Positions 1-64,000 of a stretch of DNA of 64,000 nucleotides are shown here, piece after piece. Positions within the stretch are counted from its first letter, which is position 1. Each line of letters begins with the position of its first letter. The notes under the pieces were generated by a model. That model was not told the origin of the DNA, ran no database searches, and was given only the letters and a program-made list of their open reading frames with translations. The translations under genes and the position numbers were made by a program. The stretch is from assembly GCF_988243305.1 (NCBI RefSeq), contig NZ_OZ547136.1; one strand, written 5' to 3'.

Positions 1-2603
<2,603 letters not shown>

Positions 2604-2629
<26 letters not shown>

Positions 2630-3149
2630 TCAGCAACCCCGGTATCAGTTCATCCAGCGCGGCTGCTTTGTTCATGGCTTTGATGATATCCCGTTTCAGG
2701 AAATCAACATGTCGGTTTTCCAGTTCCGGAAAACGCCGCTGCACCGACAGGGGGATCCCGTCGAGAATACTGGCAATTTCACCTGCGATCCGCGACAGCA
2801 CGAAAGTACAGAATGCGGTTTCCACCACTTCAGCGGAGTCTCTGGCATTCTTCAGTTCCTGTGCGTCGGCCTGCGCACGCGTAAGTCGATGGCGTTCGTA
2901 CTCAATAGTCCCTGGCTGGAGATCTGCCTCGCTGGCCTGCCGCAGTTCTTCAACCTCCCGGCGCAGCTTTTCGTTCTCAATTTCAGCATCCCTTTCGGCA
3001 TACCATTTTATAACGGCAGCAGAGTCATAAAGCACCTCATTACCCTTGCCACCGCCTCGCAGAACGGGCATTCCCTGTTCCTGCCAGTTCTGAATGGTAC
3101 GGATACTCGCACCGAAAATGTCAGCCAGCTGCTTTTTGTTGACTTCCAT
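2604..3149 (-). CDS. nu1: Terminase small subunit gpNu1
   Basis: The 181-aa ORF MEVNKKQLADIFGASIRTIQNWQEQGMPVLRGGGKGNEVLYDSAAVIKWY... is recognised as lambda Nu1. Confidence 0.95.
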
Positions 3150-3326
3150 TGTTCATTCCACGGACAAAAACAGAGAAAGGAAACGACAGAGGCCAAAAAG
3201 CTCGCTTTCAGCACCTGTCGTTTCCTTTCTTTTCAGGTGGTGTTTTAAATAAAAACATTAAGTTACGGCGAAGAAGAACGGAAACGCCTTAAACCGGAAA
3301 ATTTTCATAAATAGCGAAAACCCGCG

Positions 3327-3338
3327 AGGTCGCCGCCC
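3327..3338. other. cos: cosN 12-nt cohesive-end sequence (cos region about 3245-3400)
   Basis: The plus strand reads AGGTCGCCGCCC, the reverse complement of lambda GGGCGGCGACCT. The flanking sequence (..CGCGGGTTTTCGCTATTTATGAAAATTTTCCGGTTTAAGGCG.. on the minus strand) matches the lambda left end. Confidence 0.85.
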
Positions 3339-3537
3339 CGTAACCTGTCGGATCGCCGGAAAGGACCCGCAAAATGATAATAATTATCATCTACATGTCA
3401 CAACGTGCATCTACGCCATCAAACCACGTCAAATAATCAATTATGACGCAGGTATCGTATTAATTGATCTGCATCAACTTAACGTAAAAACAACTTCAGA
3501 CAATACAAATCAGTGACACTGAATACAGGGCAACCTC

Positions 3538-3732
3538 ATGTCAACGAAGAACAGAACCCGCAGAACAACAACCCGCAACATCCGCTTTCCTAACCCAATG
3601 ATTGAACAAATTAACATCGCTCTTGATCAAAAAGGGTCTGGGAATTTCTCAGCCTGGGTCATTGAAGCCTGCCGTCGGAGACTAACGTCAGAAAAGAGAG
3701 CATATACATCAATCCAAAGTGATGATGAATAA
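3538..3732 (+). CDS. Small basic protein, equivalent to the lambda right-end orf64; possible ribbon-helix-helix
   Basis: The 64-aa ORF MSTKNRTRRTTTRNIRFPNPMIEQINIALDQKGSGNFSAWVIEACRRRL... has the same position and near-identical sequence to the lambda region next to cos. Confidence 0.55.
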   Translation: MSTKNRTRRTTTRNIRFPNPMIEQINIALDQKGSGNFSAWVIEACRRRLTSEKRAYTSIQSDDE

Positions 3733-4094
3733 ACATCCCGGTTTCTTCCACCATCGCACCGGAAAAGCAACTATGAGGGTAACCCTGCGTCTGTCAGCAC
3801 AGTAAAACCCGGTGTGCATCGTTTTTGATTATTCCCGCACACTCACGCAGAAGGAATTCCCCGTCGGGCTACGGTCATGGTTAATGCGGGAATACGGCGA
3901 CGATACAGCGCAGCTAAAAGGGTAATGGACAGAAAGAGCGGTTTATTTCATTCCACAGGATTCTGAGTGTCCCCAACTTCCTCCAATAGTCTGAGCGTAC
4001 ACCTATATAGTTTTAATTTTCATCAATCCATTTAACTATCGTTTAATTGTTGTCACATAGGATTCCGCCGTTTTTAACAATGCAGGATAATAAG

Positions 4095-4388
4095 ATGAAA
4101 AAAATGTTGTTTTCTGCCGCTCTGGCAATGCTTATTACAGGATGTGCTCAACAGACGTTTACTGTTGGAAACAAACCGACAGCAGTAACACCAAAGGAAA
4201 CCATCACCCATCACTTCTTCGTTTCGGGAATTGGACAGGAGAAAACTGTTGATGCAGCCAAAATTTGTGGCGGCGCAGAAAATGTTGTTAAAACAGAAAC
4301 CCAGCAAACATTCGTAAATGGATTGCTCGGTTTTATTACTTTAGGCATTTATACTCCGCTGGAAGCGCGTGTGTATTGCTCACAATAA
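4095..4388 (+). CDS. bor: Bor lipoprotein (serum resistance)
   Basis: I trimmed the start to MKKMLFSAALAMLITGCAQQTFTV... (97 aa). It has a lipobox LITGC and its C-terminus ...GIYTPLEARVYCSQ matches lambda Bor. Confidence 0.9.
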   Translation: MKKMLFSAALAMLITGCAQQTFTVGNKPTAVTPKETITHHFFVSGIGQEKTVDAAKICGGAENVVKTETQQTFVNGLLGFITLGIYTPLEARVYCSQ

Positions 4389-4419
4389 TTGCATGAGTTG
4401 CCCATCGATATGGGCAGCT

Positions 4420-4881
4420 CTATCTGCACTGCTCATTAATATACTTCTGGGTTCCTTCCAGTTGTTTTTGCATAGTGATCAGCCTCTCTCTGAGGGTGAA
4501 ATAATCCCGTTCAGCGGTGTCTGCCAGTCGGGGGGAGGCTGCATTATCCACGCCGGAGGCGGTGGTGGCTTCACGCACTGACTGACAGACTGCTTTGATG
4601 TGCAACCGACGACGACCAGCGGCAACATCATCACGCAGAGCATCATTTTCAGCTTTCGCATTAGCTAACTCCTTCGTGTATTTTTCATCCAGTGCAGCAA
4701 CATCACGCTGGCGCATCTGCATGTCAGTAATTGCCGCGTTCGCCAGCTTCAGTTCTCTGGCATTTTTGTCGCGCTGGGCTTTGTAGGTAATGGCGTTATC
4801 ACGGTAATGATTAACAGCCCATGACAGGCAGACGATGATGCAGATAACCAGAGCGGAGATAATCGCGGTTACTCTGTTCAT
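4420..4881 (-). CDS. Rz: Rz inner-membrane spanin
   Basis: I trimmed the start to [39 protein letters not shown]... (153 aa), lambda Rz-like. An ATGA overlap links it to the endolysin stop. Confidence 0.9.
4479..4661 (-). CDS. Rz1: Rz1 outer-membrane lipoprotein spanin, embedded in Rz
   Basis: The 60-aa [55 protein letters not shown] lies in the +1 frame inside Rz. It has a lipobox and is proline-rich. Confidence 0.9.
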
Positions 4882-5375
4882 TGCTGACCCCACAAACAGA
4901 TTTCACGCTCAATCTCACGACGAGTCATGAGACCTTTCCATTGCTTACCGCCAGCATATGTCCAGCGACGTAGCTGATCACATGCGCCTTTGATATCGCC
5001 CTGGTTTATTTTGCGAAGAAGCGTCGATGTTCTGAAATTGCCAGCGCCCACGTTGTAAACGAACGAGTAAAGAGCGCCGCGCGTTGTTTCCGGTATATCA
5101 ACTTTGATGTACGGGTTAATTTGTCTGGCGACCGTGGCAAGGTCTTTATTCAGGAGGGCTTTGCATTCTGCTTTGGTATACGTTTTACCGAGCATGATGT
5201 CTTTTCCTGTATGCCCGTGACATACAGTCCATACACCAACAATATCTTTGTATGGTATGTAGCTGACACCTTCCAGACCATCGTTACCACTTGGGCCAGT
5301 AATTAACACTGATGCTATAGCAATTGCTCCGCCACCAATAGCAGCAGCAACGGCTTTTCGTAATGATGGAGGCAT
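4878..5375 (-). CDS. R: SAR endolysin (P21 R / RrrD-type lysozyme)
   Basis: The 165-aa ORF has a Gly/Ala-rich N-terminal signal-anchor-release segment ([18 protein letters not shown]) followed by a T4-lysozyme-like core. Confidence 0.9.
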
Positions 5376-5590
5376 TATTCACCTCTCGCAGCCTTGCGCT
5401 TATCTTCTTTAATCTTGAAATAAAGGTTTGTCAGGTACGTCAGCAGGCCAAATACCAGGCTACCCAGCACACCTATTGCTGCCCACTGTGAGGGCGTGAC
5501 TTTATCGAGCAGCTGTAAAAACCAGTAGCCAGCACTGCCTGCGGAGGTGCCGTAGGCAATGCCTGTTGAAATTTTGTCCATGGATTTCAT
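5375..5590 (-). CDS. S: Pinholin, S21/EssD type (dual-start motif MKSM)
   Basis: I trimmed the start to [71 protein letters not shown] (71 aa). It has two TM segments and lies directly upstream of the endolysin. Confidence 0.85.
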
Positions 5591-5841
5591 AGCCTCACCT
5601 CCGCACGGAACGGATGGCATAGTTATTATGTGTAGGCTTTCAGACACATCAATCAGAGCCTTAATTGATATATATGCTGGAGACGATGCAATATAAAAAG
5701 CTCGCCATAGCGAGCTAATAAAATGTATTTCTCTGATATTATGTTTATTTGTATTAGCTCAGACTTGACATCACAGGTTTCGTATATAGAACATCATCAA
5801 ATCTGTCAGTTTGCTATGAATGAGATATAGTAATTGAAGAG

Positions 5842-6237
5842 CTAACCTCGCATGTCAAAGCCAGATTTCTGAAAATCTCTGTAGACTTCCGGATTGTTGA
5901 AGGCCGGAAATTTGGCTTTATGAGCTGCGGACTTTATCGCTTCGCAATAGGCTTTATCACCGTTACTGGTAGATATTTTTAACGCCGTGCCATCCTGAGA
6001 GAATTCCATATGCAACCTGCATTTTTTCCCTTTCCAGTTATGCGGCTCATCAAGTTTGGCATTAATTGCAGCTCTGATTCCCCGCGCTTGCGCCCCCCAT
6101 TCATCCTGATCATCCCAGCGTCCTGAACTGCAACTACCTGTAGCAGTAGTTTTGTGGCAATCTGAAGGGTGTAAAGGTGTGCATCCCGCAACAAAACCGA
6201 CCCAAAAAGTCAACATAACGATTTTCTTTAATCCCAC
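5842..6237 (-). CDS. Lipoprotein with a weak TolA C-terminal-domain-like region
   Basis: The signal peptide ends in the lipobox FVAGC. The C-terminal part KKCRLHMEFSQDGTALKISTSNGDKAYCEAIKSAAHKAKFPAFNNPEVYRDFQ keeps the two-Cys TolAIII-like pattern. Confidence 0.55.
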   Translation of the reverse strand: MGLKKIVMLTFWVGFVAGCTPLHPSDCHKTTATGSCSSGRWDDQDEWGAQARGIRAAINAKLDEPHNWKGKKCRLHMEFSQDGTALKISTSNGDKAYCEAIKSAAHKAKFPAFNNPEVYRDFQKSGFDMRG

Positions 6238-6387
6238 TTCTTGCTCCTCAATCCATTAAAATCTCAGCAATAGTAGTTGTTACGTCCGCCACTGGCTCAG
6301 AGCTGACTATCCGCTAAATTTAGCTCAGTGCCGTAGCTGTGTCAGAACAAACCTAAGCCGAAACCGTTTATTACAAAACAATAAATA

Positions 6388-6816
6388 TCAGGGTTTAAAA
6401 TCCAGCACCCCATTTTGAAATACTTTATATACTTCCGGCGAAGGGGGGGCAGGTATATCAGCATTCTTTATCGCATTCATCGCTTCACGACATAAATCGA
6501 GGTCTCCACTTTCTCTTTTAACCTCCAGTAGAAGGCCATTCGGGGCCATATGCATTCTCAGTGTACACTCTTTTCCTGAATACTTACTCGCATCCCCGAA
6601 CTGTTTTTCGATGGCGCTCTTGATTTGATGGGCATACAGACGGATATTCTCACTAACATCAGAAGTACGTTCAGATGAACTCACATACTGTGTCTCTATT
6701 GCTTTATCGGAGTAATATGATGTACGGTCATGATAATTTGTCGATACAGCATCAGTGCACCCGATAATAATCCCACTAATAATCAACGTAAGAATTGATG
6801 CGCTACGAAAACCCAT
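6388..6816 (-). CDS. Lipoprotein carrying a TolA domain III (C-terminal domain) homologue
   Basis: It has a lipobox IIIGC. The C-terminal 80 aa YAHQIKSAIEKQFGDASKYSGKECTLRMHMAPNGLLLEVKRESGDLDLCREAMNAIKNADIPAPPSPEVYKVFQNGVLDFKP align by eye to the remembered E. coli TolA C-terminus. Confidence 0.75.
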   Translation of the reverse strand: MGFRSASILTLIISGIIIGCTDAVSTNYHDRTSYYSDKAIETQYVSSSERTSDVSENIRLYAHQIKSAIEKQFGDASKYSGKECTLRMHMAPNGLLLEVKRESGDLDLCREAMNAIKNADIPAPPSPEVYKVFQNGVLDFKP

Positions 6817-7349
6817 TTTTCCTCACATATGTCATATAGTAAAGGATTATATATACCGTTGTTTTGGACGCTCAAACAGCGAATCAGATCAAATAAAACG
6901 CACATTTGTTAACATTTACACAAAGTCTGCGTGGGATATTCTGAAAGAATATCCATAATGTGGAGAGAATCTATTGAAGTGCATGGTGCCGGGTGCCTCC
7001 CGGTGAATTCAGTACCAGCACCTGAATCCGCGATTATCCCATATACCTACTCGCTGATTGCCCCTCCGCACAGGGGGATTCACCATGCCAGTTTCTTTTA
7101 ACAAACTCCCCGCAAACCAGAGAACAGTCAACCGCCTGAATTGTGAAGTATTTAAAAATTTCTCCCGCTAACTGATACCCGGCTAACAGTCTGGCGTTTT
7201 CTTTTTCAGCAACGGGAAAGCAACAACCACCACACCCGCCACCAGCACACCGTCAGCCAGCACTGACATTATCCGGCTGCTGCAATGCCATTCACAAAAA
7301 CAGTAAGCAATCACTTTTTACCGTAACAGGTGATAATCCAGATATGTAT

Positions 7350-7703
7350 CTACCCCAGATGAGTAATCCGAAGTTCATCCATACCACAGGTCCTGGCTAT
7401 TCTGTTGTACTCCTGAACAAGAGCAAATAATTCTGAATTAGCAACCATGAACTCATCGCAAACCCTCTGTATAGCATCACTATTCAGAAGAATAACGTCT
7501 CTTCCCGAAAGACGATCAGGAGTACAGAACAAAACTGTCAAACGGCTGAAGGCCTTTGCTCGTGCTGCATTGACTATATCAATACGCTGCCTAAGGATGA
7601 AACACCCCGACGCCTCATCAATATTCACTCTACCCACACCATATGAATGATAAATATTTAATGCTGAAAAAACCATTAGACCGTATAACAAACACTCAAT
7701 CAA
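7350..7703 (-). CDS. Hypothetical protein (117 aa) in an AT-rich moron region
   Basis: This is the only long ORF between the tRNAs and the lipoprotein genes. I recognise no family. Confidence 0.4.
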   Translation of the reverse strand: MIECLLYGLMVFSALNIYHSYGVGRVNIDEASGCFILRQRIDIVNAARAKAFSRLTVLFCTPDRLSGRDVILLNSDAIQRVCDEFMVANSELFALVQEYNRIARTCGMDELRITHLG

Positions 7704-7813
7704 TACTTAACAGAACTTTTATTTTTGACAAACATATAATATTTTCAACAATATCCTGAGCCAGGTATATTCCAGTATAAGGCTCTGCCGGAAGGAATCT
7801 GGAAGAATGAATA

Positions 7814-7890
7814 TGGCGCGCTGTACTGGATTCGAACCAGTAACCGATTGCTTAGAAGGCAATTGCTCTGTCCGGCTGAGCTAACAACGC
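7814..7890 (-). tRNA. tRNA-Arg (anticodon UCU, reads AGA)
   Basis: The reverse complement GCGTTGTTAGCTCAGCCGGACAGAGCAATTGCCTTCTAAGCAATCGGTTACTGGTTCGAATCCAGTACAGCGCGCCA folds as a cloverleaf. The acceptor stem GCGTTGT/ACAGCGC pairs, the anticodon loop is CT-TCT-AA, TPsiC is GGTTCGAATCC, and the CCA is encoded. Confidence 0.9.
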
Positions 7891-7994
7891 TGAATACCGA
7901 TAATGGACCGCTATCGGGGACCCGCCCCCCCCCGCACCAACAACCCTGTTATCGTGTCGTCTGCTCTTCCTGATAAGCTCATGGCGGTTTGTGA

Positions 7995-8070
7995 TGGTGG
8001 CCCTTGCTGGATTTGAACCAGCGACCTGGCGATTATGAGTCGCTCGCTCTCACCACTGAGCTAAAGGGCC
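7995..8070 (-). tRNA. tRNA with CAU anticodon, ileX/ileZ-like (Ile2, lysidine-type) rather than Met
   Basis: The reverse complement GGCCCTTTAGCTCAGTGGTGAGAGCGAGCGACTCATAATCGCCAGGTCGCTGGTTCAAATCCAGCAAGGGCCACCA closely resembles E. coli ileX as I recall it. The acceptor stem is GGCCCTT/AAGGGCC. Confidence 0.85.
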
Positions 8071-8106
8071 GGGAGCAGAATAATAACGGTCCGTAATTAA
8101 TTCCGC

Positions 8107-8133
8107 AATAAAAAACCCGCTCGGCGGCGGGTT
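8107..8133 (-). terminator. tR'-like intrinsic terminator downstream of the late promoter
   Basis: The minus strand reads AACCCGCCGCCGAGCGGGTTTTTTATT, a GC stem followed by a U-run. It lies between Q and the tRNAs. Confidence 0.6.
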
Positions 8134-8180
8134 GTAGAAACTCTTCTAACGTCAGGCATAAAAAGCCCATCGTTATGATG

Positions 8181-8208
8181 AATTTACCACAGATTTCGGA
8201 AAAATCAA
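8181..8208 (-). promoter_or_regulatory. pR'-like late promoter (Q-modified)
   Basis: The minus strand reads TTGATT-16 nt-TAAATT, immediately downstream of the Q stop and upstream of the terminator above. Confidence 0.5.
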
Positions 8209-8213
8209 CCTTG

Positions 8214-9035
8214 TTACCTAGTTACCTTTTTTAACTGCCGCTCAGCCCATCCTTCTTCAATATCAAACCGGGTCACCAGCGCATCATAGAATTTCTTAAC
8301 TGTTTTTTCCCATGACGCGCGTGTTATCTGGTTTGTCACCTCGCATATAGCATTAAATGCCTCCGTTGATGGTAGTCTTTCATAGCCACGACCACCACAA
8401 CGCTGGCAGTCTCTGATAACAGGCATACCACGTTTTACCGACTCTTCACGGTGAATGGCGACACCACGCCCACGGCAATCCTTACAGGCGGTGGAAACCT
8501 CACCCTTTCCGCCACACTCCGGACAGGCAACTTTTACCACCTCCCTGACTTTTTTCCATTCTTCCCAGTAAGACGGATACACACCTTTCGTACACTTTGC
8601 CCATACCGGCGGCTTACCATCCGGATACTGGACCTTGTTTGTAAAAACTACGCTTTCAATAAATTTTTCCCCATAGCAACAAGGGCACTGCTTTTTACTC
8701 GCTGCGCTGCGGGCATAATCCTCAAAAGCGTACGAAGCCATAATGCGCATCACTACCGGTTTTATTTCTGCCGGAAGTTTTCTCAACGCCGCCACACGAT
8801 CGCACCGACTGAGTGCATAATCTGCCAGTAATTCTGTTGCCCGCGCCCTGTCATTCATACTGATGCCCATTTTCCCCAGGAACGCAGAAAACCCCATCTC
8901 AGCCCGATTCTGTGTCATGCCCTGCGCGGCCATCACATCAGTGATACTCAGCGCATCTTTTGACGTTGAGGCCGATGCATCGGTCAGGCAAGGGGATTTT
9001 GGGGAGTAGTATTTCGGTAAATCTTCCAGTTTCAT
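8214..9035 (-). CDS. Late-gene antiterminator Q
   Basis: The 273-aa ORF has repeated CxxC zinc-ribbon motifs (CPCCYG, CPECGGKG, CKDCRGRG, CQRCGGRG). Its position between rusA and pR' is typical of the Qin/P21-type Q family. Confidence 0.8.
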   Translation of the reverse strand: MKLEDLPKYYSPKSPCLTDASASTSKDALSITDVMAAQGMTQNRAEMGFSAFLGKMGISMNDRARATELLADYALSRCDRVAALRKLPAEIKPVVMRIMASYAFEDYARSAASKKQCPCCYGEKFIESVVFTNKVQYPDGKPPVWAKCTKGVYPSYWEEWKKVREVVKVACPECGGKGEVSTACKDCRGRGVAIHREESVKRGMPVIRDCQRCGGRGYERLPSTEAFNAICEVTNQITRASWEKTVKKFYDALVTRFDIEEGWAERQLKKVTR

Positions 9036-9409
9036 TTTTTGACCTGCTCTTCATGCATTATGGGGTAAATCTTCACCCCCAGACGTCCACCAGATACTGG
9101 CTGACCACGAACGATATTGATTTCATCAAACTGCTCATCGTCCATTAACACTCCCGCATGCGTCAGCGCATCCAGCGGTGCTTTCAGGATATTGTCCAGG
9201 TCGCGACGACGCTTATCCGGTGGCTCTGCAATCACCTTTATCGCCAGCCTTCCGGACAGGCTTAATTTCAGCCGCTGCTGGCGAACAATAAGCGCCACAG
9301 CCCGGCGATAACGCTTTCCCTCCTCCGAGATAAAATATGTGCTGCCACGGCGTCGCCAGTAAGTGTTCACCGTCGGCGGGTAAGGTAAAACCAAATCTAT
9401 GAGCATCAC
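9032..9409 (-). CDS. rusA: RusA Holliday-junction resolvase
   Basis: The ORF MMLIDLVLPYPPTVNTYWRRRGSTYFISEEGKRYR...DLDNILKAPLDALTHAGVLMDDEQ carries RusA family motifs. Confidence 0.9.
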   Translation of the reverse strand: MMLIDLVLPYPPTVNTYWRRRGSTYFISEEGKRYRRAVALIVRQQRLKLSLSGRLAIKVIAEPPDKRRRDLDNILKAPLDALTHAGVLMDDEQFDEINIVRGQPVSGGRLGVKIYPIMHEEQVKK

Positions 9410-9418
9410 TCACCTCTT

Positions 9419-10468
9419 TTACCCAAGCACGCCAGTTGCAAAGGCGTGATCAAGAAAACGAAAAATTAAATCAACCTGAGAACCATGCTTTTCTTCGAAC
9501 GCCAGAGGATCCGCATGAAGCTCGTTGTGATGCTCCCGACACAGCGGTAGCGTGAAAATATCGTGAGATTTTGTCCCCATTCCGCCCTGACCATGACCAA
9601 TCAGGTGATGGGGATCGTCGGCTGGCTTACCACAATACGCACACGGCTGTGTCTTCACCCAGCGTGTGTATTTCTCGTTAACCCAGCGGCGACGTTTAGG
9701 TCGTTTCATGAAAGATTCCGGAGACTCAGGATCAACGGCAATGCTGACCACCGTCTTTTCCTGTGGTGGGTTCTGTTGCTGGTGGGCGTGAGGCAGCGGC
9801 GCAAGATTTTTTGTGCGCTGTTTCAGTATGCTGGTGGCGGTCTGCTCTCCCGGTACGATGTCGCTTTCACGGTACATTGAGCGGATTTTTTCCGCACGCA
9901 ACCCCAGCGAACGACGTAATACCGCTTCCGGTAGCGCGTCCGCCACCTGATTGCGGACCGCCCACCAGGATAATTCAGCCAGCGATAATTCCCGCTCCTG
10001 TGTGCCATTCATTGCGTGACGAATGACGTCAATCATCCATGCTGACAAGTTTTGGTGAGCAAGTTGCTCAAGTGATTCGGAGGTCTGGTCACGCAACTGG
10101 TTGTCGCAGTGCCAGCACAACACCATTGCGCCGGTACCATAACGGTGAATGACGGTTTCGCTGTGATGATAATCGCCGTGTGGCCACTGGCAGGATTTAA
10201 TATGGCGCAACAGCCAGTCAGACAATGCACCAGCACCACCAGCAGCACGAATCACCCGTGCGTTACTGAAAAACGGCAGCAATGTTTTGTCTTCCACCAG
10301 CGGCTGGCGAACGGCAGGAACGCCCCCGGACGGCAGATTACGCATGCTTTTCGGTTCCGGCTCCACCAGTACCCGGGTATTGTGGAATACCGGCATGGAT
10401 TCACGGCCCGGCTTAACGATCACCAGCCCGAGTTCCGGTACCAGAACAGGTCGAAGTAATACTCGCAC
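9419..10468 (-). CDS. ydfU: DUF968 protein YdfU
   Basis: The 349-aa ORF MRVLLRPVLVPELGLV...CAYCGKPADDPHHLIGHGQGGMGTKSHD... is recognised as Qin YdfU. It has an HNH-like C-terminus. Confidence 0.85.
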   Translation of the reverse strand: MRVLLRPVLVPELGLVIVKPGRESMPVFHNTRVLVEPEPKSMRNLPSGGVPAVRQPLVEDKTLLPFFSNARVIRAAGGAGALSDWLLRHIKSCQWPHGDYHHSETVIHRYGTGAMVLCWHCDNQLRDQTSESLEQLAHQNLSAWMIDVIRHAMNGTQERELSLAELSWWAVRNQVADALPEAVLRRSLGLRAEKIRSMYRESDIVPGEQTATSILKQRTKNLAPLPHAHQQQNPPQEKTVVSIAVDPESPESFMKRPKRRRWVNEKYTRWVKTQPCAYCGKPADDPHHLIGHGQGGMGTKSHDIFTLPLCREHHNELHADPLAFEEKHGSQVDLIFRFLDHAFATGVLG

Positions 10469-10469
10469 G

Positions 10470-10748
10470 TTACCTCCAGATGCGTTGCTGGAATGTGCGG
10501 GACGGACGCGGTGATCGTTCGGAGTAAGGAAGCCTGACGGAGATTATCCAGTGACGATAATCGAGGCTGAGGGCTTTCTTAATCTCGTATCCGTGTCTGC
10601 GGTAGCACTGAATTAGCCACTCGGCCTGTTCTTCAGTGCATGGGGGATGCTGGAACCAGTCAGATTTGAAAGTGCGGGAACGCCGCCCGTGCCTGCTGGC
10701 AAAGACGGCAGAATCATCAGAATTGTGTAATTTGGTATCGTGCGCCAT
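10470..10748 (-). CDS. Hypothetical protein in the position of Qin rem
   Basis: I trimmed the ORF to MAHDTKLHNSDDSAVFASRHGRR... (92 aa). It lies between hokD and ydfU. I could not confirm identity to Rem from memory. Confidence 0.45.
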   Translation of the reverse strand: MAHDTKLHNSDDSAVFASRHGRRSRTFKSDWFQHPPCTEEQAEWLIQCYRRHGYEIKKALSLDYRHWIISVRLPYSERSPRPSRTFQQRIWR

Positions 10749-10915
10749 CGGTTGTCTCTGCTGGCGCAGCAGGTGCCAGTTGTTCAGGCTGGCGTGCGAA
10801 TTGTAAACCAGAATGCCAGGAAAAAACAAAACCCGCCGAAGCGGGTTACGTGCGGGTGCGTTGAGGATGCCTGACACATCAGAGGTGGCGAGGGATTTCT
10901 CCCTCGCCGGGTCTC

Positions 10916-11071
10916 TTACTCCTCAGGTTCGTAAACTGTGAAGACAGCGACCTCCGTCTGGCCGGTTCGGATTCGTACCTCGCAGAGGTCTTTCCTCGTT
11001 ACCAGTGCCGTCACTATGACGGTTAAACAGATGACGATCAGGGCGATTAACATCGCCTTTTGCTGCTTCAT
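10916..11071 (-). CDS. hokD: HokD (RelF) type I toxin; the 70-aa overlapping ORF to 11128 is the mok-like frame
   Basis: The ORF MKQQKAMLIALIVICLTVIVTALVTRKDLCEVRIRTGQTEVAVFTVYEPEE (51 aa) belongs to the Hok family. Confidence 0.9.
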   Translation of the reverse strand: MKQQKAMLIALIVICLTVIVTALVTRKDLCEVRIRTGQTEVAVFTVYEPEE

Positions 11072-11282
11072 AGCCTGCTTCTCCTTGCCTTTCGGCACGT
11101 AAGAGGCTAACCTAGATTTGCCGTTCATAGATTGAGCCTCAGATTAATGTTAAGCGTCTTGCAGGACGCGTAATGTTAACTGGGGCTTTTCTCTATCTGC
11201 CTTTGGTGTTCATGCCTGAGGCAGATAGCCTCAAGCACCCGCAGCAATTCTACTTAACTCCCGTCACCTCGCCAATATAAAA

Positions 11283-11372
11283 TCAATCAGAAAGGCGATC
11301 CATAAGAACAACAGCAAGACAATAAATTGCCATTACAGCCGCAATAGCTAGCGCACATTTGAGAACCAGCAC
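11283..11372 (-). CDS. Candidate 29-aa hydrophobic peptide (GTG start)
   Basis: The minus strand reads AGGAGG-5 nt-GTG and then LVLKCALAIAAVMAIYCLAVVLMDRLSD-stop. It was not in the ORF track because it is under 60 aa. I recognise no family. Confidence 0.3.
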   Translation of the reverse strand: MLVLKCALAIAAVMAIYCLAVVLMDRLSD

Positions 11373-11791
11373 GACAACCTCCTGTATTGGACGTACACCA
11401 GTTCTGATAAATATGAGGCTGTCTCATCATTGATTCAATATAACTATTGGGTATAGTTTCTGTGATTTTGTTCTGTAGAAATGGAACACAACAACCAGTC
11501 ACCACCAGCACTTCTTTAAATACGCCAAGTCCGACGCAAGCTAACCTTCTAGTCCGCTTTGAGCGAGGAGCGGACCAAACCCGGCCAACTGACTCTTAAA
11601 GGGGCCGCAGGAATTTTTCGTCTGAACTTTCGAAGCTCCTCTCCCTGAAGACAGAAAACTTCTGTGTGCTGTGGGAATATTGAATCTTTGCATTAGATAT
11701 AAATAATTTTATCCCGCCTGAAGTTTACATTATTTTATTTATCTGTTTTTCTAAATCAGACTGCACTCCTTACTTAAATCAGGAGCCAGTC

Positions 11792-12991
11792 ATGCCATTT
11801 GTTATTTATGTGTTTACTATCAGTGCCTTTGCGCTCGGACTCGCGGAATTTGTCCCCATTGGGCTGACAGACGTTATGGCTCAGGGGTTGTGTGTGGGTG
11901 TGGAGCAGACCGGGGCAGCGGTTACAACCTATGCACTGGGGGCAACGTTCGCGGCACCCGTACTGTCTGCGCTGACAGCAAGCTGGAGCCGGAAAAATGT
12001 AATGCTTACAACTGCCGTTGTGTTTACTGCCGGTAGTCTGGCGGCCGCGTTTGCAGCCACATTACCTCAGCTCCTGTTAGCGCGGTTCATTGCTGGTCTG
12101 GGACACGGCCTGTTTCTGGCTGCGGCATCCAGTACCGCAGCTCGTCTTGCTGGACCGGGTAAAGCAGGCAGAGCGGTGGCTGTGGTATTTGGTGGCTTTA
12201 CTCTGGCGATGGCAATCGGCGTACCGCTGAGTACATGGTTGGGGGGGGTGGTCTCATGGCGTCCAGTTCTCGGCGCTATTGCCGCTTTTGGCGCGTTCGG
12301 ATTCCTTGGACTGTTGTTCGGTATGAAAGATCCCGTACGCAGCGTGCCCGGTGAACATAGTGACTCAGCAATGCAGAATATCGGCATGCTGTTTAACCGT
12401 AAGTTGCTGGCCGGCGCGCTGGTTACGGTGCTGGCGTATGCAGGCTCGTTTACGGCTTACACCTTTATCGCACCTATTCTGACGCAGGTGACAGGGGTTA
12501 CCGGAGCAAAGGTGAGTCTGTTTATGCTGGTTTACGGTATTACAGCTGCGGTAGGTAATATTCTTGGTGGGAAACTTACCGACAGCATGGGGGTTAATCG
12601 TGCCAATATACTCATCATTAGCGGCATTGTTGTTGTCGTGCTTGGTATGTGGCTGCTGTCATCCTCACCGGTGAGCATGGGCATTCTGGTTGCGCTGCTG
12701 GGTATGGTGACATTTGCCGCAGTGCCGGCACTGCAGGCCCGTCTGATTGGTGTCGCTGAGCAACATGCTCCTCATGCGCATGGTGTTGCTGCCGGCCTGA
12801 ATATTGCGGGCTTCAACTCAGGTATAGCGCTGGGATCAGTACTGGGCAGCATTACTATAAGCCACGCCGGTATCGTGTATACCGGTATCAGCGGTGCGAT
12901 TGTTTCTCTGCTCGGCCTGCTGTTGCTGCTTGCACAAATCCGTCGCAGCCACAGTCGTAAATTTCAACAGGTTAAAATCGTAGGCCAGTAA
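11792..12991 (+). CDS. MFS transporter (12-TM, sugar/drug efflux-like)
   Basis: The 399-aa ORF is uniformly hydrophobic and has MFS_1-like loop motifs (GLGHGLF, GRAVAVVFGG). Confidence 0.85.
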   Translation: MPFVIYVFTISAFALGLAEFVPIGLTDVMAQGLCVGVEQTGAAVTTYALGATFAAPVLSALTASWSRKNVMLTTAVVFTAGSLAAAFAATLPQLLLARFIAGLGHGLFLAAASSTAARLAGPGKAGRAVAVVFGGFTLAMAIGVPLSTWLGGVVSWRPVLGAIAAFGAFGFLGLLFGMKDPVRSVPGEHSDSAMQNIGMLFNRKLLAGALVTVLAYAGSFTAYTFIAPILTQVTGVTGAKVSLFMLVYGITAAVGNILGGKLTDSMGVNRANILIISGIVVVVLGMWLLSSSPVSMGILVALLGMVTFAAVPALQARLIGVAEQHAPHAHGVAAGLNIAGFNSGIALGSVLGSITISHAGIVYTGISGAIVSLLGLLLLLAQIRRSHSRKFQQVKIVGQ

Positions 12992-13002
12992 AGGGAGGTT
13001 AT

Positions 13003-13695
13003 ATGCTTACCCGTGAAAATATGCTTAATGGCACATTTGTCAGGGTGCATGAAGCGCTGCTCCCGGCGAATATGCTCTGGGACGCTGAAAAAATACGCGC
13101 ATCAATGAACTCTACTCTGGAGGAGCGCCCGACGGGTGCTCCTTTCTGGATATTTGCCTACGGGTCATTGATGTGGAATCCCGTGCTGGCAATTGAAGAA
13201 ATGCAACGGGCCCGTCTGAAAGGATGGCAGCGCAGTTTCTGCATTCGTTTGATATCCGGACGAGCGACTCCTGATGTCCCCGGCAGGATGTTATCGCTCG
13301 ACGAAGGTGGAATTACCGAAGGTATTGCGTTCAGACTGCCGGAATCGACTCTTATTAATGAGCTGGAAATTGTCTGGACGCGCGAGATGATAACCGGTCT
13401 TTACCGTCCGGTCTGGGCAGACGTTTCGCTAGGAAACGGTGAGGAAATTCAGGCGCTGGCTTTCGTATCAGACAGACTGCATCCGCATTATGAACAGGAC
13501 AATCTTACAGCGACCGTAGCGTTGAGCATCGCATCTGCCCGTGGAGACATTGGCACGAATGCAGATTATGTATGGAAACTGCAGGCCACTCTGGGTGCGT
13601 TGGGAATACGGGATGATTACGTGAGTGAACTGGCCCTTGCTCTGCATGAGGCTCCCTGTAACGATAAACTTCATCAGCGAGGCGCTTCACTATGA
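13003..13695 (+). CDS. ChaC-family gamma-glutamylcyclotransferase
   Basis: It carries FWIFAYGSLMWNP...PGRMLSL..GG...G.AFRL...REM motifs, as in E. coli ChaC. Confidence 0.8.
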   Translation: MLTRENMLNGTFVRVHEALLPANMLWDAEKIRASMNSTLEERPTGAPFWIFAYGSLMWNPVLAIEEMQRARLKGWQRSFCIRLISGRATPDVPGRMLSLDEGGITEGIAFRLPESTLINELEIVWTREMITGLYRPVWADVSLGNGEEIQALAFVSDRLHPHYEQDNLTATVALSIASARGDIGTNADYVWKLQATLGALGIRDDYVSELALALHEAPCNDKLHQRGASL

Positions 13696-14573
13696 GCCAT
13701 CTGAGCCATCTGCGAACGTTTCTTGAGGCCTATCGCTCTGGCTCCTTTTCAAAGGCGGCAGAACTACTGGGCATCACTCAGCCCGCGGCGTCACAGCATA
13801 TCCAGTCTCTTGAGACTCTGGTTGGTAAGCGTCTGTTTATCAGGCAGGCCAGAGGCGTGACGGCAACCGAAGCTGCGGATGAGCTTGCCCGCTCAGTTTC
13901 ACCCTTCATTGATGGTCTGGAAGAAAAGCTGTCCTCTTTCCGGTCAGGCTCTGTACACGGGGGAACAATTAATCTGGCAGGACCGCCAGATTTTATTCAT
14001 TCCCGGCTTGGGACAGTAATGGCTCCACTAATGAAGGAGGGGTATCGCCTACGCTTTCATACCGGCAATAAGCAACGTATTTATTCCCTTTTGCATGACG
14101 GGAGCGCCGATCTCGCTGTTACCGCATCTATGCCTGATGACCGTCTGTACGGCTATGCACATCTACTGACTGAACGCATGCTCCTTGTTCATGCTCCCGC
14201 CATGTCAGAGATCATCGGATCAGAACCTGGTGCTGAAACGCTTGCCTCATTACCGCTGATTGCTTATGACGAAGAGTTGCCACTGATTAGAGCGCTCTGG
14301 GCCTCCATGTTTCAGAGAGCCCCTGAGATGCAGGCTACATTCACCATTCCGGATTTACGTATTATCCGCGACTTGGTCTGTGACGGCCACGGGTGGACAG
14401 TGCTGCCGGATTATCACTGTGACAATGACCTGAAAAGTGGTCGCCTGATTTCAGTGACACCTGCAGACCTCGCTCCGACTAATCATCTTTATCTGGTCTG
14501 GAACAAAAGGACGGCTAATAACAGCCGAACCGCCTATGTTCGGGATTACATTCTTAAAACGTTTCCGCGTTGA
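13692..14573 (+). CDS. LysR-family transcriptional regulator
   Basis: It has an N-terminal HTH LRTFLEAYRSGSFSKAAELLGITQPAASQHIQSLE, and its 293-aa length is typical of the family. Confidence 0.85.
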   Translation: MSHLSHLRTFLEAYRSGSFSKAAELLGITQPAASQHIQSLETLVGKRLFIRQARGVTATEAADELARSVSPFIDGLEEKLSSFRSGSVHGGTINLAGPPDFIHSRLGTVMAPLMKEGYRLRFHTGNKQRIYSLLHDGSADLAVTASMPDDRLYGYAHLLTERMLLVHAPAMSEIIGSEPGAETLASLPLIAYDEELPLIRALWASMFQRAPEMQATFTIPDLRIIRDLVCDGHGWTVLPDYHCDNDLKSGRLISVTPADLAPTNHLYLVWNKRTANNSRTAYVRDYILKTFPR

Positions 14574-14703
14574 TGTTTGAAACGGATGATTGGCGATGTG
14601 TATCATAAGTTACGTATGTCCGCTTCTGGCACAAAGCAGACGCCCACTCTCACGCGAATGCTTTGCCCTTGACTTGCCAACAACCGTATCGCTTGCTCCG
14701 CAA

Positions 14704-15996
14704 CTATGGTTTTTTATTAGAACCTTCGCCACTAAATAAATTATAATAAATTGATTTTATTAGATATCTGTCAGAATCTATATGGTCAGCACGAGTAGCA
14801 TGCTCTAATGTTTCAAATGCTAGGGTTTGTGCGGCTTCAGCAAAAATTCCAGGCCAACCCTTACTCAGCATCGACAGTCCTTTAAGTACCCTTATCTGAA
14901 TTTCCCTCATACTGGCACCATCGCGCGCAACAGGTGAGAAAAAGTCTTCAAGTAGATCGTTATTCTGAAGTGGTGCAACATGTACAGAAGGATATTTCAC
15001 TTCTATTTCATCAGATTTATTCTGCGCGTAAGCGGAAAGTATACGTACACCTCTGCCAATGACATCAATGGCGGTTCCAGGATCGTTCACTGCGGGGGAA
15101 AGGGCTCGGCAGGCTATTTCGGCCATGACGCTAAGACAAAATCGGGGGTCCTGAGCAAATGAACGTACATCCGAGACAATAATCGTCTCAAGTAAATCGG
15201 TGCTGATTGATGACTCCTGGCCCTGACTCAGGTACAAAACTGGCGTGGACGGATGTATGAAACTGCCCGGCTGCGCCACGAGGTATACATGACGGGGATC
15301 ATTGGTCAGCAGCTTGCTGAGTTTCACCATATCAACATATTCAACATAGCCAATCTTTTTCGGATAAACTGCAACCGTTCCTTTCGGCTGTTCATTGTTC
15401 TCAAGCCATGGATATCCGCCGAGACAGGGATTTCTTGCTCTCGCAATAAATGTTTCGATGGCCGCCTGTTCTACTTTTGCCGTTGTCTCACCAACCCTCC
15501 CCAGAGAGGTCAAATGCTGTATCCAGCGAAGCAATGTGATGAGGATTAAGGCAATGACAACCAGTGTTACAATGAATAAAATGACTCTCCCCCTTTCTCC
15601 ATAAGCTCCCATATTGAGGGCAATAATCCCTACCAGACTGAAGAGAAAAGAACCGATGAAGGTGGCCAGTACATTTTGTGTGGTGACGTCTTCAACAACT
15701 AAACGAGTAGCTCTGGGAGTCACATTAGTAGTGGCTGAACCGTAGGCTGTGACCATGATGCTCAGCGAAAATGTGGTCACTGCCAGCATACTCGATGCCA
15801 GTATGTTCAGAATGTTATCGACTGCTTCCGCACCAACCTTCACGGAAACCGACTCAGGTATCATTGATTTAAAAAGAATTGATAAAAGGGCCGTTATTAT
15901 TGCGACAATTGCGAATAACGTTGCCCTGAACCATAGTTTTTTAAATGTCTGCTTCAGCATCCATTTCCAGCGTGAAATCATTCTGCATTCCCTCAT
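14704..15996 (-). CDS. DUF2254-family membrane protein
   Basis: It has four N-terminal TM helices followed by a soluble domain. The start could be the internal MISRWKW (15981). Confidence 0.7.
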   Translation of the reverse strand: MRECRMISRWKWMLKQTFKKLWFRATLFAIVAIITALLSILFKSMIPESVSVKVGAEAVDNILNILASSMLAVTTFSLSIMVTAYGSATTNVTPRATRLVVEDVTTQNVLATFIGSFLFSLVGIIALNMGAYGERGRVILFIVTLVVIALILITLLRWIQHLTSLGRVGETTAKVEQAAIETFIARARNPCLGGYPWLENNEQPKGTVAVYPKKIGYVEYVDMVKLSKLLTNDPRHVYLVAQPGSFIHPSTPVLYLSQGQESSISTDLLETIIVSDVRSFAQDPRFCLSVMAEIACRALSPAVNDPGTAIDVIGRGVRILSAYAQNKSDEIEVKYPSVHVAPLQNNDLLEDFFSPVARDGASMREIQIRVLKGLSMLSKGWPGIFAEAAQTLAFETLEHATRADHIDSDRYLIKSIYYNLFSGEGSNKKP

Positions 15997-16044
15997 ATTG
16001 CAGCCGGGATAAATAAATGCCGCCTCTGTGGCGGCATGTTGCTG

Positions 16045-18048
16045 TTAACGAACCAGATGCAGGAAGTGCAGGTGTTTTTCGTACTGGTCCAGTATGTCAT
16101 TAATCAGCTGTTCCTGATTCCAGCCCATTACATCATAATTTTGGCCGCCCTCTTTGAGATAGACTTCAGCGCGATAATATCGATGTTGTTCACTCTGCTG
16201 CTCATCATTATCCAGCGCAGCGAGCGCGAAGGTCGGTGAGTTATACCCGCGAAGCCTCACTTCATATATATAATTCAGCTCGTTGCCCAAATCGACTTCA
16301 AGGCGAATACGATCCTCGGCGGCGTCACTGATGTGGCTTATCGTTCCCTGCTTGTTAAGTTCCTCCTGAACCAGCGTCATGGCGGGTTGGATAATGTCGT
16401 CCATAAAACGTTTCACAAGAGAGCGCTTCGGCAAATACGCGATATTGCGTAACCTTCTCTGCCAGGGAATTGGGTTACGTGCAGCCGTAGGAGCAATAGT
16501 CGCCATGCTAAGGCTTTCACGCTTGGTCAAATCCCGACGCAGGGCTTTTAACAGTCCGTATATGGATATTAATAAGATAACTGAGAAGGGCAATGCACTC
16601 GCTATCGTTACGGTTTGCAACGCACTCAGCCCCCCTGCGATCAGCAGGGCAATAGCAACAACGCCCATGAGCGATGCCCAGAAAATTCGCTGCCAGACGG
16701 GCGTGTTTGCCACCCCACCTGATGCCAGAGTATCCACAACCATTGCCCCCGAATCAGCAGACGTTACAAAGAAGACGATGACCATCGCCATTGCAATGAA
16801 TGACAGCACGGAAGAGAACGGGAAATGCTCCAGGAAATTAAACAGGGCAAGCGCAACATCCTGCTGAACGGTATTGGCGAGGTCAGTGGCGCCCTGGTTC
16901 ATGATGAGATAGATGGCGCTGTTTCCAAACACCGTCATCCACATGAGCGTAAAGCCGGCGGGAACAAACAACACGCCAGTCACGAACTCACGAATTGTCC
17001 TGCCGCGGGAAACGCGTGCAATGAACATACCTACAAACGGCGACCATGAAAGCCACCATCCCCAGTATAATAATGTCCAGCCCCCCAGCCAGTTGCTCGA
17101 CTTGGGTTCATACGCGTAAAGGTTGAACGTTTTACTCACCAGTTCCGACAGATAACCACCCGTATTTTCCACAAATGACTTCAGCAGAAGCACAGTGGGA
17201 CCCAGGCACAAGACCAGCGCCAGGAGCAACACCGCCAGGCCCAGATTAAGCTCAGACAGGATGCGTATTCCCTTGTCCAGGCCGGACACCACCGAAATCG
17301 TCGCTAACCCCGTGATGACCACGATCAAAATGACCTGTACCGTTTCATTGATGGGCACGCCGAAAAGATGGTTCAAACCGGCATTCACCTGCAATACACC
17401 GTAACCCAGTGATGTTGCAACGCCAAAGACAGTGCCTATCACGGCGAAGATATCAACCGCGTGGCCTATAGGCCCGTAAATGCGATCGCCGATAATGGGA
17501 TAGAGCGCAGAACGCAGCGTTAAAGGCAGACCGTGACGGTAACTGAAAAAGGCCAGAATCAGCGCCACGATGGCATAAATTGCCCATGCGTGCAGACCCC
17601 AGTGGAAGAACGTCAGGCGCATGGCTTCCTTCGCTGCCGCAACGGTCTCTGGAGTGCCGACAGGTGGCGAAAGATAATGCATCACAGGTTCGGCAACGCC
17701 AAAGAACATCAGGCCGATCCCCATCCCTGCCGAAAAAAGCATCGCGAACCAGGAGTGGTAGCTGAAATCAGGCTGCGCATGGTCTGGGCCCAGCTTTATA
17801 TCACCGTAACGTGAGAGTCCAAGGAACGTGACGCTCAGTAAAATCAGGGCCACAGCAAGTATGTAGAACCAGCTGGCATTCGTGAAGATTTGTTGCTGAA
17901 GTAGTTTAAAATTTTTGTCGGCGACATCCGGGAATACGGCGGCAAAGGCGACAAGAAGGAAAATTAGCAAAGCAGATGTAAAGAATACCGCTTTGTTAAT
18001 CTGGCTTGTAGACTTCTTTGGGGTTGTATCATTTTCACTCATAATCAT
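16045..18048 (-). CDS. BCCT-family transporter (BetT/choline-betaine-carnitine type)
   Basis: The 667-aa ORF carries the BCCT signature WTLLYWGWWLSWSPFVGMFIARVSRGRTIREF and a long cytoplasmic C-terminal extension, as in BetT. Confidence 0.85.
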   Translation of the reverse strand: MIMSENDTTPKKSTSQINKAVFFTSALLIFLLVAFAAVFPDVADKNFKLLQQQIFTNASWFYILAVALILLSVTFLGLSRYGDIKLGPDHAQPDFSYHSWFAMLFSAGMGIGLMFFGVAEPVMHYLSPPVGTPETVAAAKEAMRLTFFHWGLHAWAIYAIVALILAFFSYRHGLPLTLRSALYPIIGDRIYGPIGHAVDIFAVIGTVFGVATSLGYGVLQVNAGLNHLFGVPINETVQVILIVVITGLATISVVSGLDKGIRILSELNLGLAVLLLALVLCLGPTVLLLKSFVENTGGYLSELVSKTFNLYAYEPKSSNWLGGWTLLYWGWWLSWSPFVGMFIARVSRGRTIREFVTGVLFVPAGFTLMWMTVFGNSAIYLIMNQGATDLANTVQQDVALALFNFLEHFPFSSVLSFIAMAMVIVFFVTSADSGAMVVDTLASGGVANTPVWQRIFWASLMGVVAIALLIAGGLSALQTVTIASALPFSVILLISIYGLLKALRRDLTKRESLSMATIAPTAARNPIPWQRRLRNIAYLPKRSLVKRFMDDIIQPAMTLVQEELNKQGTISHISDAAEDRIRLEVDLGNELNYIYEVRLRGYNSPTFALAALDNDEQQSEQHRYYRAEVYLKEGGQNYDVMGWNQEQLINDILDQYEKHLHFLHLVR

Positions 18049-18382
18049 TTATTCCATTAATTAAATCCGCACTGGATAGAAGGTACTACCTCTCACAGAG
18101 TAGCAAAGTTCAACTGGCTATGCGGGGTTAATCGGAATGCATGGTGGAATGAGTGCCGATACAAATCATCCTATATTCTAAGGAGTTTTAAGTTACTCAG
18201 CCTGCCAATTACTGGGGCATTTAATTTGTATGATCTGTATCAAAGCTGGGATATAAGTTAAGTGAAGTATATTAGGCACGAATTACCAGCGTCTGCTCTT
18301 GGCACAAAGCGGACAACCACGCTAGCTCTACCCTGTGCCACAAAATGTCAATTTGCATCTGAACTAATGCACTTTAATCTCG

Positions 18383-18805
18383 TCACTTCAATAAATACCG
18401 AACATCCCCCTGATAAAACGACAATATGCGCTGCATAACTTCGCTCTTCCGGCACTCGCGACAGATTATGTTTAGGCGACTGTCGTAGCGACGTATTTCT
18501 CCGTCAGGTAATGACCAGATAAGGTCCGGATCAACCACAACCGGTTTCTTCAGCTTTGCCCTCGATAATTTTTTGCGGGCATTTTGCCAGTCTTTACGAG
18601 CCTGTTCAGACGGGAATAACCCGTAGCCAGAATTGTATACATCGCCACTGGCAACCAGCTCTCTGGCCAGAACGCTCATCAGATATCTTGTTGCCCCAGT
18701 TTTAGCTTCCAGTTGTCGTAACGTCTCGCGCCCACTCTGGCGTACGAGTTCAAGAACCTGCCCTTTAATTTTTTCCCGCTCTTCTTGTGTAAAAACTTTT
18801 GCCAC
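18383..18805 (-). CDS. Hypothetical protein, possibly winged-helix (140 aa), downstream of the replication organiser
   Basis: The ORF has no recognisable family. It sits where a helicase loader (P/DnaC-like) would normally be but does not resemble one. Confidence 0.4.
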   Translation of the reverse strand: MAKVFTQEEREKIKGQVLELVRQSGRETLRQLEAKTGATRYLMSVLARELVASGDVYNSGYGLFPSEQARKDWQNARKKLSRAKLKKPVVVDPDLIWSLPDGEIRRYDSRLNIICRECRKSEVMQRILSFYQGDVRYLLK

Positions 18806-18845
18806 AAGCCCTCCTGAAAATTACCTCATGACCAGAAATTAACAC

Positions 18846-19934
18846 TTACCCCCTGAAGCCCGGCGGAATTTCGTTATCCGGTTCAGAAATATGATTCACA
18901 CAACGCTGGTTGTTCGTGCCGCTTACCTGGAGCAACCAGGGGTTCTCAAAATTCCGGTCCGGTCCAAAAAACGTCGTCGCTCGCTGAACAAATTCCGTTC
19001 CCGTTTTCCCGGTAGCCGCCAAGTATCTTGCGTAACGCCTCACGCCATCCAGCATGGCCTCTGGTGGCACCCCCTCGCGTAATCTGGCCTTCCAGGCACT
19101 GAAAGCGGATTTCTTCGGGTTTGCCCCAGCACGCAACGGGTACTCCCGCCAGACCTGTTCGAACACATCCGGATAATCCACTCGTCCCACAGACTGCCCG
19201 GTGTTTTCCGGGACTACCCGATCGGCTTCCCGCTGAATGGCGGAATCGGCTTCAGGCTGCTGCAGTTGGTGTGATTGCTCCGCCCTTGCGGTCATCACCT
19301 GCTGCACAGCGCCCGAATCGGCTTTCAGCGCATACGCTGAATCGGCTTCCGGTGTCGTGCCTGCTGGCTGACCAAGATTGACGGTCTGAACATCCCCTGC
19401 CTGGTTCGTGGCGTTTTTTACGCCATGGACCATAGTGTTTTGATCTTCTTGATCTGTATCTTTATCTGTATCTTTATCTGTATCTTTATCTGTCGTGACT
19501 CGTCGTGACATGTGCGTGACATTTCGTGACGCGCCGTGACAATCGCCATTTTGTTCCCGCTTTCTTTCCCTCTCTCGCTGCGCCCTCTTGCGCTCTGCAG
19601 GAGATTTTGCGGTTTGCGAAATATTGCCGTTGTCCTCTTTAAGCACCTGGCGTTTTTCCCATCCAGTGATTAAATCACCATCAAGTACCCGCCCCTGCAT
19701 CGTCTGCAAAATTGAATCAATTACCTCTTCTGTCACGTCGAGCGCACTTGCCAAATCTTCTGTCGTGACATCAATGTGACCTCGCGTGACATTTCGTGAC
19801 GCGCTCACCAGGAGGTGGATATACACTGCCATCACTGTTGCAATTGGCTGCCCTGACACCCTGGCAATTGTTCGCCACTTAGGGTCATTTGGCATGTCAT
19901 GCCATAATCTGAGCCAGGCGTTAGCCATACTCAC
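18846..19934 (-). CDS. Replication initiator / replisome-organiser protein (O-like)
   Basis: The N-terminus MSMANAWLRLWHDMPNDPKWRTIA... is typical of phage replisome organisers. The C-terminus ...FEQVWREYPLRAGANPKKSAFSAWKARL... is a DnaT/phage-C-terminus type. The gene contains internal iterons. Confidence 0.7.
   Translation of the reverse strand: MSMANAWLRLWHDMPNDPKWRTIARVSGQPIATVMAVYIHLLVSASRNVTRGHIDVTTEDLASALDVTEEVIDSILQTMQGRVLDGDLITGWEKRQVLKEDNGNISQTAKSPAERKRAQRERERKREQNGDCHGASRNVTHMSRRVTTDKDTDKDTDKDTDQEDQNTMVHGVKNATNQAGDVQTVNLGQPAGTTPEADSAYALKADSGAVQQVMTARAEQSHQLQQPEADSAIQREADRVVPENTGQSVGRVDYPDVFEQVWREYPLRAGANPKKSAFSAWKARLREGVPPEAMLDGVRRYARYLAATGKTGTEFVQRATTFFGPDRNFENPWLLQVSGTNNQRCVNHISEPDNEIPPGFRG
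19452..19493. repeat. 12-bp tandem repeat ATCTGTATCTTT x3.5 inside the replication gene
   Basis: I read it directly from the sequence. It encodes the (DKDT)n linker TTDKDTDKDTDKDTDQ. Confidence 0.95.
19494..19540. repeat. Origin-like iterons: five CGTGAC at a 10-11 bp period
   Basis: CGTGAC occurs at 19494, 19504, 19515, 19525 and 19535. The 21-mer GCGTGACATTTCGTGACGCGC (19514-19534) recurs exactly at 19784-19804. Confidence 0.8.
19764..19804. repeat. Second iteron cluster (four (C/T)GTGAC at a 10-11 bp period)
   Basis: Sites occur at 19764, 19775, 19785 and 19795. An inverted GTCACG lies at 19732. Confidence 0.8.
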
Positions 19935-19999
19935 CTCTTTTGATACCGAATCTTTTTACTCACAAATTGCCGGAAGTGATCCGGTATGAATATTGCGAG

Positions 20000-20425
20000 T
20001 CAATGCACAGCCACAATATTTCCTGCAGGGCCACCACGATTCATCTGGTTGAAACCAGCGATCGCCACTGCGACAAAATCATCAGCGTCTCTCACCAGTC
20101 GTTCCCGCGTCTCCACTAGTTCCCGAAAATAGGCTGAGCTATGGCTGCGCATTCGGGCCACCAGCAGAGGTGGCATTGCTTTTTCGATAGCTGGTAACAA
20201 CGCCTGAATTTTTTCAACTGCATCAGGGGTGTCTTTCTCTACCCAGCGGAAAATTTTCTGGGTATTGCGAGCCAGGGCTTCCGGATGGCTGTCGTCATAC
20301 AGTTCTGGGAACGTCATACCCAGTTCAAAATAAGCCCTGGTTATTTCAGCTGCCGGAACTTTTTCACCGTCCGGATGCGCCCAGGCATTCATCGCCATGC
20401 GGATGTGTTCATGCTTGATTTTCAT
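20000..20425 (-). CDS. YdaT-family protein (CII-position regulator)
   Basis: It begins MKIKHEHI and ends ..VAVH, like Rac YdaT (140 aa) as I recall it. It lies directly downstream of the cro-like gene. Confidence 0.65.
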   Translation of the reverse strand: MKIKHEHIRMAMNAWAHPDGEKVPAAEITRAYFELGMTFPELYDDSHPEALARNTQKIFRWVEKDTPDAVEKIQALLPAIEKAMPPLLVARMRSHSSAYFRELVETRERLVRDADDFVAVAIAGFNQMNRGGPAGNIVAVH

Positions 20426-20690
20426 GAATCAAGCTCCTAGAAAGTGGTTGTGTTAACATTTTGGTATCTTCCAGCTCGGGCCAAATATTCATCCAATCAA
20501 AAGGCCTTAGTTGCTGACGTGTAACTTCACCATTACTGGCTCGCTCAATAAGGACACATAACGATGCCCCTAACACTTGACCTTTACTCAATGCCTTTCT
20601 TAGATAACCGATGCTGGTACCACACTCGCATGCAAACATACGCTGTTCATCTGACGAAAGAGAATTGAGAAATATTCTTAATTCTTCCAT
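20409..20690 (-). CDS. Cro-like HTH regulator
   Basis: The 93-aa ORF has an HTH segment (CGTSIGYLRKALSKGQVLGASL). It is divergent from the repressor gene across the operator region. Confidence 0.6.
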   Translation of the reverse strand: MEELRIFLNSLSSDEQRMFACECGTSIGYLRKALSKGQVLGASLCVLIERASNGEVTRQQLRPFDWMNIWPELEDTKMLTQPLSRSLIHENQA

Positions 20691-20719
20691 AGCTACTCCT
20701 TAGTAAACACAGCAAAGAA

Positions 20720-20755
20720 TACCCACAGGTAAACAAAAGTCAATACCCACAGGTT
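20720..20755. promoter_or_regulatory. Immunity operators O1/O2 (TACCCACAGGTA x2, 24 bp apart) between the cro-like and repressor genes
   Basis: AATACCCACAGGT is repeated at 20718 and 20742. The consensus TACC-N4-GGTA is shared with the sites at 21253 and 21278. Confidence 0.65.
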
Positions 20756-20790
20756 GTTTACCTTGCAGTAATCGCATCTATTATTTACCT

Positions 20791-21210
20791 ATGGACAAAT
20801 ATGAATTTAGACGACAGCAACTCATCAAAATTCGTGATGAGAAATGCGATGGTAAAGCGGTTAACGTGGCCAGAAAGATCGGGCGCGAGCCTTCTTATGT
20901 ATCAAGAATGTTGTACCCAGAGGGGAAAAAGGGAAAAAAACGGATCGCTGATGATATGGTGGAGATTATCGAAGAGTCCTTTGGGTTACCCCGGGGATGG
21001 ATGGATGGTATCGTTTCATCATCAACGAACACAGCCTCCAGTTATGAAACAAGGGTTCTAACGCCACGACAACGTATTTTTTTAGATCTCTTAGACGAAC
21101 TGCCAGAAAGTGAAGCGGATAACTTATTAAAAACTCTTGAAGAGAAAAAACAGTATTACAATATGATCTACGAAGAAATCCGTAAAAAGAAAGCACAAAA
21201 CGCATCATAG
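20791..21210 (+). CDS. Prophage repressor (DicA-position, CI-like)
   Basis: The 139-aa ORF has an N-terminal HTH-like region. Its C-terminus ..LLDELPESEADNLLKTLEEKK.. resembles the DicA tail (..NALPESEQD..). Confidence 0.6.
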   Translation: MDKYEFRRQQLIKIRDEKCDGKAVNVARKIGREPSYVSRMLYPEGKKGKKRIADDMVEIIEESFGLPRGWMDGIVSSSTNTASSYETRVLTPRQRIFLDLLDELPESEADNLLKTLEEKKQYYNMIYEEIRKKKAQNAS

Positions 21211-21252
21211 CTCACCAAACAACTAGTCACCAGTTAAGACACCGCAAAAAGT

Positions 21253-21289
21253 TACCCATGGGTATTTACTTTTTAAATACCTATGGGTA
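21253..21289. promoter_or_regulatory. Operators O3/O4 (TACCCATGGGTA and TACCTATGGGTA, 25 bp apart) at the ydfA-dicB operon promoter
   Basis: One perfect and one near-perfect 12-bp palindrome lie upstream of ydfA, flanking an AT-rich spacer TTTACTTTTTAAA. Confidence 0.65.
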
Positions 21290-21475
21290 TCCTTCTTTTC
21301 ATACCAACCCACCCCGCCCCACAGAATGCAGGGCAATACTTCGAGTTACCAGGCAGTGGTCAGGGGTTAAGTAGCCAGCCCGAGGCGTAAGAACATGACG
21401 GCAGGGTTCAACTTTAATAACTATGCAGCAGGTTTTTGTTCCGCTACCCCGGCGTTAAGGGGAAATGAGGTCAGC

Positions 21476-21631
21476 ATGGATACTATCGATCTTGGCAACA
21501 GCGAATCTCTGGTATGTGGCGTGTTCCCCAACCAAGACGGTACGTTCACCGCGATGACGTATACCAAAAGCAAAACGTTTAAAACCGAAAATGGTGCCCG
21601 TCGCTGGCTGGAAAGAAACTCAGGTGAGTGA
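21476..21631 (+). CDS. ydfA: YdfA
   Basis: I trimmed the start to MDTIDLGNSESLVCGVFPNQDGTFTAMTYTKSKTFKTENGARRWLERNSGE (51 aa). This is Qin YdfA. Confidence 0.85.
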   Translation: MDTIDLGNSESLVCGVFPNQDGTFTAMTYTKSKTFKTENGARRWLERNSGE

Positions 21632-21632
21632 T

Positions 21633-21761
21633 ATGGATTTCGACACAATCATGGAAAAGGCTTACGAAGAATACTTCGAAGGTCTTGCCGAAGGCGAAGA
21701 AGCTCTCAGCTTCAACGAATTTAAACAGGCGCTTTCCAGTTCGGCAAAATCTAACGGCTGA
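21633..21761 (+). CDS. ydfB: YdfB
   Basis: I translated it by hand: MDFDTIMEKAYEEYFEGLAEGEEALSFNEFKQALSSSAKSNG (42 aa). It is not in the ORF track. Confidence 0.8.
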   Translation: MDFDTIMEKAYEEYFEGLAEGEEALSFNEFKQALSSSAKSNG

Positions 21762-21790
21762 TAAGCGAAACAGCACCGCGAGGAATCAGT

Positions 21791-22006
21791 ATGCAGAAAC
21801 GAGAACCCGTCATCATCGCGCCAGACTATACCGATGATGAACTTTATGAGTGGATGCACCAGAAAATTAATGCAGCGCAGGATCTGAAATGGGCCAATGA
21901 AGCTAGGGCTAAGCAGGCTGAAAATCTGTCCGCTCTGGAGCAGGATATCACCAATCTGGAAAAAGCAGCAGCATTAAGCATTGCCAGAATGATTACAGGT
22001 TGGTAA
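21791..22006 (+). CDS. ydfC: YdfC
   Basis: The ORF reads MQKREPVIIAPDYTDDELYEWMHQKINAAQDLKWANEARAKQAENLSALEQDITNLEK... Confidence 0.85.
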   Translation: MQKREPVIIAPDYTDDELYEWMHQKINAAQDLKWANEARAKQAENLSALEQDITNLEKAAALSIARMITGW

Positions 22007-22318
22007 TAAAGGAGTTCTCCACGGGTGAGGTGGAGTGCGTGTGCCGGACACGGGTGAGCATCCGGCACTGACAGTTTACTGAAAGGATATTTCCCTGAAA
22101 AGTCAGACCATAACGCGAAAGCGCACGGCGAGGTAGCTGGTTCATAGATAGCCTGTCGTTAAATTTTCGTCGACCGTGCGCTTCCGGTTGTGGCAATCCG
22201 CGAAATGGCGCGGCGGTAAGTATGGCGGGGTTATTCCTTCCCCCGTTGAGGACACCGGGTTGTCAGGTTGACCATACGCTTAAGTGACAACCCCGCTGCA
22301 ACGCCCTCTGTTATCAAT

Positions 22319-22371
22319 TTTCTGGTGACGTTTGGCGGTATCAGTTTTACTCCGTGACTGCTCTGCCGCCC
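22319..22371 (+). ncRNA. dicF: DicF small RNA (ftsZ/manX/xylR-targeting)
   Basis: TTTCTGGTGACGTTTGGCGGTATCAGTTTTACTCCGTGACTGCTCTGCCGCCC followed by TTTTT matches the remembered 53-nt K-12 DicF. It lies between ydfC and dicB. Confidence 0.85.
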
Positions 22372-22545
22372 TTTTTAAAGTGAATTTTGTGATGTGGTGA
22401 ATGCGGCTGAGCGCACGCGGAACAGTTAAAACCAAAAACAGTGTTATGGGTGGATTCTCTGTATCCGGCGTTAATTGTTAACTGGTTAACGTCACCTGGA
22501 GGCACCAGGCACCGCATCACAAAATTCATTGTTGAGGACGCGATA

Positions 22546-22734
22546 ATGAAAACGTTATTACCAAACGTTAATACGTCTGAAGGTTGTTTTGAAATTGGTG
22601 TCACTATCAGTAACCCAGTATTTACTGAAGATGCCATTAACAAGAGAAAACAAGAACGGGAGCTATTAAATAAAATATGCATTGTTTCAATGCTGGCTCG
22701 TTTACGTCTGATGCCAAAAAGATGTGCACAATGA
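22546..22734 (+). CDS. dicB: DicB cell-division inhibitor
   Basis: The ORF reads MKTLLPNVNTSEGCFEIGVTISNPVFTEDAINKRKQERELLNKICIVSMLARLRLMPKRCAQ (62 aa). Confidence 0.9.
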   Translation: MKTLLPNVNTSEGCFEIGVTISNPVFTEDAINKRKQERELLNKICIVSMLARLRLMPKRCAQ

Positions 22735-22922
22735 ATTCAGCATTTGCGCTTGTTCTGACAGTTTTTCTTGTTTCCGGAGAGCCAGTTGATATTGCAGTCA
22801 GTGTTCACAGGACAATGCAGGAGTGTATGACTGCAGCAACCGAACAGAAAATTCCCGGTAACTGTTACCCGGTCGATAAAGTTATTCACCAGGATAATAT
22901 CGAAATCCCGGCAGGTCTTTAA
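22731..22922 (+). CDS. ydfD: YdfD lysis-associated small membrane protein
   Basis: The ORF reads MNSAFALVLTVFLVSGEPVDIAVSVHRTMQECMTAATEQKIPGNCYPVDKVIHQDNIEIPAGL (63 aa). An ATGA overlap links it to dicB. Confidence 0.85.
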   Translation: MNSAFALVLTVFLVSGEPVDIAVSVHRTMQECMTAATEQKIPGNCYPVDKVIHQDNIEIPAGL

Positions 22923-23015
22923 AACAGTTCCGTAATAAATATCCGGTTTCATTCTTATATGCCAGCAATGGCAGGGATTTATTCATCCTTAAATCTGTCA
23001 TGAGGTTAAAATAAA

Positions 23016-25487
23016 ATGAGTAAAGTCTTTATTTGCGCCGCTATTCCTGACGAACTGGCAACAAGGGAAGAAGGCGCTGTGGCTGTAGCCACAGCCATTG
23101 AAGCTGGCGACGAACGCCGTGCTCGAGCAAAATTTCACTGGCAATTCCTGGAACATTATCCGGCTGCTCAGGACTGCGCTTATAAATTTATTGTCTGCGA
23201 GGATAAACCTGGCATACCCCGCCCAGCCCTCGATTCATGGGATGCTGAATATATGCAGGAAAACCGCTGGGATGAGGATTCTGCTTCTTTTGTTCCGGTT
23301 GAGACTGAATCCGATCCGATGAACGTCACTTTTGACAAGCTGGCCCCTGAAGTACAGAACGCTGTCATGGTTAAGTTCGACACATGTGAAAACATCACCG
23401 TTGATATGATTATTAGCGCGCAGGAATTGTTGCAGGAAGACATGGCAACATTCGACGGACATATCGTTGAAGCGTTGATGAAAATGCCAGAAGTTAACGC
23501 CATGTATCCGGAGCTTAAGTTGCACGCCATTGGGTGGGTTAAGCATAAATGTATTCCTAGTGCTAAATGGCCCGAAATTCAGGCAGAGATGCGCATCTGG
23601 AAAAAACGTCGCGAAGGTGAACGCAAGGAAACCGGAAAATACACGTCTGTTGTTGATCTCGCCCGCGCCAGAACCAATCAACAGTACACTGAAAATTCAA
23701 CAGGAAAAATCTGCCCGGTCATTGCTGCCATTCATCGCGAATACAAGCAGACATGGAAAACACTGGATGACGAACTGGCCTACGCTCTCTGGCCTGGTGA
23801 TGTGGGTGCCGGAAACATTGACGGCAGCATCCATCGCTGGGCAAAAAAAGAAGTTATCGACAACGACCGCGAAGACTGGAAGCGTATCTCGGCATCAATG
23901 CGCAAACAGCCTGATGCCCTTCGCTACGACCGCCAAACTATTTTTGGCCTTGTCCGTGAGCGTCCGATCGACATTCACAAAGATCCCGTAGCACTGAACA
24001 AATATATCTGCGAATACCTGACGACAAAGGGCGCGTTTGAGAATGAAGAAACAGACCTGGGCACTGTTGATGTTCTCCAGTCATCAGAAACACAAACTGA
24101 TGCAGTGGAAACTGAGGTATCTGATATCCCAAAAAATGAAACCGCGCCGGAAGCTGAACCATCTGTAGAGCGTGAGGGGCCGTTCTATTTCCTCTTCGCA
24201 GATAAGGACGGAGAAAAATACGGTCGCGCAAACAAACTTTCTGGTCTGGATAAGGCACTGGCTGCTGGCGCCACTGAAATCACAAAAGAAGAATATTTTG
24301 CCCGAAAAAATGGCACATACACGGGCTTACCGCAAAATGTAGATACCGCTGAAGATTCAGAACAACCAGAGCCGATAAAAGTTACCGCTGACGAAGTAAA
24401 CAAAATTATGCAGGCAGCCAATATCAGCCAGCCTGACGCCGATAAGTTGCTTGCTGCATCACGTGGTGAATTTGTTGAAGGGATTAGTGACCCGAATGAT
24501 CCGAAATGGGTTAAGGGGATCCAGACCCGCGATTCTGTGAACCAGAACCAGCATGAATCGGAACGGAACTACCAAAAAGCGGAACAAAACAGTCCAAATG
24601 CGTTACAAAACGAGCCAGAAACGAAACAGCCTGAACCAGTGGCGCAACAGGAAGTGGAAAAAGCCTGCACCGCCTGCGGTCAGACCGGCGGCGGCAACTG
24701 CCCTGATTGTGGCGCGGTGATGGGCGACGCAACATACCAAGAAACATTCGATGAAGAGTATCAGGTTGAAGTTCAGGAAGATGATCCGGAGGAAATGGAA
24801 GGCGCTGAACATCCACACAAGGAGAACACTGGCGGCAATCAGCATCACAATAGCGATAATGAAACTGGCGAGACGGCAGATCACCCAATTAAGGTGAACG
24901 GTCATCACGAAATCACATCCACCAGCAGGACGTGTGACCATCTAATGATCGACCTTGAAACCATGGGAAAAAATCCTGATGCCCCGATCATCTCAATAGG
25001 TGCAATATTTTTCGATCCGCAAACCGGAGATATGGGACCGGAATTTAGTAAGACTATCGATCTGGAAACTGCTGGCGGAGTCATTGATCGGGACACCATT
25101 AAATGGTGGCTTAAGCAATCACGCGAAGCGCAATCTGCCATTATGACCGATGAAATCCCGTTAGATGATGCACTGTTACAATTGCGGGAATTTATCGACG
25201 AAAACTCCGGTGAATTTTTTGTTCATGTCTGGGGAAATGGAGCCAACTTCGACAACACGATTTTGCGCCGTTCATACGAACGGCAGGGGATCCCCTGCCC
25301 GTGGCGTTACTACAACGATCGCGATGTACGCACAATCGTTGAGCTGGGGAAAGCCATAGACTTCGATGCCAGAACGGCTATTCCATTCGAAGGTGAGCGC
25401 CATAATGCACTTGATGACGCCCGTTACCAGGCAAAATACGTTTCAGTTATCTGGCAAAAACTGATCCCGAGTCAGGCTGATTCTTAA
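23016..25487 (+). CDS. Large exonuclease: YdfE-like N-terminus, acidic linker with a CxxC..CxxC motif, C-terminal DEDDh 3'-5' exonuclease domain
   Basis: The 823-aa ORF has a C-terminus MIDLETMG...WGNGANFDNTIL...HNALDDARYQA with DEDD-h motifs. In K-12 the equivalent gene (ydfE) is truncated by an IS. Confidence 0.75.
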   Translation: MSKVFICAAIPDELATREEGAVAVATAIEAGDERRARAKFHWQFLEHYPAAQDCAYKFIVCEDKPGIPRPALDSWDAEYMQENRWDEDSASFVPVETESDPMNVTFDKLAPEVQNAVMVKFDTCENITVDMIISAQELLQEDMATFDGHIVEALMKMPEVNAMYPELKLHAIGWVKHKCIPSAKWPEIQAEMRIWKKRREGERKETGKYTSVVDLARARTNQQYTENSTGKICPVIAAIHREYKQTWKTLDDELAYALWPGDVGAGNIDGSIHRWAKKEVIDNDREDWKRISASMRKQPDALRYDRQTIFGLVRERPIDIHKDPVALNKYICEYLTTKGAFENEETDLGTVDVLQSSETQTDAVETEVSDIPKNETAPEAEPSVEREGPFYFLFADKDGEKYGRANKLSGLDKALAAGATEITKEEYFARKNGTYTGLPQNVDTAEDSEQPEPIKVTADEVNKIMQAANISQPDADKLLAASRGEFVEGISDPNDPKWVKGIQTRDSVNQNQHESERNYQKAEQNSPNALQNEPETKQPEPVAQQEVEKACTACGQTGGGNCPDCGAVMGDATYQETFDEEYQVEVQEDDPEEMEGAEHPHKENTGGNQHHNSDNETGETADHPIKVNGHHEITSTSRTCDHLMIDLETMGKNPDAPIISIGAIFFDPQTGDMGPEFSKTIDLETAGGVIDRDTIKWWLKQSREAQSAIMTDEIPLDDALLQLREFIDENSGEFFVHVWGNGANFDNTILRRSYERQGIPCPWRYYNDRDVRTIVELGKAIDFDARTAIPFEGERHNALDDARYQAKYVSVIWQKLIPSQADS

Positions 25488-25559
25488 TGTTCAACTGTCG
25501 CCGGTTGTGACTGGTATTCTGCAACCGGCGCTCGTCTAATGTAAGAGATAAAGAAATCG

Positions 25560-25811
25560 ATGAGCGAAGTAATCATGATTGTCTCTCCCGGCAAATGGGT
25601 ATCCGAAGAGCAGTTAATTGCGCTGAAAGGAATAAAAAAAGGTACGTTAAAAAAGGCCCGGGAAAAATCGTTTATGGAAGGAAGGGAATATAAGCATGTC
25701 GCTCATGACGGTATGCCATGGGATAACAGCCCATGCTTTTACAACCTGGAAGAAATTGATCGCTGGATTGAGCGCCAGGCATCAGCGAGACCAAGACGTC
25801 ATCTTACTTGA
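25560..25811 (+). CDS. Putative excisionase
   Basis: It is a small basic ORF immediately upstream of int. The start is uncertain (MSEVIM or MIVSPGKW). Confidence 0.5.
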   Translation: MSEVIMIVSPGKWVSEEQLIALKGIKKGTLKKAREKSFMEGREYKHVAHDGMPWDNSPCFYNLEEIDRWIERQASARPRRHLT

Positions 25812-25845
25812 CTAAAAGCCACACTAACTAATGAGAGAAGTTGAA

Positions 25846-27126
25846 ATGAAATATCCGACAGGCGTGGAAAACCATGGAGGGAAATTACGTATCTGGTTTG
25901 TTTATAAAGGCGTAAGAGTCAGGGAAAATCTGGGGGTTCCTGACACAGCAAAAAACAGGCGCGTTGCAGGTGAACTACGCGCCTCTGTTTGTTACGCAAT
26001 AAAAACTGGTGTTTTCGACTATGCAAAACAGTTTCCCTCCTCACGCAATCTGGAAAAATTTGGTGAGGCCCGACAAGATTTAACCATAAAAGAACTGGCT
26101 GAAAAATTTCTGGCACTGAAAGAAACTGAAGTCGCAAAAACATCACTCAACACATACCGTGCCGTCATCAAAAATATCCTGAGCATAATCGGTGAAAAAA
26201 ATCTTGCCTCATCGATTAATAAAGAAAAATTACTGGAGGTTCGTAAAGAGCTACTGACTGGATACCAGATCCCCAAAAGTAACTATATTGTTACACAACC
26301 AGGGAGATCGGCTGTAACTGTAAATAATTACATGACAAATCTTAACGCCGTGTTCCAGTTTGGTGTTGATAACGGTTACCTGGCAGATAACCCGTTTAAG
26401 GGGATCTCGCCATTAAAGGAATCAAGAACCATTCCGGATCCTCTTTCGCGGGAGGAATTCATCCGTCTTATCGATGAGTGCAGAAATCAGCAAGCCAAAA
26501 ATTTATGGTGTGTTTCTGTTTATACTGGCGTTCGCCCTGGTGAGCTGTGTGCACTTGGATGGGAGGACATAGATCTGAAAAATGGAACAATGATGATCAG
26601 GAGAAATTTAGCAAAAGACCGTTTCACGGTACCAAAAACACAGGCGGGAACCAATCGGGTCATTCATCTTATTAAGCCAGCAATCGACGCTCTCCGGAGT
26701 CAGATGACATTAACGAGACTGAGCAAAGAGCATATCATTGATGTTCACCTCAGAGAGTATGGCAGAACAGAAAAACATAAATGCACCTTTGTTTTTCAAC
26801 CTGAAGTGTCAGCGAGAGTAAAAAATTATGGTGACCATTTTACCGTTGACTCAATAAGGCAGATGTGGGACGCAGCGATAAAACGTGCCGGACTCCGCCA
26901 TCGAAAATCATATCAGTCGAGACATACTTATGCCTGCTGGTCGCTGACTGCTGGTGCTAACCCGGCATTTATAGCAAACCAGATGGGCCATGCAGATGCG
27001 CAAATGGTATTTCAGGTATACGGAAAATGGATGTCTGAAAACAATAATGCACAGGTAGCTTTGTTAAATACACAGTTAAGCGAGTTTGCCCCAACCATGC
27101 CCCATAACGAAGCAATGAAAAATTAA
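25846..27126 (+). CDS. Tyrosine integrase (full length; K-12 intQ is a pseudogene)
   Basis: The ORF starts MKYPTGVENHGGKLRIWFVYKGVRVRENLG.. (arm-binding N-terminus). The catalytic region reads ..TGVRPGELCAL..HLIK..SRHTYACW..ANQMGH..VY. Confidence 0.9.
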   Translation: MKYPTGVENHGGKLRIWFVYKGVRVRENLGVPDTAKNRRVAGELRASVCYAIKTGVFDYAKQFPSSRNLEKFGEARQDLTIKELAEKFLALKETEVAKTSLNTYRAVIKNILSIIGEKNLASSINKEKLLEVRKELLTGYQIPKSNYIVTQPGRSAVTVNNYMTNLNAVFQFGVDNGYLADNPFKGISPLKESRTIPDPLSREEFIRLIDECRNQQAKNLWCVSVYTGVRPGELCALGWEDIDLKNGTMMIRRNLAKDRFTVPKTQAGTNRVIHLIKPAIDALRSQMTLTRLSKEHIIDVHLREYGRTEKHKCTFVFQPEVSARVKNYGDHFTVDSIRQMWDAAIKRAGLRHRKSYQSRHTYACWSLTAGANPAFIANQMGHADAQMVFQVYGKWMSENNNAQVALLNTQLSEFAPTMPHNEAMKN

Positions 27127-27163
27127 TTTAATATTTATCAAATAGTTGACACGTATGACTCTT

Positions 27164-27256
27164 GAAATCCATAAATTCAAGCGCAGTGCCCAGCCATCCC
27201 GATACTGCTGCTTTCACCAAATCCTTAGTGCTTCTTTCGTGTTTTTCTATTGTCAT
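27164..27256 (-). pseudogene. ydfJ: ydfJ 5' fragment (first 31 codons), split by the prophage
   Basis: The minus strand encodes MTIEKHERSTKDLVKAAVSGWLGTALEFMDF, then diverges (KSHTCQLFDKY-stop) where K-12 YdfJ continues QLYS... Confidence 0.8.
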
Positions 27257-27313
27257 AATGGTTATCTCTAAAAAAGAGGTAAGATGCGTACTACTTACTC
27301 GCCGTTATTGGTA

Positions 27314-28333
27314 TTATTCAGAAAAAGTGAGTAAGACTTTGCAGCAATGTTTTTGATCCTGTTCAAATAAACTAATGGCATCAGCAACATGCTGGAAATC
27401 AAACGTATGGGTAATTAATTTTTCTGGTTTAATTAACCCTTTACTTAACCAGTCGATAACGACCGGAAATTTATTTGCATTTAAGCGTGAAGAGAAAATA
27501 GAGAGTTCTTTTCCGGTAATTCCTTGCTGAATCACTTCAGACGGTTCACTGGAGAAGCCCATCAATACAATACGTGCCGCTGGAGAAGCCAGCGTTACGG
27601 CTTCTTTCAGGATTGAAGGATGACAAGCCGCATCGATAATTAATGTCGGCTTTATGCCTTTTTCAGCGAAAATCTCGCCAAGCGGTGTCTGGCTGTTATT
27701 AATCGCCCAGTCTGCCCCGCTCTCTTTCGCTTTTTCCAGTCGTTCATCAATGCGATCGGCAACAATCACATTCTTAACGTTATAGACGCCTTTTAATACC
27801 TGAACGATCGTCAGGCCGATTGGACCGGCACCGTAAACCAGAACGGTATCATTTTCAGTCGGTTGACCATGACCGGTAACGTTAGCCGCAATGGTAAAAG
27901 GTTCGATCATCACCGCATATTGATCGGCCACTGCTTCAGGAATTTTCCACGCATTTTTTGCCGGCACCACGGCATATTCACTGAAACCACCGTCAGCGTG
28001 CACACCTAATACAGCCAGTGTCGTACAAACGTTCGGTTTACCTATAGAGCACGGATAGCAATGCCCACAGCTGACCACCGGATCGACTGCAACACGTTCA
28101 CCGACTCTGGCGCTTTCCACGCCTTCACCCACTGCATCAATGACGCCAAAGAATTCATGACCAATGACGCGCGGATATTTCGCAAAAGGATTATGCCCAC
28201 GATAAATATGGCTATCTGAACCACAAATTCCGGCAAGTTTTACTTTTACTCGTACTTCACCCGCTGACGGGGTGGGTATTTCACGTTCGACAATCGCCAG
28301 TTGATTCGGTTTTTCAATTAATATGCTTTTCAT
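27314..28333 (-). CDS. rspB: Starvation-sensing protein RspB (Zn-dependent dehydrogenase)
   Basis: The ORF-track protein is recognised as RspB. I trimmed the start to MKSILIEKPNQLAIVE (339 aa). Confidence 0.9.
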   Translation of the reverse strand: MKSILIEKPNQLAIVEREIPTPSAGEVRVKVKLAGICGSDSHIYRGHNPFAKYPRVIGHEFFGVIDAVGEGVESARVGERVAVDPVVSCGHCYPCSIGKPNVCTTLAVLGVHADGGFSEYAVVPAKNAWKIPEAVADQYAVMIEPFTIAANVTGHGQPTENDTVLVYGAGPIGLTIVQVLKGVYNVKNVIVADRIDERLEKAKESGADWAINNSQTPLGEIFAEKGIKPTLIIDAACHPSILKEAVTLASPAARIVLMGFSSEPSEVIQQGITGKELSIFSSRLNANKFPVVIDWLSKGLIKPEKLITHTFDFQHVADAISLFEQDQKHCCKVLLTFSE

Positions 28334-28344
28334 TATCTTACTCC

Positions 28345-29559
28345 TTACCAGTTCCACAGCGTGCCATCTTCCAGACGTGCGACTGGTAGATAAGCAGGTT
28401 CATAGGGATATTTCGCCGCCAGCTTTTCATCGAATTCGATGCCAAGACCCGGTTTGTTTCCCGGATGCATATAGCCGTTATCGAAAGTCCAGTTGTGCGG
28501 GAAGACTTCAAGCATTTGTTCGGAATAACCCATGTACTCCTGGACACCGAAATTGGGGACCCACAGATCAAAGTGCAGCGCCGCAGCCATGCAGACTGGT
28601 GACAAATCGGAAGGACCGTGTGAGCCAGTACGTACCTGATACAACGAAGCAAAATCGGCAATCCGGCGCATACCGGTAATGCCACCCGCGTGGGTCAGCG
28701 TAGTGCGGATATAATCGATAAGTTGCTCTTCAATCAGTTGCTTGCAGTCCCAGATGCTGTTGAAGACTTCACCCACCGCGATGGGTGTGACGGTATGTTG
28801 GCGAATGAGACGGAAGCATTCCTGGTTTTCCGCAGGCGTCGGGTCTTCCATCCAGAACATGCGATAATCTTCAATGCTTTTACCAAAGCGCGCCGCTTCA
28901 ATAGGCGTTAAGCGATGGTGCATGTCATGCAGCAAATGTTCATTAAAACCAAACTTGTTACGTACCGCGTCAAACAATTTCGGCATAAAATCGAGGTATT
29001 TCTCCGTCGACCACAGCTGCTCTTCCGGCCACTGTCCTTTAGTTGCGGGTTCATAAGCCAGACCTTTACCTTTCGACATGCCGTAGGTGGTTTTCATACC
29101 AGGGATTCCGCACTGCACGCGGATGGCTTTGAATCCCAGCTCCTGATGACGAGCATAATCATCCAGAGCTTCATCAATACTGTGACCGGTGGTATGGCAA
29201 TAAACCATCACCCCTTCACGAGACGCGCCGCCGAGTAACTGGTAAAGCGGCATGTTGGCAGCTTTGGCTTTAATATCCCACAGCGCCATATCAACCGCTG
29301 AAATGGCCGACATCGTAACCGGACCGCGACGCCAGTAAGCACCTTTATAGAAAAACTGCCAGATATCTTCGATACGGTGCGCATCGCGACCAATAAGCTG
29401 CGGACAAAGGTGATCCTGCAAATAAGAGGCCACGGAAAGCTCACGTCCATTGAGGGTGGCATCCCCAAGGCCCGTAATACCGTCCTCAGTGGTGATTTTT
29501 AATGTGACGAAATTACGCCCCGGACAGGTAACAAAAACTTCAGCCTTTACGATCTTCAT
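28345..29559 (-). CDS. rspA: Starvation-sensing protein RspA (mannonate dehydratase-like enolase superfamily)
   Basis: I trimmed the start to [40 protein letters not shown] (404 aa). Confidence 0.9.
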
Positions 29560-29764
29560 GTTCGATTCCTTGCATCGCTTGTCATGATGCATGAAATCTA
29601 CGCAACTGAGCTACTACCATACAAGTATGAAGATCAAAAAAAGCCGGAGTGATCACAAAAAAAGGCGTATATTTGCGCCGTGAATGGTTGACAAAAGATG
29701 AAATAGAATACCTTTTGTCAGCTGACACTTCCTTGTATCTTATTGATAAAATGGATTTATGTCC

Positions 29765-30091
29765 TTACGCGCGCCCCCAGCCCGCAACAATGATCAACAT
29801 GCCGCAAAGCGCAATCAACGCCCCCGTCCAGTCATAAAGACTCAGTTTCACGCCATCCACAACGCGCAGCCACATCAACGCCGTGCAGACATAAACGCCA
29901 CCATAAGCCGCGTAAACACGCCCACTCGCCGCAGGATGCAACGTTAACAACCAGACAAACAGTGCCAGAGAAATCCCCGCCGGAAGTAACAGCCAGATAC
30001 TGGCGTTTCGTTTTAACCACAACCAGGGCAGAAAGCATCCAATAATTTCACACAGCGCAGTAGCAAAAAATAGTAACGTTGTTTTAATCAT
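29765..30091 (-). CDS. ynfA: UPF0060 membrane protein YnfA
   Basis: The ORF starts [33 protein letters not shown]... (108 aa). Confidence 0.9.
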
Positions 30092-30225
30092 CTTTGTCAC
30101 TTATTGACATCATGTATAGTTATAGGACGACATAATATCATCAATATAAACATCCTCCTGGTACGTTTTGCGTTCGCAGTGGATGGTGTAGAATCACCTT
30201 TAATCATTCATACAGGGAATGAATT

Positions 30226-30567
30226 ATGAAAATTACTCTCAGCAAACGAATTGGCCTGCTCGCTTTTCTGCTGCCTTGCGCAATGGCATTGAGCACAACT
30301 GTTCATGCCGAAACTAACAAACTGGTGATTGAGTCTGGCGACAGTGCACAAAGCCGCCAGCACGCCGCTATGGAAAAAGAGCAATGGAATGACACGCGCA
30401 ATCTGCGCCAGAAAGTGAATAAACGCACTGAAAAAGAGTGGGATAAAGCCGACGCCGCTTTTGATAACCGCGATAAATGTGAGCAAAGCGCCAACATCAA
30501 TGCCTACTGGGAGCCAAATACTTTGCGCTGCCTGGACCGTCGAACTGGCCGCGTTATTACCCCCTAA
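30226..30567 (+). CDS. ynfB: YnfB (UPF0482, secreted)
   Basis: The 113-aa ORF has a signal peptide. Synteny with K-12 supports the call. Confidence 0.85.
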
Positions 30568-30601
30568 CCTGTTATTGATTTAAGGAATGTAAGGACACGT
30601 T

Positions 30602-31162
30602 ATGCCAAGCGCCCACAGTGTTAAGCTACGCCCGCTGGAGCGTGAAGATTTACGCTATGTACATCAACTCGACAATAACGCCAGTGTGATGCGTTACTGG
30701 TTTGAGGAACCCTACGAAGCCTTTGTTGAACTCTCTGATCTGTACGATAAGCATATTCACGATCAGAGCGAACGGCGCTTTGTGGTGGAATGTGACGGCG
30801 AAAAAGCCGGTCTGGTGGAGCTGGTGGAAATTAACCATGTTCATCGCCGCGCAGAATTTCAGATAATTATCTCCCCGGAGTATCAGGGGAAAGGTCTGGC
30901 AACGCGTGCCGCAAAATTAGCAATGGACTATGGCTTCACCGTTCTCAATCTCTATAAGCTGTATCTGATCGTCGATAAAGAGAATGAAAAAGCGATTCAC
31001 ATTTACCGCAAGCTTGGCTTTACGGTTGAAGGTGAATTGATGCATGAGTTCTTTATTAATGGTCAATATCGTAATGCCATTCGCATGTGCATATTCCAGC
31101 ATCAGTATCTGGCAGAGCACAAAACACCGGGTCAGACTCTCCTGAAGCCGACCGCACAATAG
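30602..31162 (+). CDS. speG: Spermidine N1-acetyltransferase
   Basis: The ORF starts [41 protein letters not shown]... (186 aa, GNAT family). Confidence 0.95.
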
Positions 31163-31164
31163 CA

Positions 31165-31875
31165 TTAATAATAATCGATAGTATTTTTGATGGTGTAAAC
31201 CCGTTCGACGGCGGGTTTTACTCCTTCATCAACAATGATTAGCTGACAGTCCACCGGATTGGCGTGACTGTCATATTCACAGCTCTGTTTTACATTACCA
31301 ACCCTTTGATTATTCAGTAAAGTAACCGCTGTGTAATCTAATTTTTTGATCGGATCCGTTGATGGCGTAGCGCTAACAGATAATGTTTTGTCGTTACTTT
31401 TCGTGGTTTTACCCAGCGGATAACCCTGATCATCATAGCGATATTCCATCTGCATCTGTTTGCTGCTGGCTTTAATCACAAAGCCATTATCATCGGTTTC
31501 CCAACTCACCCCAGCAGAAGGTAATTCTGCTAGCTGGCATTTTCCCTGCAAACGAACTCTTTTCTCCAGTGTCTGGGCATCACGGTAATAATTGGCGTCC
31601 AGTACCAGGGCAACCACGGTATTATTTTCCAGATCCAGTAATTCGAGTGAATCAAAACAGCCTTCTTCCGACAAAGTCCCCGAAACACGTTTCGTCACTT
31701 CACCTTGCTCATCCATTAATGTCTGAGTGAAATCTTTTACCGGACCACGCAGCGGATCAAAATCGAATTCATTAGAGAAACTGGCCATCTCAGGGGTAAA
31801 TGAAAGTGTTACCTCTGTGCGGTCACATCCTGTGAGGAATATCGCGAGTAAGCATGGCAGTAATTTGTATTTCAC
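31165..31875 (-). CDS. ynfC: Lipoprotein YnfC
   Basis: It uses a GTG start giving (M)KYKLLPCLLAIFLTGCDRTEV... (236 aa) with a lipobox. Confidence 0.85.
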   Translation of the reverse strand: MKYKLLPCLLAIFLTGCDRTEVTLSFTPEMASFSNEFDFDPLRGPVKDFTQTLMDEQGEVTKRVSGTLSEEGCFDSLELLDLENNTVVALVLDANYYRDAQTLEKRVRLQGKCQLAELPSAGVSWETDDNGFVIKASSKQMQMEYRYDDQGYPLGKTTKSNDKTLSVSATPSTDPIKKLDYTAVTLLNNQRVGNVKQSCEYDSHANPVDCQLIIVDEGVKPAVERVYTIKNTIDYY

Positions 31876-31982
31876 AACAGTCACCAGAGAGTAGAGATGA
31901 TTCTCAATCATAGTAGCAAATACAGTACTTTACACGTTAAATGCTATGCTTAAAGAAGTTATCTTCGCGTAAGGAGCTTATG

Positions 31983-32288
31983 ATGAAACTCTCAACCTGC
32001 TGTGCCGCGCTTCTGCTCGCCCTCGCCTCACCCGCGGTACTCGCCGCGCCGGGATCCTGTGAGCGCATACAGAGCGATATATCACAGCGCATTATCAATA
32101 ATGGCGTACCCGAAAGCAGCTTCACGTTAAGTATTGTACCCAATGACCAGGTTGATCAGCCTGATTCCCAGGTCGTCGGGCATTGCGCTAATGATACGCA
32201 TAAAATTCTCTACACCCGCACCACCAGCGGTAACGTCTCTGCTCCCGCGCAGTCTACCCAGGATGGCGCGCCTGCCGAACCGCAGTAA
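31983..32288 (+). CDS. ynfD: YnfD (DUF1161, secreted)
   Basis: I trimmed the start to MKLSTCCAALLLALASPAVLAAPGSCERIQ.. (101 aa). Confidence 0.85.
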   Translation: MKLSTCCAALLLALASPAVLAAPGSCERIQSDISQRIINNGVPESSFTLSIVPNDQVDQPDSQVVGHCANDTHKILYTRTTSGNVSAPAQSTQDGAPAEPQ

Positions 32289-32486
32289 TACATTATCGAC
32301 TGCACGCCGGATACGACACATCCGGCGATTTGAACATACAACATAATCCCACCTTATTACTCATACCCTTCTATTGATATGGATTAATAATTCTTAACCC
32401 AAAATAGGTAGACTCCCTCTATTGTTAGCGCGCTAAATATTCAATATATAAACTTTTATATAACAATAAAGAACAGGGAGTGAGTT

Positions 32487-34913
32487 ATGTCCAAAAATGA
32501 ACAAATGGTGGGCATCAGCCGCAGAACACTCGTTAAATCTACCGCGATAGGTTCTCTGGCGCTGGCTGCAGGCGGTTTTTCTTTACCGTTCACCCTACGC
32601 AGTGCAGCGGCAGCGGTACAACAGGCCAGCGAAAAAGTGGTCTGGGGTGCCTGTTCCGTCAACTGTGGTAGCCGCTGTGCACTTCGTCTGCATGTTAAAG
32701 ATAATGAAGTGACCTGGGTGGAAACTGACAACACCGGCAGCGACGAGTATGGCAATCATCAAGTACGCGCCTGTTTGCGCGGTCGGTCCATCCGTCGACG
32801 TATTAATCATCCCGATCGCTTGAATTACCCAATGAAACGCGTGGGCAAACGCGGCGAAGGCAAATTCGAACGGATTAGCTGGGATGAAGCCCTGGATACT
32901 ATCGCCAGTAGCCTGAAAAAAACCGTCGAACAATATGGCAATGAGGCTGTATATATTCAGTACTCTTCAGGGATCGTTGGCGGCAATATGACCCGCTCTT
33001 CGCCATCCGCCTCGGCGGTCAAACGCCTGATGAACTGCTACGGCGGTTCACTCAACCAGTATGGCTCCTACAGCACCGCGCAAATTTCCTGTGCCATGCC
33101 CTACACCTACGGCAGTAATGATGGCAACAGCACCACGGATATTGAAAACAGCAAGCTGGTCGTGATGTTTGGTAACAACCCGGCAGAAACCCGCATGAGC
33201 GGCGGTGGCATCACTTATCTTCTTGAAAAAGCGCGCGAGAAATCGAACGCAAAAATGATTGTTATCGATCCGCGATATACCGATACAGCTGCTGGTCGTG
33301 AAGACGAATGGCTACCTATTCGCCCGGGCACCGATGCCGCGCTGGTTGCGGGTATTGCCTGGGTATTGATTAACGAAAATCTCGTTGATCAACCTTTTCT
33401 CGATAAATACTGCGTCGGCTATGACGAAAAAACCTTACCCGCAGATGCACCAAAAAATGGTCACTATAAAGCCTATATTCTTGGTGAAGGTGACGATAAA
33501 ACAGCGAAAACGCCGCAGTGGGCTTCGCAAATTACCGGTATCCCGGTGGACCGTATCATCAAACTGGCGCGTGAAATTGGCACAGCAAAACCCGCTTATA
33601 TCTGCCAGGGCTGGGGACCGCAACGCCAGGCAAACGGCGAGCTGACTGCACGTGCTATTGCGATGTTGCCTATTCTGACGGGCAATGTCGGCATCAGCGG
33701 CGGGAATAGTGGCGCGCGTGAATCGACCTATACCATTACCATAGAACGCCTACCGGTGCTGGATAATCCGGTCAAAACGTCAATCTCCTGCTTCAGCTGG
33801 ACAGATGCTATCGATCATGGCCCGCAAATGACGGCAATCCGCGACGGTGTCCGGGGCAAAGATAAACTGGATGTGCCCATTAAGTTCATCTGGAACTATG
33901 CGGGAAATACCCTCGTTAATCAGCATTCTGACATCAACAAAACGCATGAAATTCTGCAGGACGAATCGAAATGCGAAATGATTGTGGTCATCGAAAACTT
34001 TATGACCTCATCGGCAAAATATGCCGACATTCTGCTGCCAGACCTGATGACCGTTGAGCAGGAAGATATTATTCCTAACGACTACGCCGGTAACATGGGA
34101 TATCTCATTTTCCTTCAGCCAGTCACCAGCGAAAAATTCGAACGCAAACCGATTTACTGGATCCTGAGTGAAGTCGCGAAACGTCTTGGACCTGAAGTCT
34201 ATCAAAAGTTCACTGAAGGTCGCACTCAGGAACAATGGTTACAACATCTGTACGCCAAAATGCTTGCCAAAGATCCGGCGTTACCGTCTTACGACGAACT
34301 GAAAAAAATGGGTATCTATAAGCGTAAAGATCCCAATGGTCATTTTGTCGCCTACAAAGCATTTCGTGACGACCCCGAGGCAAATCCACTTAAAACGCCT
34401 TCCGGTAAGATTGAAATTTACTCCAGCAAGCTGGCGGAAATTGCCCGTACCTGGGAACTGGAAAAAGATGAAGTGATAAGCCCACTGCCGGTTTATGCCT
34501 CAACCTTTGAAGGCTGGGACTCCCCTGAACGTAGCACCTTCCCACTGCAACTGTTTGGTTTCCATTACAAATCCCGTACTCACTCGACCTACGGCAACAT
34601 TGATGTCCTGAAGGCAGCCTGCCGTCAGGAGGTGTGGATCAACCCTATAGATGCACAGAAACGTGGGATTGCCAACGGCGATATGGTGCGGGTGTTTAAC
34701 CATCGTGGCGAAGTTCGGCTACCAGCCAAAGTGACACCACGCATTCTCCCTGGGGTTAGCGCTATGGGCCAGGGAGCCTGGCACGAGGCCAATATGTCTG
34801 GCGATAAAATCGACCATGGCGGCTGTGTGAATACGCTAACCACTCTGCGCCCTTCACCACTGGCGAAGGGAAACCCGCAGCACACGAATCTGGTCGAGAT
34901 CGAAAAAATATAA
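32487..34913 (+). CDS. ynfE: Selenate/DMSO reductase-family molybdoenzyme catalytic subunit YnfE
   Basis: The 808-aa ORF has a Tat signal SRRTLVKSTAIGSLALAAGG and the CSVNCGSRC 4Fe-4S motif. Confidence 0.95.
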   Translation: MSKNEQMVGISRRTLVKSTAIGSLALAAGGFSLPFTLRSAAAAVQQASEKVVWGACSVNCGSRCALRLHVKDNEVTWVETDNTGSDEYGNHQVRACLRGRSIRRRINHPDRLNYPMKRVGKRGEGKFERISWDEALDTIASSLKKTVEQYGNEAVYIQYSSGIVGGNMTRSSPSASAVKRLMNCYGGSLNQYGSYSTAQISCAMPYTYGSNDGNSTTDIENSKLVVMFGNNPAETRMSGGGITYLLEKAREKSNAKMIVIDPRYTDTAAGREDEWLPIRPGTDAALVAGIAWVLINENLVDQPFLDKYCVGYDEKTLPADAPKNGHYKAYILGEGDDKTAKTPQWASQITGIPVDRIIKLAREIGTAKPAYICQGWGPQRQANGELTARAIAMLPILTGNVGISGGNSGARESTYTITIERLPVLDNPVKTSISCFSWTDAIDHGPQMTAIRDGVRGKDKLDVPIKFIWNYAGNTLVNQHSDINKTHEILQDESKCEMIVVIENFMTSSAKYADILLPDLMTVEQEDIIPNDYAGNMGYLIFLQPVTSEKFERKPIYWILSEVAKRLGPEVYQKFTEGRTQEQWLQHLYAKMLAKDPALPSYDELKKMGIYKRKDPNGHFVAYKAFRDDPEANPLKTPSGKIEIYSSKLAEIARTWELEKDEVISPLPVYASTFEGWDSPERSTFPLQLFGFHYKSRTHSTYGNIDVLKAACRQEVWINPIDAQKRGIANGDMVRVFNHRGEVRLPAKVTPRILPGVSAMGQGAWHEANMSGDKIDHGGCVNTLTTLRPSPLAKGNPQHTNLVEIEKI

Positions 34914-34973
34914 CCCACTACAACCATAAATTCTGGCATGACATTTTGTTTGAAAAGCAATAAGTGAGTAATG

Positions 34974-37397
34974 ATGAAAATCCATACCACAGAGGCGCTC
35001 ATGAAGGCTGAAATCAGCCGTAGAAGTCTGATGAAAACCTCCGCACTTGGCAGTCTTGCGCTGGCAAGCAGTGCTTTCACTCTGCCATTTTCCCAAATGG
35101 TCCGAGCGGCAGAGGCACCGGTAGAAGAGAAAGCGGTCTGGAGTTCCTGCACCGTTAACTGCGGGAGCCGCTGTCTGTTACGTTTGCATGTGAAAGATGA
35201 CACCGTGTACTGGGTGGAGTCTGATACGACAGGTGACGACGTCTACGGTAATCATCAGGTTCGGGCATGTTTACGCGGGCGCTCTATCCGCCGACGGATG
35301 AATCATCCTGACAGGTTGAAATATCCCATGAAGCGCGTCGGCAAGCGCGGTGAAGGTAAATTTGAACGGATAAGTTGGGATGAAGCCCTGGATACCATCA
35401 GTGATAATCTTCGGCGGATCCTTGAAGATTACGGCAATGAGGCTGTACATGTCCTGTACGGAACAGGCGTAGATGGCGGAAACATCACCAACTCGAACGT
35501 CCCGTACCGTCTGATGAACTCTTGCGGTGGTTTTCTCAGTCGCTATGGCAGCTACAGTACCGCTCAAATCAGTGCCGCAATGAGTTATATGTTCGGTGCC
35601 AATGATGGCAACAGCCCGGATGATATAGCCAATACGAAACTGGTCGTTATGTTCGGAAATAACCCGGCAGAAACCCGGATGAGCGGCGGTGGTGTCACTT
35701 ACTACGTCGAGCAAGCCCGAGAACGTTCAAACGCACGCATGATCGTCATCGATCCACGTTATAACGACACTGCTGCCGGGCGTGAAGATGAATGGCTGCC
35801 AATTCGCCCAGGCACCGATGGCGCACTGGCCTGTGCGATTGCCTGGGTACTGATTACTGAAAACATGGTCGATCAGCCATTTCTCGACAAATATTGTGTT
35901 GGTTACGATGAAAAAACGCTGCCCGCCAACGCACCACGTAACGCGCATTATAAAGCCTATATTCTGGGCGAAGGGCCTGACGGCATAGCTAAAACGCCGG
36001 AATGGGCAGCAAAAATCACCAGCATCCCGGCAGAAAAAATTATCCATTTGGCACGAGAGATCGGTTCAGCAAAACCTGCTTATATTTGTCAGGGTTGGGG
36101 GCCACAACGACACTCCAACGGCGAACAAACGTCCCGCGCTATTGCCATGCTTTCCGTTCTCACCGGTAACGTCGGCATAAACGGCGGCAACTCAGGTGTA
36201 CGCGAAGGTAGCTGGGATCTGGGGGTAGAATGGTTCCCGATGCTCGAGAATCCTGTTAAAACGCAGATTTCCGTCTTTACATGGACAGATGCCATCGACC
36301 ATGGTACGGAAATGACCGCGACCCGTGATGGTGTTCGTGGAAAAGAAAAACTGGATGTCCCCATCAAGTTTTTATGGTGCTACGCCAGTAACACATTGAT
36401 CAATCAACATGGCGACATCAATCACACCCATGAGGTGCTTCAGGATGACAGCAAGTGCGAGATGATTGTTGGCATTGACCACTTCATGACTGCCTCGGCT
36501 AAGTATTGCGATATCCTGTTGCCCGACCTGATGCCAACAGAGCAAGAAGACCTTATCTCTCACGAATCTGCCGGGAATATGGGCTATGTGATCCTCGCCC
36601 AACCCGCAACCTCAGCAAAATTTGAACGCAAACCCATCTACTGGATGCTGAGTGAAGTCGCCAAACGCTTAGGACCAGACGTTTATCAAACCTTTACTGA
36701 AGGCCGCAGTCAGCACGAATGGATCAAATATCTCCATGCGAAAACGAAGGAACGTAACCCTGAGATGCCCGACTACGAGGAGATGAAAACGACCGGGATC
36801 TTTAAGAAAAAATGCCCGGAAGAACACTACGTCGCTTTCCGCGCATTCCGTGAAGATCCACAGGCAAACCCGTTGAAAACACCTTCGGGGAAAATCGAAA
36901 TTTATTCTGAACGACTGGCGACGATTGCGGATACCTGGGAATTGAAAAAAGATGAAATTATTCATCCCCTTCCTGCGTATACCCCAGGTTTTGATGGCTG
37001 GGACGATCCCCTGCGGAAAACCTATCCACTGCAGCTAACGGGCTTCCACTACAAAGCGCGTACCCACTCCAGCTACGGCAATATTGATGTGTTACAGCAG
37101 GCCTGCCCACAAGAGGTGTGGATCAACCCTATTGATGCTCAGGCACGCGGTATCCGTCATGGCGATACCGTGCGGGTATTTAACAATAATGGAGAAATGC
37201 TGATTGCCGCAAAAGTGACTCCGCGTATTCTGCCTGGCGTTACCGCCATCGGGCAAGGTGCGTGGCTTAAAGCGGATATGTTTGGTGACCGGGTCGATCA
37301 CGGCGGCAGTATTAATATTCTGACCTCTCACCGCCCTTCACCGCTGGCAAAGGGAAACCCGTCGCACAGCAATCTTGTCCAGATCGAAAAGGTTTAA
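34974..37397 (+). CDS. ynfF: DMSO reductase-family catalytic subunit YnfF (paralogue of YnfE)
   Basis: It has a Tat signal SRRSLMKTSALGSLALA and the CTVNCGSRC motif. It is 807 aa from the second Met. Confidence 0.95.
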   Translation: MKIHTTEALMKAEISRRSLMKTSALGSLALASSAFTLPFSQMVRAAEAPVEEKAVWSSCTVNCGSRCLLRLHVKDDTVYWVESDTTGDDVYGNHQVRACLRGRSIRRRMNHPDRLKYPMKRVGKRGEGKFERISWDEALDTISDNLRRILEDYGNEAVHVLYGTGVDGGNITNSNVPYRLMNSCGGFLSRYGSYSTAQISAAMSYMFGANDGNSPDDIANTKLVVMFGNNPAETRMSGGGVTYYVEQARERSNARMIVIDPRYNDTAAGREDEWLPIRPGTDGALACAIAWVLITENMVDQPFLDKYCVGYDEKTLPANAPRNAHYKAYILGEGPDGIAKTPEWAAKITSIPAEKIIHLAREIGSAKPAYICQGWGPQRHSNGEQTSRAIAMLSVLTGNVGINGGNSGVREGSWDLGVEWFPMLENPVKTQISVFTWTDAIDHGTEMTATRDGVRGKEKLDVPIKFLWCYASNTLINQHGDINHTHEVLQDDSKCEMIVGIDHFMTASAKYCDILLPDLMPTEQEDLISHESAGNMGYVILAQPATSAKFERKPIYWMLSEVAKRLGPDVYQTFTEGRSQHEWIKYLHAKTKERNPEMPDYEEMKTTGIFKKKCPEEHYVAFRAFREDPQANPLKTPSGKIEIYSERLATIADTWELKKDEIIHPLPAYTPGFDGWDDPLRKTYPLQLTGFHYKARTHSSYGNIDVLQQACPQEVWINPIDAQARGIRHGDTVRVFNNNGEMLIAAKVTPRILPGVTAIGQGAWLKADMFGDRVDHGGSINILTSHRPSPLAKGNPSHSNLVQIEKV

Positions 37398-37407
37398 GGA
37401 GTAGCCC

Positions 37408-38025
37408 ATGACCACACAATATGGATTTTTTATCGATTCCAGCCGCTGTACTGGCTGTAAAACCTGCGAACTGGCGTGCAAAGATTTTAAAGATCTTGGC
37501 CCGGAAGTCAGTTTCCGCCGTATTTATGAATATGCTGGCGGCGACTGGCAGGAAGATAATGGCGTCTGGCACCAGAACGTGTTCGCTTATTATCTCTCCA
37601 TCTCCTGTAACCATTGCGATGACCCCGCATGTACAAAAGTCTGCCCCAGCGGCGCAATGCATAAGCGTGAAGATGGCTTTGTGGTGGTTGATGAAGATGT
37701 TTGTATCGGCTGCCGCTACTGCCACATGGCTTGTCCGTACGGCGCGCCACAGTACAATGCTGAAAAAGGGCACATGACGAAGTGCGATGGTTGTTATTCG
37801 CGCGTCGCCGAGGGGAAACAACCCATATGTGTCGAATCCTGCCCGCTGCGTGCACTTGAGTTCGGTCCAATTGAAGAGCTGCGCCAGAAGCACGGCACTC
37901 TGGCTGCCGTCGCGCCACTACCGCGCGCGCATTTCACAAAACCCAATATCGTTATCAAACCTAACGCCAACAGCCGCCCGACCGGCGATACCACTGGTTA
38001 TCTGGCTAATCCGGAGGAAGTGTAA
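37408..38025 (+). CDS. ynfG: 4Fe-4S subunit YnfG (DmsB homologue)
   Basis: The 205-aa ORF has four Cys clusters (CTGCKTCELAC, CNHCDDPAC, CIGCRYCHMAC, CDGC..). Confidence 0.95.
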   Translation: MTTQYGFFIDSSRCTGCKTCELACKDFKDLGPEVSFRRIYEYAGGDWQEDNGVWHQNVFAYYLSISCNHCDDPACTKVCPSGAMHKREDGFVVVDEDVCIGCRYCHMACPYGAPQYNAEKGHMTKCDGCYSRVAEGKQPICVESCPLRALEFGPIEELRQKHGTLAAVAPLPRAHFTKPNIVIKPNANSRPTGDTTGYLANPEEV

Positions 38026-38026
38026 A

Positions 38027-38881
38027 ATGGGAAATGGATGGCATGAATGGCCACTGGTTATCTTTACCGTATTGGGTCAATGCGTAGTAGGCGCGCTGAT
38101 TGTTAGCGGAATTGGCTGGTTCGCCGCCAATAATGACGCAGACCGTCAGCGTATTGTCCGTGGCATGTTTTTCCTCTGGCTGTTGATGGGCATCGGGTTT
38201 ATTGCCTCTGTCATGCACCTGGGATCGCCACTGCGAGCGTTTAACTCGCTGAATCGAATCGGAGCTTCTGGTCTGAGTAACGAGATTGCTGCCGGTTCAA
38301 TATTTTTTGCCGTTGGCGGATTATGGTGGCTGGTGGCGGTCATCGGTAAAATGCCGCAAGCGTTGGGGAAACTCTGGTTACTTGTCAGCATGGCGCTCGG
38401 CGTCATTTTCGTCTGGATGATGACCGGCGTGTATCAAATCGACACCGTGCCAACCTGGCATAACGGTTACACTACGCTGGCTTTCTTCCTGACAGTATTG
38501 TTGAGCGGTCCAATACTTGCTGCCGCAATTCTGCGGGCAGCCCGCATTACATTTAATACCACACCCTTTGCCATCATTAGCGTTCTGGCGCTGATCGCTT
38601 GTGCCGGGGTGATTGTGCTGCAAGGTTTGTCTCTGGCGTCTATTCACTCATCCGTACAACAAGCCAGCGCACTGGTACCAGATTACGCCTCCTTACAGGT
38701 CTGGCGTGTGGTATTGTTATGCACAGGTCTAGGATGCTGGCTTTGTCCGCTCATTCGTCGCCGTGAACCTCACGTTGCCGGACTTGTTCTGGGGCTAATC
38801 CTCATACTTGGCGGTGAGATGATCGGGCGTGTGCTCTTTTATGGCCTGCACATGACGGTAGGAATGGCTATTGCAGGTTAA
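38027..38881 (+). CDS. ynfH: Membrane anchor subunit YnfH (DmsC homologue)
   Basis: I trimmed the start to MGNGWHEWPLVIFTVLGQCVVGAL.. (284 aa). The longer track ORF is an upstream extension that overlaps ynfG. Confidence 0.9.
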   Translation: MGNGWHEWPLVIFTVLGQCVVGALIVSGIGWFAANNDADRQRIVRGMFFLWLLMGIGFIASVMHLGSPLRAFNSLNRIGASGLSNEIAAGSIFFAVGGLWWLVAVIGKMPQALGKLWLLVSMALGVIFVWMMTGVYQIDTVPTWHNGYTTLAFFLTVLLSGPILAAAILRAARITFNTTPFAIISVLALIACAGVIVLQGLSLASIHSSVQQASALVPDYASLQVWRVVLLCTGLGCWLCPLIRRREPHVAGLVLGLILILGGEMIGRVLFYGLHMTVGMAIAG

Positions 38882-38923
38882 CAAATTGGTGCGGGGCAAC
38901 CCGCACATTTCAGGATGTTAGGA

Positions 38924-39538
38924 ATGACCCATTTTTCACAGCAAGATAATTTTTCTGTCGCGGCGCGCGTGTTGGGCGCGCTGTTTTATTACGCTCCAGA
39001 GAGTGCGGAAGCCGCACCTCTGGTTGCGGTACTCACCCGTGACGGCTGGGAAACTCAGTGGCCTCTACCCGAAGCGTCATTAGCGCCGCTGGTGACGGCT
39101 TTTCAGGCACAGAGTGAAGAGACTCGCGCCCAGGCCTGGCAGCGTTTGTTTGTCGGCCCGTGGGCACTGCCGTCACCGCCGTGGGGGTCGGTCTGGCTGG
39201 ATCGCGAATCTGTGCTGTTTGGCGATTCAACATTGGCACTTCGTCAGTGGATGCGCGAGAAAGGCATTCAGTTTGAAATGAAGCAAAACGAACCGGAAGA
39301 TCATTTTGGTTCACTGCTGTTGATGGCTGCGTGGTTGGCGGAGAATGGTCGCCAGACAGAATGCGAAGAATTGCTGGCATGGCACCTTTTTCCGTGGTCA
39401 ATACGTTTTCTTGACGTTTTTATCGAAAAAGCAGAACACCCTTTCTACCGTGCACTGGGTGAACTGGCTCGCTTAACGCTGGCGCAATGGCAATCACAAC
39501 TGTTAATTCCTGTCGCGGTTAAACCACTCTTTCGATAG
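38924..39538 (+). CDS. dmsD: Tat proofreading chaperone DmsD
   Basis: I trimmed the start to MTHFSQQDNFSVAARVLGALFYYAPES.. (204 aa). Confidence 0.95.
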   Translation: MTHFSQQDNFSVAARVLGALFYYAPESAEAAPLVAVLTRDGWETQWPLPEASLAPLVTAFQAQSEETRAQAWQRLFVGPWALPSPPWGSVWLDRESVLFGDSTLALRQWMREKGIQFEMKQNEPEDHFGSLLLMAAWLAENGRQTECEELLAWHLFPWSIRFLDVFIEKAEHPFYRALGELARLTLAQWQSQLLIPVAVKPLFR

Positions 39539-39731
39539 GATCACCGTAATATTGCCGGATGGTGGCGATTACGCGCAATTCGGCAATAATAGGTTACAGT
39601 GTCACGTTTTTTATCTCTTAAAGCACGCACTGCTTTTGCGTCTGGCCTCTTTTGCCGCAAAATAGTCGCCCGTGTTTCATTGCCCATTTCTGCTCATGCA
39701 TCATCTACACATCTATCCGGATCTGCGCACT

Positions 39732-40988
39732 ATGTTCCGCCGTCTGCTTATCGCAACAGTCGTCGGTATTCTCGCGGCCTTTGCCGTTGCCGGGTTTCGT
39801 CATACGATGCTGCTACTGGAGTGGTTGTTCCTCAATAATGACTCGGGCAGTCTGGTCAATGCAGCGACAAATCTTTCCCCGTGGCGACGGCTGCTAACTC
39901 CGGCGCTCGGCGGACTGGCGGCGGGTTTGTTGCTGATGGGCTGGCAGAAATTTACCCAGCAACGCCCTCATGCGCCGACCGATTACATGGAAGCGTTGCA
40001 AACCGATGGGCAGTTTGATTACGCAGCAAGCCTGGTTAAATCGCTTGCCTCTCTGCTGGTAGTAACCAGCGGCAGTGCAATTGGTCGCGAAGGTGCGATG
40101 ATTCTTTTAGCTGCCCTTGCCGCCTCCTGTTTTGCCCAACGTTTTACGCCACGCCAGGAGTGGAAATTATGGATCGCCTGTGGAGCTGCGGCGGGAATGG
40201 CTGCGGCCTATCGCGCCCCGCTTGCTGGCAGTTTATTTATAGCCGAAGTGCTGTTTGGCACTATGATGTTGGCCTCTCTCGGCCCGGTGATTATTTCCGC
40301 CGTCGTGGCGTTGCTGGTTAGCAATCTGATTAATCATAGCGACGCGTTACTCTACAGCGTACAACTCTCAGTGACGATTCAGGCTCGTGACTATGCGCTG
40401 ATTATCAGTACAGGTGTGCTGGCAGGTCTGGGCGGACCACTGTTGTTAACGTTAATGAACGCCTGTCATCGTGGATTTGTAAGTCTCAAACTTGCGCCGC
40501 CCTGGCAACTGGCACTGGGCGGGTTGATCGTGGGTCTGCTTTCCCTGTTCACACCTGCAGTGTGGGGCAACGGCTATAGCACCGTACAATCCTTTTTAAC
40601 CGCCCCGCCACTGTTAATGATCATTGCCGGGATCTTCCTCTGTAAACTGTTTGCCGTGCTGGCGAGTAGTGGTTCTGGCGCGCCCGGTGGTGTCTTTACA
40701 CCGACGCTATTTATCGGTCTTGCCATTGGCATGTTGTATGGTCGTAGCCTGGGATTATGGTTCCCTGATGGCGAAGAAATTACGCTTTTACTCGGATTGA
40801 CCGGGATGGCGACACTGTTGGCGGCAACCACGCACGCGCCGATTATGTCGACGTTGATGATATGTGAAATGACCGGGGAGTATCAGCTACTCCCCGGTTT
40901 ATTGATTGCCTGCGTAATTGCGTCGGTAATTTCGCGGACGTTACACCGTGACTCTATCTACCGCCAGCACACTGCGAAGCATAGCTAA
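39732..40988 (+). CDS. clcB: Voltage-gated ClC-type chloride channel ClcB
   Basis: I trimmed the start to [24 protein letters not shown].. (418 aa). It has the GSAIGREGA and GAPGGVFTP motifs. Confidence 0.95.
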
Positions 40989-41636
40989 GCGGATGTATTG
41001 CCCCAGTTCACGCTGTTCGGCGCGCGGCAGATAAGGCAGTTCACCAATGAGCGGTGCCGGAAGTTTTTTACCGAGCACATCAATGATTTCCGCATAATGC
41101 GCCAGTCCTGGATTGATTCGGTTAGCCACCCAGCCAATGAGCGGTAGCCCGTCGTTGGCGATCGCCTGAGCTGTTAGCAGTGCATGGTTAATGCAACCTT
41201 CCTGAATACCGACAACCATCAACACCGGCAGTTGTTCCTGCACCACCCATTCAGAGAGCGGACGCAAATCATTCATCAGACTGCGCCAGCCGCCAGTCCC
41301 TTCTACCACCACATGATCGACTTTATCGGTCAGGTTTGCCAGGCCGTTTGAAATGAGGGTGTAATTGATTGGGCAACTGTGCGCCACGCTACTTTCTTCT
41401 TCGCTTAACGCGATAGGATTAACTGCTTCATAAGGCAGTTCGATGGTTGAAACACTCTGCAACACCAGGGCATCTTTATTACGCAGCCCTTCGGGTGTCT
41501 CTTTGCTCCCCTTCGCTACGGGTTTATATCCCGCAACCGTTTTTCCCTGGGAGGCTAACGCTTGTAGCAATGCGCGGGAAACCACCGTTTTCCCTACAGA
41601 AGTGTCTGTACCGGTAATAAAGAAACGCTTCAGCAT
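40941..41636 (-). CDS. ynfK: Dethiobiotin synthetase paralogue YnfK (BioD2)
   Basis: I trimmed the start to [27 protein letters not shown].. (231 aa). Confidence 0.95.
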
Positions 41637-41760
41637 CACTAACTCCACCGTTATGCTTCACAAATATAAACCAGGAAAATAATTAACCTTGAAAGTCTAA
41701 GTTATGCTTTCCTGGCCCAAATTGAGATAGCGCAAATTTTGGTAGAACAGTTAAAAAATG

Positions 41761-42981
41761 TTAACCCTGCAACAGACGAATCAACAAAGAACCGTTATAC
41801 ATCGCGTCTTTTACTAGCGCAGCCCCTGCCATCGTACCCTGGTTAGAAAATTGAGTACTCTCAACGCTAATGTGCTGACTATACGCAGGAAGGGCCTGCT
41901 GACGGATGCTGTCCGAGATGACCGGGAAGAGGATATCTGCCGCTTTACTTAACGGTGAGCCAATCAGTATTTTTTGTGGGTTAAATAAATTCACCATGAT
42001 GGCAAGAATGCGCCCGACATGCGCGCCCACCCCGGTAATGATGTCTTTTGCCAGCAGATCGCCGCGCAATGCCGCCTGACACAATGAATCCACGGTTAAC
42101 GGCTGTCCATGTAACATCGAGCTCATGGATTGATTAAGACGCAGCTGCGCCAGCTCAAGAATACTGTCCACACTGGCGATGGTTTCGAGGCAGCCGTGAT
42201 TCCCGCAATAACAGCGTTTCCCATACGGGTCGACCTGCGTGTGACCTATTTCCACGAGGCTACTGCTGCCTGCGTGTAGCAGATGACCATCGGTAATGAC
42301 GCCCGCCCCCACGTTGTGATCGATAACCACCTGAATCACATCGCGCGCCCCGCGTGAGGCACCAAACAAGGCCTCAGCCATCGTCCATGCGCTGATATCA
42401 TGCTGAATATAAACCGGTACGCCGGTATGCTGCTCCAGCGCCTCGCCGAGCGGCATCTCTTTTACATCCTCGTAGAACGGCATGCGATGTACAATACCAT
42501 TTTCCGTATCAATAATTCCCGGCAAGGTAATGGCAATCGAAGTCAGACGCTCAAGTTTTTTCTGGTGGCGGATAAAAAACTGATCGATATGGGAAATGAT
42601 ACGATCCAGCAATGGCGAGTCATCTTTTAACGCCAGTTCCTGCGACTCCTCCACTACCAGTTTGCTGCTCAGATCGCGCAAAGCAAGGAAAATCTCCCCG
42701 CGACTAATGCGCAGAGAAAGATAGTGCCAGGCTTCAGTTTCAACCACCAGCCCCACTGCCGGACGGCCACGGTTCCCCGCTTCTTTGATTTCCAGCTCTT
42801 GCACCAGGTGTGCTTCGAGCATCTCACGGACAATTTTAGTGATACTGGCAGGAGCCAGCTGCGCCAGACGGGAAAGATCGATACGCGAGACTGGACCAAG
42901 CTGATCAATCAGGCGATAAACCGCGCCCGCGTTGGTCTGCTTTATTTGATCAATGTGCCCAGGCTGATTTTCAGCAACCAC
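41761..42981 (-). CDS. mlc: Mlc (DgsA) ROK-family global glucose regulator
   Basis: The 406-aa ORF starts MVAENQPGHIDQIKQTNAGAVYRLIDQLGPVSRIDLSRLAQLAPASITKIVREM.. Confidence 0.95.
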   Translation of the reverse strand: MVAENQPGHIDQIKQTNAGAVYRLIDQLGPVSRIDLSRLAQLAPASITKIVREMLEAHLVQELEIKEAGNRGRPAVGLVVETEAWHYLSLRISRGEIFLALRDLSSKLVVEESQELALKDDSPLLDRIISHIDQFFIRHQKKLERLTSIAITLPGIIDTENGIVHRMPFYEDVKEMPLGEALEQHTGVPVYIQHDISAWTMAEALFGASRGARDVIQVVIDHNVGAGVITDGHLLHAGSSSLVEIGHTQVDPYGKRCYCGNHGCLETIASVDSILELAQLRLNQSMSSMLHGQPLTVDSLCQAALRGDLLAKDIITGVGAHVGRILAIMVNLFNPQKILIGSPLSKAADILFPVISDSIRQQALPAYSQHISVESTQFSNQGTMAGAALVKDAMYNGSLLIRLLQG

Positions 42982-43115
42982 CGCATACTCCCTATATTTT
43001 CGCGCTCCGAAATAATCTGTAGGCTATGGTGAAGCACTTCAATACGTGTCGTCAAATTTTTACTTAGGCATGTGATTAACAGCACATTTTTCGGGCTTTT
43101 TCGCTGAAATTTCCC

Positions 43116-44009
43116 TCACCTGAGAGCATTCAGCAGATGAATACGAAAGTTACGCGCAGCCGGACTTTGTTCATGGTGTTTCGGCCAGACCAACCACATT
43201 TCAGAAACCGCATCCTCTTCAGCAATCGGCACCCAGCGCATTTCGTTGAGCTGAACACGTTTAAATGACGCAGGCAAAATTGAAACACCCAGACCAGCGG
43301 AAACCAGACCGATGATGGTCATTGCCTCACCCACCTCCTGAGTGATGACGGGCGTCAAATTGTAACGTCGCATCAGCCCGAGAATATCGTCATACAGCCC
43401 TGTCCCTACGTGCGGATCAAAAAAGACAAAGGGTTCTTTCGCCAGTTCAGCCAGCGTTACACTCGGATTATTTGCCAGGGGATGATCGTGCGGGATCATC
43501 GCCATAAGCGGTTCATGGACGATGACTGCGTGTTCAAGCGTCTCCGGTAACGCTGTGTTACGCAGCAATCCCATATCCAGCGTTCCTTCAATGAGCGGAG
43601 CGATTTGCTCGCGAGTGTTCATTTCGCGGGTTTGTAAATGGACATCGGGATAATCACGGCGAAACAGCGATAACGTATCGGACACCGCCCGAATAAAAGG
43701 AGCGGACGAAGTAAAACCAATGCGCAACTCCCCCGCTTCACCCTGATGCAGTCTTTCAGCGCGAGCGGCAGCGTCATCCACCATAGACAGGATTTGCCGA
43801 CTATCTGCAAGAAACTGTTTTCCTGCTGCCGTCAGCAATACACTGCGATTAGTTCGTGCCAGCAGTCGGGCACCAATTTGTTGCTCCAGCGCCTGAATCT
43901 GCTGACTTAGCGGCGGTTGCGAAATATTCAGGCGGGCAGCGGCGCGCCCGAAATGCAGCTCTTCTGCAACAGCAACAAAGTAACGCAGATGACGAAGTTC
44001 AATATTCAT
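43116..44009 (-). CDS. ynfL: LysR-family regulator YnfL
   Basis: The 297-aa ORF starts MNIELRHLRYFVAVAEELHFGRAAARLNISQPPLSQQIQALE. It is divergent from ynfM. Confidence 0.9.
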   Translation of the reverse strand: MNIELRHLRYFVAVAEELHFGRAAARLNISQPPLSQQIQALEQQIGARLLARTNRSVLLTAAGKQFLADSRQILSMVDDAAARAERLHQGEAGELRIGFTSSAPFIRAVSDTLSLFRRDYPDVHLQTREMNTREQIAPLIEGTLDMGLLRNTALPETLEHAVIVHEPLMAMIPHDHPLANNPSVTLAELAKEPFVFFDPHVGTGLYDDILGLMRRYNLTPVITQEVGEAMTIIGLVSAGLGVSILPASFKRVQLNEMRWVPIAEEDAVSEMWLVWPKHHEQSPAARNFRIHLLNALR

Positions 44010-44115
44010 ATTTAAAACATCTTATTTGAGATTATTAATATATTAGACAGAACAATTCGATTTTCCTAATCTATTCATAAGCCTGATCCACAGGCATATT
44101 TAGCAAGGATTTCAA

Positions 44116-45369
44116 GTGAGCCGTACTACAACTGTTGATGGCGCTCCGGCAAGCGACACTGACAAGCAAAGCATTTCTCAGCCAAATCAATTTATTAAAC
44201 GCGGTACGCCGCAATTTATGCGCGTCACCCTGGCGCTGTTCTCTGCCGGACTGGCAACCTTCGCACTTCTCTATTGTGTGCAACCTATCCTTCCGGTGCT
44301 TTCGCAGGAGTTTGGCTTAACGCCCGCGAACAGTAGTATTTCACTGTCCATTTCCACGGCGATGTTGGCTATCGGTTTGCTGTTTACTGGCCCGTTATCC
44401 GATGCCATTGGTCGCAAACCAGTGATGGTCACGGCGCTACTGTTGGCCTCCATTTGTACGTTACTTTCGACAATGATGACCAGCTGGCACGGCATTTTGA
44501 TTATGCGCGCCTTGATTGGGCTTTCGTTAAGTGGCGTAGCAGCTGTTGGCATGACTTATCTTAGCGAGGAAATCCACCCCAGTTTCGTGGCCTTTTCGAT
44601 GGGATTGTATATCAGCGGCAACTCAATTGGCGGCATGAGCGGACGCTTAATTAGCGGTGTCTTCACGGACTTTTTCAACTGGCGAATTGCGCTGGCGGCA
44701 ATCGGTTGTTTCGCGCTGGCCTCGGCGTTAATGTTCTGGAAAATCCTCCCTGAATCACGCCATTTTCGCCCGACTTCGCTGCGACCTAAGACGTTGTTTA
44801 TCAACTTTCGTCTGCACTGGCGTGACCGGGGATTACCGTTATTGTTCGCAGAAGGCTTTTTGCTGATGGGGTCGTTCGTCACGCTGTTTAATTACATCGG
44901 CTATCGGTTGATGCTCTCCCCCTGGCATGTCAGCCAGGCCGTGGTTGGCTTATTATCGCTGGCTTATTTGACCGGTACATGGAGCTCACCCAAAGCCGGA
45001 ACCATGACCACCCGCTATGGGCGCGGTCCGGTGATGTTGTTTTCGACGGGGGTTATGCTGTTTGGTTTACTGATGACCTTATTTAGCTCGCTGTGGCTGA
45101 TCTTTGCCGGAATGTTACTCTTCTCAGCCGGATTCTTCGCAGCCCACTCAGTAGCCAGCAGCTGGATCGGCCCCCGCGCAAAACGCGCTAAAGGCCAGGC
45201 CTCCTCGCTGTATCTGTTCAGTTACTATCTGGGGTCGAGTATTGCCGGGACGCTGGGTGGTGTTTTCTGGCATAACTATGGCTGGAACGGCGTCGGCACA
45301 TTTATTGCTCTGATGCTGGTCATTGCTCTGCTGGTCGGGACGCGTTTGCATCGTCGTCTGCACGCCTGA
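44116..45369 (+). CDS. ynfM: MFS transporter YnfM
   Basis: The 417-aa ORF is supported by synteny and by its hydrophobic 12-TM pattern. Confidence 0.9.
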   Translation: MSRTTTVDGAPASDTDKQSISQPNQFIKRGTPQFMRVTLALFSAGLATFALLYCVQPILPVLSQEFGLTPANSSISLSISTAMLAIGLLFTGPLSDAIGRKPVMVTALLLASICTLLSTMMTSWHGILIMRALIGLSLSGVAAVGMTYLSEEIHPSFVAFSMGLYISGNSIGGMSGRLISGVFTDFFNWRIALAAIGCFALASALMFWKILPESRHFRPTSLRPKTLFINFRLHWRDRGLPLLFAEGFLLMGSFVTLFNYIGYRLMLSPWHVSQAVVGLLSLAYLTGTWSSPKAGTMTTRYGRGPVMLFSTGVMLFGLLMTLFSSLWLIFAGMLLFSAGFFAAHSVASSWIGPRAKRAKGQASSLYLFSYYLGSSIAGTLGGVFWHNYGWNGVGTFIALMLVIALLVGTRLHRRLHA

Positions 45370-45792
45370 AAAATAAGTCCGGACTGCGGTAAATACCCAT
45401 CCGGACTTATTGCCTGCTCAAACCAACGTTAATAGCCATCCTAAAATAGACGAAGCGCCAGCCAATTCCCGCAGCGCATCTAGTGTCATCAGGATTATAA
45501 GTACCCAAATAAACGGATTCATTTTGCTGTGTGTCATTTATTACTGATGCGCAGTTATTCTACCGCTTTGTAAGTAGTAAAATAGTTAACCCGATCAAGA
45601 CTACTATTATTGGTAGCTAAATTTCCCTTAAGTCACAATACGTTATTATCAACGCTGTAATTTATTCAGCGTTTGTACATATCGTTACACGCTGAAACCA
45701 ACCACTCACGGAAGTCTGCCATTCCCAGGGATATAGTTATTTCAACGGCCCCGCAGTGGGGTTAAATGAAAAAACAAATTGAGGGTATGACA

Positions 45793-46101
45793 ATGAAAAA
45801 AGTATTAGCTCTGGTTGTTGCCGCTGCTATGGGTCTGTCTTCTGCTGCCTTTGCTGCAGAGACTGCGACCACACCTGCTCCGACTGCGACGACCACCAAA
45901 GCAGCGCCGGCGAAAACCACACATCATAAAAAACAGCATAAAGCAGCACCTGCCCAGAAAGCGCAGGCGGCTAAAAAGCATCATAAAAATGCCAAAGCTG
46001 AACAGAAAGCTCCTGAACAAAAAGCGCAGGCAGCGAAGAAACACGCCAAGAAACACAGCCATCAGCAACCGGCAAAACCTGCTGCACAACCCGCAGCGTA
46101 A
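45793..46101 (+). CDS. asr: Acid shock protein Asr
   Basis: I trimmed the start to [50 protein letters not shown].. (102 aa). The protein is K/A/H-rich and repetitive. Confidence 0.95.
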
Positions 46102-46193
46102 GTTATCAATAGTAATGCTGGCGCGCCCCCTCGCGCCTGAAAATTACGGTGCTAAGCGGATAACGTTTAGCACCGCCTTTAGCGGAGGGTAGT

Positions 46194-46277
46194 ATGGTGG
46201 GCCGTTATCGCTTTGAGTTCATTCTTATCATCCTTATTTTATGCGCACTGATTGCCGCCCGTTTTTATCTTTCCTGA
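46194..46277 (+). CDS. ydgU: Small membrane protein YdgU
   Basis: I translated it by hand: MVGRYRFEFILIILILCALIAARFYLS (27 aa). Confidence 0.8.
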   Translation: MVGRYRFEFILIILILCALIAARFYLS

Positions 46278-46376
46278 TCGTAGTTATCTGATTTTACTCC
46301 CACTTTCATCCCGTCCCGTCTATAGTATTTATGAGGGTTTGCTTTTAATAATCATAATTACCCACCAGAGTGTGAT

Positions 46377-47198
46377 ATGCGTACAACCATTGCTGTAGTG
46401 TTGGGTGCAATTAGTTTGACGTCTGCTTTTGTGTTTGCAGATAAACCAGACGTTGCCAAATCGGCAAACGATGAGGTCAGCACCCTGTTTTTTGGTCATG
46501 ATGATCGTGTGCCAGTGAATGACACGACCCAATCACCGTGGGATGCGGTTGGCCAACTGGAAACGGCCAGCGGCAATTTATGTACGGCGACGCTGATTGC
46601 ACCCAATCTGGCATTAACGGCAGGACACTGTTTATTGACGCCGCCAAAGGGTAAAGCCGATAAAGCGGTAGCGCTGCGTTTCGTGTCAAATAAAGGTCTT
46701 TGGCGCTATGAGATCCACGACATAGAAGGCCGCGTTGATCCGACACTGGGAAAGCGGTTAAAAGCAGATGGGGATGGTTGGATTGTTCCTCCCGCAGCTG
46801 CGCCGTGGGACTTCGGTTTGATTGTGCTACGTAATCCCCCTTCTGGCATTACACCGTTGCCGTTATTTGAGGGAGATAAAGCCGCGCTTACCGCCGCATT
46901 AAAATCGGCTGGCCGTAAAGTGACTCAGGCAGGATACCCTGAAGATCATCTCGATACGTTGTACAGTCATCAAAACTGTGAAGTGACTGGCTGGGCGCAA
47001 ACGTCGGTGATGTCACATCAGTGCGATACCTTGCCGGGTGACAGCGGTTCGCCTCTGATGTTGCATACCAATGACGGCTGGCAATTAATTGGGGTGCAAA
47101 GTTCGGCTCCTGCCGCGAAAGATCGCTGGCGCGCCGATAACCGGGCCATTTCTGTTACCGGTTTTCGCGACAAGCTGGATCAACTGTCGCAAAAATAA
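46377..47198 (+). CDS. ydgD: Trypsin-like serine peptidase YdgD
   Basis: The 273-aa ORF has a signal peptide and the TAGHC ... GDSGSPL catalytic motifs. Confidence 0.9.
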
Positions 47199-47236
47199 TG
47201 TTCAAACGCTGCCCGACAGTGCGGGCAGCGTGTTCA

Positions 47237-47566
47237 TCAGGCAAGTTTCACCATGATCATTCCAGCCAACAGCAAGACCAGGCCAATCCAGCCTTTACGA
47301 TTTAACCGTTGACCAAACAAGATCCAACCTGCGGCTAACGTGGCGGCAATACCAAACCCGCCCCACAATGCATAAGCGACAGACAAGTCGATCCCTTTAA
47401 CGGCCTGAGAAAGCGCACTAAAGGCAGCCAGCACCGCCGCCAGGGAGAGCAAGCCAAATATTTTGCGACGAAAGCCGTCAGAAAATTTCAAAAAAACGTT
47501 AGCAACGATTTCCAGCACGATTGCCAATGCCAGCCAGGCGGCGTGAACCCATTCAAACTGCGCCAT
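47237..47566 (-). CDS. mdtI: SMR spermidine exporter subunit MdtI
   Basis: The 109-aa, 4-TM ORF starts [32 protein letters not shown].. Confidence 0.95.
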
Positions 47567-47918
47567 GGTTCACCTCCAGTTCAGGTTTACGCGCTTTACG
47601 GGTACCTGATTTGATCAATACAATCCCGGCCACCAGGGTGGTTAACCCGGCAATTTTCATCAGCGATAAACTTTCGTCGAATAACAAAACGCTAAACAAG
47701 GTAATAAATAAAATACCGATACCTTCCCACAGCGCATAAGCCACGCCTAAGGCGATTTTTTTAACGGCGAAAGAGAGAAATATATACGACAGAGAAATCA
47801 TCACCAGCATTAAAATAAAGCCGCCATTTCCCTCACTGACGCTCGCCCATTTCATTGACAGCGTACCGGTAATTTCCGTAGCAATAGCCAGGCCTAATAA
47901 AATCCAATAAATATACAT
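47553..47918 (-). CDS. mdtJ: SMR spermidine exporter subunit MdtJ
   Basis: The 121-aa ORF starts [30 protein letters not shown].. and overlaps mdtI. Confidence 0.95.
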
Positions 47919-48329
47919 TGTCCTTCTCCTGCAAGAGAATTATTTTAATTTTCGCTTATTTCAGCGAAACCAAAGTAAAGTGGTCAAGCCCCGCGCATAG
48001 CGCAAGCTTAGGCAGAAGAAAGGACTAAAGCGCGTTGCGCCAGTGCTGCTCACCTACGAGCAAGATAGTGGATGAGGTACGAAGATGGGTAAATGTAGAA
48101 AATAACGTCCTGAACAAATTGTCCATAATATTACAATTATCCGCAGTGTTGCTTCTCGTCATCGCGGATGATAATTGTCCTCGGTAGTTGAACACGCCTG
48201 ATTTGTATCATAGCTTAAGAATTAACTCAAAATATTTTCACTTCTTTACCTGAGCAGTTTGATTTTCGTTATGATGACGGAGCGAAAAAGACATTATTAT
48301 TAGCAAAGGAAGAAAAAACGGGGACAAGC

Positions 48330-48466
48330 ATGGCAAAGCCGATCATCACGCTCAATGGCCTAAAAATCGTCATTATGTTGGGAATGCTGGTCATTATTCT
48401 CTGCGGTATCCGTTTTGCCGCCGAGATCATCGTGCCGTTTATTCTCGCATTATTTATTGCTGTTAT
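48330..48466 (+). pseudogene. tqsA: tqsA (ydgG) 5' fragment, codons 1-45, interrupted by the satellite
   Basis: It encodes [46 protein letters not shown], then runs into element sequence (YNLFHITR-stop). Confidence 0.9.
48458..48466. repeat. attL core / target duplication TGCTGTTAT
   Basis: An identical 9-mer occurs at 63787-63795. The tqsA sequence is continuous if one copy plus the insert is removed. Confidence 0.85.
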
Positions 48467-48540
48467 ATATAACTTATTTCACATAACACGTTGATTTAAT
48501 TAAATAATTTTCACCGCAAAAAGTGCCAAAAATCGCAAAA

Positions 48541-48599
48541 TGACTACACCAGTGACTACACCGTTCGGTGCACTGTATGAAACAACGTGGAACAAATAG
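48541..48599. repeat. Left-arm repeat block: TGACTACACC-AGTGACTACACC followed by ..GAAACAACGTGGAACAA
   Basis: It is homologous, in direct orientation, to the block at 63636-63705 just inside the other end. These are likely integrase arm-type sites. Confidence 0.7.
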
Positions 48600-48825
48600 A
48601 CACAAGAAATATACAGGCGGATCATCTTTCCAGGGGGAAGCGCACCAATTCATGAGGGGCGTTAATGTCGATATGGGGATCCCCACCTACCGGAATTTTT
48701 TTCCGGTTAAACGTTAATCAGGCTGGTGGGCTTTACCTGTTCGGTAGGTGTTATGATTATCGTAATACCTTTCCCCCAATGGGGTAAAAGCATCAACCGT
48801 AACGAAAGTCGTTATGGTTGCCACT

Positions 48826-48899
48826 GATACCCCAAATTTGGGTATCACGAGTAAGACCCAAAATCTGGGTGTTACTCTTACTACCCAAACTACGGGTAG
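48826..48899. repeat. Three inverted repeats at a 27-bp period (GATACCCCAAATTTGGGTATC / ACCCAAAATCTGGGT / CTACCCAAACTACGGGTAG)
   Basis: I read them directly. The centres are at about 48836, 48863 and 48890. Confidence 0.85.
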
Positions 48900-48918
48900 T
48901 TTCCGTAGTTTCATGGTC

Positions 48919-48938
48919 GAGTTGCAGATCTGCAACTC
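48919..48938. repeat. Perfect 20-bp palindrome GAGTTGCAGATCTGCAACTC
   Basis: I read it directly. The reverse complement of the first 10 nt equals the last 10 nt. Confidence 0.95.
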
Positions 48939-49231
48939 CCCCATTAACCACAGGCGAATTTCCGCCTTCGGTCATTCCTTAATCATCTGCGTAATCATAA
49001 TGATTATTCAGCAAGCGCAATTTTGCACTTTGCTTAAAGTTCAGCGAGTTACCGCGCCGACTTCCTCAAATTGAGGTTTCCGAAAATATCAGCGGGTTAG
49101 CGATTAAGCTGATCATTAATTAAACTGCGAAAATTTCGTAGTTTGTGACTGTCTTTCAGGCAGCTTGTTAACAGTCCTCAGAAGCGAGGGATGTAGCCAC
49201 CCATTTTTGGTCCGTCGGGAATATCAACCAG

Positions 49232-49513
49232 TTACCGCCGCAACCGCTCCGGCTTCTTCCAGTGGTACGTTATTTTCTCCTTCTCCCGATACATCTCCAC
49301 GCGGCGACGGTAGGCCAGCAACTCAAGAACTCTGGTTCGTATGTTGCGCATATCCACGCCATTAAGTTCTATACCATCACGGCGCATCACCTCAGCAACA
49401 ACACGCGCATAGTTTTCGGCTGTCACGCTGTCCGGCTGCGTGGCCTGTTCGTCAGCCTGCTGGCTGATTCCGGCAACGCGGCGGATTAATCCCGTTATTT
49501 CGGCTTCTGTCAT
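49232..49513 (-). CDS. Hypothetical protein (93 aa) downstream of terL
   Basis: The ORF MTEAEITGLIRRVAGISQQADEQ.. is tightly spaced after terL. I recognise no family. Confidence 0.5.
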   Translation of the reverse strand: MTEAEITGLIRRVAGISQQADEQATQPDSVTAENYARVVAEVMRRDGIELNGVDMRNIRTRVLELLAYRRRVEMYREKEKITYHWKKPERLRR

Positions 49514-49526
49514 GCTGCTGACCTCA

Positions 49527-51188
49527 TTACACCCCGCTAAATTCTTCCAGTTTCTGGCGGTGGCTGTCGCTTATATCAAAAGCAAAATCCTCATGCTCTG
49601 CCTGGAATGTACCAAACGCCATCAGCGCCGCCACGCTCGGGTCTATCTTGTTCGGTGATTTTTTCTTGTTCGGCTTGATATTGGCGTTCGCGTCACTCTG
49701 CATCACGACGTTACTCATCGACCAGGACAACACCGGATCGCCACGATGCACAATCACCCTGCGGTTAACAAAAACTTCGAACGATTTCGCCGCCGGACTG
49801 AATCTGAGGTAGGTTTGCGGGAACGGCTCCACCTCAAAACCTGCCCCCTGTAATTGCGTTCTGAGATGCGTGGCGTTCCACGTATCAAAGCCCACCAGCC
49901 TGATATTAAATTTCTCCGCGTCCTGCATGATGTCATCTCTGATCCGGTCGTAATCAATGCAGTCGCCAGGCGTTGTGCGTATCCAGCCTGCTTTAGCCCA
50001 CTGACGATAGATGGCGCGGTTTTTATTGGCGGGGTTCTGTAGCTGAAATTCCGGCAGATAGTGACGGGAAACCAGCATAATGGTTTTACCGACCGGAAAG
50101 GCATAGCACACGCTGGAAATATCGCTGGTTGATGATAAGTCCAGCCCCGCGTAACACTCCTGGCCGTGTAAATCTTCCTCCGTGAACGTTCCGGCACACT
50201 CAGCCCATGCGCCGTTACCCATCCACGGGGTAGCCCCCAGGCACCAGATATTAAATCGCTTTGTCATCATCTCCACCCACTGCGACGGAATACCCCGCGC
50301 TTTCTGGATGGTTGAGGCCAGTTTTTCACGATCCACGGAAACATCAATATTAGGGTTCGCCTTTATCCACATCGCCGGATCATCAACCTCGTTTTCGTCG
50401 TCCAGTTCGTAAATCAGTACAAAAATTGAATCGTTGACCTCTTCGCCGTCCAGGATCTGGCAGCAATAATCATAGTGCTGCTTACAGGCTGAAACGACGT
50501 TACTGCCTGATGTGGTAATAGCAAATAACAGCCCTTCGGGACGTGCGCCCATCCCCAGCTCAAGCGCGGAATAAACGCCGTTATCGGGGTGCAAGTGGTA
50601 TTCGTCCACGATGGAAAGGCTGGGGTTTGTTCCCTCGATGGTTGCCGCTTTTGCTGCCAGCGGCTTTAACAGGCTGTTGCTTTTCGGGTGTATCACCTTA
50701 TGCGCCTGAATATTCACCCGCCTGCGTAACGGTCGGGATAAAAGGCACATCTGACGCGCATCATCAAAGACGATCCGCGCCTGGTCACGGCTCACCGCTG
50801 CGGTGTAAATATCCTGCTGACCGTTCTCCATAATCAGAAACCAGTTAGCCAGAATCGCGGCGGTCGTGGATTTCGCATTTTTGCGCGGCACTTCGATAAA
50901 GGCGCTCGTGTATTTGCGCCGTCCGGTGGCCTTAACCTTAAAGCCGAGGATGCACGCAAAGGCGAACTGCTGCCACGGCTCCAGCTCAATGGGTCTGCCA
51001 CGCATCGGCCCTTTTACGTGCGGGCACACCCTGGAAAAGGCAATAAACCGCTCCACAACCTCACGATCGAACGTGTAAAGGGGGCTTTCAAGGTCCGAAA
51101 AGTACCGTTTAACGGCCTGTTTCAGCCGTTTACAGGCCGGAATTTTGCCCGTTTTTACGTCTTCTGCGTACTTATTCCAGGCGGTCAA
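49527..51188 (-). CDS. terL: Terminase large subunit
   Basis: The 553-aa ORF has an ATPase region (..EVPRKNAKSTTAAILANWF..) and a nuclease C-terminus. It overlaps terS. Confidence 0.9.
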   Translation of the reverse strand: MTAWNKYAEDVKTGKIPACKRLKQAVKRYFSDLESPLYTFDREVVERFIAFSRVCPHVKGPMRGRPIELEPWQQFAFACILGFKVKATGRRKYTSAFIEVPRKNAKSTTAAILANWFLIMENGQQDIYTAAVSRDQARIVFDDARQMCLLSRPLRRRVNIQAHKVIHPKSNSLLKPLAAKAATIEGTNPSLSIVDEYHLHPDNGVYSALELGMGARPEGLLFAITTSGSNVVSACKQHYDYCCQILDGEEVNDSIFVLIYELDDENEVDDPAMWIKANPNIDVSVDREKLASTIQKARGIPSQWVEMMTKRFNIWCLGATPWMGNGAWAECAGTFTEEDLHGQECYAGLDLSSTSDISSVCYAFPVGKTIMLVSRHYLPEFQLQNPANKNRAIYRQWAKAGWIRTTPGDCIDYDRIRDDIMQDAEKFNIRLVGFDTWNATHLRTQLQGAGFEVEPFPQTYLRFSPAAKSFEVFVNRRVIVHRGDPVLSWSMSNVVMQSDANANIKPNKKKSPNKIDPSVAALMAFGTFQAEHEDFAFDISDSHRQKLEEFSGV

Positions 51189-51528
51189 GCTCGTCCTCTT
51201 CTTCTGTTTCCGGTGGATTTTTACGGCGGCTTATCGGGTCAAAACCGAGCAAGGAGGCCATTTTTATCATCACCCTTTCAGCGTCGGATTTTGCGCTTAA
51301 TGCGGGGTTTCTGCTCTCGCCGCCCTGACTGTTAACAATGCTGAACCCGCGCGCCGCAAGGTCTGCAACGGCTTTCCGGTAAATGGAGTAGTTGACACAA
51401 TACAGTTCCAGATTGCTCCAGTCGGCGGGGGTCAGGTCTCCCCGTTCCGCAAGCTGCCGCGATTTTTCCCGCCACTGCTTCACGGCGATGTCATCCAGGT
51501 AGGCGGGGGCTTTCGGTGGTCTTGCCAT
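51172..51528 (-). CDS. terS: Terminase small subunit (P27 family)
   Basis: The 118-aa ORF MARPPKAPAYLDDIAVKQWREKSRQLAERGDLTPADWSNLELYCVNYSIYRKA.. has the typical P27-type TerS pattern. Confidence 0.85.
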   Translation of the reverse strand: MARPPKAPAYLDDIAVKQWREKSRQLAERGDLTPADWSNLELYCVNYSIYRKAVADLAARGFSIVNSQGGESRNPALSAKSDAERVMIKMASLLGFDPISRRKNPPETEEEDELDRLE

Positions 51529-51651
51529 ACTTATTTTTTCGCCAGATTATTTTTCAAAAAATTCCCGTGCATAAAAATTTGAGGAGGCGTTCGGTGCCCG
51601 GCGGGGTCGGGTTTGTCCTGAAAACGCCCCCCACCCCGTCATACAGCCTCA
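51529..51651. other. Candidate cos region between the HNH module and terS
   Basis: A non-coding gap has AT-rich flanks around the GC-rich block GGTGCCCGGCGGGGTCGGGTTTGTCCTGAAAACGCCCCCCACCCCG. Its position is analogous to cos in HNH-dependent HK97-like packaging systems. Confidence 0.35.
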
Positions 51652-51825
51652 TCAGCGATTGCGGAAACATTCCATAACCTCGCGGTCACGGTCGGTTAAT
51701 CGCTTCGCTGTGATGCGTTCTGCGCGTCCTGACGCTTTATCTTTATGCCCTGTTTCCTGTGTCTTCCATGCGTCACGCTGCCTTATAAGTCCACGGATAA
51801 GGCGGTTTTGTTCCCGCTCATTCAT
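51652..51825 (-). CDS. Possible 57-aa basic protein, translationally coupled to HNH
   Basis: The ATG overlaps the HNH stop. It encodes MNEREQNRLIRGLIRQRDAWKTQETGHKDKASGRAERITAKRLTDRDREVMECFRNR. I recognise no family. Confidence 0.3.
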   Translation of the reverse strand: MNEREQNRLIRGLIRQRDAWKTQETGHKDKASGRAERITAKRLTDRDREVMECFRNR

Positions 51826-52258
51826 CAGCGTCATACATCCAGTTATTGCGGTTAGCGGACCGTTCTTCCTCTTCACGAAATCCACCTGCGGCACGCTTGC
51901 TTTTTGTTGCCGGATCAAGCCATTTCGTTTTCTGGTTATGACACGCCTGACACAATGGCTGATGGTTCCATTCGGGCCAGAAGAGAACATCATCGCCGCC
52001 ATCGATGGGGATAATGTGATCCACCACCACGGCGGGCGTATATATCCCCTTCTCAAGGCATCGCACGCATAACGGGTTTTTACTCAGATACATGGCGCGG
52101 TATTTGTCCCACTGTCTGGAGTACCCACGCGCGCGGCGGTGTCCTCGTCTGGCATCCTCTGCACGCCATGCCGCCCGCCTGTGCTCCTCACACTTACCGG
52201 ACTTAACGCGCCTGTTACAGCCTGGTTCTGTACATCGTCTTAATGGTTGCCACGGCAT
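51818..52258 (-). CDS. HNH endonuclease (packaging-associated)
   Basis: The 146-aa ORF carries ..CVRCLEKGIYTPAVVVDHIIPI..WNHQPLCQACHNQKT. It lies adjacent to the terminase genes. Confidence 0.9.
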   Translation of the reverse strand: MPWQPLRRCTEPGCNRRVKSGKCEEHRRAAWRAEDARRGHRRARGYSRQWDKYRAMYLSKNPLCVRCLEKGIYTPAVVVDHIIPIDGGDDVLFWPEWNHQPLCQACHNQKTKWLDPATKSKRAAGGFREEEERSANRNNWMYDADE

Positions 52259-52554
52259 CAGTACACCCCCACATCACGGTAAGCCGTCCAGAGTGCGCCT
52301 ATCGTCATGGGTACGCGCGTTTTTGCGTTATCCGCGACAATCTGGCGATTTTCATACAGGTGAGCGATAAACATCATGCAGCCAATCTTTATGGCTGGCG
52401 TGAACTCCAGCCCGTCATCAAAGCGCCTGCCTATGTGTATCTGGCACGCCTCAAGCGATGCGGCAATGTATCCGCTGATTAACTGGTCTTCATCGTCGCC
52501 ATCGATGCGGCAATGGAGTTTCACTTCTTCCAGGGTGATAAGTTCTTCTGTCAT
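52258..52554 (-). CDS. gp6-like head-tail connector protein
   Basis: The 98-aa ORF MTEELITLEEVKLHCRIDGDDEDQLISGYIAASLEACQ.. has the typical Phage_connect_1 N-terminus. Confidence 0.8.
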   Translation of the reverse strand: MTEELITLEEVKLHCRIDGDDEDQLISGYIAASLEACQIHIGRRFDDGLEFTPAIKIGCMMFIAHLYENRQIVADNAKTRVPMTIGALWTAYRDVGVY

Positions 52555-52889
52555 TTTTCCGCGCCCTCACGACAAAGAATTTCAAGGCGTGTCCTGGCGG
52601 CATCCGGCAACGGTTGCCCGATGATATTCAGTACACGCCCCGCCAGCGGCCCTGTATTGACCTTTATCCGACTGGTGGCGTTGATGTCCTTCCGGTAGCG
52701 TATCCATATCCTTACCGTTCCAGTCGCCAGCTCTGCACCTGATGAAATGGCCTCCTTGCTGCTGATCATGTTCACGCTTGCCCAGAGTGTGTGACCGTCC
52801 ACCCACGTTTCGAGTATTTCGCCGGTTATATCCCTGGTCTGTTTCAGGGTCTGAATCGTTACCCTGTCACGCAGTCGCCCTATGTTCAT
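52551..52889 (-). CDS. Head closure / head-tail adaptor protein
   Basis: I trimmed the start to MNIGRLRDRVTIQTLKQTRDITGEILETWVDGHTLWASV.. (112 aa), an SPP1 gp16/HK97-type pattern. Confidence 0.75.
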   Translation of the reverse strand: MNIGRLRDRVTIQTLKQTRDITGEILETWVDGHTLWASVNMISSKEAISSGAELATGTVRIWIRYRKDINATSRIKVNTGPLAGRVLNIIGQPLPDAARTRLEILCREGAEK

Positions 52890-54097
52890 TCCGGTTTTTC
52901 TCCCTCGCTGATTTTTACTTCCTGTTTCCATGCCTGGCTGAACTCATCACCACCATCACGCGGGGACAGCCCTTCACGTTCGCGGGCTTCGTTCGGGCAC
53001 ATAACGCCGGATTTGATGCCGCGTTCATAGGTGGCAAAGCGTTCGCCAGGTGTGGCCCGTAACAGGTCCGCGCTGTCAAACTCCACCTGATACCGGATAC
53101 CAGGTACAGGCGAGGCCACCAGCAGGGCGTTTTTTATCTGCTGCTCAAAGTTCGCCAGCCACGGGCGCATCGTCATGGTGAGAAATGCGCGGCTTGCCTC
53201 GCTGAAGTTGCTGTAGGTGCTGTTGCTGTATTCCTGCAAAAAAATCGGCGAGACGTTGAACATTCGGGCGATGTCTTCAATGGTGAAGCGACGGGAGGCC
53301 AGCCATTCGGCATCCTGATTACTCATGCCCAGCTGCTGATAGCTCATCCCCCCTTCAAGGATGGGCGTTTTTCCGGCGTTTCTGGCCCCTTTGTAGCGTT
53401 CCAGTGCGGCTAATGCCTGTTTGCCCTTCACGCCGTCCAGCCATTCGCCTGACGTGATAACCCCTGCCGCCATCATGCCATCACGCATCACGCTCGCGCC
53501 GTGGCGTTGTTGGGCCAGCCCAAGCCCCAGCGATTCGCGGCAGATGGTTACAGGTGAGCGCCCCATAAAACCGTCATCCGTGGAGTAACGAAGGTGGAGA
53601 ACCTCCCACGGTAAATAGTTGCGGGTGTTTCCGGTGTAGGCGTCAGTGATGCAGTAGCGCCAGTTATGATCACCTGTCTGCTCCACGTTCACCGACTGCG
53701 GCGGGTAAGGATGTAAAGCCACCGGAAAACCATCACGCCCCCACTGAATCACCGCATAAGCATTACCGTTTAACAGGCAGTGGCGGATCATCATTCGCTT
53801 AAACTGGTAGGGAGTCTGCCACGCGTTCGGGCGCTCGTTGAGGATGTGATCGACCGGATGAGAATCAAGCCACTCGCGGGCCTCCTTCCCCTTCTCATTG
53901 CGTACCAGGTACAGGTAACACGGCATGGTAGCCACCGCCTCAGAGATGACCGTCACGGCGTTCATGACGGCGGGCAGTGATTCCGCTGTCCCCGATGATA
54001 CGTACTCACCCGCCCCCGTGTTCGATGTGCCAGCCAGCGCCATAAACTCATCAAGCGTCATGCTGCGCTGCTCTTTTTTTCTTCTGAAAGGCCACAT
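52886..54097 (-). CDS. Portal protein (HK97 family)
   Basis: The 403-aa ORF carries ..LLNGNAYAVIQW.. ..RRFTIEDIARMFNVSPIFL.. motifs. Confidence 0.9.
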   Translation of the reverse strand: MWPFRRKKEQRSMTLDEFMALAGTSNTGAGEYVSSGTAESLPAVMNAVTVISEAVATMPCYLYLVRNEKGKEAREWLDSHPVDHILNERPNAWQTPYQFKRMMIRHCLLNGNAYAVIQWGRDGFPVALHPYPPQSVNVEQTGDHNWRYCITDAYTGNTRNYLPWEVLHLRYSTDDGFMGRSPVTICRESLGLGLAQQRHGASVMRDGMMAAGVITSGEWLDGVKGKQALAALERYKGARNAGKTPILEGGMSYQQLGMSNQDAEWLASRRFTIEDIARMFNVSPIFLQEYSNSTYSNFSEASRAFLTMTMRPWLANFEQQIKNALLVASPVPGIRYQVEFDSADLLRATPGERFATYERGIKSGVMCPNEAREREGLSPRDGGDEFSQAWKQEVKISEGEKPE

Positions 54098-54098
54098 A

Positions 54099-54671
54099 TC
54101 ACACCCCCGCTAAATCCACCCACCAGCGGCGATTATCCGCACGCGGCATTTTTTCGGGGTGCTGCTCATACAGGGAACGGCGGGCCAGCTCCACGCCGGA
54201 ATCGGGGTAAGCCGGTACCGATGTAACGGTAATTTCGTACAGTTCCGCCACCAGCACGGTGCGCACGCATGGATCTGTTGTGGTATCCCATACATCCTTA
54301 CGGGAGCGAAAGCCAAAGCTCATCCCCGAGATGTCCCCACGCTTAACCAGTTCGATAACGTCGCGCCCTGTACTGGTATCCGGTGGGGTCAGTTCAAAGC
54401 GTAACCCTGTTTCGTCCTCTTCCAGTTTCAGCGTGCCGGAACGGGTGCGCCCCAGTAACATGCTGTGGTCATGCTCATACAGGCCGCGAACGTCATTACC
54501 CGCCGCAAGCCACTCAGTAAACGCCCCCCGCTGGAATTTTTCGTAAAACTCCCCCCATAGCAGTTCTGAAAGCTTATCCCAGCGAACAACGTAGCCCGTC
54601 AGCGTACCGGCTCCGCTGGTAGTGATTTCCGATGACCGGATTTCCATACTCTTCATAATTTTTTCACCCAT
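54099..54671 (-). CDS. Prohead maturation protease (HK97 family)
   Basis: The 190-aa ORF carries ..GYVVRWDK.. ..LYEHD..LLGRT.. ..GDISGMSFGF.. Confidence 0.9.
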   Translation of the reverse strand: MGEKIMKSMEIRSSEITTSGAGTLTGYVVRWDKLSELLWGEFYEKFQRGAFTEWLAAGNDVRGLYEHDHSMLLGRTRSGTLKLEEDETGLRFELTPPDTSTGRDVIELVKRGDISGMSFGFRSRKDVWDTTTDPCVRTVLVAELYEITVTSVPAYPDSGVELARRSLYEQHPEKMPRADNRRWWVDLAGV

Positions 54672-54710
54672 AAAACACTAAAGGGGCTTTTAAGCCCCTT
54701 CTGTATGCTG

Positions 54711-55868
54711 TTAATCGTCGTCCTGTGGCAGTTCCAGAATCTTGATCGCGTTCGAATCCACCACGCCACCGCCTAAATATTTCTGCGTGAAAATTTTGAT
54801 GAAGCCCGGCTCTGTGAGGTTGTCCGGTCTGGTGCGAACACCTGTTTCGTGATCAACAATGTAGTAACCGCGTTTGAAGTCACCCAGGGCAATAACGTTA
54901 TCCGGCATAAACTCCAGATATTCGACCGGAAGGCCCAGTAACGTATCAGGATCACCCGCCTGTAAACGGTCGCGCCAGATGTAATCACCGTTCGCGTTCT
55001 TCACCTTCTGAAGTTTTGCCGCCGTCGTGGAGTTAACCACCCAGACCGCGTTTTTGCGGTATTTTTTACGTAATGCAAATTTCAGGTCGATCAGCGGGTC
55101 CGCAGATGTCCACGCCAGAGATTCGGAAGGTTTAATTACCTGCAACGTACCAAAATCACGCTCTTTGTCGTTCTTCTCTGCACGGGGTACGGATAAAAAA
55201 CCTTTTGCTTTTTTGTCACCGTCGCCCACAACCAGATCGCTTTCTTCGGTTTCCGTGAAGGTGTCGCCAATCTCGCCCGTCAGCCATGAAAGGATGTCCA
55301 CATCGGAAAAATCCACGATTTCCTGTGTGGTGCGCGGGTACGCATAGACCGGATACAGCTTAATGCTCACCTCGTTAATCTGCGGGGTGCTGGTCTGTTC
55401 GCGTGTCTTACCCTCTTCACCGTGGTTAACGGTCGCACCGCCAGCGGAAACAAGCTGCTTAAACTCGTTGCTGCTGATTTTCTTCACGGTACAGATGCGG
55501 CGCATGGTGGACTCATCCGCCAGCATTCGCATGATTTCGGTGTTCAGTTCGGGGATAACGGTATAACCACCATCAGCGGGAACGCCTGTACTTAATGCGC
55601 GGGTTTCACCTGTCAGAATGTAGTTGCGTAGTTCTGCGGGGTCAGTGGTCTGGCTGCTTTTACCTGGCTTGCTGCGCTCTTCGTCTGCAATGGCTTCAAG
55701 GCGGGAAATGTCTTTATCGAGGGATTCAGCTTTAGCGCGTAATTCGTCAAATTTTGCGCCCTCAGCATCGTTAAGACTGCGGTTTTCTTTTTCCGCGTTC
55801 TCCAGCATGTCGCGCATCTGATTTTTAATGGCGGTTTTCTGCTGGCGTAATTCGATTATTCTCGGCAT
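54711..55868 (-). CDS. Major capsid protein (HK97 fold) with an N-terminal coiled-coil delta domain
   Basis: I trimmed the start to MPRIIELRQQKTAIKNQMRDMLENAEKENRSLNDAEGAKFDELRAKAESLDKDISRLE.. (385 aa). Confidence 0.9.
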   Translation of the reverse strand: MPRIIELRQQKTAIKNQMRDMLENAEKENRSLNDAEGAKFDELRAKAESLDKDISRLEAIADEERSKPGKSSQTTDPAELRNYILTGETRALSTGVPADGGYTVIPELNTEIMRMLADESTMRRICTVKKISSNEFKQLVSAGGATVNHGEEGKTREQTSTPQINEVSIKLYPVYAYPRTTQEIVDFSDVDILSWLTGEIGDTFTETEESDLVVGDGDKKAKGFLSVPRAEKNDKERDFGTLQVIKPSESLAWTSADPLIDLKFALRKKYRKNAVWVVNSTTAAKLQKVKNANGDYIWRDRLQAGDPDTLLGLPVEYLEFMPDNVIALGDFKRGYYIVDHETGVRTRPDNLTEPGFIKIFTQKYLGGGVVDSNAIKILELPQDDD

Positions 55869-56120
55869 AAAAAAAAGTCCTGGGGTTAAGTAAGGAACTC
55901 CAGGACGCGGCAAACACTCAACCGTTTTTCATAAGGAAATCAGCAATCGCACCGATCGTTTTCCCGCCTGGTAATGAATATTGGCGAGCACATTAACAGG
56001 CGGGAAAGTGGCCCCAGCGTCCTGGCACCACGGGCGAGAATAATCATGATTCAGTTCGGGTAAAATATGCCGATCCGCTCAGTGAACAACGTGGAACAAC
56101 CACGAACAAATAATTTACAA

Positions 56121-56150
56121 AAAATAACAAAAAGCCGGATTGCTCCGGCT
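56121..56150 (-). terminator. Intrinsic terminator (AGCCGGAGCAATCCGGCT + U-run)
   Basis: It has a 7-bp stem followed by TTTTTGTTATTTT on the minus strand, directly after the 74-aa ORF. It is a near-copy of the hairpin at 56490-56513. Confidence 0.7.
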
Positions 56151-56169
56151 GTATGTGCTGTATGGGTGC

Positions 56170-56394
56170 TCAGTCTCTGATCCCTTTCAGAAATTCTATC
56201 AATGCATCTGTCTGTTCAGGATTTACTGCCAGCATTTCACCGGATAGCGCGCAACGAACAAAACCATGATGATCCTTTTCAATCAGTGCGCCCGTCTCCA
56301 GGAATGCGCGGTAATCATTGATGCTCATCGTCTCCATGTTGTCAGCATGGTATTTATCACGCTGTTTTAATATCTCATCAAATTTCATCGGCAT
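56170..56394 (-). CDS. Hypothetical protein (74 aa)
   Basis: I trimmed the start to MPMKFDEILKQRDKYHADNMETMSINDYRAFLE.. It has a GAGG SD and is followed by its own terminator. Confidence 0.5.
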   Translation of the reverse strand: MPMKFDEILKQRDKYHADNMETMSINDYRAFLETGALIEKDHHGFVRCALSGEMLAVNPEQTDALIEFLKGIRD

Positions 56395-56489
56395 TGTTTT
56401 TTCCTCTGTTGTGTCTGTTTGTTTCAGATAGTAACTATGCCTGACCGTGACGAAAACCCGGTAATGCGCCATACCGTTTCAACTGGTGC

Positions 56490-56513
56490 AAAAAAAGCCG
56501 GATTTCTCCGGCT
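56490..56513 (-). terminator. Intrinsic terminator (AGCCGGAGAAATCCGGCT + U-run)
   Basis: This hairpin is a paralogue of the one at 56121-56150. It lies directly after the PerC-like ORF. Confidence 0.7.
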
Positions 56514-56563
56514 GTGTGATTAGCTGTCCTGGTAATTGCGCCATATTTCATCACCAGCACCAT

Positions 56564-56791
56564 CTATCCCCATTTCGGCATAAGTGCGATCGACTGCCTT
56601 TTCAGGTCTCCGTAATTATCCGGTGGCTCCGGTGGCCTCTGTGCCTTCCTGGAACATTCCAGCCGTCGCATCGTGATGTGATGCCGTTCCTTGTCTGTCT
56701 CCACCAGCAGCATGACTTCACCCCATCGCGCCGACGCCCTCCGGTAAAATCCTTTAGCCTCGAGTTCCTCCGCTATGCGGTCATGTACCAT
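56564..56791 (-). CDS. PerC/Pch-family transcriptional activator-like protein
   Basis: I trimmed the start to MVHDRIAEELEAKGFYRRASARWGEVMLLVETDKERHHITMRRLECSRKAQRP.. (75 aa). The LE.KG.YRRA..RW motif is the PerC family core as I recall it. Confidence 0.55.
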   Translation of the reverse strand: MVHDRIAEELEAKGFYRRASARWGEVMLLVETDKERHHITMRRLECSRKAQRPPEPPDNYGDLKRQSIALMPKWG

Positions 56792-56801
56792 CCTCACCCC
56801 C

Positions 56802-57212
56802 TCAGAACGGAATACCGTCACCGTAAGGGTCATCGCCTCCCGCTGGTGGCTGATTACCCTGTGTGCCTGTGGTTTTGCGTCTGTTCCCGCCAGGACGTGC
56901 CGCACGGGCACTGATTACGCTGTCTGCAATAACCTGCCAGCCCTGCCGCGTTTCTCCGTTCTGTCCGGTCCACTGGCTTACCTGCATCGTGCCGGATACG
57001 CTGGCAACATCGCCTTTTTGATGTTTAGCCAGGAAGTCGGCCTGTTTGCCAAATGCGATGACCGATAACCATAACGTCGCCTGTCCGTCCTGTGCCTGGC
57101 TGCATGGCAAAGATACCGCCATACGCGCCAGCGTCATCGGTGTGCCCTTGCTGGTCTGTTTTACCTGCGGGTCGTCCACCAGCCGCCCGTAAGCGGCTAT
57201 CTGTGCCGTCAT
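56802..57212 (-). CDS. ssb: Single-stranded DNA-binding protein
   Basis: The 136-aa ORF has an OB-fold N-terminus (AAYGRLVDDPQVKQTSKGTPMTLARMAV), a Gly/Pro-rich linker and an acidic tail DDPYGDGIPF. Confidence 0.8.
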   Translation of the reverse strand: MTAQIAAYGRLVDDPQVKQTSKGTPMTLARMAVSLPCSQAQDGQATLWLSVIAFGKQADFLAKHQKGDVASVSGTMQVSQWTGQNGETRQGWQVIADSVISARAARPGGNRRKTTGTQGNQPPAGGDDPYGDGIPF

Positions 57213-57460
57213 AATTCCACCTCTCCGGTTTTAACGTTGATGGTTGTTACCTGTTCCGCTTCGGCAATCTCCCGTTCTGTCAGCGTGGCAAAGTTTGCCG
57301 CCGCCGTGGTCATGAATGCGCTTATCAGGTCGGGATGTTCCTTCGCGTATCCTTCCCGCGTGTGGCGGTCTATCGTTCTGATTGCCACCTTTAAAGCGTG
57401 CTCAGTCATGTCTAACGCTTTATATTTTGGCTCTGTTCTGTCTCTGCGTTTTTGGGTCAT
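57209..57460 (-). CDS. Hypothetical protein (83 aa)
   Basis: I trimmed the start to MTQKRRDRTEPKYKALDMTEHALKV.. with a GAGAGG SD. It overlaps the ssb start. Confidence 0.45.
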   Translation of the reverse strand: MTQKRRDRTEPKYKALDMTEHALKVAIRTIDRHTREGYAKEHPDLISAFMTTAAANFATLTEREIAEAEQVTTINVKTGEVEL

Positions 57461-57662
57461 TTCTCGCAACCTCTCACTTTTTCGCCTCACTTTTTCAAGC
57501 GTCTCACTTCGTCGCAGTTGGGATTTTCGGTTTTTCTATGTGTGTGTTTCATAAGTATTTTTTTACCCCTCACTTTTGAGGATGTATACAGGTCGAAAAG
57601 TGAGGGAGAGCGGGCTAATTTTGGCCCTCTTTCTATCCCCCTCGCTTTTGCTCCTCACTTTT
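57461..57662. repeat. ori: Replication-origin-like iteron field (CTCACTTTT x6-7, one inverted pair, AT-rich core)
   Basis: Iterons occur at 57473, 57486, 57503, 57569, 57596 (inverted), 57641 (variant) and 57654. The AT-rich stretch TTCATAAGTATTTTTTTAC lies immediately 3' of the rep gene. Confidence 0.7.
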
Positions 57663-59061
57663 ATAGCGGCGCTACATCATCCCCATCGATACGAATAACC
57701 CCATCTTTTTCCAGCTTGTACAGCCAGCGCCGGAAGTTTTTCATTTCATACCCCAGTTTTTTCATGTCATCACGTAACAGCGGGATCGTGCACTTGTCGC
57801 CGTTCTGTGTGCGTGAACGGATGCACCCCCATAGCGCGGTATGGTTTTCCGTCTTGTTCCCTGCCTCCTCGATGCGCTCCAGTTCAACAGGAGGGCGCGG
57901 ATCATCCACCACTACCAGCGACGTGATTAATTCACCGTCAGCGTCGGTAAAAAGCTCCACCACGCGTAAGTCATATGCGGCTTCTTTGAGTTCCTCCGCG
58001 TCCTTCATTTTGGTGCATGAGATAACCAGCGCTTCGCTTCCTGCGTCCTCCCTGCGTATCCGGTATTCAGCATCCAGCGAAGCACGAAATGCACTGGAAC
58101 CGCGCGCGCCTTTCGTCTCATCCTTGCCGGAATGGTGAACCACCAGCACCGTGGCCCCTGTGCGTCGTTTCAGTTCGTCACAACCACGGATAAACGCCCC
58201 CATATCACGGGAATCATTTTCATCATTCCCACCAAAGCAACGCGCCAGCGTATCCAGAATAATCATGCGTACAGGTTTACCCGTTTCCCGCTCCACCTGA
58301 CGGGCAGCGATAACCATTTCATCAACATCAAGCGGGGCAGCCGGAAAGATGGGGCGGTTTACCAGATACAGATTTTTCACCTGCTCATCGTGCACAACCT
58401 CCCAGGCTTTTACACGACGCGGAACACCTATACCGCCTTCACCAACCACATAGAGAACCGCACCATGTGCAACCCTGCGGCCTCCCCACTGGCGACCAGT
58501 GGCAACATGGCACGCCCACGATCCGGCAAGGAATGATTTATAGGACCCGCTAGCCCCGTATATGCTGCATAGCGATACCGCCGGAATAATCCCCTTAACC
58601 ACGTAATCCAGTTGCGTGTCGTATCCGGTAGATCCAACGCTCATCGGTAGCGTGGTTTTTCGCTGGTGGTTTTTTTCTTCCACCGGCTCTTTCCCGCGCA
58701 CCCGTTCCAGGTATTCGCGCCAGTTCTCCCGCATATGGCTGTGCATCCCTTCGGGGTAATAATTCGCATCAGTTACACCCGCCGCCGCCAGCTTGTGCGC
58801 AATGGCATTAATATTTGATGGCCTGATGTGGCCTGCCTTGTACAGCCGGACACAATAGCGCCCCTCGTCGATGATTCTCAGGTCTGCCAGTTCATCCAGT
58901 TGATCATCAGCCAGCACAACGGGAGGCACATTATCGCCAGCCAGTCGCCCGTCCTGTTCCTGCCACTGTTTCGCATGTGCCCAGGCATCACTACCCGCAA
59001 AAATAATGACTTCGGTCATCTTGTCGTAAGGCTGTTTTTTTAAGTTCGGTGCGCTTTTCAT
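57661..59061 (-). CDS. RepA/DnaB-like AAA_25 ATPase (satellite replication initiator-helicase)
   Basis: The 466-aa ORF has Walker A GASGSYKS, Walker B RMIILDTLAR and ..VLVVHHSGKDETKGARGSSAF.. Confidence 0.8.
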   Translation of the reverse strand: MKSAPNLKKQPYDKMTEVIIFAGSDAWAHAKQWQEQDGRLAGDNVPPVVLADDQLDELADLRIIDEGRYCVRLYKAGHIRPSNINAIAHKLAAAGVTDANYYPEGMHSHMRENWREYLERVRGKEPVEEKNHQRKTTLPMSVGSTGYDTQLDYVVKGIIPAVSLCSIYGASGSYKSFLAGSWACHVATGRQWGGRRVAHGAVLYVVGEGGIGVPRRVKAWEVVHDEQVKNLYLVNRPIFPAAPLDVDEMVIAARQVERETGKPVRMIILDTLARCFGGNDENDSRDMGAFIRGCDELKRRTGATVLVVHHSGKDETKGARGSSAFRASLDAEYRIRREDAGSEALVISCTKMKDAEELKEAAYDLRVVELFTDADGELITSLVVVDDPRPPVELERIEEAGNKTENHTALWGCIRSRTQNGDKCTIPLLRDDMKKLGYEMKNFRRWLYKLEKDGVIRIDGDDVAPL

Positions 59062-59357
59062 TTCTTGCCCCTGAATCCGTTAATCATGGTTTTCAGCTTC
59101 TGGATGTTTGCCCGTGCCCTGGCGTTGCTGGTGGGCACGTTATGCGGCGCGGTCTGTACCAGAGAAAAATCACGCCGGAACTGATAAACAGGCATCACGC
59201 AATCATATTCGTAACCTTCACGGCGGTAGGTTACGCGCCGTTCTTCCACGCCCTTAATCATTACCGTGCCGCCGTACTGGTCGCGGTAAATATCACCGCG
59301 CGTAAATTTAGGGTGAGTGTTGCCACTGGCAGTTAAGCCAGAATATTTAAGTTTCAT
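59058..59357 (-). CDS. Hypothetical protein (99 aa)
   Basis: The ORF belongs to the tightly packed early operon. Confidence 0.5.
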   Translation of the reverse strand: MKLKYSGLTASGNTHPKFTRGDIYRDQYGGTVMIKGVEERRVTYRREGYEYDCVMPVYQFRRDFSLVQTAPHNVPTSNARARANIQKLKTMINGFRGKK

Positions 59358-59362
59358 TATTT

Positions 59363-59596
59363 TTATTCTCCGGTGTGCTGTTCTTTATATCTGTCGTGCA
59401 ATAGATCTATTTCTTGCAGTTCCATTATTACAGGCTCAAGAAGCGTTATTAATGCCGTGGCAATTCTTGATTTTTGTTTGTCGCGTTCATTGTCGCCAAG
59501 TGTTTCAAGCCATATGCGCAATATTTCCAGCATGTTTTCACTGTGAGAAAGTGCAAGAAATACGCGGTCTATTGTTTCGTGGTAAATATCACGCAT
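59363..59596 (-). CDS. Hypothetical protein (77 aa)
   Basis: The ORF belongs to the tightly packed early operon. Confidence 0.45.
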   Translation of the reverse strand: MRDIYHETIDRVFLALSHSENMLEILRIWLETLGDNERDKQKSRIATALITLLEPVIMELQEIDLLHDRYKEQHTGE

Positions 59597-59597
59597 A

Positions 59598-59819
59598 TTA
59601 ATCCCCGTCCGTCGTTTTTCTTAAAATAACCTCTGTCACGAAATCAGCATAATCGGCGGCGATATTCAGTACATCAAGCCCCGTTGATTTATATTCTCTC
59701 GTGGAAAGTAAGAAAAAAGCCGCTCTAATAAGTTCTGGCATTGACGAAAGCGCATCAGCCGCATCATCAGGAACGCCGGAAAATTCCTGTTTCAGGGAAT
59801 TAAAACGATCATCACGCAT
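59598..59819 (-). CDS. Hypothetical protein (73 aa)
   Basis: The ATG lies 2 nt after a G9 tract. Confidence 0.45.
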   Translation of the reverse strand: MRDDRFNSLKQEFSGVPDDAADALSSMPELIRAAFFLLSTREYKSTGLDVLNIAADYADFVTEVILRKTTDGD

Positions 59820-60034
59820 AACCCCCCCCCATTTTCACAATCAGCAACAAGAATATTTTTAGCGTCATTCAGCGACCGCGTTGCGATGTATCGGATACAT
59901 TCCAGGGCGAACTGTGTCCGGTCTTTCTGTTCTTCTCCCTGCGCAAGCTCTGCAGTGCATTCAATATCGATAAGCGCGTGCATCAGCGTAGTGAGCGCGG
60001 CGGCTGCTGCGTCCGGTGTGGTTTTATTGCACAT
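59792..60034 (-). CDS. Hypothetical protein (80 aa)
   Basis: I trimmed the start to MCNKTTPDAAAAALTTLMHALIDIE.. An AGGAGG SD lies 6 nt upstream. The 3' end runs through the G9 tract. Confidence 0.5.
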   Translation of the reverse strand: MCNKTTPDAAAAALTTLMHALIDIECTAELAQGEEQKDRTQFALECIRYIATRSLNDAKNILVADCENGGGLCVMIVLIP

Positions 60035-60224
60035 GGCACACCTCCTGACGAATACGGGCGGCGAATACAGCAACACAACCGGACGGGCAACGGCTACGCG
60101 CTTCGCGTTCCGTCCAGGCGGTTACGTGGATGATTTGAGATTCTCCGGCACTTAGTGCCAGAAAACGCCACACAAAGGCCGTTTGTGTGTGTATAAGGCG
60201 TGGTATATGATTTACGGCAACCAT
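60024..60224 (-). CDS. Icd-like (host cell-division inhibitor-like) small protein, first gene of the early operon
   Basis: It encodes MVAVNHIPRLIHTQTAFVWRFLALSAGESQIIHVTAWTEREARSRCPSGCVAVFAARIRQEVCHVQ (66 aa) with a GGAG SD. The W.F.A....EAR....FAAR pattern resembles P4-type Icd-like proteins as I recall them. Confidence 0.5.
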   Translation of the reverse strand: MVAVNHIPRLIHTQTAFVWRFLALSAGESQIIHVTAWTEREARSRCPSGCVAVFAARIRQEVCHVQ

Positions 60225-60286
60225 AACGGCTCCTAGTTTACGTTGTTGGTTAGACGCCCCGTATGTGTTCCCAGCACTGCGGGGCG

Positions 60287-60361
60287 TTGATTTTTGTGTA
60301 ATGGCAAGTACAATGGTAATTACCATGTAGGTATAGTAATGAAGGGTAATTACCATGTCAA
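60287..60361. promoter_or_regulatory. Overlapping opposed promoters plus two copies of the operator GGTAATTACCATGT
   Basis: The plus strand reads TTGATT(60287)-16-TACAAT(60309). The minus strand reads TTGACA(60361-60356)-17-TACTAT(60338-60333). The operators are at 60313-60326 (14-bp perfect palindrome) and 60345-60354. Confidence 0.6.
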
Positions 60362-60528
60362 CACCATTAGAAAAACGTTCGCCTCCATACCAAATGCGAT
60401 TACCGGAAGACTTCAGAGCGCAGCTAGAAGAAGCAGCTAAGGCCGATGGCGACACATCTTTAGCCACTTGGATTAAACGCGTTCTCCGCAAAGAATTACA
60501 GCAACGCGGCATAGAGCCAAAAGGTTGA
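60355..60528 (+). CDS. Arc/Mnt-type ribbon-helix-helix repressor (57 aa)
   Basis: I translated it by hand: MSTPLEKRSPPYQMRLPEDFRAQLEEAAKADGDTSLATWIKRVLRKELQQRGIEPKG. It has the classic RHH pattern. It is not in the ORF track. Confidence 0.7.
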   Translation: MSTPLEKRSPPYQMRLPEDFRAQLEEAAKADGDTSLATWIKRVLRKELQQRGIEPKG

Positions 60529-60549
60529 ATTTCAGAAGGAGATAAAATA

Positions 60550-60702
60550 ATGAACTGGCTGTTACATACCCTCCCAGGTCGCATTCTCATTGCACTAATT
60601 ATTTTATGGATTTTGTACCAATTCGGTTTTTTCGATTCGCTTTGGAAGCCTGACTGTTCCGTTAACCCTGGCGATGTACTGAAAGGCTGTAAAAATGGCT
60701 GA
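60550..60702 (+). CDS. Small single-TM protein (50 aa) co-transcribed with the RHH repressor
   Basis: An AAGGAG SD lies 8 nt upstream. It encodes MNWLLHTLPGRILIALIILWILYQFGFFDSLWKPDCSVNPGDVLKGCKNG and is followed by the hairpin CCCTCTTAAAGAGGG. Confidence 0.5.
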   Translation: MNWLLHTLPGRILIALIILWILYQFGFFDSLWKPDCSVNPGDVLKGCKNG

Positions 60703-61057
60703 TCAGGGTTACTCCCTGTAATGCCTTTAACTGGCCCTCTTAAAGAGGGTTGGTTATCTTCGCAGCTCTCTACGTTTTTCGTCGGAACCTCTGAACCTAA
60801 GCAGTGTTGATGTTCAGGAGAACCCGAATACTGTTCGTGTTCGTTGCTCGCCAATTCTCGCGTTTCGCGATAATCAAAATGATTCAATGGGTTGAGATGT
60901 CCGTACGTTAAACGTACGCGGTTAATTTGTACATGCGAATTTCGTCGGCTCAAATTCTGCGCAACCCTGCTTGAGTTATGCAAATAGCACGCGGCTAACT
61001 CACAAGGATTTGAGCGCCCCCAAACGGGGGAGCGCAAAATTTTAGGCATAAGACGCA

Positions 61058-61771
61058 TCAGCGAATCTCCAACACTGACGATGAAGTGATCAGGCTGGCG
61101 AACGCATCCATACGGCGGGCAACCTCACGCACCGCATCGCCTGGACTCATGTCATTACGCACCGCCTCATTAAAGGCCGCCTGTTCGATTTTCTGCATCA
61201 CTACCAACAGCCCCAATTGCTGTTCGTCTGCGGTACCGCGTTCACCATCAGACAAACCAGCCACGCGGTTTTCAGCGCGGGCCAGATTGATGTAATGGTG
61301 CCGTTGTGCGCCCAGAGCTTTTAATCTGTCGCGGCTTTCGTGATAGCCAGGCAGGTACTCACGGCGGATAGGTTCTGCGGCGCGGCGCTTAGTGAATGCC
61401 TTCGTAACATCCAGTTTGAACTGGTTAATACGCTCAGGATCACGCCCTCGGGTGATACGCAGCAGATAGTCGAGCTGCGGCTCATTCAGCAGATAACTAA
61501 TCTCAGGACGCCCACGCTTTCGGCCGGATTTTCCCGATTTCAAATCGGTTAATTCCTTGAGTGACTGACGAGGCAGTGATCCCAGCTCGCGCAATCTGCT
61601 CTGGTGCGATTTAATCGTCGCGCTTAAGCTTTCATGTTGTATTCCGGCTCGCTCTGAAATAACGCGGGAATCGATACGCGGCTCCGATTTGTGATTAATT
61701 AAAATATCGCTCTGGCTGGCTTCAGGGCGAACGAATCCCCGCCCACGTTCTGGCGTATATTCAATCTTCAT
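61058..61771 (-). CDS. Putative phage regulatory protein (Rha/antirepressor-like N-terminal region), 237 aa
   Basis: ..SEPRIDSRVISERAGIQHESLSATIKSHQSRLRELG.. and ..YLLNEPQLDYLL.. resemble Rha-type regulators. The assignment is tentative. Confidence 0.4.
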   Translation of the reverse strand: MKIEYTPERGRGFVRPEASQSDILINHKSEPRIDSRVISERAGIQHESLSATIKSHQSRLRELGSLPRQSLKELTDLKSGKSGRKRGRPEISYLLNEPQLDYLLRITRGRDPERINQFKLDVTKAFTKRRAAEPIRREYLPGYHESRDRLKALGAQRHHYINLARAENRVAGLSDGERGTADEQQLGLLVVMQKIEQAAFNEAVRNDMSPGDAVREVARRMDAFASLITSSSVLEIR

Positions 61772-61828
61772 GGTTATAGCTCTGTGTTCAGATGATTGAT
61801 GTGTGGCGGCTGCGTGCCGCCAGCGTGA

Positions 61829-62017
61829 TTAATGAACTGCCTTGCAGCTATCCTTCCAGGCCAGAACCTCGGATAAAGACCAGCCAACGGAACGACCGCC
61901 AAGTTTACGACGTGATGGGAATTGTCCGGCCTTTTCCAGGCGGTAGCGACACGTACGGCTAAGGCCGGTTAGTTTTTCGCATTCTTTTTCACGTATAAAC
62001 CGATCAGTGCTTAACAC
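61829..62017 (-). CDS. alpA: AlpA-family transcriptional regulator / excision factor
   Basis: The 62-aa ORF reads ..IREKECEKLTGLSRTCRYRLEKAGQFPSRRKLGGRSVGWSLSEVLAW.. Confidence 0.85.
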   Translation of the reverse strand: MLSTDRFIREKECEKLTGLSRTCRYRLEKAGQFPSRRKLGGRSVGWSLSEVLAWKDSCKAVH

Positions 62018-62167
62018 TATTGCCCCCTTTCGTTTCTTAAAGAGTCATCAGGTGTCTTATTGTGTCGTATTGTTCCCGCTAGAGTGATAAATGGCAAATA
62101 CTGAGGATGTATGATTTACAGAAAATGAAACAGTAAGAATAAAATCTTTTAAATTCATGTTAATACA

Positions 62168-62199
62168 AAGGCATAAAATATTGTTTCATGCCTTTTTTC
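62168..62199. terminator. Hairpin AAGGCAT-13 nt-ATGCCTT with a plus-strand T-run, between int and alpA
   Basis: I read it directly. Orientation is ambiguous: it may be the int terminator on the minus strand or the end of a short plus-strand RNA. Confidence 0.35.
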
Positions 62200-62381
62200 T
62201 CGCTCTTTAAAGAGTGATTCGCTAGTGTATAAAAAACCAGTAACGCATTAAAAATCAGCTACTTATAAATCCGTACGCTTTTTCGCCTCTTGTTCGTAGT
62301 TGTTCCACATTGTTGCTCATTGTTGCACGTTGTATCTGTTCGCATATACAGTATGCGCATACTGAAAAAACACGAAAAAAA

Positions 62382-63599
62382 TTATTTTCTTCTGGCTACT
62401 GGTAGCGTGGTTACGTTTTCATGTGTTCCCGCCAGTATCCCTAACCGCTCCGTCCACATATCCAGCGCATTGCGTTTAGCATCCAGATAACGGGAATGAT
62501 TATAAACTCGCTGCATTCCTGGCATCTGGTGGCCTGTAAGCTGCTCCACGACATGCGGATCAACGCCTAAATCGTTCAGCATGGTTGTAAAGGTGCGCCG
62601 GATGTCATGCAGTGACCAGTGAGGATGATTAAGCCTCCTGTGCGCTAATCTTCCATACTGCGATACGCTGGCCTCCTGTTTCACTTCCCCCAGCAATAAG
62701 CCCGTGTGCCTGTTCTGCTCCACCAGCTGCGTGACGAACGGCAGGATCGCTTCCGGTATGGGCCGGAATATTGCGACCTTCGTTTTGCTGTGCTCCTTCG
62801 GAACGGTCCATAGCATTTCCGTAAAATCCCACTCCCCGATCTCCGATAACCTCAGTTCTACCGTTCTGGCTCCGAAGACAATCAGGAGGCGGATTAACGC
62901 GACGTAGTAAGGGGAGAATATTTTTTTGTCCAGTGCCTGCAATAATTCGCCAAGTTCTTTGTTACTTAAGACACGTTCGCTTATATCCGGTTTTTTCCCA
63001 ACGTCCGCCACGTTCAGATCGTCCAGAACGTTGCTGATTGCATAGCGCCGCCTACGGCAGAACTTAAGCGCCTGTTTGCACGCCTGTAGCACGAATCCGG
63101 CAGTAACAGGCGTTCGCTTTGCCACCTGGTCAAAACAGGCCAGCCAGTGCCGTAGCTCGCATTTATCCAGCGGCATAGCACCAATCTGCTGTATTACGTG
63201 ATTATTAAGTCGCCTTTTCAGGGCGATATAATCCACGCGGTTTTCCTTTACGTAATACTCAAGCCAGTAGGTGAGCGCATCGCCAACCGTTACGGGCTTT
63301 AACGCTTCCTGTACGGTGTAATTCATCTCATGACGTGGATTTTTCCCCTCAGCCAGCCATGTGCGACACTGTGCGGCTTTTTCCCTGGCTGCTTTCAGGC
63401 TCAGATCAGGATAACTTCCCAGCTTAATGCGTTCGGGTCGTGTCTCCCTTCCCGTTCCGGCCCTGTATGTGAAATACCAGGTCAATTTCCCTGATGTTAA
63501 ATATTTCACGCTCAGGTTTCCGCCATCACTATAAAACGTGTTTTTCTCCGCTGGCTTACCATGAAGTTTCCTTAGCAAGGTATCGCTCAGTTTGTTCAT
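62382..63599 (-). CDS. int: P4-type tyrosine integrase
   Basis: The ATG start gives MNKLSDTLLRKLHGKPAEKNTFYSDGGNLSVKY.. (DUF4102-type arm-binding N-terminus). The catalytic region reads ..HDIRRTFTTML..LTGHQMPGMQRVYNH. The track ORF starts 4 codons earlier at a GTG. Confidence 0.9.
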   Translation of the reverse strand: MNKLSDTLLRKLHGKPAEKNTFYSDGGNLSVKYLTSGKLTWYFTYRAGTGRETRPERIKLGSYPDLSLKAAREKAAQCRTWLAEGKNPRHEMNYTVQEALKPVTVGDALTYWLEYYVKENRVDYIALKRRLNNHVIQQIGAMPLDKCELRHWLACFDQVAKRTPVTAGFVLQACKQALKFCRRRRYAISNVLDDLNVADVGKKPDISERVLSNKELGELLQALDKKIFSPYYVALIRLLIVFGARTVELRLSEIGEWDFTEMLWTVPKEHSKTKVAIFRPIPEAILPFVTQLVEQNRHTGLLLGEVKQEASVSQYGRLAHRRLNHPHWSLHDIRRTFTTMLNDLGVDPHVVEQLTGHQMPGMQRVYNHSRYLDAKRNALDMWTERLGILAGTHENVTTLPVARRK

Positions 63600-63635
63600 T
63601 GCTCTGCTCACGTTTTACCCCCTCTTTACGAAAAA

Positions 63636-63705
63636 GTGACTACACCAGTGACTACACCGATCGTTGCACAAAGGGCTACAACGTGAAACAAGCTGGAACA
63701 AGGAA
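63636..63705. repeat. Right-arm repeat block: GTGACTACACC-AGTGACTACACC followed by ..ACAACGTGAAACAAGCTGGAACAA
   Basis: This is the partner of the block at 48541-48599. It lies 25-95 bp upstream of the int start. Confidence 0.7.
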
Positions 63706-63786
63706 AATCACAAATCTGTTGATAATCAAAAACATAATGCACAGCCTGAAACATTATGAAACAGCAAAAAACACTAAATGATAAAA

Positions 63787-63795
63787 TGCTGTTAT
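63787..63795. repeat. attR core / target duplication TGCTGTTAT
   Basis: See the partner repeat at 48458-48466. Confidence 0.85.
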
Positions 63796-64000
63796 TCTTA
63801 ACCCGCTGGTGCAACACATGGTCCGCTGGCGAGTGCCGCGTGTACTGGCGGTGTCGATTTTGATGACCATCATCGTGATGGCGATGGTGTTGCTGTTAGC
63901 TTATCTGGGTTCCGCACTCAACGAGTTGACGCGGACGTTACCGCAATATCGCAACTCTATTATGACGCCGCTGCAAGCGCTTGAACCGTTGTTGCAACGC
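63787..64000 (+). pseudogene. tqsA: tqsA 3' portion resuming at the right junction (continues past window end)
   Basis: GCTGTTATTCTTAACCCGCTGGTGCAACACATGGTCCGCTGG encodes [42 protein letters not shown].., in register with the 5' fragment. Confidence 0.9.

Follow-up and report, generated by a model that had tools for sequence, protein, structure and literature searches.

The 64-kb stretch of DNA analysed here (the window) contains a satellite island in which one short element lies upstream of the capsid operon, upstream of the gene alpA and near both attachment (att) arms. Which protein could read this element, and what would it mean for an excision module and a capsid operon to share it?

The island is a 15.3-kb E. 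coli satellite, an EcCIEDL933-like capsid-forming PICI (cf-PICI) inserted in tqsA, a site that is empty in most E. coli genomes. EcCIEDL933 represents the capsid-forming type of PICI (bioRxiv 10.1101/2022.09.08.507074). The island is bounded inside tqsA by two copies of the 9-bp direct repeat TGCTGTTAT (48458–48466, plus strand, and 63787–63795) and combines the features of a cf-PICI: int, alpA, replication genes, its own HK97-type capsid module, a length of about 15 kb and a PICI-specific att site. The gene int (62382–63611, minus strand; 409 aa) encodes a tyrosine recombinase with an Arm-DNA-bind_3 N-domain (Pfam), and alpA (61829–62017, minus strand; 62 aa) encodes a Phage_AlpA protein (Pfam PF05930, E 5.4e-17). 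The major capsid gene (54711–55868, minus strand) opens the packaging operon, a complete HK97-type set that continues with protease, portal, connectors, HNH, TerS and TerL and ends at 49527. A Rha-like gene (237 aa), a RepA-type helicase, SSB, PerC and a 100-aa ORF are further minus-strand genes, so that int, alpA, the replication genes and the packaging genes are all read from one strand. The alpA region is 98.9% identical to EDL933, and a 98% identical island in RefSeq carries the same annotation. Likely origin repeats are present at 57451–57662 (repeat D9), away from the element discussed below, and an Rfam search of the island returned no credible family.

Phased repeats at four positions of the island

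The preliminary description had noted an element of about 28 bp in two copies of opposite orientation, and its coordinates and sequences proved correct. The reverse complement of 56082–56110 reads TTTGTTCGTGGTTGTTCCACGTTGTTCAC and the plus strand at 62289–62318 reads CTTGTTCGTAGTTGTTCCACATTGTTGCT; the 25-nt cores within them (56085–56109, minus strand, and 62290–62314, plus strand) are identical at 23 of 25 positions and inverted, and the repeat finder returned the same pair as inverted repeat I1 with 92% complementarity. The element resolves into TTGTT-N5 units with a strict 10-bp period and is not a single 28-mer. Three units stand at the capsid site (TTGTTCGTGG TTGTTCCACG TTGTTCACTG; 56080–56109, minus strand, upstream of the capsid ATG at 55868), five upstream of alpA (62290–62339, plus strand), four on the int-proximal att arm (63662–63701, minus strand) and three on the int-distal arm (48576–48605, minus strand; motif and position-weight scans). 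The last two arrays correspond to the shorter versions that had been mentioned near both att arms.

The non-random nature of the element is confirmed by counts. Its degenerate 25-mer has two sites in the window against 0.00 expected (100 shuffles), and arrays of at least three units occur four times against 0.015 expected (200 first-order Markov simulations). With up to two mismatches, the 14-mer core gives eight matches against 0.98 expected, seven of them inside the island (48582; 56086; 62300, 62310 and 62320; 63678 and 63688). All four arrays of at least three units fall within the 15.3-kb island, and the window's 48 kb of host DNA contains none; the period is always 10, with no TTGTT array at periods 7–9, 11 or 13 in the window. 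A position-weight scan of the 64 kb for three phased units found no site beyond the four arrays and, its matrix being trained on these same arrays, shows only the absence of further copies. The arrays are almost certainly protein-binding sites, and we consider it very probable that they are functional.

On the int side of the island, the order is int start, tandem pair, array, three weaker units and core. The pair GTGACTACACC-AGTGACTACACC (63636–63658, plus strand) lies beside the int start and provides candidate Int arm-type sites; the four-unit array lies between this tandem ACTACACC pair and the core, 66–90 bp ahead of the int start (63611). It is followed towards the core by three weaker TGTTT units at 10-bp spacing (63747–63776, minus strand), in whose place the L008 and L009 islands carry CGAACAC twice. 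The distal arm has its own pair of candidate Int arm-type sites, ATGACTACACC-AGTGACTACACC (48540–48562, plus strand). A 76-nt direct repeat, D2, is found on both arms and comprises the pair (A/G)TGACTACACC-AGTGACTACACC, a gap of about 20 nt and the phased AACAA array; a search of the window confined the ACTACACC tandem pair to the two arms. The arrays are thus present on both arms in direct orientation. Sites of directionality factors usually occupy one arm only, and Int arm sites are typically found on both.

The position of a cis-element upstream of int had been described correctly, but its proposed role as an int promoter element was not upheld. AlpA left Pint activity unchanged in EcCICFT073 (PMC6092414), whose int-alpA module is near-identical to that of the window. 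Since the arm copies also have a candidate Int arm-type pair on one side and the core on the other, they would be better read, by analogy, as recombination directionality (excisionase) sites.

The five-unit array upstream of alpA lies between the int stop (62382) and the alpA start (62017), 273–326 bp ahead of the latter and 1.3 kb from the nearer att end; both its distance from alpA and its extension into further TTGTT repeats agree with what had been reported. Its orientation is opposite to that of the capsid and arm arrays, so that its geometry relative to RNA polymerase differs from theirs. A promoter consensus scan upstream of alpA returned weak sites only. A LexA-like box, CTGTTCGCATATACAG (62336–62351; CTGT-N8-ACAG), was considered and rejected because it is not conserved: ACAG is changed to CCAG in L001–L005, and L006, L007 and L010 lack the motif. 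The induction of alpA has been reported to be SOS-independent (PMC6092414).

Related islands and the capsid-operon leader

Related islands were compared at tqsA (L001, L003–L005), phoQ/roxA (L002, L006 and L025, the last two being the same island, EcCICFT073), near tRNA-Asp (L007) and at clpS/cspD (L008, L009), yifB (L010), allE (L026) and rcnR/thiM (L027). Arm arrays are present in all of them, and islands with the window-type alpA allele carry a 5–6-unit array in the int-alpA spacer (six units in EcCICFT073). All four array positions are kept in every E. coli/Shigella cf-PICI examined, over at least five attachment sites (tqsA, phoQ/roxA, yifB, allE and rcnR/thiM); motif comparison thus shows the element to be conserved in related islands and supports the earlier statement that the att arms share it with the regions upstream of alpA and of the capsid operon. 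The five to six units upstream of alpA persist in diverged islands, EcCICFT073 included: where the region is 74–78% identical, every spacer unit keeps TTGT unchanged, with drift at its remaining six positions. A set of 43 distinct units gives the consensus TTGTTCCACG, in which TTGT is again invariant and the rest degenerate.

The capsid copy is found in 8 of 8 annotated cf-PICI loci (the window, L001, L002, L005, L010, L012, L026 and L027) and in none of six classical PICI loci (L003, L004, L006, L007, L008 and L009), which carry lambda-type capsid-remodelling modules instead. It is a cf-PICI-specific addition, which classical PICIs sharing the int-alpA module lack. In about 40 IMG/VR contigs whose capsids are 98–100% identical, the array always stands 242 nt before the capsid ATG, and single-base changes in it are rare. 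Between otherwise unalignable leaders, the BLAST matches (H104–H110) span only 56139–56084, that is, the terminator tail, a box reading TTTTGTAAATTAT and the array. This box (56110–56122, minus strand) lies directly 5′ of the capsid array and occurs once in every box-bearing cf-PICI locus, other genera included, but not in classical PICIs. One classical island, L007, shows a weak two-unit match only.

In the window, the core of the capsid array lies 217–241 bp ahead of the capsid ATG and 7.6 kb from the nearer att end. It starts 23 nt past an intrinsic terminator (56133–56150, minus strand) that closes the upstream replication/PerC/orf100 transcription unit, so the distance from the capsid gene and the placement just past a terminator were both described accurately. 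A second copy of the terminator (56496–56513; 93% identical, repeat D14) lies further upstream, and the two together separate the upstream genes from the capsid operon.

A strict sigma-70 consensus scan of the 300-bp leader found no promoter, which fits activator dependence. By eye, a candidate weak sigma-70 promoter (56062–56089, minus strand) agrees with the consensus at 7 of 12 positions and consists of a -35 element TTGTTC, which is part of unit 3 (56084–56089), a 16-nt spacer and a -10 element TATTTT (56062–56067). TATTTT at this spacing is retained in all window-type leaders, including that of L075, where the capsid is 70% identical and the spacer has diverged in most positions. From this conservation of hexamer and spacing we infer a weak capsid promoter whose -35 overlaps unit 3. 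Whether the capsid copy acts as a positive element of a promoter just downstream appears to us an even question. Were the -10 element to lie in the conserved box, the array would become part of the transcript and its effect would be negative. The arrangement of array and promoter is also not uniform, since the leader type of L026 and L027 has a promoter-like site, TTTACA-16-TATGTT, 13 nt downstream of the array and without overlap. The window-type leader RNA is strongly structured (z -3.97) and ends in a hairpin and a U8 run abutting the capsid ATG, so a further layer of control after initiation is possible.

AlpA as the candidate reader of the arrays

The two genes int and alpA are the only ones that occur with the arrays in every island; PerC, the Rha-like gene, TerS and the replication module are variable or missing, and the arrays persist. 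PerC and the 237-aa Rha-like protein, which had been named among the possible binders, are missing in several islands in which every array is retained, and are excluded on this ground. The proposal of a single regulator, AlpA, fared better: apart from the int promoter role assigned to the arm copies, sequence and analogy point to AlpA as the best candidate binder.

The flavour of the arrays tracks the alpA allele. A-type alleles occur with TTGTTCCACG units, and B/C-type alleles, about 60% identical, with TTGTTCGT/GTTCG on the arms and with CGAAC three times upstream of alpA instead of TTGTTCC units, although this co-variation involves only three B/C-type islands. One of them, L008, has the Int and pair type of L002, yet its AlpA and its arrays are B-type, with CGAAC three times upstream of alpA. 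At the capsid site there is no fine co-variation, as the array is identical in islands with A-type and C-type AlpA; that of L075 (B-type AlpA) reads TTGTGCGTGG TTGTTCGTGG TTGTTCAGCG.

AlpA is a 62-aa winged-helix relative of excisionases. It aligns with TorI, the directionality factor of KplE1, at 29% identity over 42 residues (E 6e-5), and residues Y28 and R45 of TorI, needed for DNA binding (PMC3509656), correspond to Y25 and R42 of AlpA. It also resembles PDB entry 8C3T, an 'AlpA family' protein (E 2.2e-6), on which a literature search yielded nothing relevant; NCBIfam offers no named family for AlpA.

The functional data come from two close relatives, EcCICFT073 and EcCIEDL933, whose AlpA is the same protein (>90% identity) with the same int-alpA spacer. 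There AlpA is required for excision, replication and transfer and activates its own expression (PMC6092414; bioRxiv 10.1101/2022.09.08.507074). Activation of its promoter PalpA in EcCICFT073 was obtained with cloned alpA alone (PMC6092414), an alpA mutation abolishes induction and transfer of EcCIEDL933 (bioRxiv 10.1101/2022.09.08.507074), and alpA overexpression alone drives EcCIEDL933 reproduction, a procedure employed for capsid purification (bioRxiv 10.1101/2025.02.11.637232). We found no published DNA target of AlpA in PICIs in the literature searched. Taken with the sequence data, these analogies make AlpA, in our judgement, the likely binder. Our main reading, to which we assign a probability of roughly 0.6, is that the arrays may be AlpA operators that couple excision, amplification of AlpA itself and capsid production.

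We propose that AlpA protomers would bind head-to-tail, one per helical turn, on TTGTT(C)-N4 units. The arm arrays beside the Int arm-type ACTACACC pairs would be directionality sites at which AlpA bends the arms for excision, and the 5–6 units between int and alpA would mediate positive autoregulation of alpA. In cf-PICIs, the three-unit copy shortly downstream of the terminator insulating the packaging operon would have its last unit overlapping the -35 of the weak promoter (TTGTTC-16-TATTTT), so that bound AlpA would turn on the capsid/packaging operon. AlpA would in this way couple excision, its own amplification and capsid production, and the smaller capsid array would probably respond only later, once the AlpA level had risen further.

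The closest precedent is KplE1 (CPS-53 of E. coli K-12), whose attL shows the same order as the island arm: int, tandem pair, phased array and core. The experimentally mapped TorI sites are flanked by the IntS P′ sites and the core; they comprise three 8-bp sites with 2-nt gaps, that is, a 10-bp period over 28 bp, with the cores GTTCG, GATCG and GTCCG (PMC2951348). The attL sequence at these sites reads cAGTTCGtcatGGTTCGcttcAGATCGttgaca, and the three-site block abuts the -35 of the KplE1 int promoter. TorI, like AlpA, is a small winged-helix protein, its GTTCG-type core resembles the GTTCG-like core of the arrays, and IntS, like the Int of the island, has an Arm-DNA-bind_3 domain. The two systems differ in several respects. 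TorI and AlpA are only 29% identical, and TorI falls below the PF05930 threshold; TorI sites occupy one arm only, whereas the island has arrays on both; TorI has no known site at a structural-gene operon, unlike the capsid copy; and TorI represses PintS, whereas AlpA of PICIs is an activator.

Direct repeats one helical turn apart at att, with att-like arrays at distant promoters, are also known for Apl of phage 186, Cox of P2 and Vis of P4; binding by factors of this class requires three adjacent units, and the apparent affinity increases as units are added (PMC7498355). RdfS is a further directionality factor that regulates distant promoters through att-like repeats (PMC11963761), and Vis is the P4 homologue of PICI AlpA (PMC6092414). 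The island arrays share the traits of such recombination directionality factor (RDF) operators: head-to-tail 10-bp repeats, at least three units, a loose core and a position beside Int arm-type sites. Vis acts on P4 late promoters. Att-like arrays away from att, as expected for a dual-purpose RDF, are present in the island at 62290–62339 and 56080–56109. Apl and Cox mainly repress early promoters at the lysis-lysogeny switch, whereas here a satellite's capsid/packaging operon is the target and would be expected to be activated; the motifs also differ from those of Apl, Cox and Vis.

A protein of the same name in P. aeruginosa has little in common with the 62-aa PF05930 protein. Its targets also lie near terminators, but it is unrelated, much larger and helical with a 21Q-like fold, and it recognises a GGGACG element situated between -35 and -10 and is loaded onto RNA polymerase (PMC7969949, PMC9371919). 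An antitermination model built on that Q-like protein was rejected, the protein being unrelated and its DNA element a different one; there is no GGGACG element here.

Second cf-PICI lineage and alternative readings

A second set of cf-PICIs, from Rosenbergiella, Citrobacter, Erwinia and several IMG/VR contigs, has capsids 66–74% identical to that of the window and carries the same box, TTTGTAAATT(A/T)T, at the capsid site. The box is followed by three 10-bp units with TAC[CT][CT] instead of TTGTT, and the islands encode an HTH_17 excisionase in place of AlpA. We defined the TACYY motif from the capsid arrays alone and scanned the loci afterwards. L015 contains three phased TACYY pairs outside the capsid site (the GGTATCC pair excluded), all of them in the att arms beside GGTATCC pairs, and the same TACYY/GGTATCC arm arrangement is found in L014, L072, L074 and L077; GTACTT occurs three times upstream of the HTH_17 excisionase gene. 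TACCC arrays in other genera, initially taken as a counter-example, are accounted for as the lineage's own arm motif TACYY. Since the arms, the region upstream of the excisionase gene and the capsid operon all bear repeats, the same design, judged by sequence, is repeated independently with a different integrase, excisionase family and unit. One island does not match: L074 is an HTH_17 island with TACYY arms, but its capsid array is of the TTGTG/CTGTTCG type, as in L071 and L073, which probably reflects module exchange.

These comparisons bear on three other readings of the arrays. They could be arm-type sites of the Int N-domain, with Int also acting upstream of alpA and of the capsid operon, for instance as a repressor or an architectural protein. 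Int does have an Arm-DNA-bind_3 domain, the arrays stand on both arms in direct orientation, as is usual for arm-type sites, and the adjacent arm-type sites P′1–3 of lambda are spaced by about 10–11 bp. IntS of KplE1, moreover, represses its own promoter through arm sites (PMC2951348). However, a separate and longer tandem ACTACACC pair, confined to the arms and placed beside int, changes with the Int N-domain: NLSVKYLTSGK is paired with (A/G)TGACTACACC (window, L010), NLSVRHST(S/N)GL with ATT(A/G)ACTACACC (L002, L006–L008) and the divergent Int of L027 with two copies of TGTGTGGTCAG. Unlike this ACTACACC/ACCACAC pair, the arrays do not follow the N-domain, as arm-type sites should; they stay TTGTT-type through these changes, and in L008 their flavour shifts with AlpA while Int and pair are unchanged. 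Their 4–5 conserved bases per unit are typical of excisionase sites rather than of 8–10-bp arm sites, and the published autoactivation of PalpA took place with cloned alpA alone (PMC6092414). We consider Int an unlikely reader of the arrays.

Still less probable is a host protein that reads the 10-bp repeats as an accessory factor for recombination and transcription. Candidates would include response regulators of the OmpR/PhoB family, TorR or ArcA for example, and nucleoid proteins. The units TTGTTCACTG and TTGTTTCATA do appear to resemble the decameric tor box, CTGTTCATAT, and IHF and Fis are normal parts of intasomes (PMC2951348). Against this stand the absence of any array of at least three units from the 48 kb of host DNA in the window and the change of unit flavour with the island's own alpA allele. 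The second lineage has TACYY at the same positions, which points to an island-encoded determinant of specificity. The capsid copy alone could also be a non-regulatory recombination scar or module junction, such as an att-arm relic or an exchange hotspot for packaging modules, with only the arm and alpA arrays functional. The block of terminator tail, box and array is indeed a mosaic boundary, H104–H110 covering 56139–56084 with unrelated leader beyond; the similarity of the capsid copy to the distal arm extends past the units themselves (27/35, repeat D1), and L074 shows that modules are shuffled. Yet no ACTACACC pair or core lies near the capsid copy, the array hardly varies among about 50 cf-PICI copies, whose leaders are of two unrelated types, and keeps a fixed distance to the conserved TATTTT, and HTH_17 islands carry their lineage-matched repeat at the same position, so that a mere scar seems improbable to us, if somewhat less so than a host reader. 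Three further candidates were rejected. Replication iterons do not fit because the replication modules differ (RepA helicase, primase, DUF927) and the arrays persist; pac/cos or TerS sites do not fit four dispersed copies that also occur in classical PICIs with other TerS genes or none; and in a DnaA box search only one unit per array reaches 7/9, with the consensus failing at positions 2–3.

With AlpA as the preferred reader, the precedents of Cox, Apl, Vis and TorI mean that the principle of a dual-purpose directionality factor is already known. RDF coupling of excision to capsid production follows a design familiar from phage excisionases, and no description of it exists for this satellite family; neither the candidate AlpA box nor the lineage-matched cassette that follows a conserved box seems to have been reported in the literature searched. 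AlpA is the described master switch of Gram-negative PICIs, and an AlpA box (TTGTT-N5, at least three times, 10 bp) would give it a testable regulon. Such a box would explain how a packaging operon insulated by terminators is then turned on without helper functions, and would make it possible to tell the arm sites of Int in PICI att regions apart from those of the excisionase. PICI annotation would benefit too, as would the engineering of PICI-based delivery particles with alpA-induced capsid production.

A more speculative possibility, which we advance tentatively and regard as rather doubtful, is that the three-unit array behind the TTTGTAAATTAT box may serve as an exchangeable 'address label' wiring the packaging module to the island's excisionase-type regulator. 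The label would then be TTGTTC for AlpA islands and TACYY for HTH_17 islands, and RDF control of capsid genes would be an ancestral, general feature of capsid-forming satellites. The number of units (5–6 at alpA, three at the capsid operon) would set a dose order, with autoamplification and excision preceding capsids. The replicate in the second lineage suggests a general rule for the rewiring of packaging modules that move between satellites.

A conserved box preceding the capsid array

A box, TTTGTAAATT(A/T)T (56110–56122, minus strand), lies immediately before the three-unit array of 10-bp-phased TTGTT-N5 units (56080–56109, minus strand), which are the candidate AlpA sites upstream of the capsid gene. 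Box-bearing loci of capsid-forming PICIs (cf-PICIs) carry it as a single copy directly 5′ of the three-unit array, across genera. Matches outside the window are at L013 (3929), the HTH_17 islands L014 (9783) and L015 (9777) from other genera, the allE island L026 (9020) and the rcnR/thiM island L027 (9021); L014 contains one additional match, away from the capsid region. No such box was found in the Gilliamella loci L016 and L076, and the classical PICIs are devoid of it. It could serve as the core of a promoter, as an UP-like element or as a site for another factor.

In one IMG/VR cf-PICI, L074, the excisionase is of the HTH_17 family and the arm repeats are TACYY, yet its capsid-upstream array is of the kind carried by AlpA-type islands, as in L071 and L073. 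L074 is an apparent recombinant with mismatched regulator and capsid array.

Possible control of the capsid operon and packaging module

A hairpin, GTCCTGGAGTT...AACCCCAGGAC, followed by T8 (55869–55906, minus strand), directly adjoins the capsid ATG and occludes the ribosome-binding site AGGA. It is kept in L075 (70% capsid identity), and the complete 225-nt capsid leader folds unusually strongly (z −3.97). The hairpin with its T8 tract, the sequestered AGGA and the strength of leader folding together suggest that the capsid operon is under attenuation, antitermination or translational control. In the classical PICI EcCICFT073 (L025, about 9380–9440), a near-consensus promoter, TTGCTC-16-TATAAT, lies ahead of the packaging module, and a strong hairpin with T6 follows this promoter immediately; such a promoter-then-terminator arrangement may require an antiterminator.

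Two terminator hairpins, 93% identical to each other (56129–56155 and 56492–56518), follow PerC and a small 100-aa ORF, and the latter looks like a cassette flanked by terminators. Direct repeats ending in CCTCACTTTT (57451–57662) are found in the gap that follows the RepA-helicase gene and are probably the replication origin of the island.

Repeats of the att arms

A tandem pair, (A/G)TGACTACACC-AGTGACTACACC, occurs once per att arm (48540–48562 and 63636–63658) and at no other place in the window. Since its sequence varies across islands together with the Int N-terminal domain, we consider it a candidate Int arm-type site. The stretch from the arm array to the core contains three weaker TGTTT units with 10-bp spacing (63747–63776, minus strand); the classical PICIs L008 and L009 carry two copies of CGAACAC in their place. 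The same att-arm layout is found in CP4-57, the prophage from which AlpA got its name. In its MG1655 attL (L028, 560–650), a tandem TAGGCCCA pair and an inverted copy adjoin intA, with TCCGAA repeats spaced two helical turns apart on the core-ward side.

Surroundings of alpA

The alpA-upstream array is adjoined by a LexA-like motif, CTGT-N8-ACAG (62336–62351), and by a perfect 16-bp palindrome, CAGTATGCGCATACTG (62349–62364), overlapping this motif. The LexA-like motif is disrupted in close relatives, and the palindrome is retained in the closest islands only. In the rcnR/thiM island (L027, 3500–3545), a hairpin with T8 forms a terminator directly 5′ of the alpA start codon, and two GTTCG units with a 10-bp spacing are situated in the loop of this hairpin.

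The segment that immediately follows alpA is known to be variable. A 344-aa minus-strand ORF (60024–61058) looks spurious; relatives are annotated here with a plus-strand YlcI/YnfO-family gene (60355–60528) and small Icd-like genes.

Follow-up and report, generated by a model that had tools for sequence, protein, structure and literature searches.

The window analysed here comprises 64,000 nucleotides of contig NZ_OZ547136.1 (RefSeq assembly GCF_988243305.1), to which all positions refer. The cassette described below is hosted by a phage satellite of ~15 kb in E. coli. This element has the gene content of a capsid-forming PICI (cf-PICI), namely a P4-type integrase, AlpA, a replication module and its own capsid, portal, protease and terminase within ~15 kb, and lacks tail and lysis genes. 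AlpA and an AAA_25 RepA helicase were identified by Pfam matches in the window; E. coli relatives of 98% identity are annotated with portal, HK97 protease, major capsid, head-tail connector, HNH, small terminase and large terminase, and the ORF layout of the late module was read at 49-56 kb of the window. The region was matched in 1,246 of 5,426 complete E. coli genomes. The same layout was found in about 50 distinct related loci from Enterobacterales, Pasteurellaceae and Aeromonadales (single loci are designated L001 and so on).

The early operon lies on the minus strand and begins with a 66-aa Icd-like gene (60024-60224; NF033153 phage_ICD_like, E=5.7e-18), which is annotated as such in E. 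coli relatives. Among the related loci this first gene varies (Icd-like, a ~115-aa protein, a primase or a SymE-like gene) while the cassette is kept. The upstream module (61058-63611, minus strand) was assigned using Pfam and consists of a Rha-like gene (61058-61771), alpA (61829-62017) and the integrase gene (62382-63611). It has the same orientation as the early operon and is convergent with the small gene between them. This arrangement is conserved: alpA was on the early-operon strand in 18/18 related loci and int in 28/30. A previous sequence-only reading had called the region a self-contained switch, which overlooked the convergent int/alpA genes upstream as well as a plus-strand terminator within the interval it described and a conserved antisense promoter.

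The small gene, on the plus strand at 60355-60528, encodes 57 aa. It had been proposed from the letters of the sequence to specify an Arc/Mnt-type ribbon-helix-helix (RHH) protein, and the ORF was confirmed, and the class assignment is supported by homologues, profiles, fold matches and a coding signature of purifying selection. The 93 homologous clusters are almost all 55-58 aa long, and their alignment contains 17 invariant columns and a conserved D-G-D-x-S/T turn. The Arc-like repressor family phrog_228 matches with E=1.5e-6, whereas Pfam Arc (E=0.038, 14.3 bits, cut-off 20.4) and NCBIfam YlcI/YnfO (18.7 bits, cut-off 30) stay below their thresholds. Using hhalign, P22 Arc (E=5.7e-4) and Mnt (E=1e-3) were aligned in register. 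The AlphaFold monomer (pLDDT 76) has helices at residues 18-31 and 36-50 and an extended N-terminus in which no strand is formed; nearly all of the 50 PDB matches listed by Foldseek are RHH proteins (Arc, AmrZ, CopG, ParG, NikR), each with E>1. Thus, the order of elements typical of the class, an N-terminal strand region, a helix, a G-x-S/T/N turn and a second helix within ~45-55 residues, was found. The top matches of a PDB sequence search were designed helical repeats, which are compositional and uninformative. Some database sources call the homologues HicB-family antitoxins.

The opposite strand is open as well. A frame of 344 codons (60024-61058, minus strand) starts with an ATG overlapping the stop codon of the upstream Rha-like gene, passes antisense through the region downstream of the small gene, the small gene itself and the promoter region, and continues in frame into the Icd-like gene. 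The frame is open through the small gene and the promoter region in four E. coli variants with differing downstream annotation. It runs into the Icd-like gene in L001 and L002, and in L075 the long ORF ends just upstream of it. The NCBI pipeline has placed an Icd-like/ash pseudogene or hypothetical protein on the minus strand of these three E. coli relatives and omitted the 57-aa gene, in agreement with the earlier expectation that ORF callers miss it. The long ORF could accordingly be the true gene and the 57-aa ORF spurious. Against this, the minus frame is interrupted by stop codons within the small gene in 32/64 distinct sequences. In the plus frame 38,423 synonymous and 30,637 non-synonymous differences were counted, in the antisense frame 25,387 and 44,534; hence, the coding signature favours the plus frame. 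Amino-acid entropy is 0.90 bits in the plus frame compared to 1.28 bits in the minus frame. Furthermore, only the C-terminal 48 residues of the minus-frame product match any family, whereas length and sequence of the plus-frame protein are conserved across three orders. As a general explanation, a long minus-strand gene is largely refuted by the stop codons and the substitution pattern, and we consider it extremely improbable. A role of the long frame in ribosome transit, like that of P4 eta, is possible in the E. coli lineage alongside the 57-aa gene.

Two opposed promoters were predicted upstream of the 57-aa gene. P(+), which would transcribe it, comprises TTGATT (60287-60292), a 16-nt spacer and TACAAT (60309-60314), with a predicted start at ~60321. 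The early promoter P(-) comprises TTGACA (60361-60356, minus strand), a 17-nt spacer and TACTAT (60338-60333), with a predicted start at ~60326. Re-checking of the sequence placed both near-consensus promoters where they had been claimed; the starts, ~5 bp apart, are predictions in either case. P(-) is the top promoter-like match in 59000-62500 (10/12 consensus matches). However, the number of promoter-like matches in this region does not exceed the shuffled expectation (6 found, 5.0 expected) and the promoters therefore rest on positional conservation across species and not on the scan. For P(-), the best minus-strand site is a perfect TTGACA over ATG-TCA-A of the 57-aa gene in 42/49 distinct loci, followed by a spacer of 17-18 nt and a TAnnnT-like -10 motif. 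The -35 motif overlaps codons 1-3 of the gene in the window, so that its reported overlap with the ATG at 60355 is correct and also widely kept. Codon 2 of the loci with TTGACA over the ATG is serine and always TCA, which indicates a constraint at the DNA level. For P(+), the -10 motif of the best plus-strand site ends at -41/-42 from the ATG in 28/49 distinct loci; loci of the TGTAATTACA class show it less clearly.

The 14-mer GGTAATTACCATGT occurs twice, at 60315-60328 and 60345-60358 (30 bp from start to start), as had been noted. Copy 1 lies within a perfect 14-bp palindrome, ATGGTAATTACCAT (60313-60326), which covers both predicted starts and is termed operator O1. Copy 2 (60345-60358) is termed operator O2; it fills the spacer of P(-), overlaps the ATG of the 57-aa gene and contains the palindromic core GGTAATTACC (60345-60354). 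The exact 10-bp core is found at these two places only in the 64 kb. A possible degenerate operator O3 (60300-60316, 76% match to the repeat) overlaps the -10 motif of P(+), and in L003, L004, L015, L017 and L020 a clean TGTAATTACA palindrome containing the TACAAT -10 motif is located 12 bp upstream of O1. Nearly all related loci have a palindrome at the O1 position (-42/-41 from the ATG), and its core equals the O2 core of the respective locus; about 40/48 distinct loci carry O2 at -11..0 from the ATG. Taken together, the pair of opposed, overlapping promoters with paired operators, as described from the single sequence, keeps its positions in ~50 distinct loci. The distance between O1 and O2 is 34-35 bp in a few loci, which weakens the argument for strict cooperativity on one face of the helix.

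Within a locus, the cores of O1 and O2 vary jointly (TGGTAATTACCA, TTGTAATTACAA, GGTATATACC, GTGTCATTACAC), and the protein's N-terminal strand (SPQYQMRL, KTDQYQ[IL]RL, SPQFPMRL, NPPFQFRL) varies with them. The change from M to I/L in the strand accompanies a change from G to T in the operator both in Enterobacterales and in Pasteurellaceae. This co-variation comprises few independent evolutionary events, and protein and operator are physically linked. We infer that the 57-aa protein, hereafter the putative repressor, binds O1 and O2, whereby the paired strands of its dimer would read the palindrome; the co-variation supports this indirectly. Regulators of the AlpA and Bro families are encoded nearby, and the palindromes may instead be bound by another factor (AlpA, a Rha/Bro-like protein or a host protein) while the 57-aa protein has its targets elsewhere. 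However, AlpA genes were detected in only 18 loci and Rha-like genes in one, and both vary. In every locus, by contrast, O2 is physically joined to the 57-aa gene, and the DNA-reading strand of the encoded protein co-varies with the operator core. Binding by another factor is regarded as very unlikely.

A further plus-strand promoter, P(as), was predicted at 60183-60211 within codons 5-14 of the Icd-like ORF (TTGTGT, 17 nt, TATGAT; predicted start ~60219). In the window it has 8/12 consensus matches and is below the scan threshold. Its position is conserved: the -10 motif of the best plus-strand site ends exactly 11 nt before the CAT in 20/34 loci, and a site at this position is among the top three in 29/34. 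Information peaks at T(-16) with 2.0 bits, A(-15) with 1.8, T(-11) with 1.8 and G(-18) with 1.2, compared to mostly 0.0-0.3 bits at neighbouring positions, and the encoded residues vary. An intrinsic terminator (60254-60296, plus strand) consists of a hairpin at 60254-60287 and a T-rich tract at 60288-60296. The -35 motif of P(+) overlaps the last base of this hairpin and the T tract. As promoters, both P(+) and P(as) are modest.

P(as) and the terminator predict a cis-antisense RNA of ~77 nt (60219-60296, plus strand) over the ribosome-binding site of the Icd-like gene. The predicted RNA is complementary to the early leader, including the Shine-Dalgarno sequence (CTCC at 60230-60233) and the start codon (CAT at 60222-60224). 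Two stem-loops are predicted for it (-33.5 kcal/mol, z=-4.6), and loop 1 contains the anti-Shine-Dalgarno sequence; presentation of the Shine-Dalgarno sequence in a hairpin loop was assessed by folding each sequence separately. Stem 1 has one compensatory change, in L051. Covariation of the terminator hairpin was determined in a plus-strand alignment with a structure specified by hand. Compensatory changes were found at 11/13 pairs, and 89.7% of the alignment cells are paired as opposed to 30-50% in slid controls; the observed values were reached by 0/500 shuffles. Of 42 distinct sequences, 36 form the more stable hairpin on the plus strand (75 versus 24 G.U pairs).

Several other assignments were considered for this RNA region. 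A C4/CI-type immunity RNA in the leader was rejected, since Rfam gave no match at E<=1 in 56000-64000 although C4, isrK and c4-a1b1 were all found in P4, and since the hairpin is selected on the opposite (plus) strand. A pseudoknot between hairpin loop and linker was discarded, because its 7-bp match in L003 was not reproduced in the other loci when inspected by eye; the 3' half of antisense RNA stem-loop 1 is the better explanation for the conserved linker. The EHEC small RNA Esr41 belongs to a separate element, the SpLE1 island. A full-text literature search with a 14-nt stretch of the antisense RNA gave no result.

Downstream of the putative repressor gene, a hydrophobic 50-aa ORF (60550-60702, plus strand) is a candidate gene. 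It had been described as a TM protein expressed together with the RHH protein. The ORF is present as described; it does not belong to the conserved unit, as it was found in none of ~70 related loci. Profile searches gave no family matches for it, and only 2 matching protein clusters were found among 5.8 billion. The gene following the putative repressor differs in almost every lineage or is missing, and the slot is variable cargo. It is filled by a MazE/AbrB-like gene in L019 and by a second RHH paralogue in L006. These two neighbours, the HicB labels of some homologues and the small hydrophobic ORF of the window could point to an autoregulated accessory or toxin-antitoxin-like module, whose overlap with the early promoter would then matter little for regulation. 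A type II toxin-antitoxin system carries a conserved cognate toxin gene directly downstream, and none was found among the related loci. For want of a conserved partner the toxin-antitoxin assignment was rejected; in contrast, 42/49 loci keep O2 and the ATG overlapping a perfect opposing -35 motif. We judge such a module to be quite unlikely.

Combining these features, the interval is interpreted as the control cassette of a capsid-forming PICI-type satellite, consisting of repressor, paired operators, mutually occluding promoters and antisense RNA, with induction by AlpA-driven read-through. This complete explanation is favoured with moderate confidence, and the cassette probably keeps the replication genes of the satellite silent until a helper phage arrives. 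The 57-aa repressor would be produced from the moderate P(+) and would bind the two palindromic operators, which are about three helical turns apart, O1 over the starts and O2 in the spacer of the strong P(-). Given these positions, binding would silence the Icd-like-to-RepA operon and also limit synthesis of the repressor itself. As the promoters are face-to-face with predicted starts ~5 bp apart, only one RNA polymerase could be accommodated at a time, and repression of P(-) would also free P(+). P(as), inside the first early ORF, would yield the ~77-nt RNA ending at the hairpin terminator that abuts P(+), and this RNA would block the translation of leaky early transcripts. For induction, we can only conjecture that a helper triggers AlpA-driven transcription from upstream, which might run antisense through the repressor gene, over the operators and into the early operon and thereby flip the switch. 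Since O1 covers the start of P(+), the repressor would also repress itself, and bistability does not follow automatically.

The position of O1 over the start of the protein's own promoter, which implies negative autoregulation, also fits another role. The RHH protein may serve for shut-off or timing in the manner of Arc or Cro, being produced after induction and damping early transcription as well as its own synthesis, with quiescence maintained mainly by the antisense RNA and the lack of AlpA. P22 Arc has exactly such a role at Pant/Pmnt. Furthermore, the experimentally known master regulator of Gram-negative PICIs is AlpA and not a repressor (PMC11773190). However, the RHH gene is opposite to the early operon, and read-through from early or upstream transcription would silence it instead of expressing it. 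It also heads a variable cargo slot, a kind of gene usually expressed in quiescence. A shut-off regulator is considered unlikely.

The sequence-only reading had described the control as distinct from CI/Cro- and Stl-type systems. It does differ from these, but it has a precedent, since the list of parts is close to that of P22 immI (Mnt/Arc and sar RNA). Both have small RHH proteins with the strand motif in register (PQFNLRWP in Arc, PHFNFRMP in Mnt, PPYQMRLP here), and two opposed promoters that share ~30 bp and have operators within or across them. Both also have, in P22 according to its annotation and here by prediction, a ~70-nt cis-antisense RNA with its promoter in the 5' end of the regulated gene, extending over the ribosome-binding site and terminated by a hairpin. 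In contrast to the back-to-back (divergent) promoters of P22, those of the satellite are face-to-face, and each transcript consequently crosses the other promoter. P22 has two repressor genes and the satellite has one. A single palindrome, present twice at a distance of ~30 bp, makes up the operators here, and the operon under control encodes replication functions, headed by an Icd-like gene or another type, instead of an antirepressor (ant). The host element is a satellite. Nucleotide homology to P22 or other phages was not detectable, and a search of a phage collection gave one satellite-like record.

Similarities also exist to the immunity and eta-kil region of P4 and to the C4-icd regions of P1, P7 and N15. 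In all of them, a small Icd/Kil-like ORF is the first translated early gene, its ribosome-binding site is under RNA-level control (here predicted), and an alpA/vis-linked promoter upstream gives read-through transcripts (here proposed). As in P4 eta/kil, a long ORF of the E. coli lineage begins upstream of the internal promoter and runs in frame into the small ORF (PMC10111431). In the window this nesting comprises 344 codons with the start overlapping the Rha-like stop, and the frame is broken in about half of the distinct sequences. P4 CI and P1 C4 arise by processing of the leader, as sense-strand RNAs, and are matched by the Rfam families C4/isrK, which gave no such match in the window; the hairpin of the window is selected on the opposite strand. 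P4 has no protein repressor at PLE, whereas an RHH protein and putative operators are added here.

In P2/186-type phages (Pe/Pc, pR/pL), the lytic and the maintenance promoter are convergent, and mutual interference is part of the switch. The face-to-face switch promoters are shared with the satellite, but in these phages tens of bp separate the starts, and helix-turn-helix proteins (C/CI, Cox/Apl) act as repressors. With starts ~5 bp apart, interference in the satellite would act by direct occlusion.

The Gram-negative PICIs and cf-PICIs are the same class of element and share the order int-alpA-(Bro zone)-replication-late (PMC10111431). Their published control, unlike the one proposed here, is positive regulation by AlpA. 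One paper was found to list the small gene, and only under the accessory names 'YlcI/YnfO family protein' or 'HicB' (PMC13612085). In the satellite literature searched, neither a description of the cassette nor an analysis of operators, promoters or antisense transcription of the small gene was found. Tentatively, a module combining three parts, Arc-like repressor, mutually occluding head-on promoters and cis-antisense RNA, may be portable and may represent the repressor system still missing for Gram-negative PICIs, cf-PICIs and related integrative satellites of P4 type. It could be placed before unrelated replication modules and flipped by convergent AlpA-driven transcription and not by inactivation of the repressor, with the operator/strand classes acting as immunity groups; we see this extension as possible and as less likely than not to hold in full.

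For annotation, the locus poses a problem, as the repressor gene was missed in the three E. coli relatives checked and an antisense pseudogene or hypothetical protein was annotated instead. If the proposed mechanism is true, the cassette is a very small natural switch of ~180 bp plus a 57-aa gene that works by direct promoter occlusion. The control of Gram-negative satellites is currently described almost wholly via the activator AlpA, and for the silencing of their replication and packaging genes when no helper is present, the literature searched offers no explanation. A conserved cassette of repressor and antisense RNA between alpA and the early operon would supply this missing half of the control and would define immunity groups among co-resident satellites.

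The satellite occupies ~48.5-63.7 kb of the window, and the genes listed next are on its minus strand. The integrase (62382-63611), AlpA (61829-62017) and a Rha-like protein (61058-61771) lie on one side of the switch, and the first ORF after it is Icd-like (60024-60224), followed by several small ORFs, DUF4222, a RepA/AAA_25 helicase (57661-59061), SSB and then the capsid module. In the E. coli relatives (98% identity), portal, HK97 protease, major capsid, connector, HNH and terminase genes are annotated, and the layout of the element is that of a capsid-forming PICI. A search with 60000-60524 found part of the switch region in 1,246 of 5,426 complete E. coli genomes, and the similarity ends at the 3' end of the 57-aa repressor gene (60355-60528, plus strand). 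In two E. coli relatives, L001 and L075, the satellite is inserted in the AI-2 transporter gene tqsA, now split into pseudogene fragments.

Every coordinate given by the sequence-only reading for two opposed promoters, paired 14-mers and a palindrome matched the sequence of 59900-60800. The predicted repressor promoter P(+) consists of TTGATT (60287-92), 16 nt and TACAAT (60309-14) on the plus strand, and the predicted early promoter P(-) of TTGACA (60361..56), 17 nt and TACTAT (60338..33) on the minus strand; from the hexamer positions, transcription is predicted to start at ~60321 and ~60326, respectively. The 14-mer GGTAATTACCATGT occurs at 60315-28 and 60345-58. Copy 1 is contained in the perfect palindrome ATGGTAATTACCAT at 60313-26 (operator O1), and copy 2 (operator O2) extends across the P(-) spacer and the repressor ATG at 60355. 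In a consensus scan of 59000-62500, P(-) was the top-scoring promoter match and P(+) was also listed, the number of matches in this interval being no higher than the shuffled expectation. A repeat finder recovered the same 14-mer family and added a weak third copy (60300-16), and the exact 10-bp operator core was found only at O1 and O2 in the 64-kb window.

Conservation was assessed in 69 fetched loci encoding relatives, together with E. coli and Pasteurella records, using the repressor ATG as anchor. A perfect TTGACA over ATG-TCA-A was the best minus-strand site in 42 of 49 distinct sequences, followed in these by 17-18 nt and a TAnnnT-type -10. The second repressor codon (serine) is TCA in all loci with this arrangement, which implies a constraint on the DNA itself. 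A P(+) -10 ending at -41/-42 and adjoining O1, with a TTGnTT -35, was found in 28/49 sequences; this promoter is less distinct in loci of the second operator class. O2 is located at -11..0 and O1 at ~-42 relative to the ATG, mostly at a distance of 30-31 bp, which rises to 34-35 bp in a few loci. A third palindrome, degenerate in the window, encloses the P(+) -10 in several loci and is located 12 bp upstream of O1.

The operator core varies among lineages, yet it is identical in O1 and O2 of one locus and parallels the N-terminal strand of the repressor: TGGTAATTACCA occurs with ..RSPQYQMRL, TTGTAATTACAA with ..KTDQYQ(I/L)RL, GGTATATACC with ..SPQFPMRL and GTGTCATTACAC with NPPFQFRL. The strand change from M to I/L together with the core change from G to T was found in Enterobacterales and Pasteurellaceae alike. 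That two sites 30 bp apart change in concert is the strongest computational evidence that both would be read by one protein, and the parallel between core and strand suggests the adjacent 57-aa protein as the predicted reader. The Photorhabdus loci L036-L040 have two cassette copies ~1.2 kb apart (~3775-3943 and ~5067-5159), with one full and one truncated repressor gene and with hairpin and leader in each copy; these may be tandem or decayed satellites.

Homologs of the 57-aa protein form 93 clusters, nearly all of 55-58 aa, from Enterobacterales, Pasteurellaceae, Aeromonas, Oceanimonas and Gilliamella, with 17 invariant columns in the family alignment. The Pfam Arc match was sub-threshold (E=0.038), PHROG 228 'Arc-like repressor' gave E=1.5e-6, and in hhalign alignments to P22 Arc (E=5.7e-4) and Mnt (E=1e-3) the strands were in register. 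The AlphaFold monomer (pLDDT 76) has an extended N-terminus and helices at 18-31 and 36-50; among the 50 PDB matches listed by Foldseek, nearly all were ribbon-helix-helix proteins, each with E>1. Differences in the repressor frame fall mainly at third positions (38,423 synonymous vs. 30,637 non-synonymous); the antisense frame has 25,387 synonymous vs. 44,534 non-synonymous differences and stops in 32 of 64 distinct sequences. From family, fold and coding signature we conclude that the ORF encodes a real Arc/Mnt-like ribbon-helix-helix protein, as had been proposed. The NCBI pipeline misses the gene in all three E. coli relatives checked (L001, 5356-5529; L002, 5716-5889; L075, around 13100-13280), where the opposite strand is annotated instead, as an 'Icd-like'/'ash family' pseudogene or a 263-aa hypothetical protein, which is probably a systematic mis-annotation. 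The same cassette is found at 4934-5183 of Pasteurella 'phage' Pmp8 (L073; OR544139; 15.3 kb), deposited as a phage. Its record is that of a cf-PICI-like satellite with integrase, primase, excisionase/AlpA, terminase and few structural genes, and the gene beside the cassette carries the label 'transcriptional repressor', which apparently derives from similarity to the obsolete P4 'cI' ORF.

The sequence-only account of the switch was incomplete, as a predicted antisense RNA had been overlooked. A hairpin at 60254-60287, inside the interval of that account and followed by a T-rich tract, is kept in all loci. In the plus-strand alignment, 11 of its 13 pairs show compensatory changes and 89.7% of hairpin cells are paired (30-50% in slid controls); the observed values were reached by 0/500 shuffles. 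In 36 of 42 distinct sequences, the plus-strand form of the hairpin is the more stable one (G.U pairs 75 vs. 24). Because the hairpin covaries and is more stable on the plus strand, it is predicted to be the intrinsic terminator of a plus-strand transcript antisense to the early leader.

The plus strand upstream of the terminator was searched for a promoter in 34 loci with a sigma-70 weight matrix. In 20 loci, the best site has a -10 that ends exactly 11 nt ahead of the start-codon complement of the first early ORF; in 29, a site with its -10 at that position ranks in the top three. The hexamers vary (TATGAT, TAAACT, TACAAT, TACACT, TATCAT, TAGACT, TATAAT), as do the residues encoded there (NHI, KFT, HCT, NYT and others); the information profile gives 2.0 bits for T(-16), 1.8 for A(-15), 1.8 for T(-11) and 1.2 for G(-18), and 0.0-0.3 bits for most coding positions beside it. 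In the window, the predicted promoter is TTGTGT (60183-88), 17 nt and TATGAT (60206-11) on the plus strand with a start near 60219, giving a predicted RNA of ~77 nt (60219-60296, plus strand), which matched no Rfam family. Its predicted fold comprises two stem-loops (-33.5 kcal/mol, z=-4.6): in the first, the 5' end (start-codon complement) pairs with the conserved 'linker' GTTGTGGTTAG and an anti-Shine-Dalgarno CUCC is in the loop; the second is the terminator hairpin. A compensatory change in stem-loop 1 was found in locus L051, where AGTCAT/ATGATT replaces AGCCAT/GTGGTT. In at least 29 of 41 loci, the early mRNA has a mirror-image weak hairpin whose loop contains the Shine-Dalgarno; the predicted antisense RNA would expose the complementary loop, which suggests a kissing-loop start of pairing. 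This leader hairpin (window 60225-60250, minus strand, and the equivalent site in 41 loci) has 5 bp (CGUUA/UAACG, CAUUA/UAAUG, UCUUA/UAAGA).

The gene 3' of the repressor differs in nearly every lineage. The 50-aa hydrophobic ORF, which had been placed with the repressor gene under the plus-strand promoter, is absent from all related loci and has only two protein clusters overall; it is a candidate gene in this slot. At ~5175-5700 in L003-L071, unrelated genes occupy the slot among lineages: a MazE/AbrB-like gene (L019), a second ribbon-helix-helix paralogue (L006) and genes for 136-167-aa proteins (L007, L054, L059, L060). The slot looks like a hotspot for accessory or defence cargo, which P(+) would express. 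In the stretch separating the 50-aa ORF from the Rha-like gene, two elements may end the repressor transcript at its meeting point with convergent transcription: an imperfect inverted repeat of 27 nt (60771-97 / 60890-916) and a terminator-like plus-strand hairpin at 60902-60918.

On the minus strand, a frame of 344 codons (61058..60024) begins on the Rha-like stop codon, runs antisense through cargo slot, repressor gene and switch, and continues in frame into the Icd-like ORF. Similar long frames enter the Icd-like gene in L001 (5025-6029) and L002 (5025-6323), and a long ORF annotated over the same region in L075 (13002-13793) ends just upstream of it. Such frames begin at or beside the stop of the upstream alpA/Rha gene, and the frame is open in four E. 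coli variants differing in annotation 3' of the repressor gene. Family matches cover only its last 48 residues and it is interrupted in half of all distinct sequences; it was treated as a lineage-specific feature, which may serve ribosome transit rather than protein coding. It resembles the nested eta/kil genes of P4, where translation of the long ORF from an upstream late promoter gives read-through insensitive to immunity (PMC10111431).

In quiescence, repressor made from P(+) would occupy O2 in the P(-) spacer and O1 over both start sites, so that P(-) would be off and P(+) self-limited, and the antisense RNA would block translation of leaky early transcripts, probably with polar effects on downstream genes. 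P(+) and P(-) could not be occupied together; thus, loss of repressor would let the stronger P(-) exclude P(+). Where detected, alpA (18/18 loci) and int (28/30) are upstream of and convergent with the repressor gene. These satellites are activated by AlpA, which is induced by the helper (PMC11773190); upon induction, transcription driven by AlpA would cross the repressor gene in antisense orientation, pass over the operators and enter the early operon.

The closest known system, to which the cassette appears analogous, is P22 immI. In the P22 record, Pant (14793-14821, plus) and Pmnt (14798-14826, minus) overlap on the same DNA, Oarc and Omnt lie inside and beside them, and the sar RNA (15021-15090, minus) has its promoter inside the ant start and a hairpin terminator. 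The cassette has the same set of parts, its antisense RNA being predicted, but the promoters are back-to-back in P22 and face-to-face here, and the two systems also differ in repressor number, regulated genes and host element. A phage-collection search detected no nucleotide homology between the switch region and immI. The Icd/Kil-first logic is shared with P4 CI and P1 C4 immunity, which however use a sense-strand processed RNA; an Rfam search that detects such an RNA in P4 found none in 56000-64000. In a satellite literature search of incomplete coverage, the small gene appeared only as accessory 'YlcI/YnfO' or 'HicB', in one paper, and regulation was ascribed to AlpA.

The cassette is kept despite differing first early ORFs. 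Behind it lies a SymE/AbrB-like protein in Limnobaculum (L059, 4631-4852, minus) and, directly, an 812-aa primase in Xenorhabdus (L008, 2432-4867, minus); it is therefore portable between unrelated early modules. The earlier reading is partly supported, in that the opposed promoters, the paired operators and the ribbon-helix-helix protein stand and the 50-aa partner does not, and the cassette is a conserved, immunity-type module richer than had been described.
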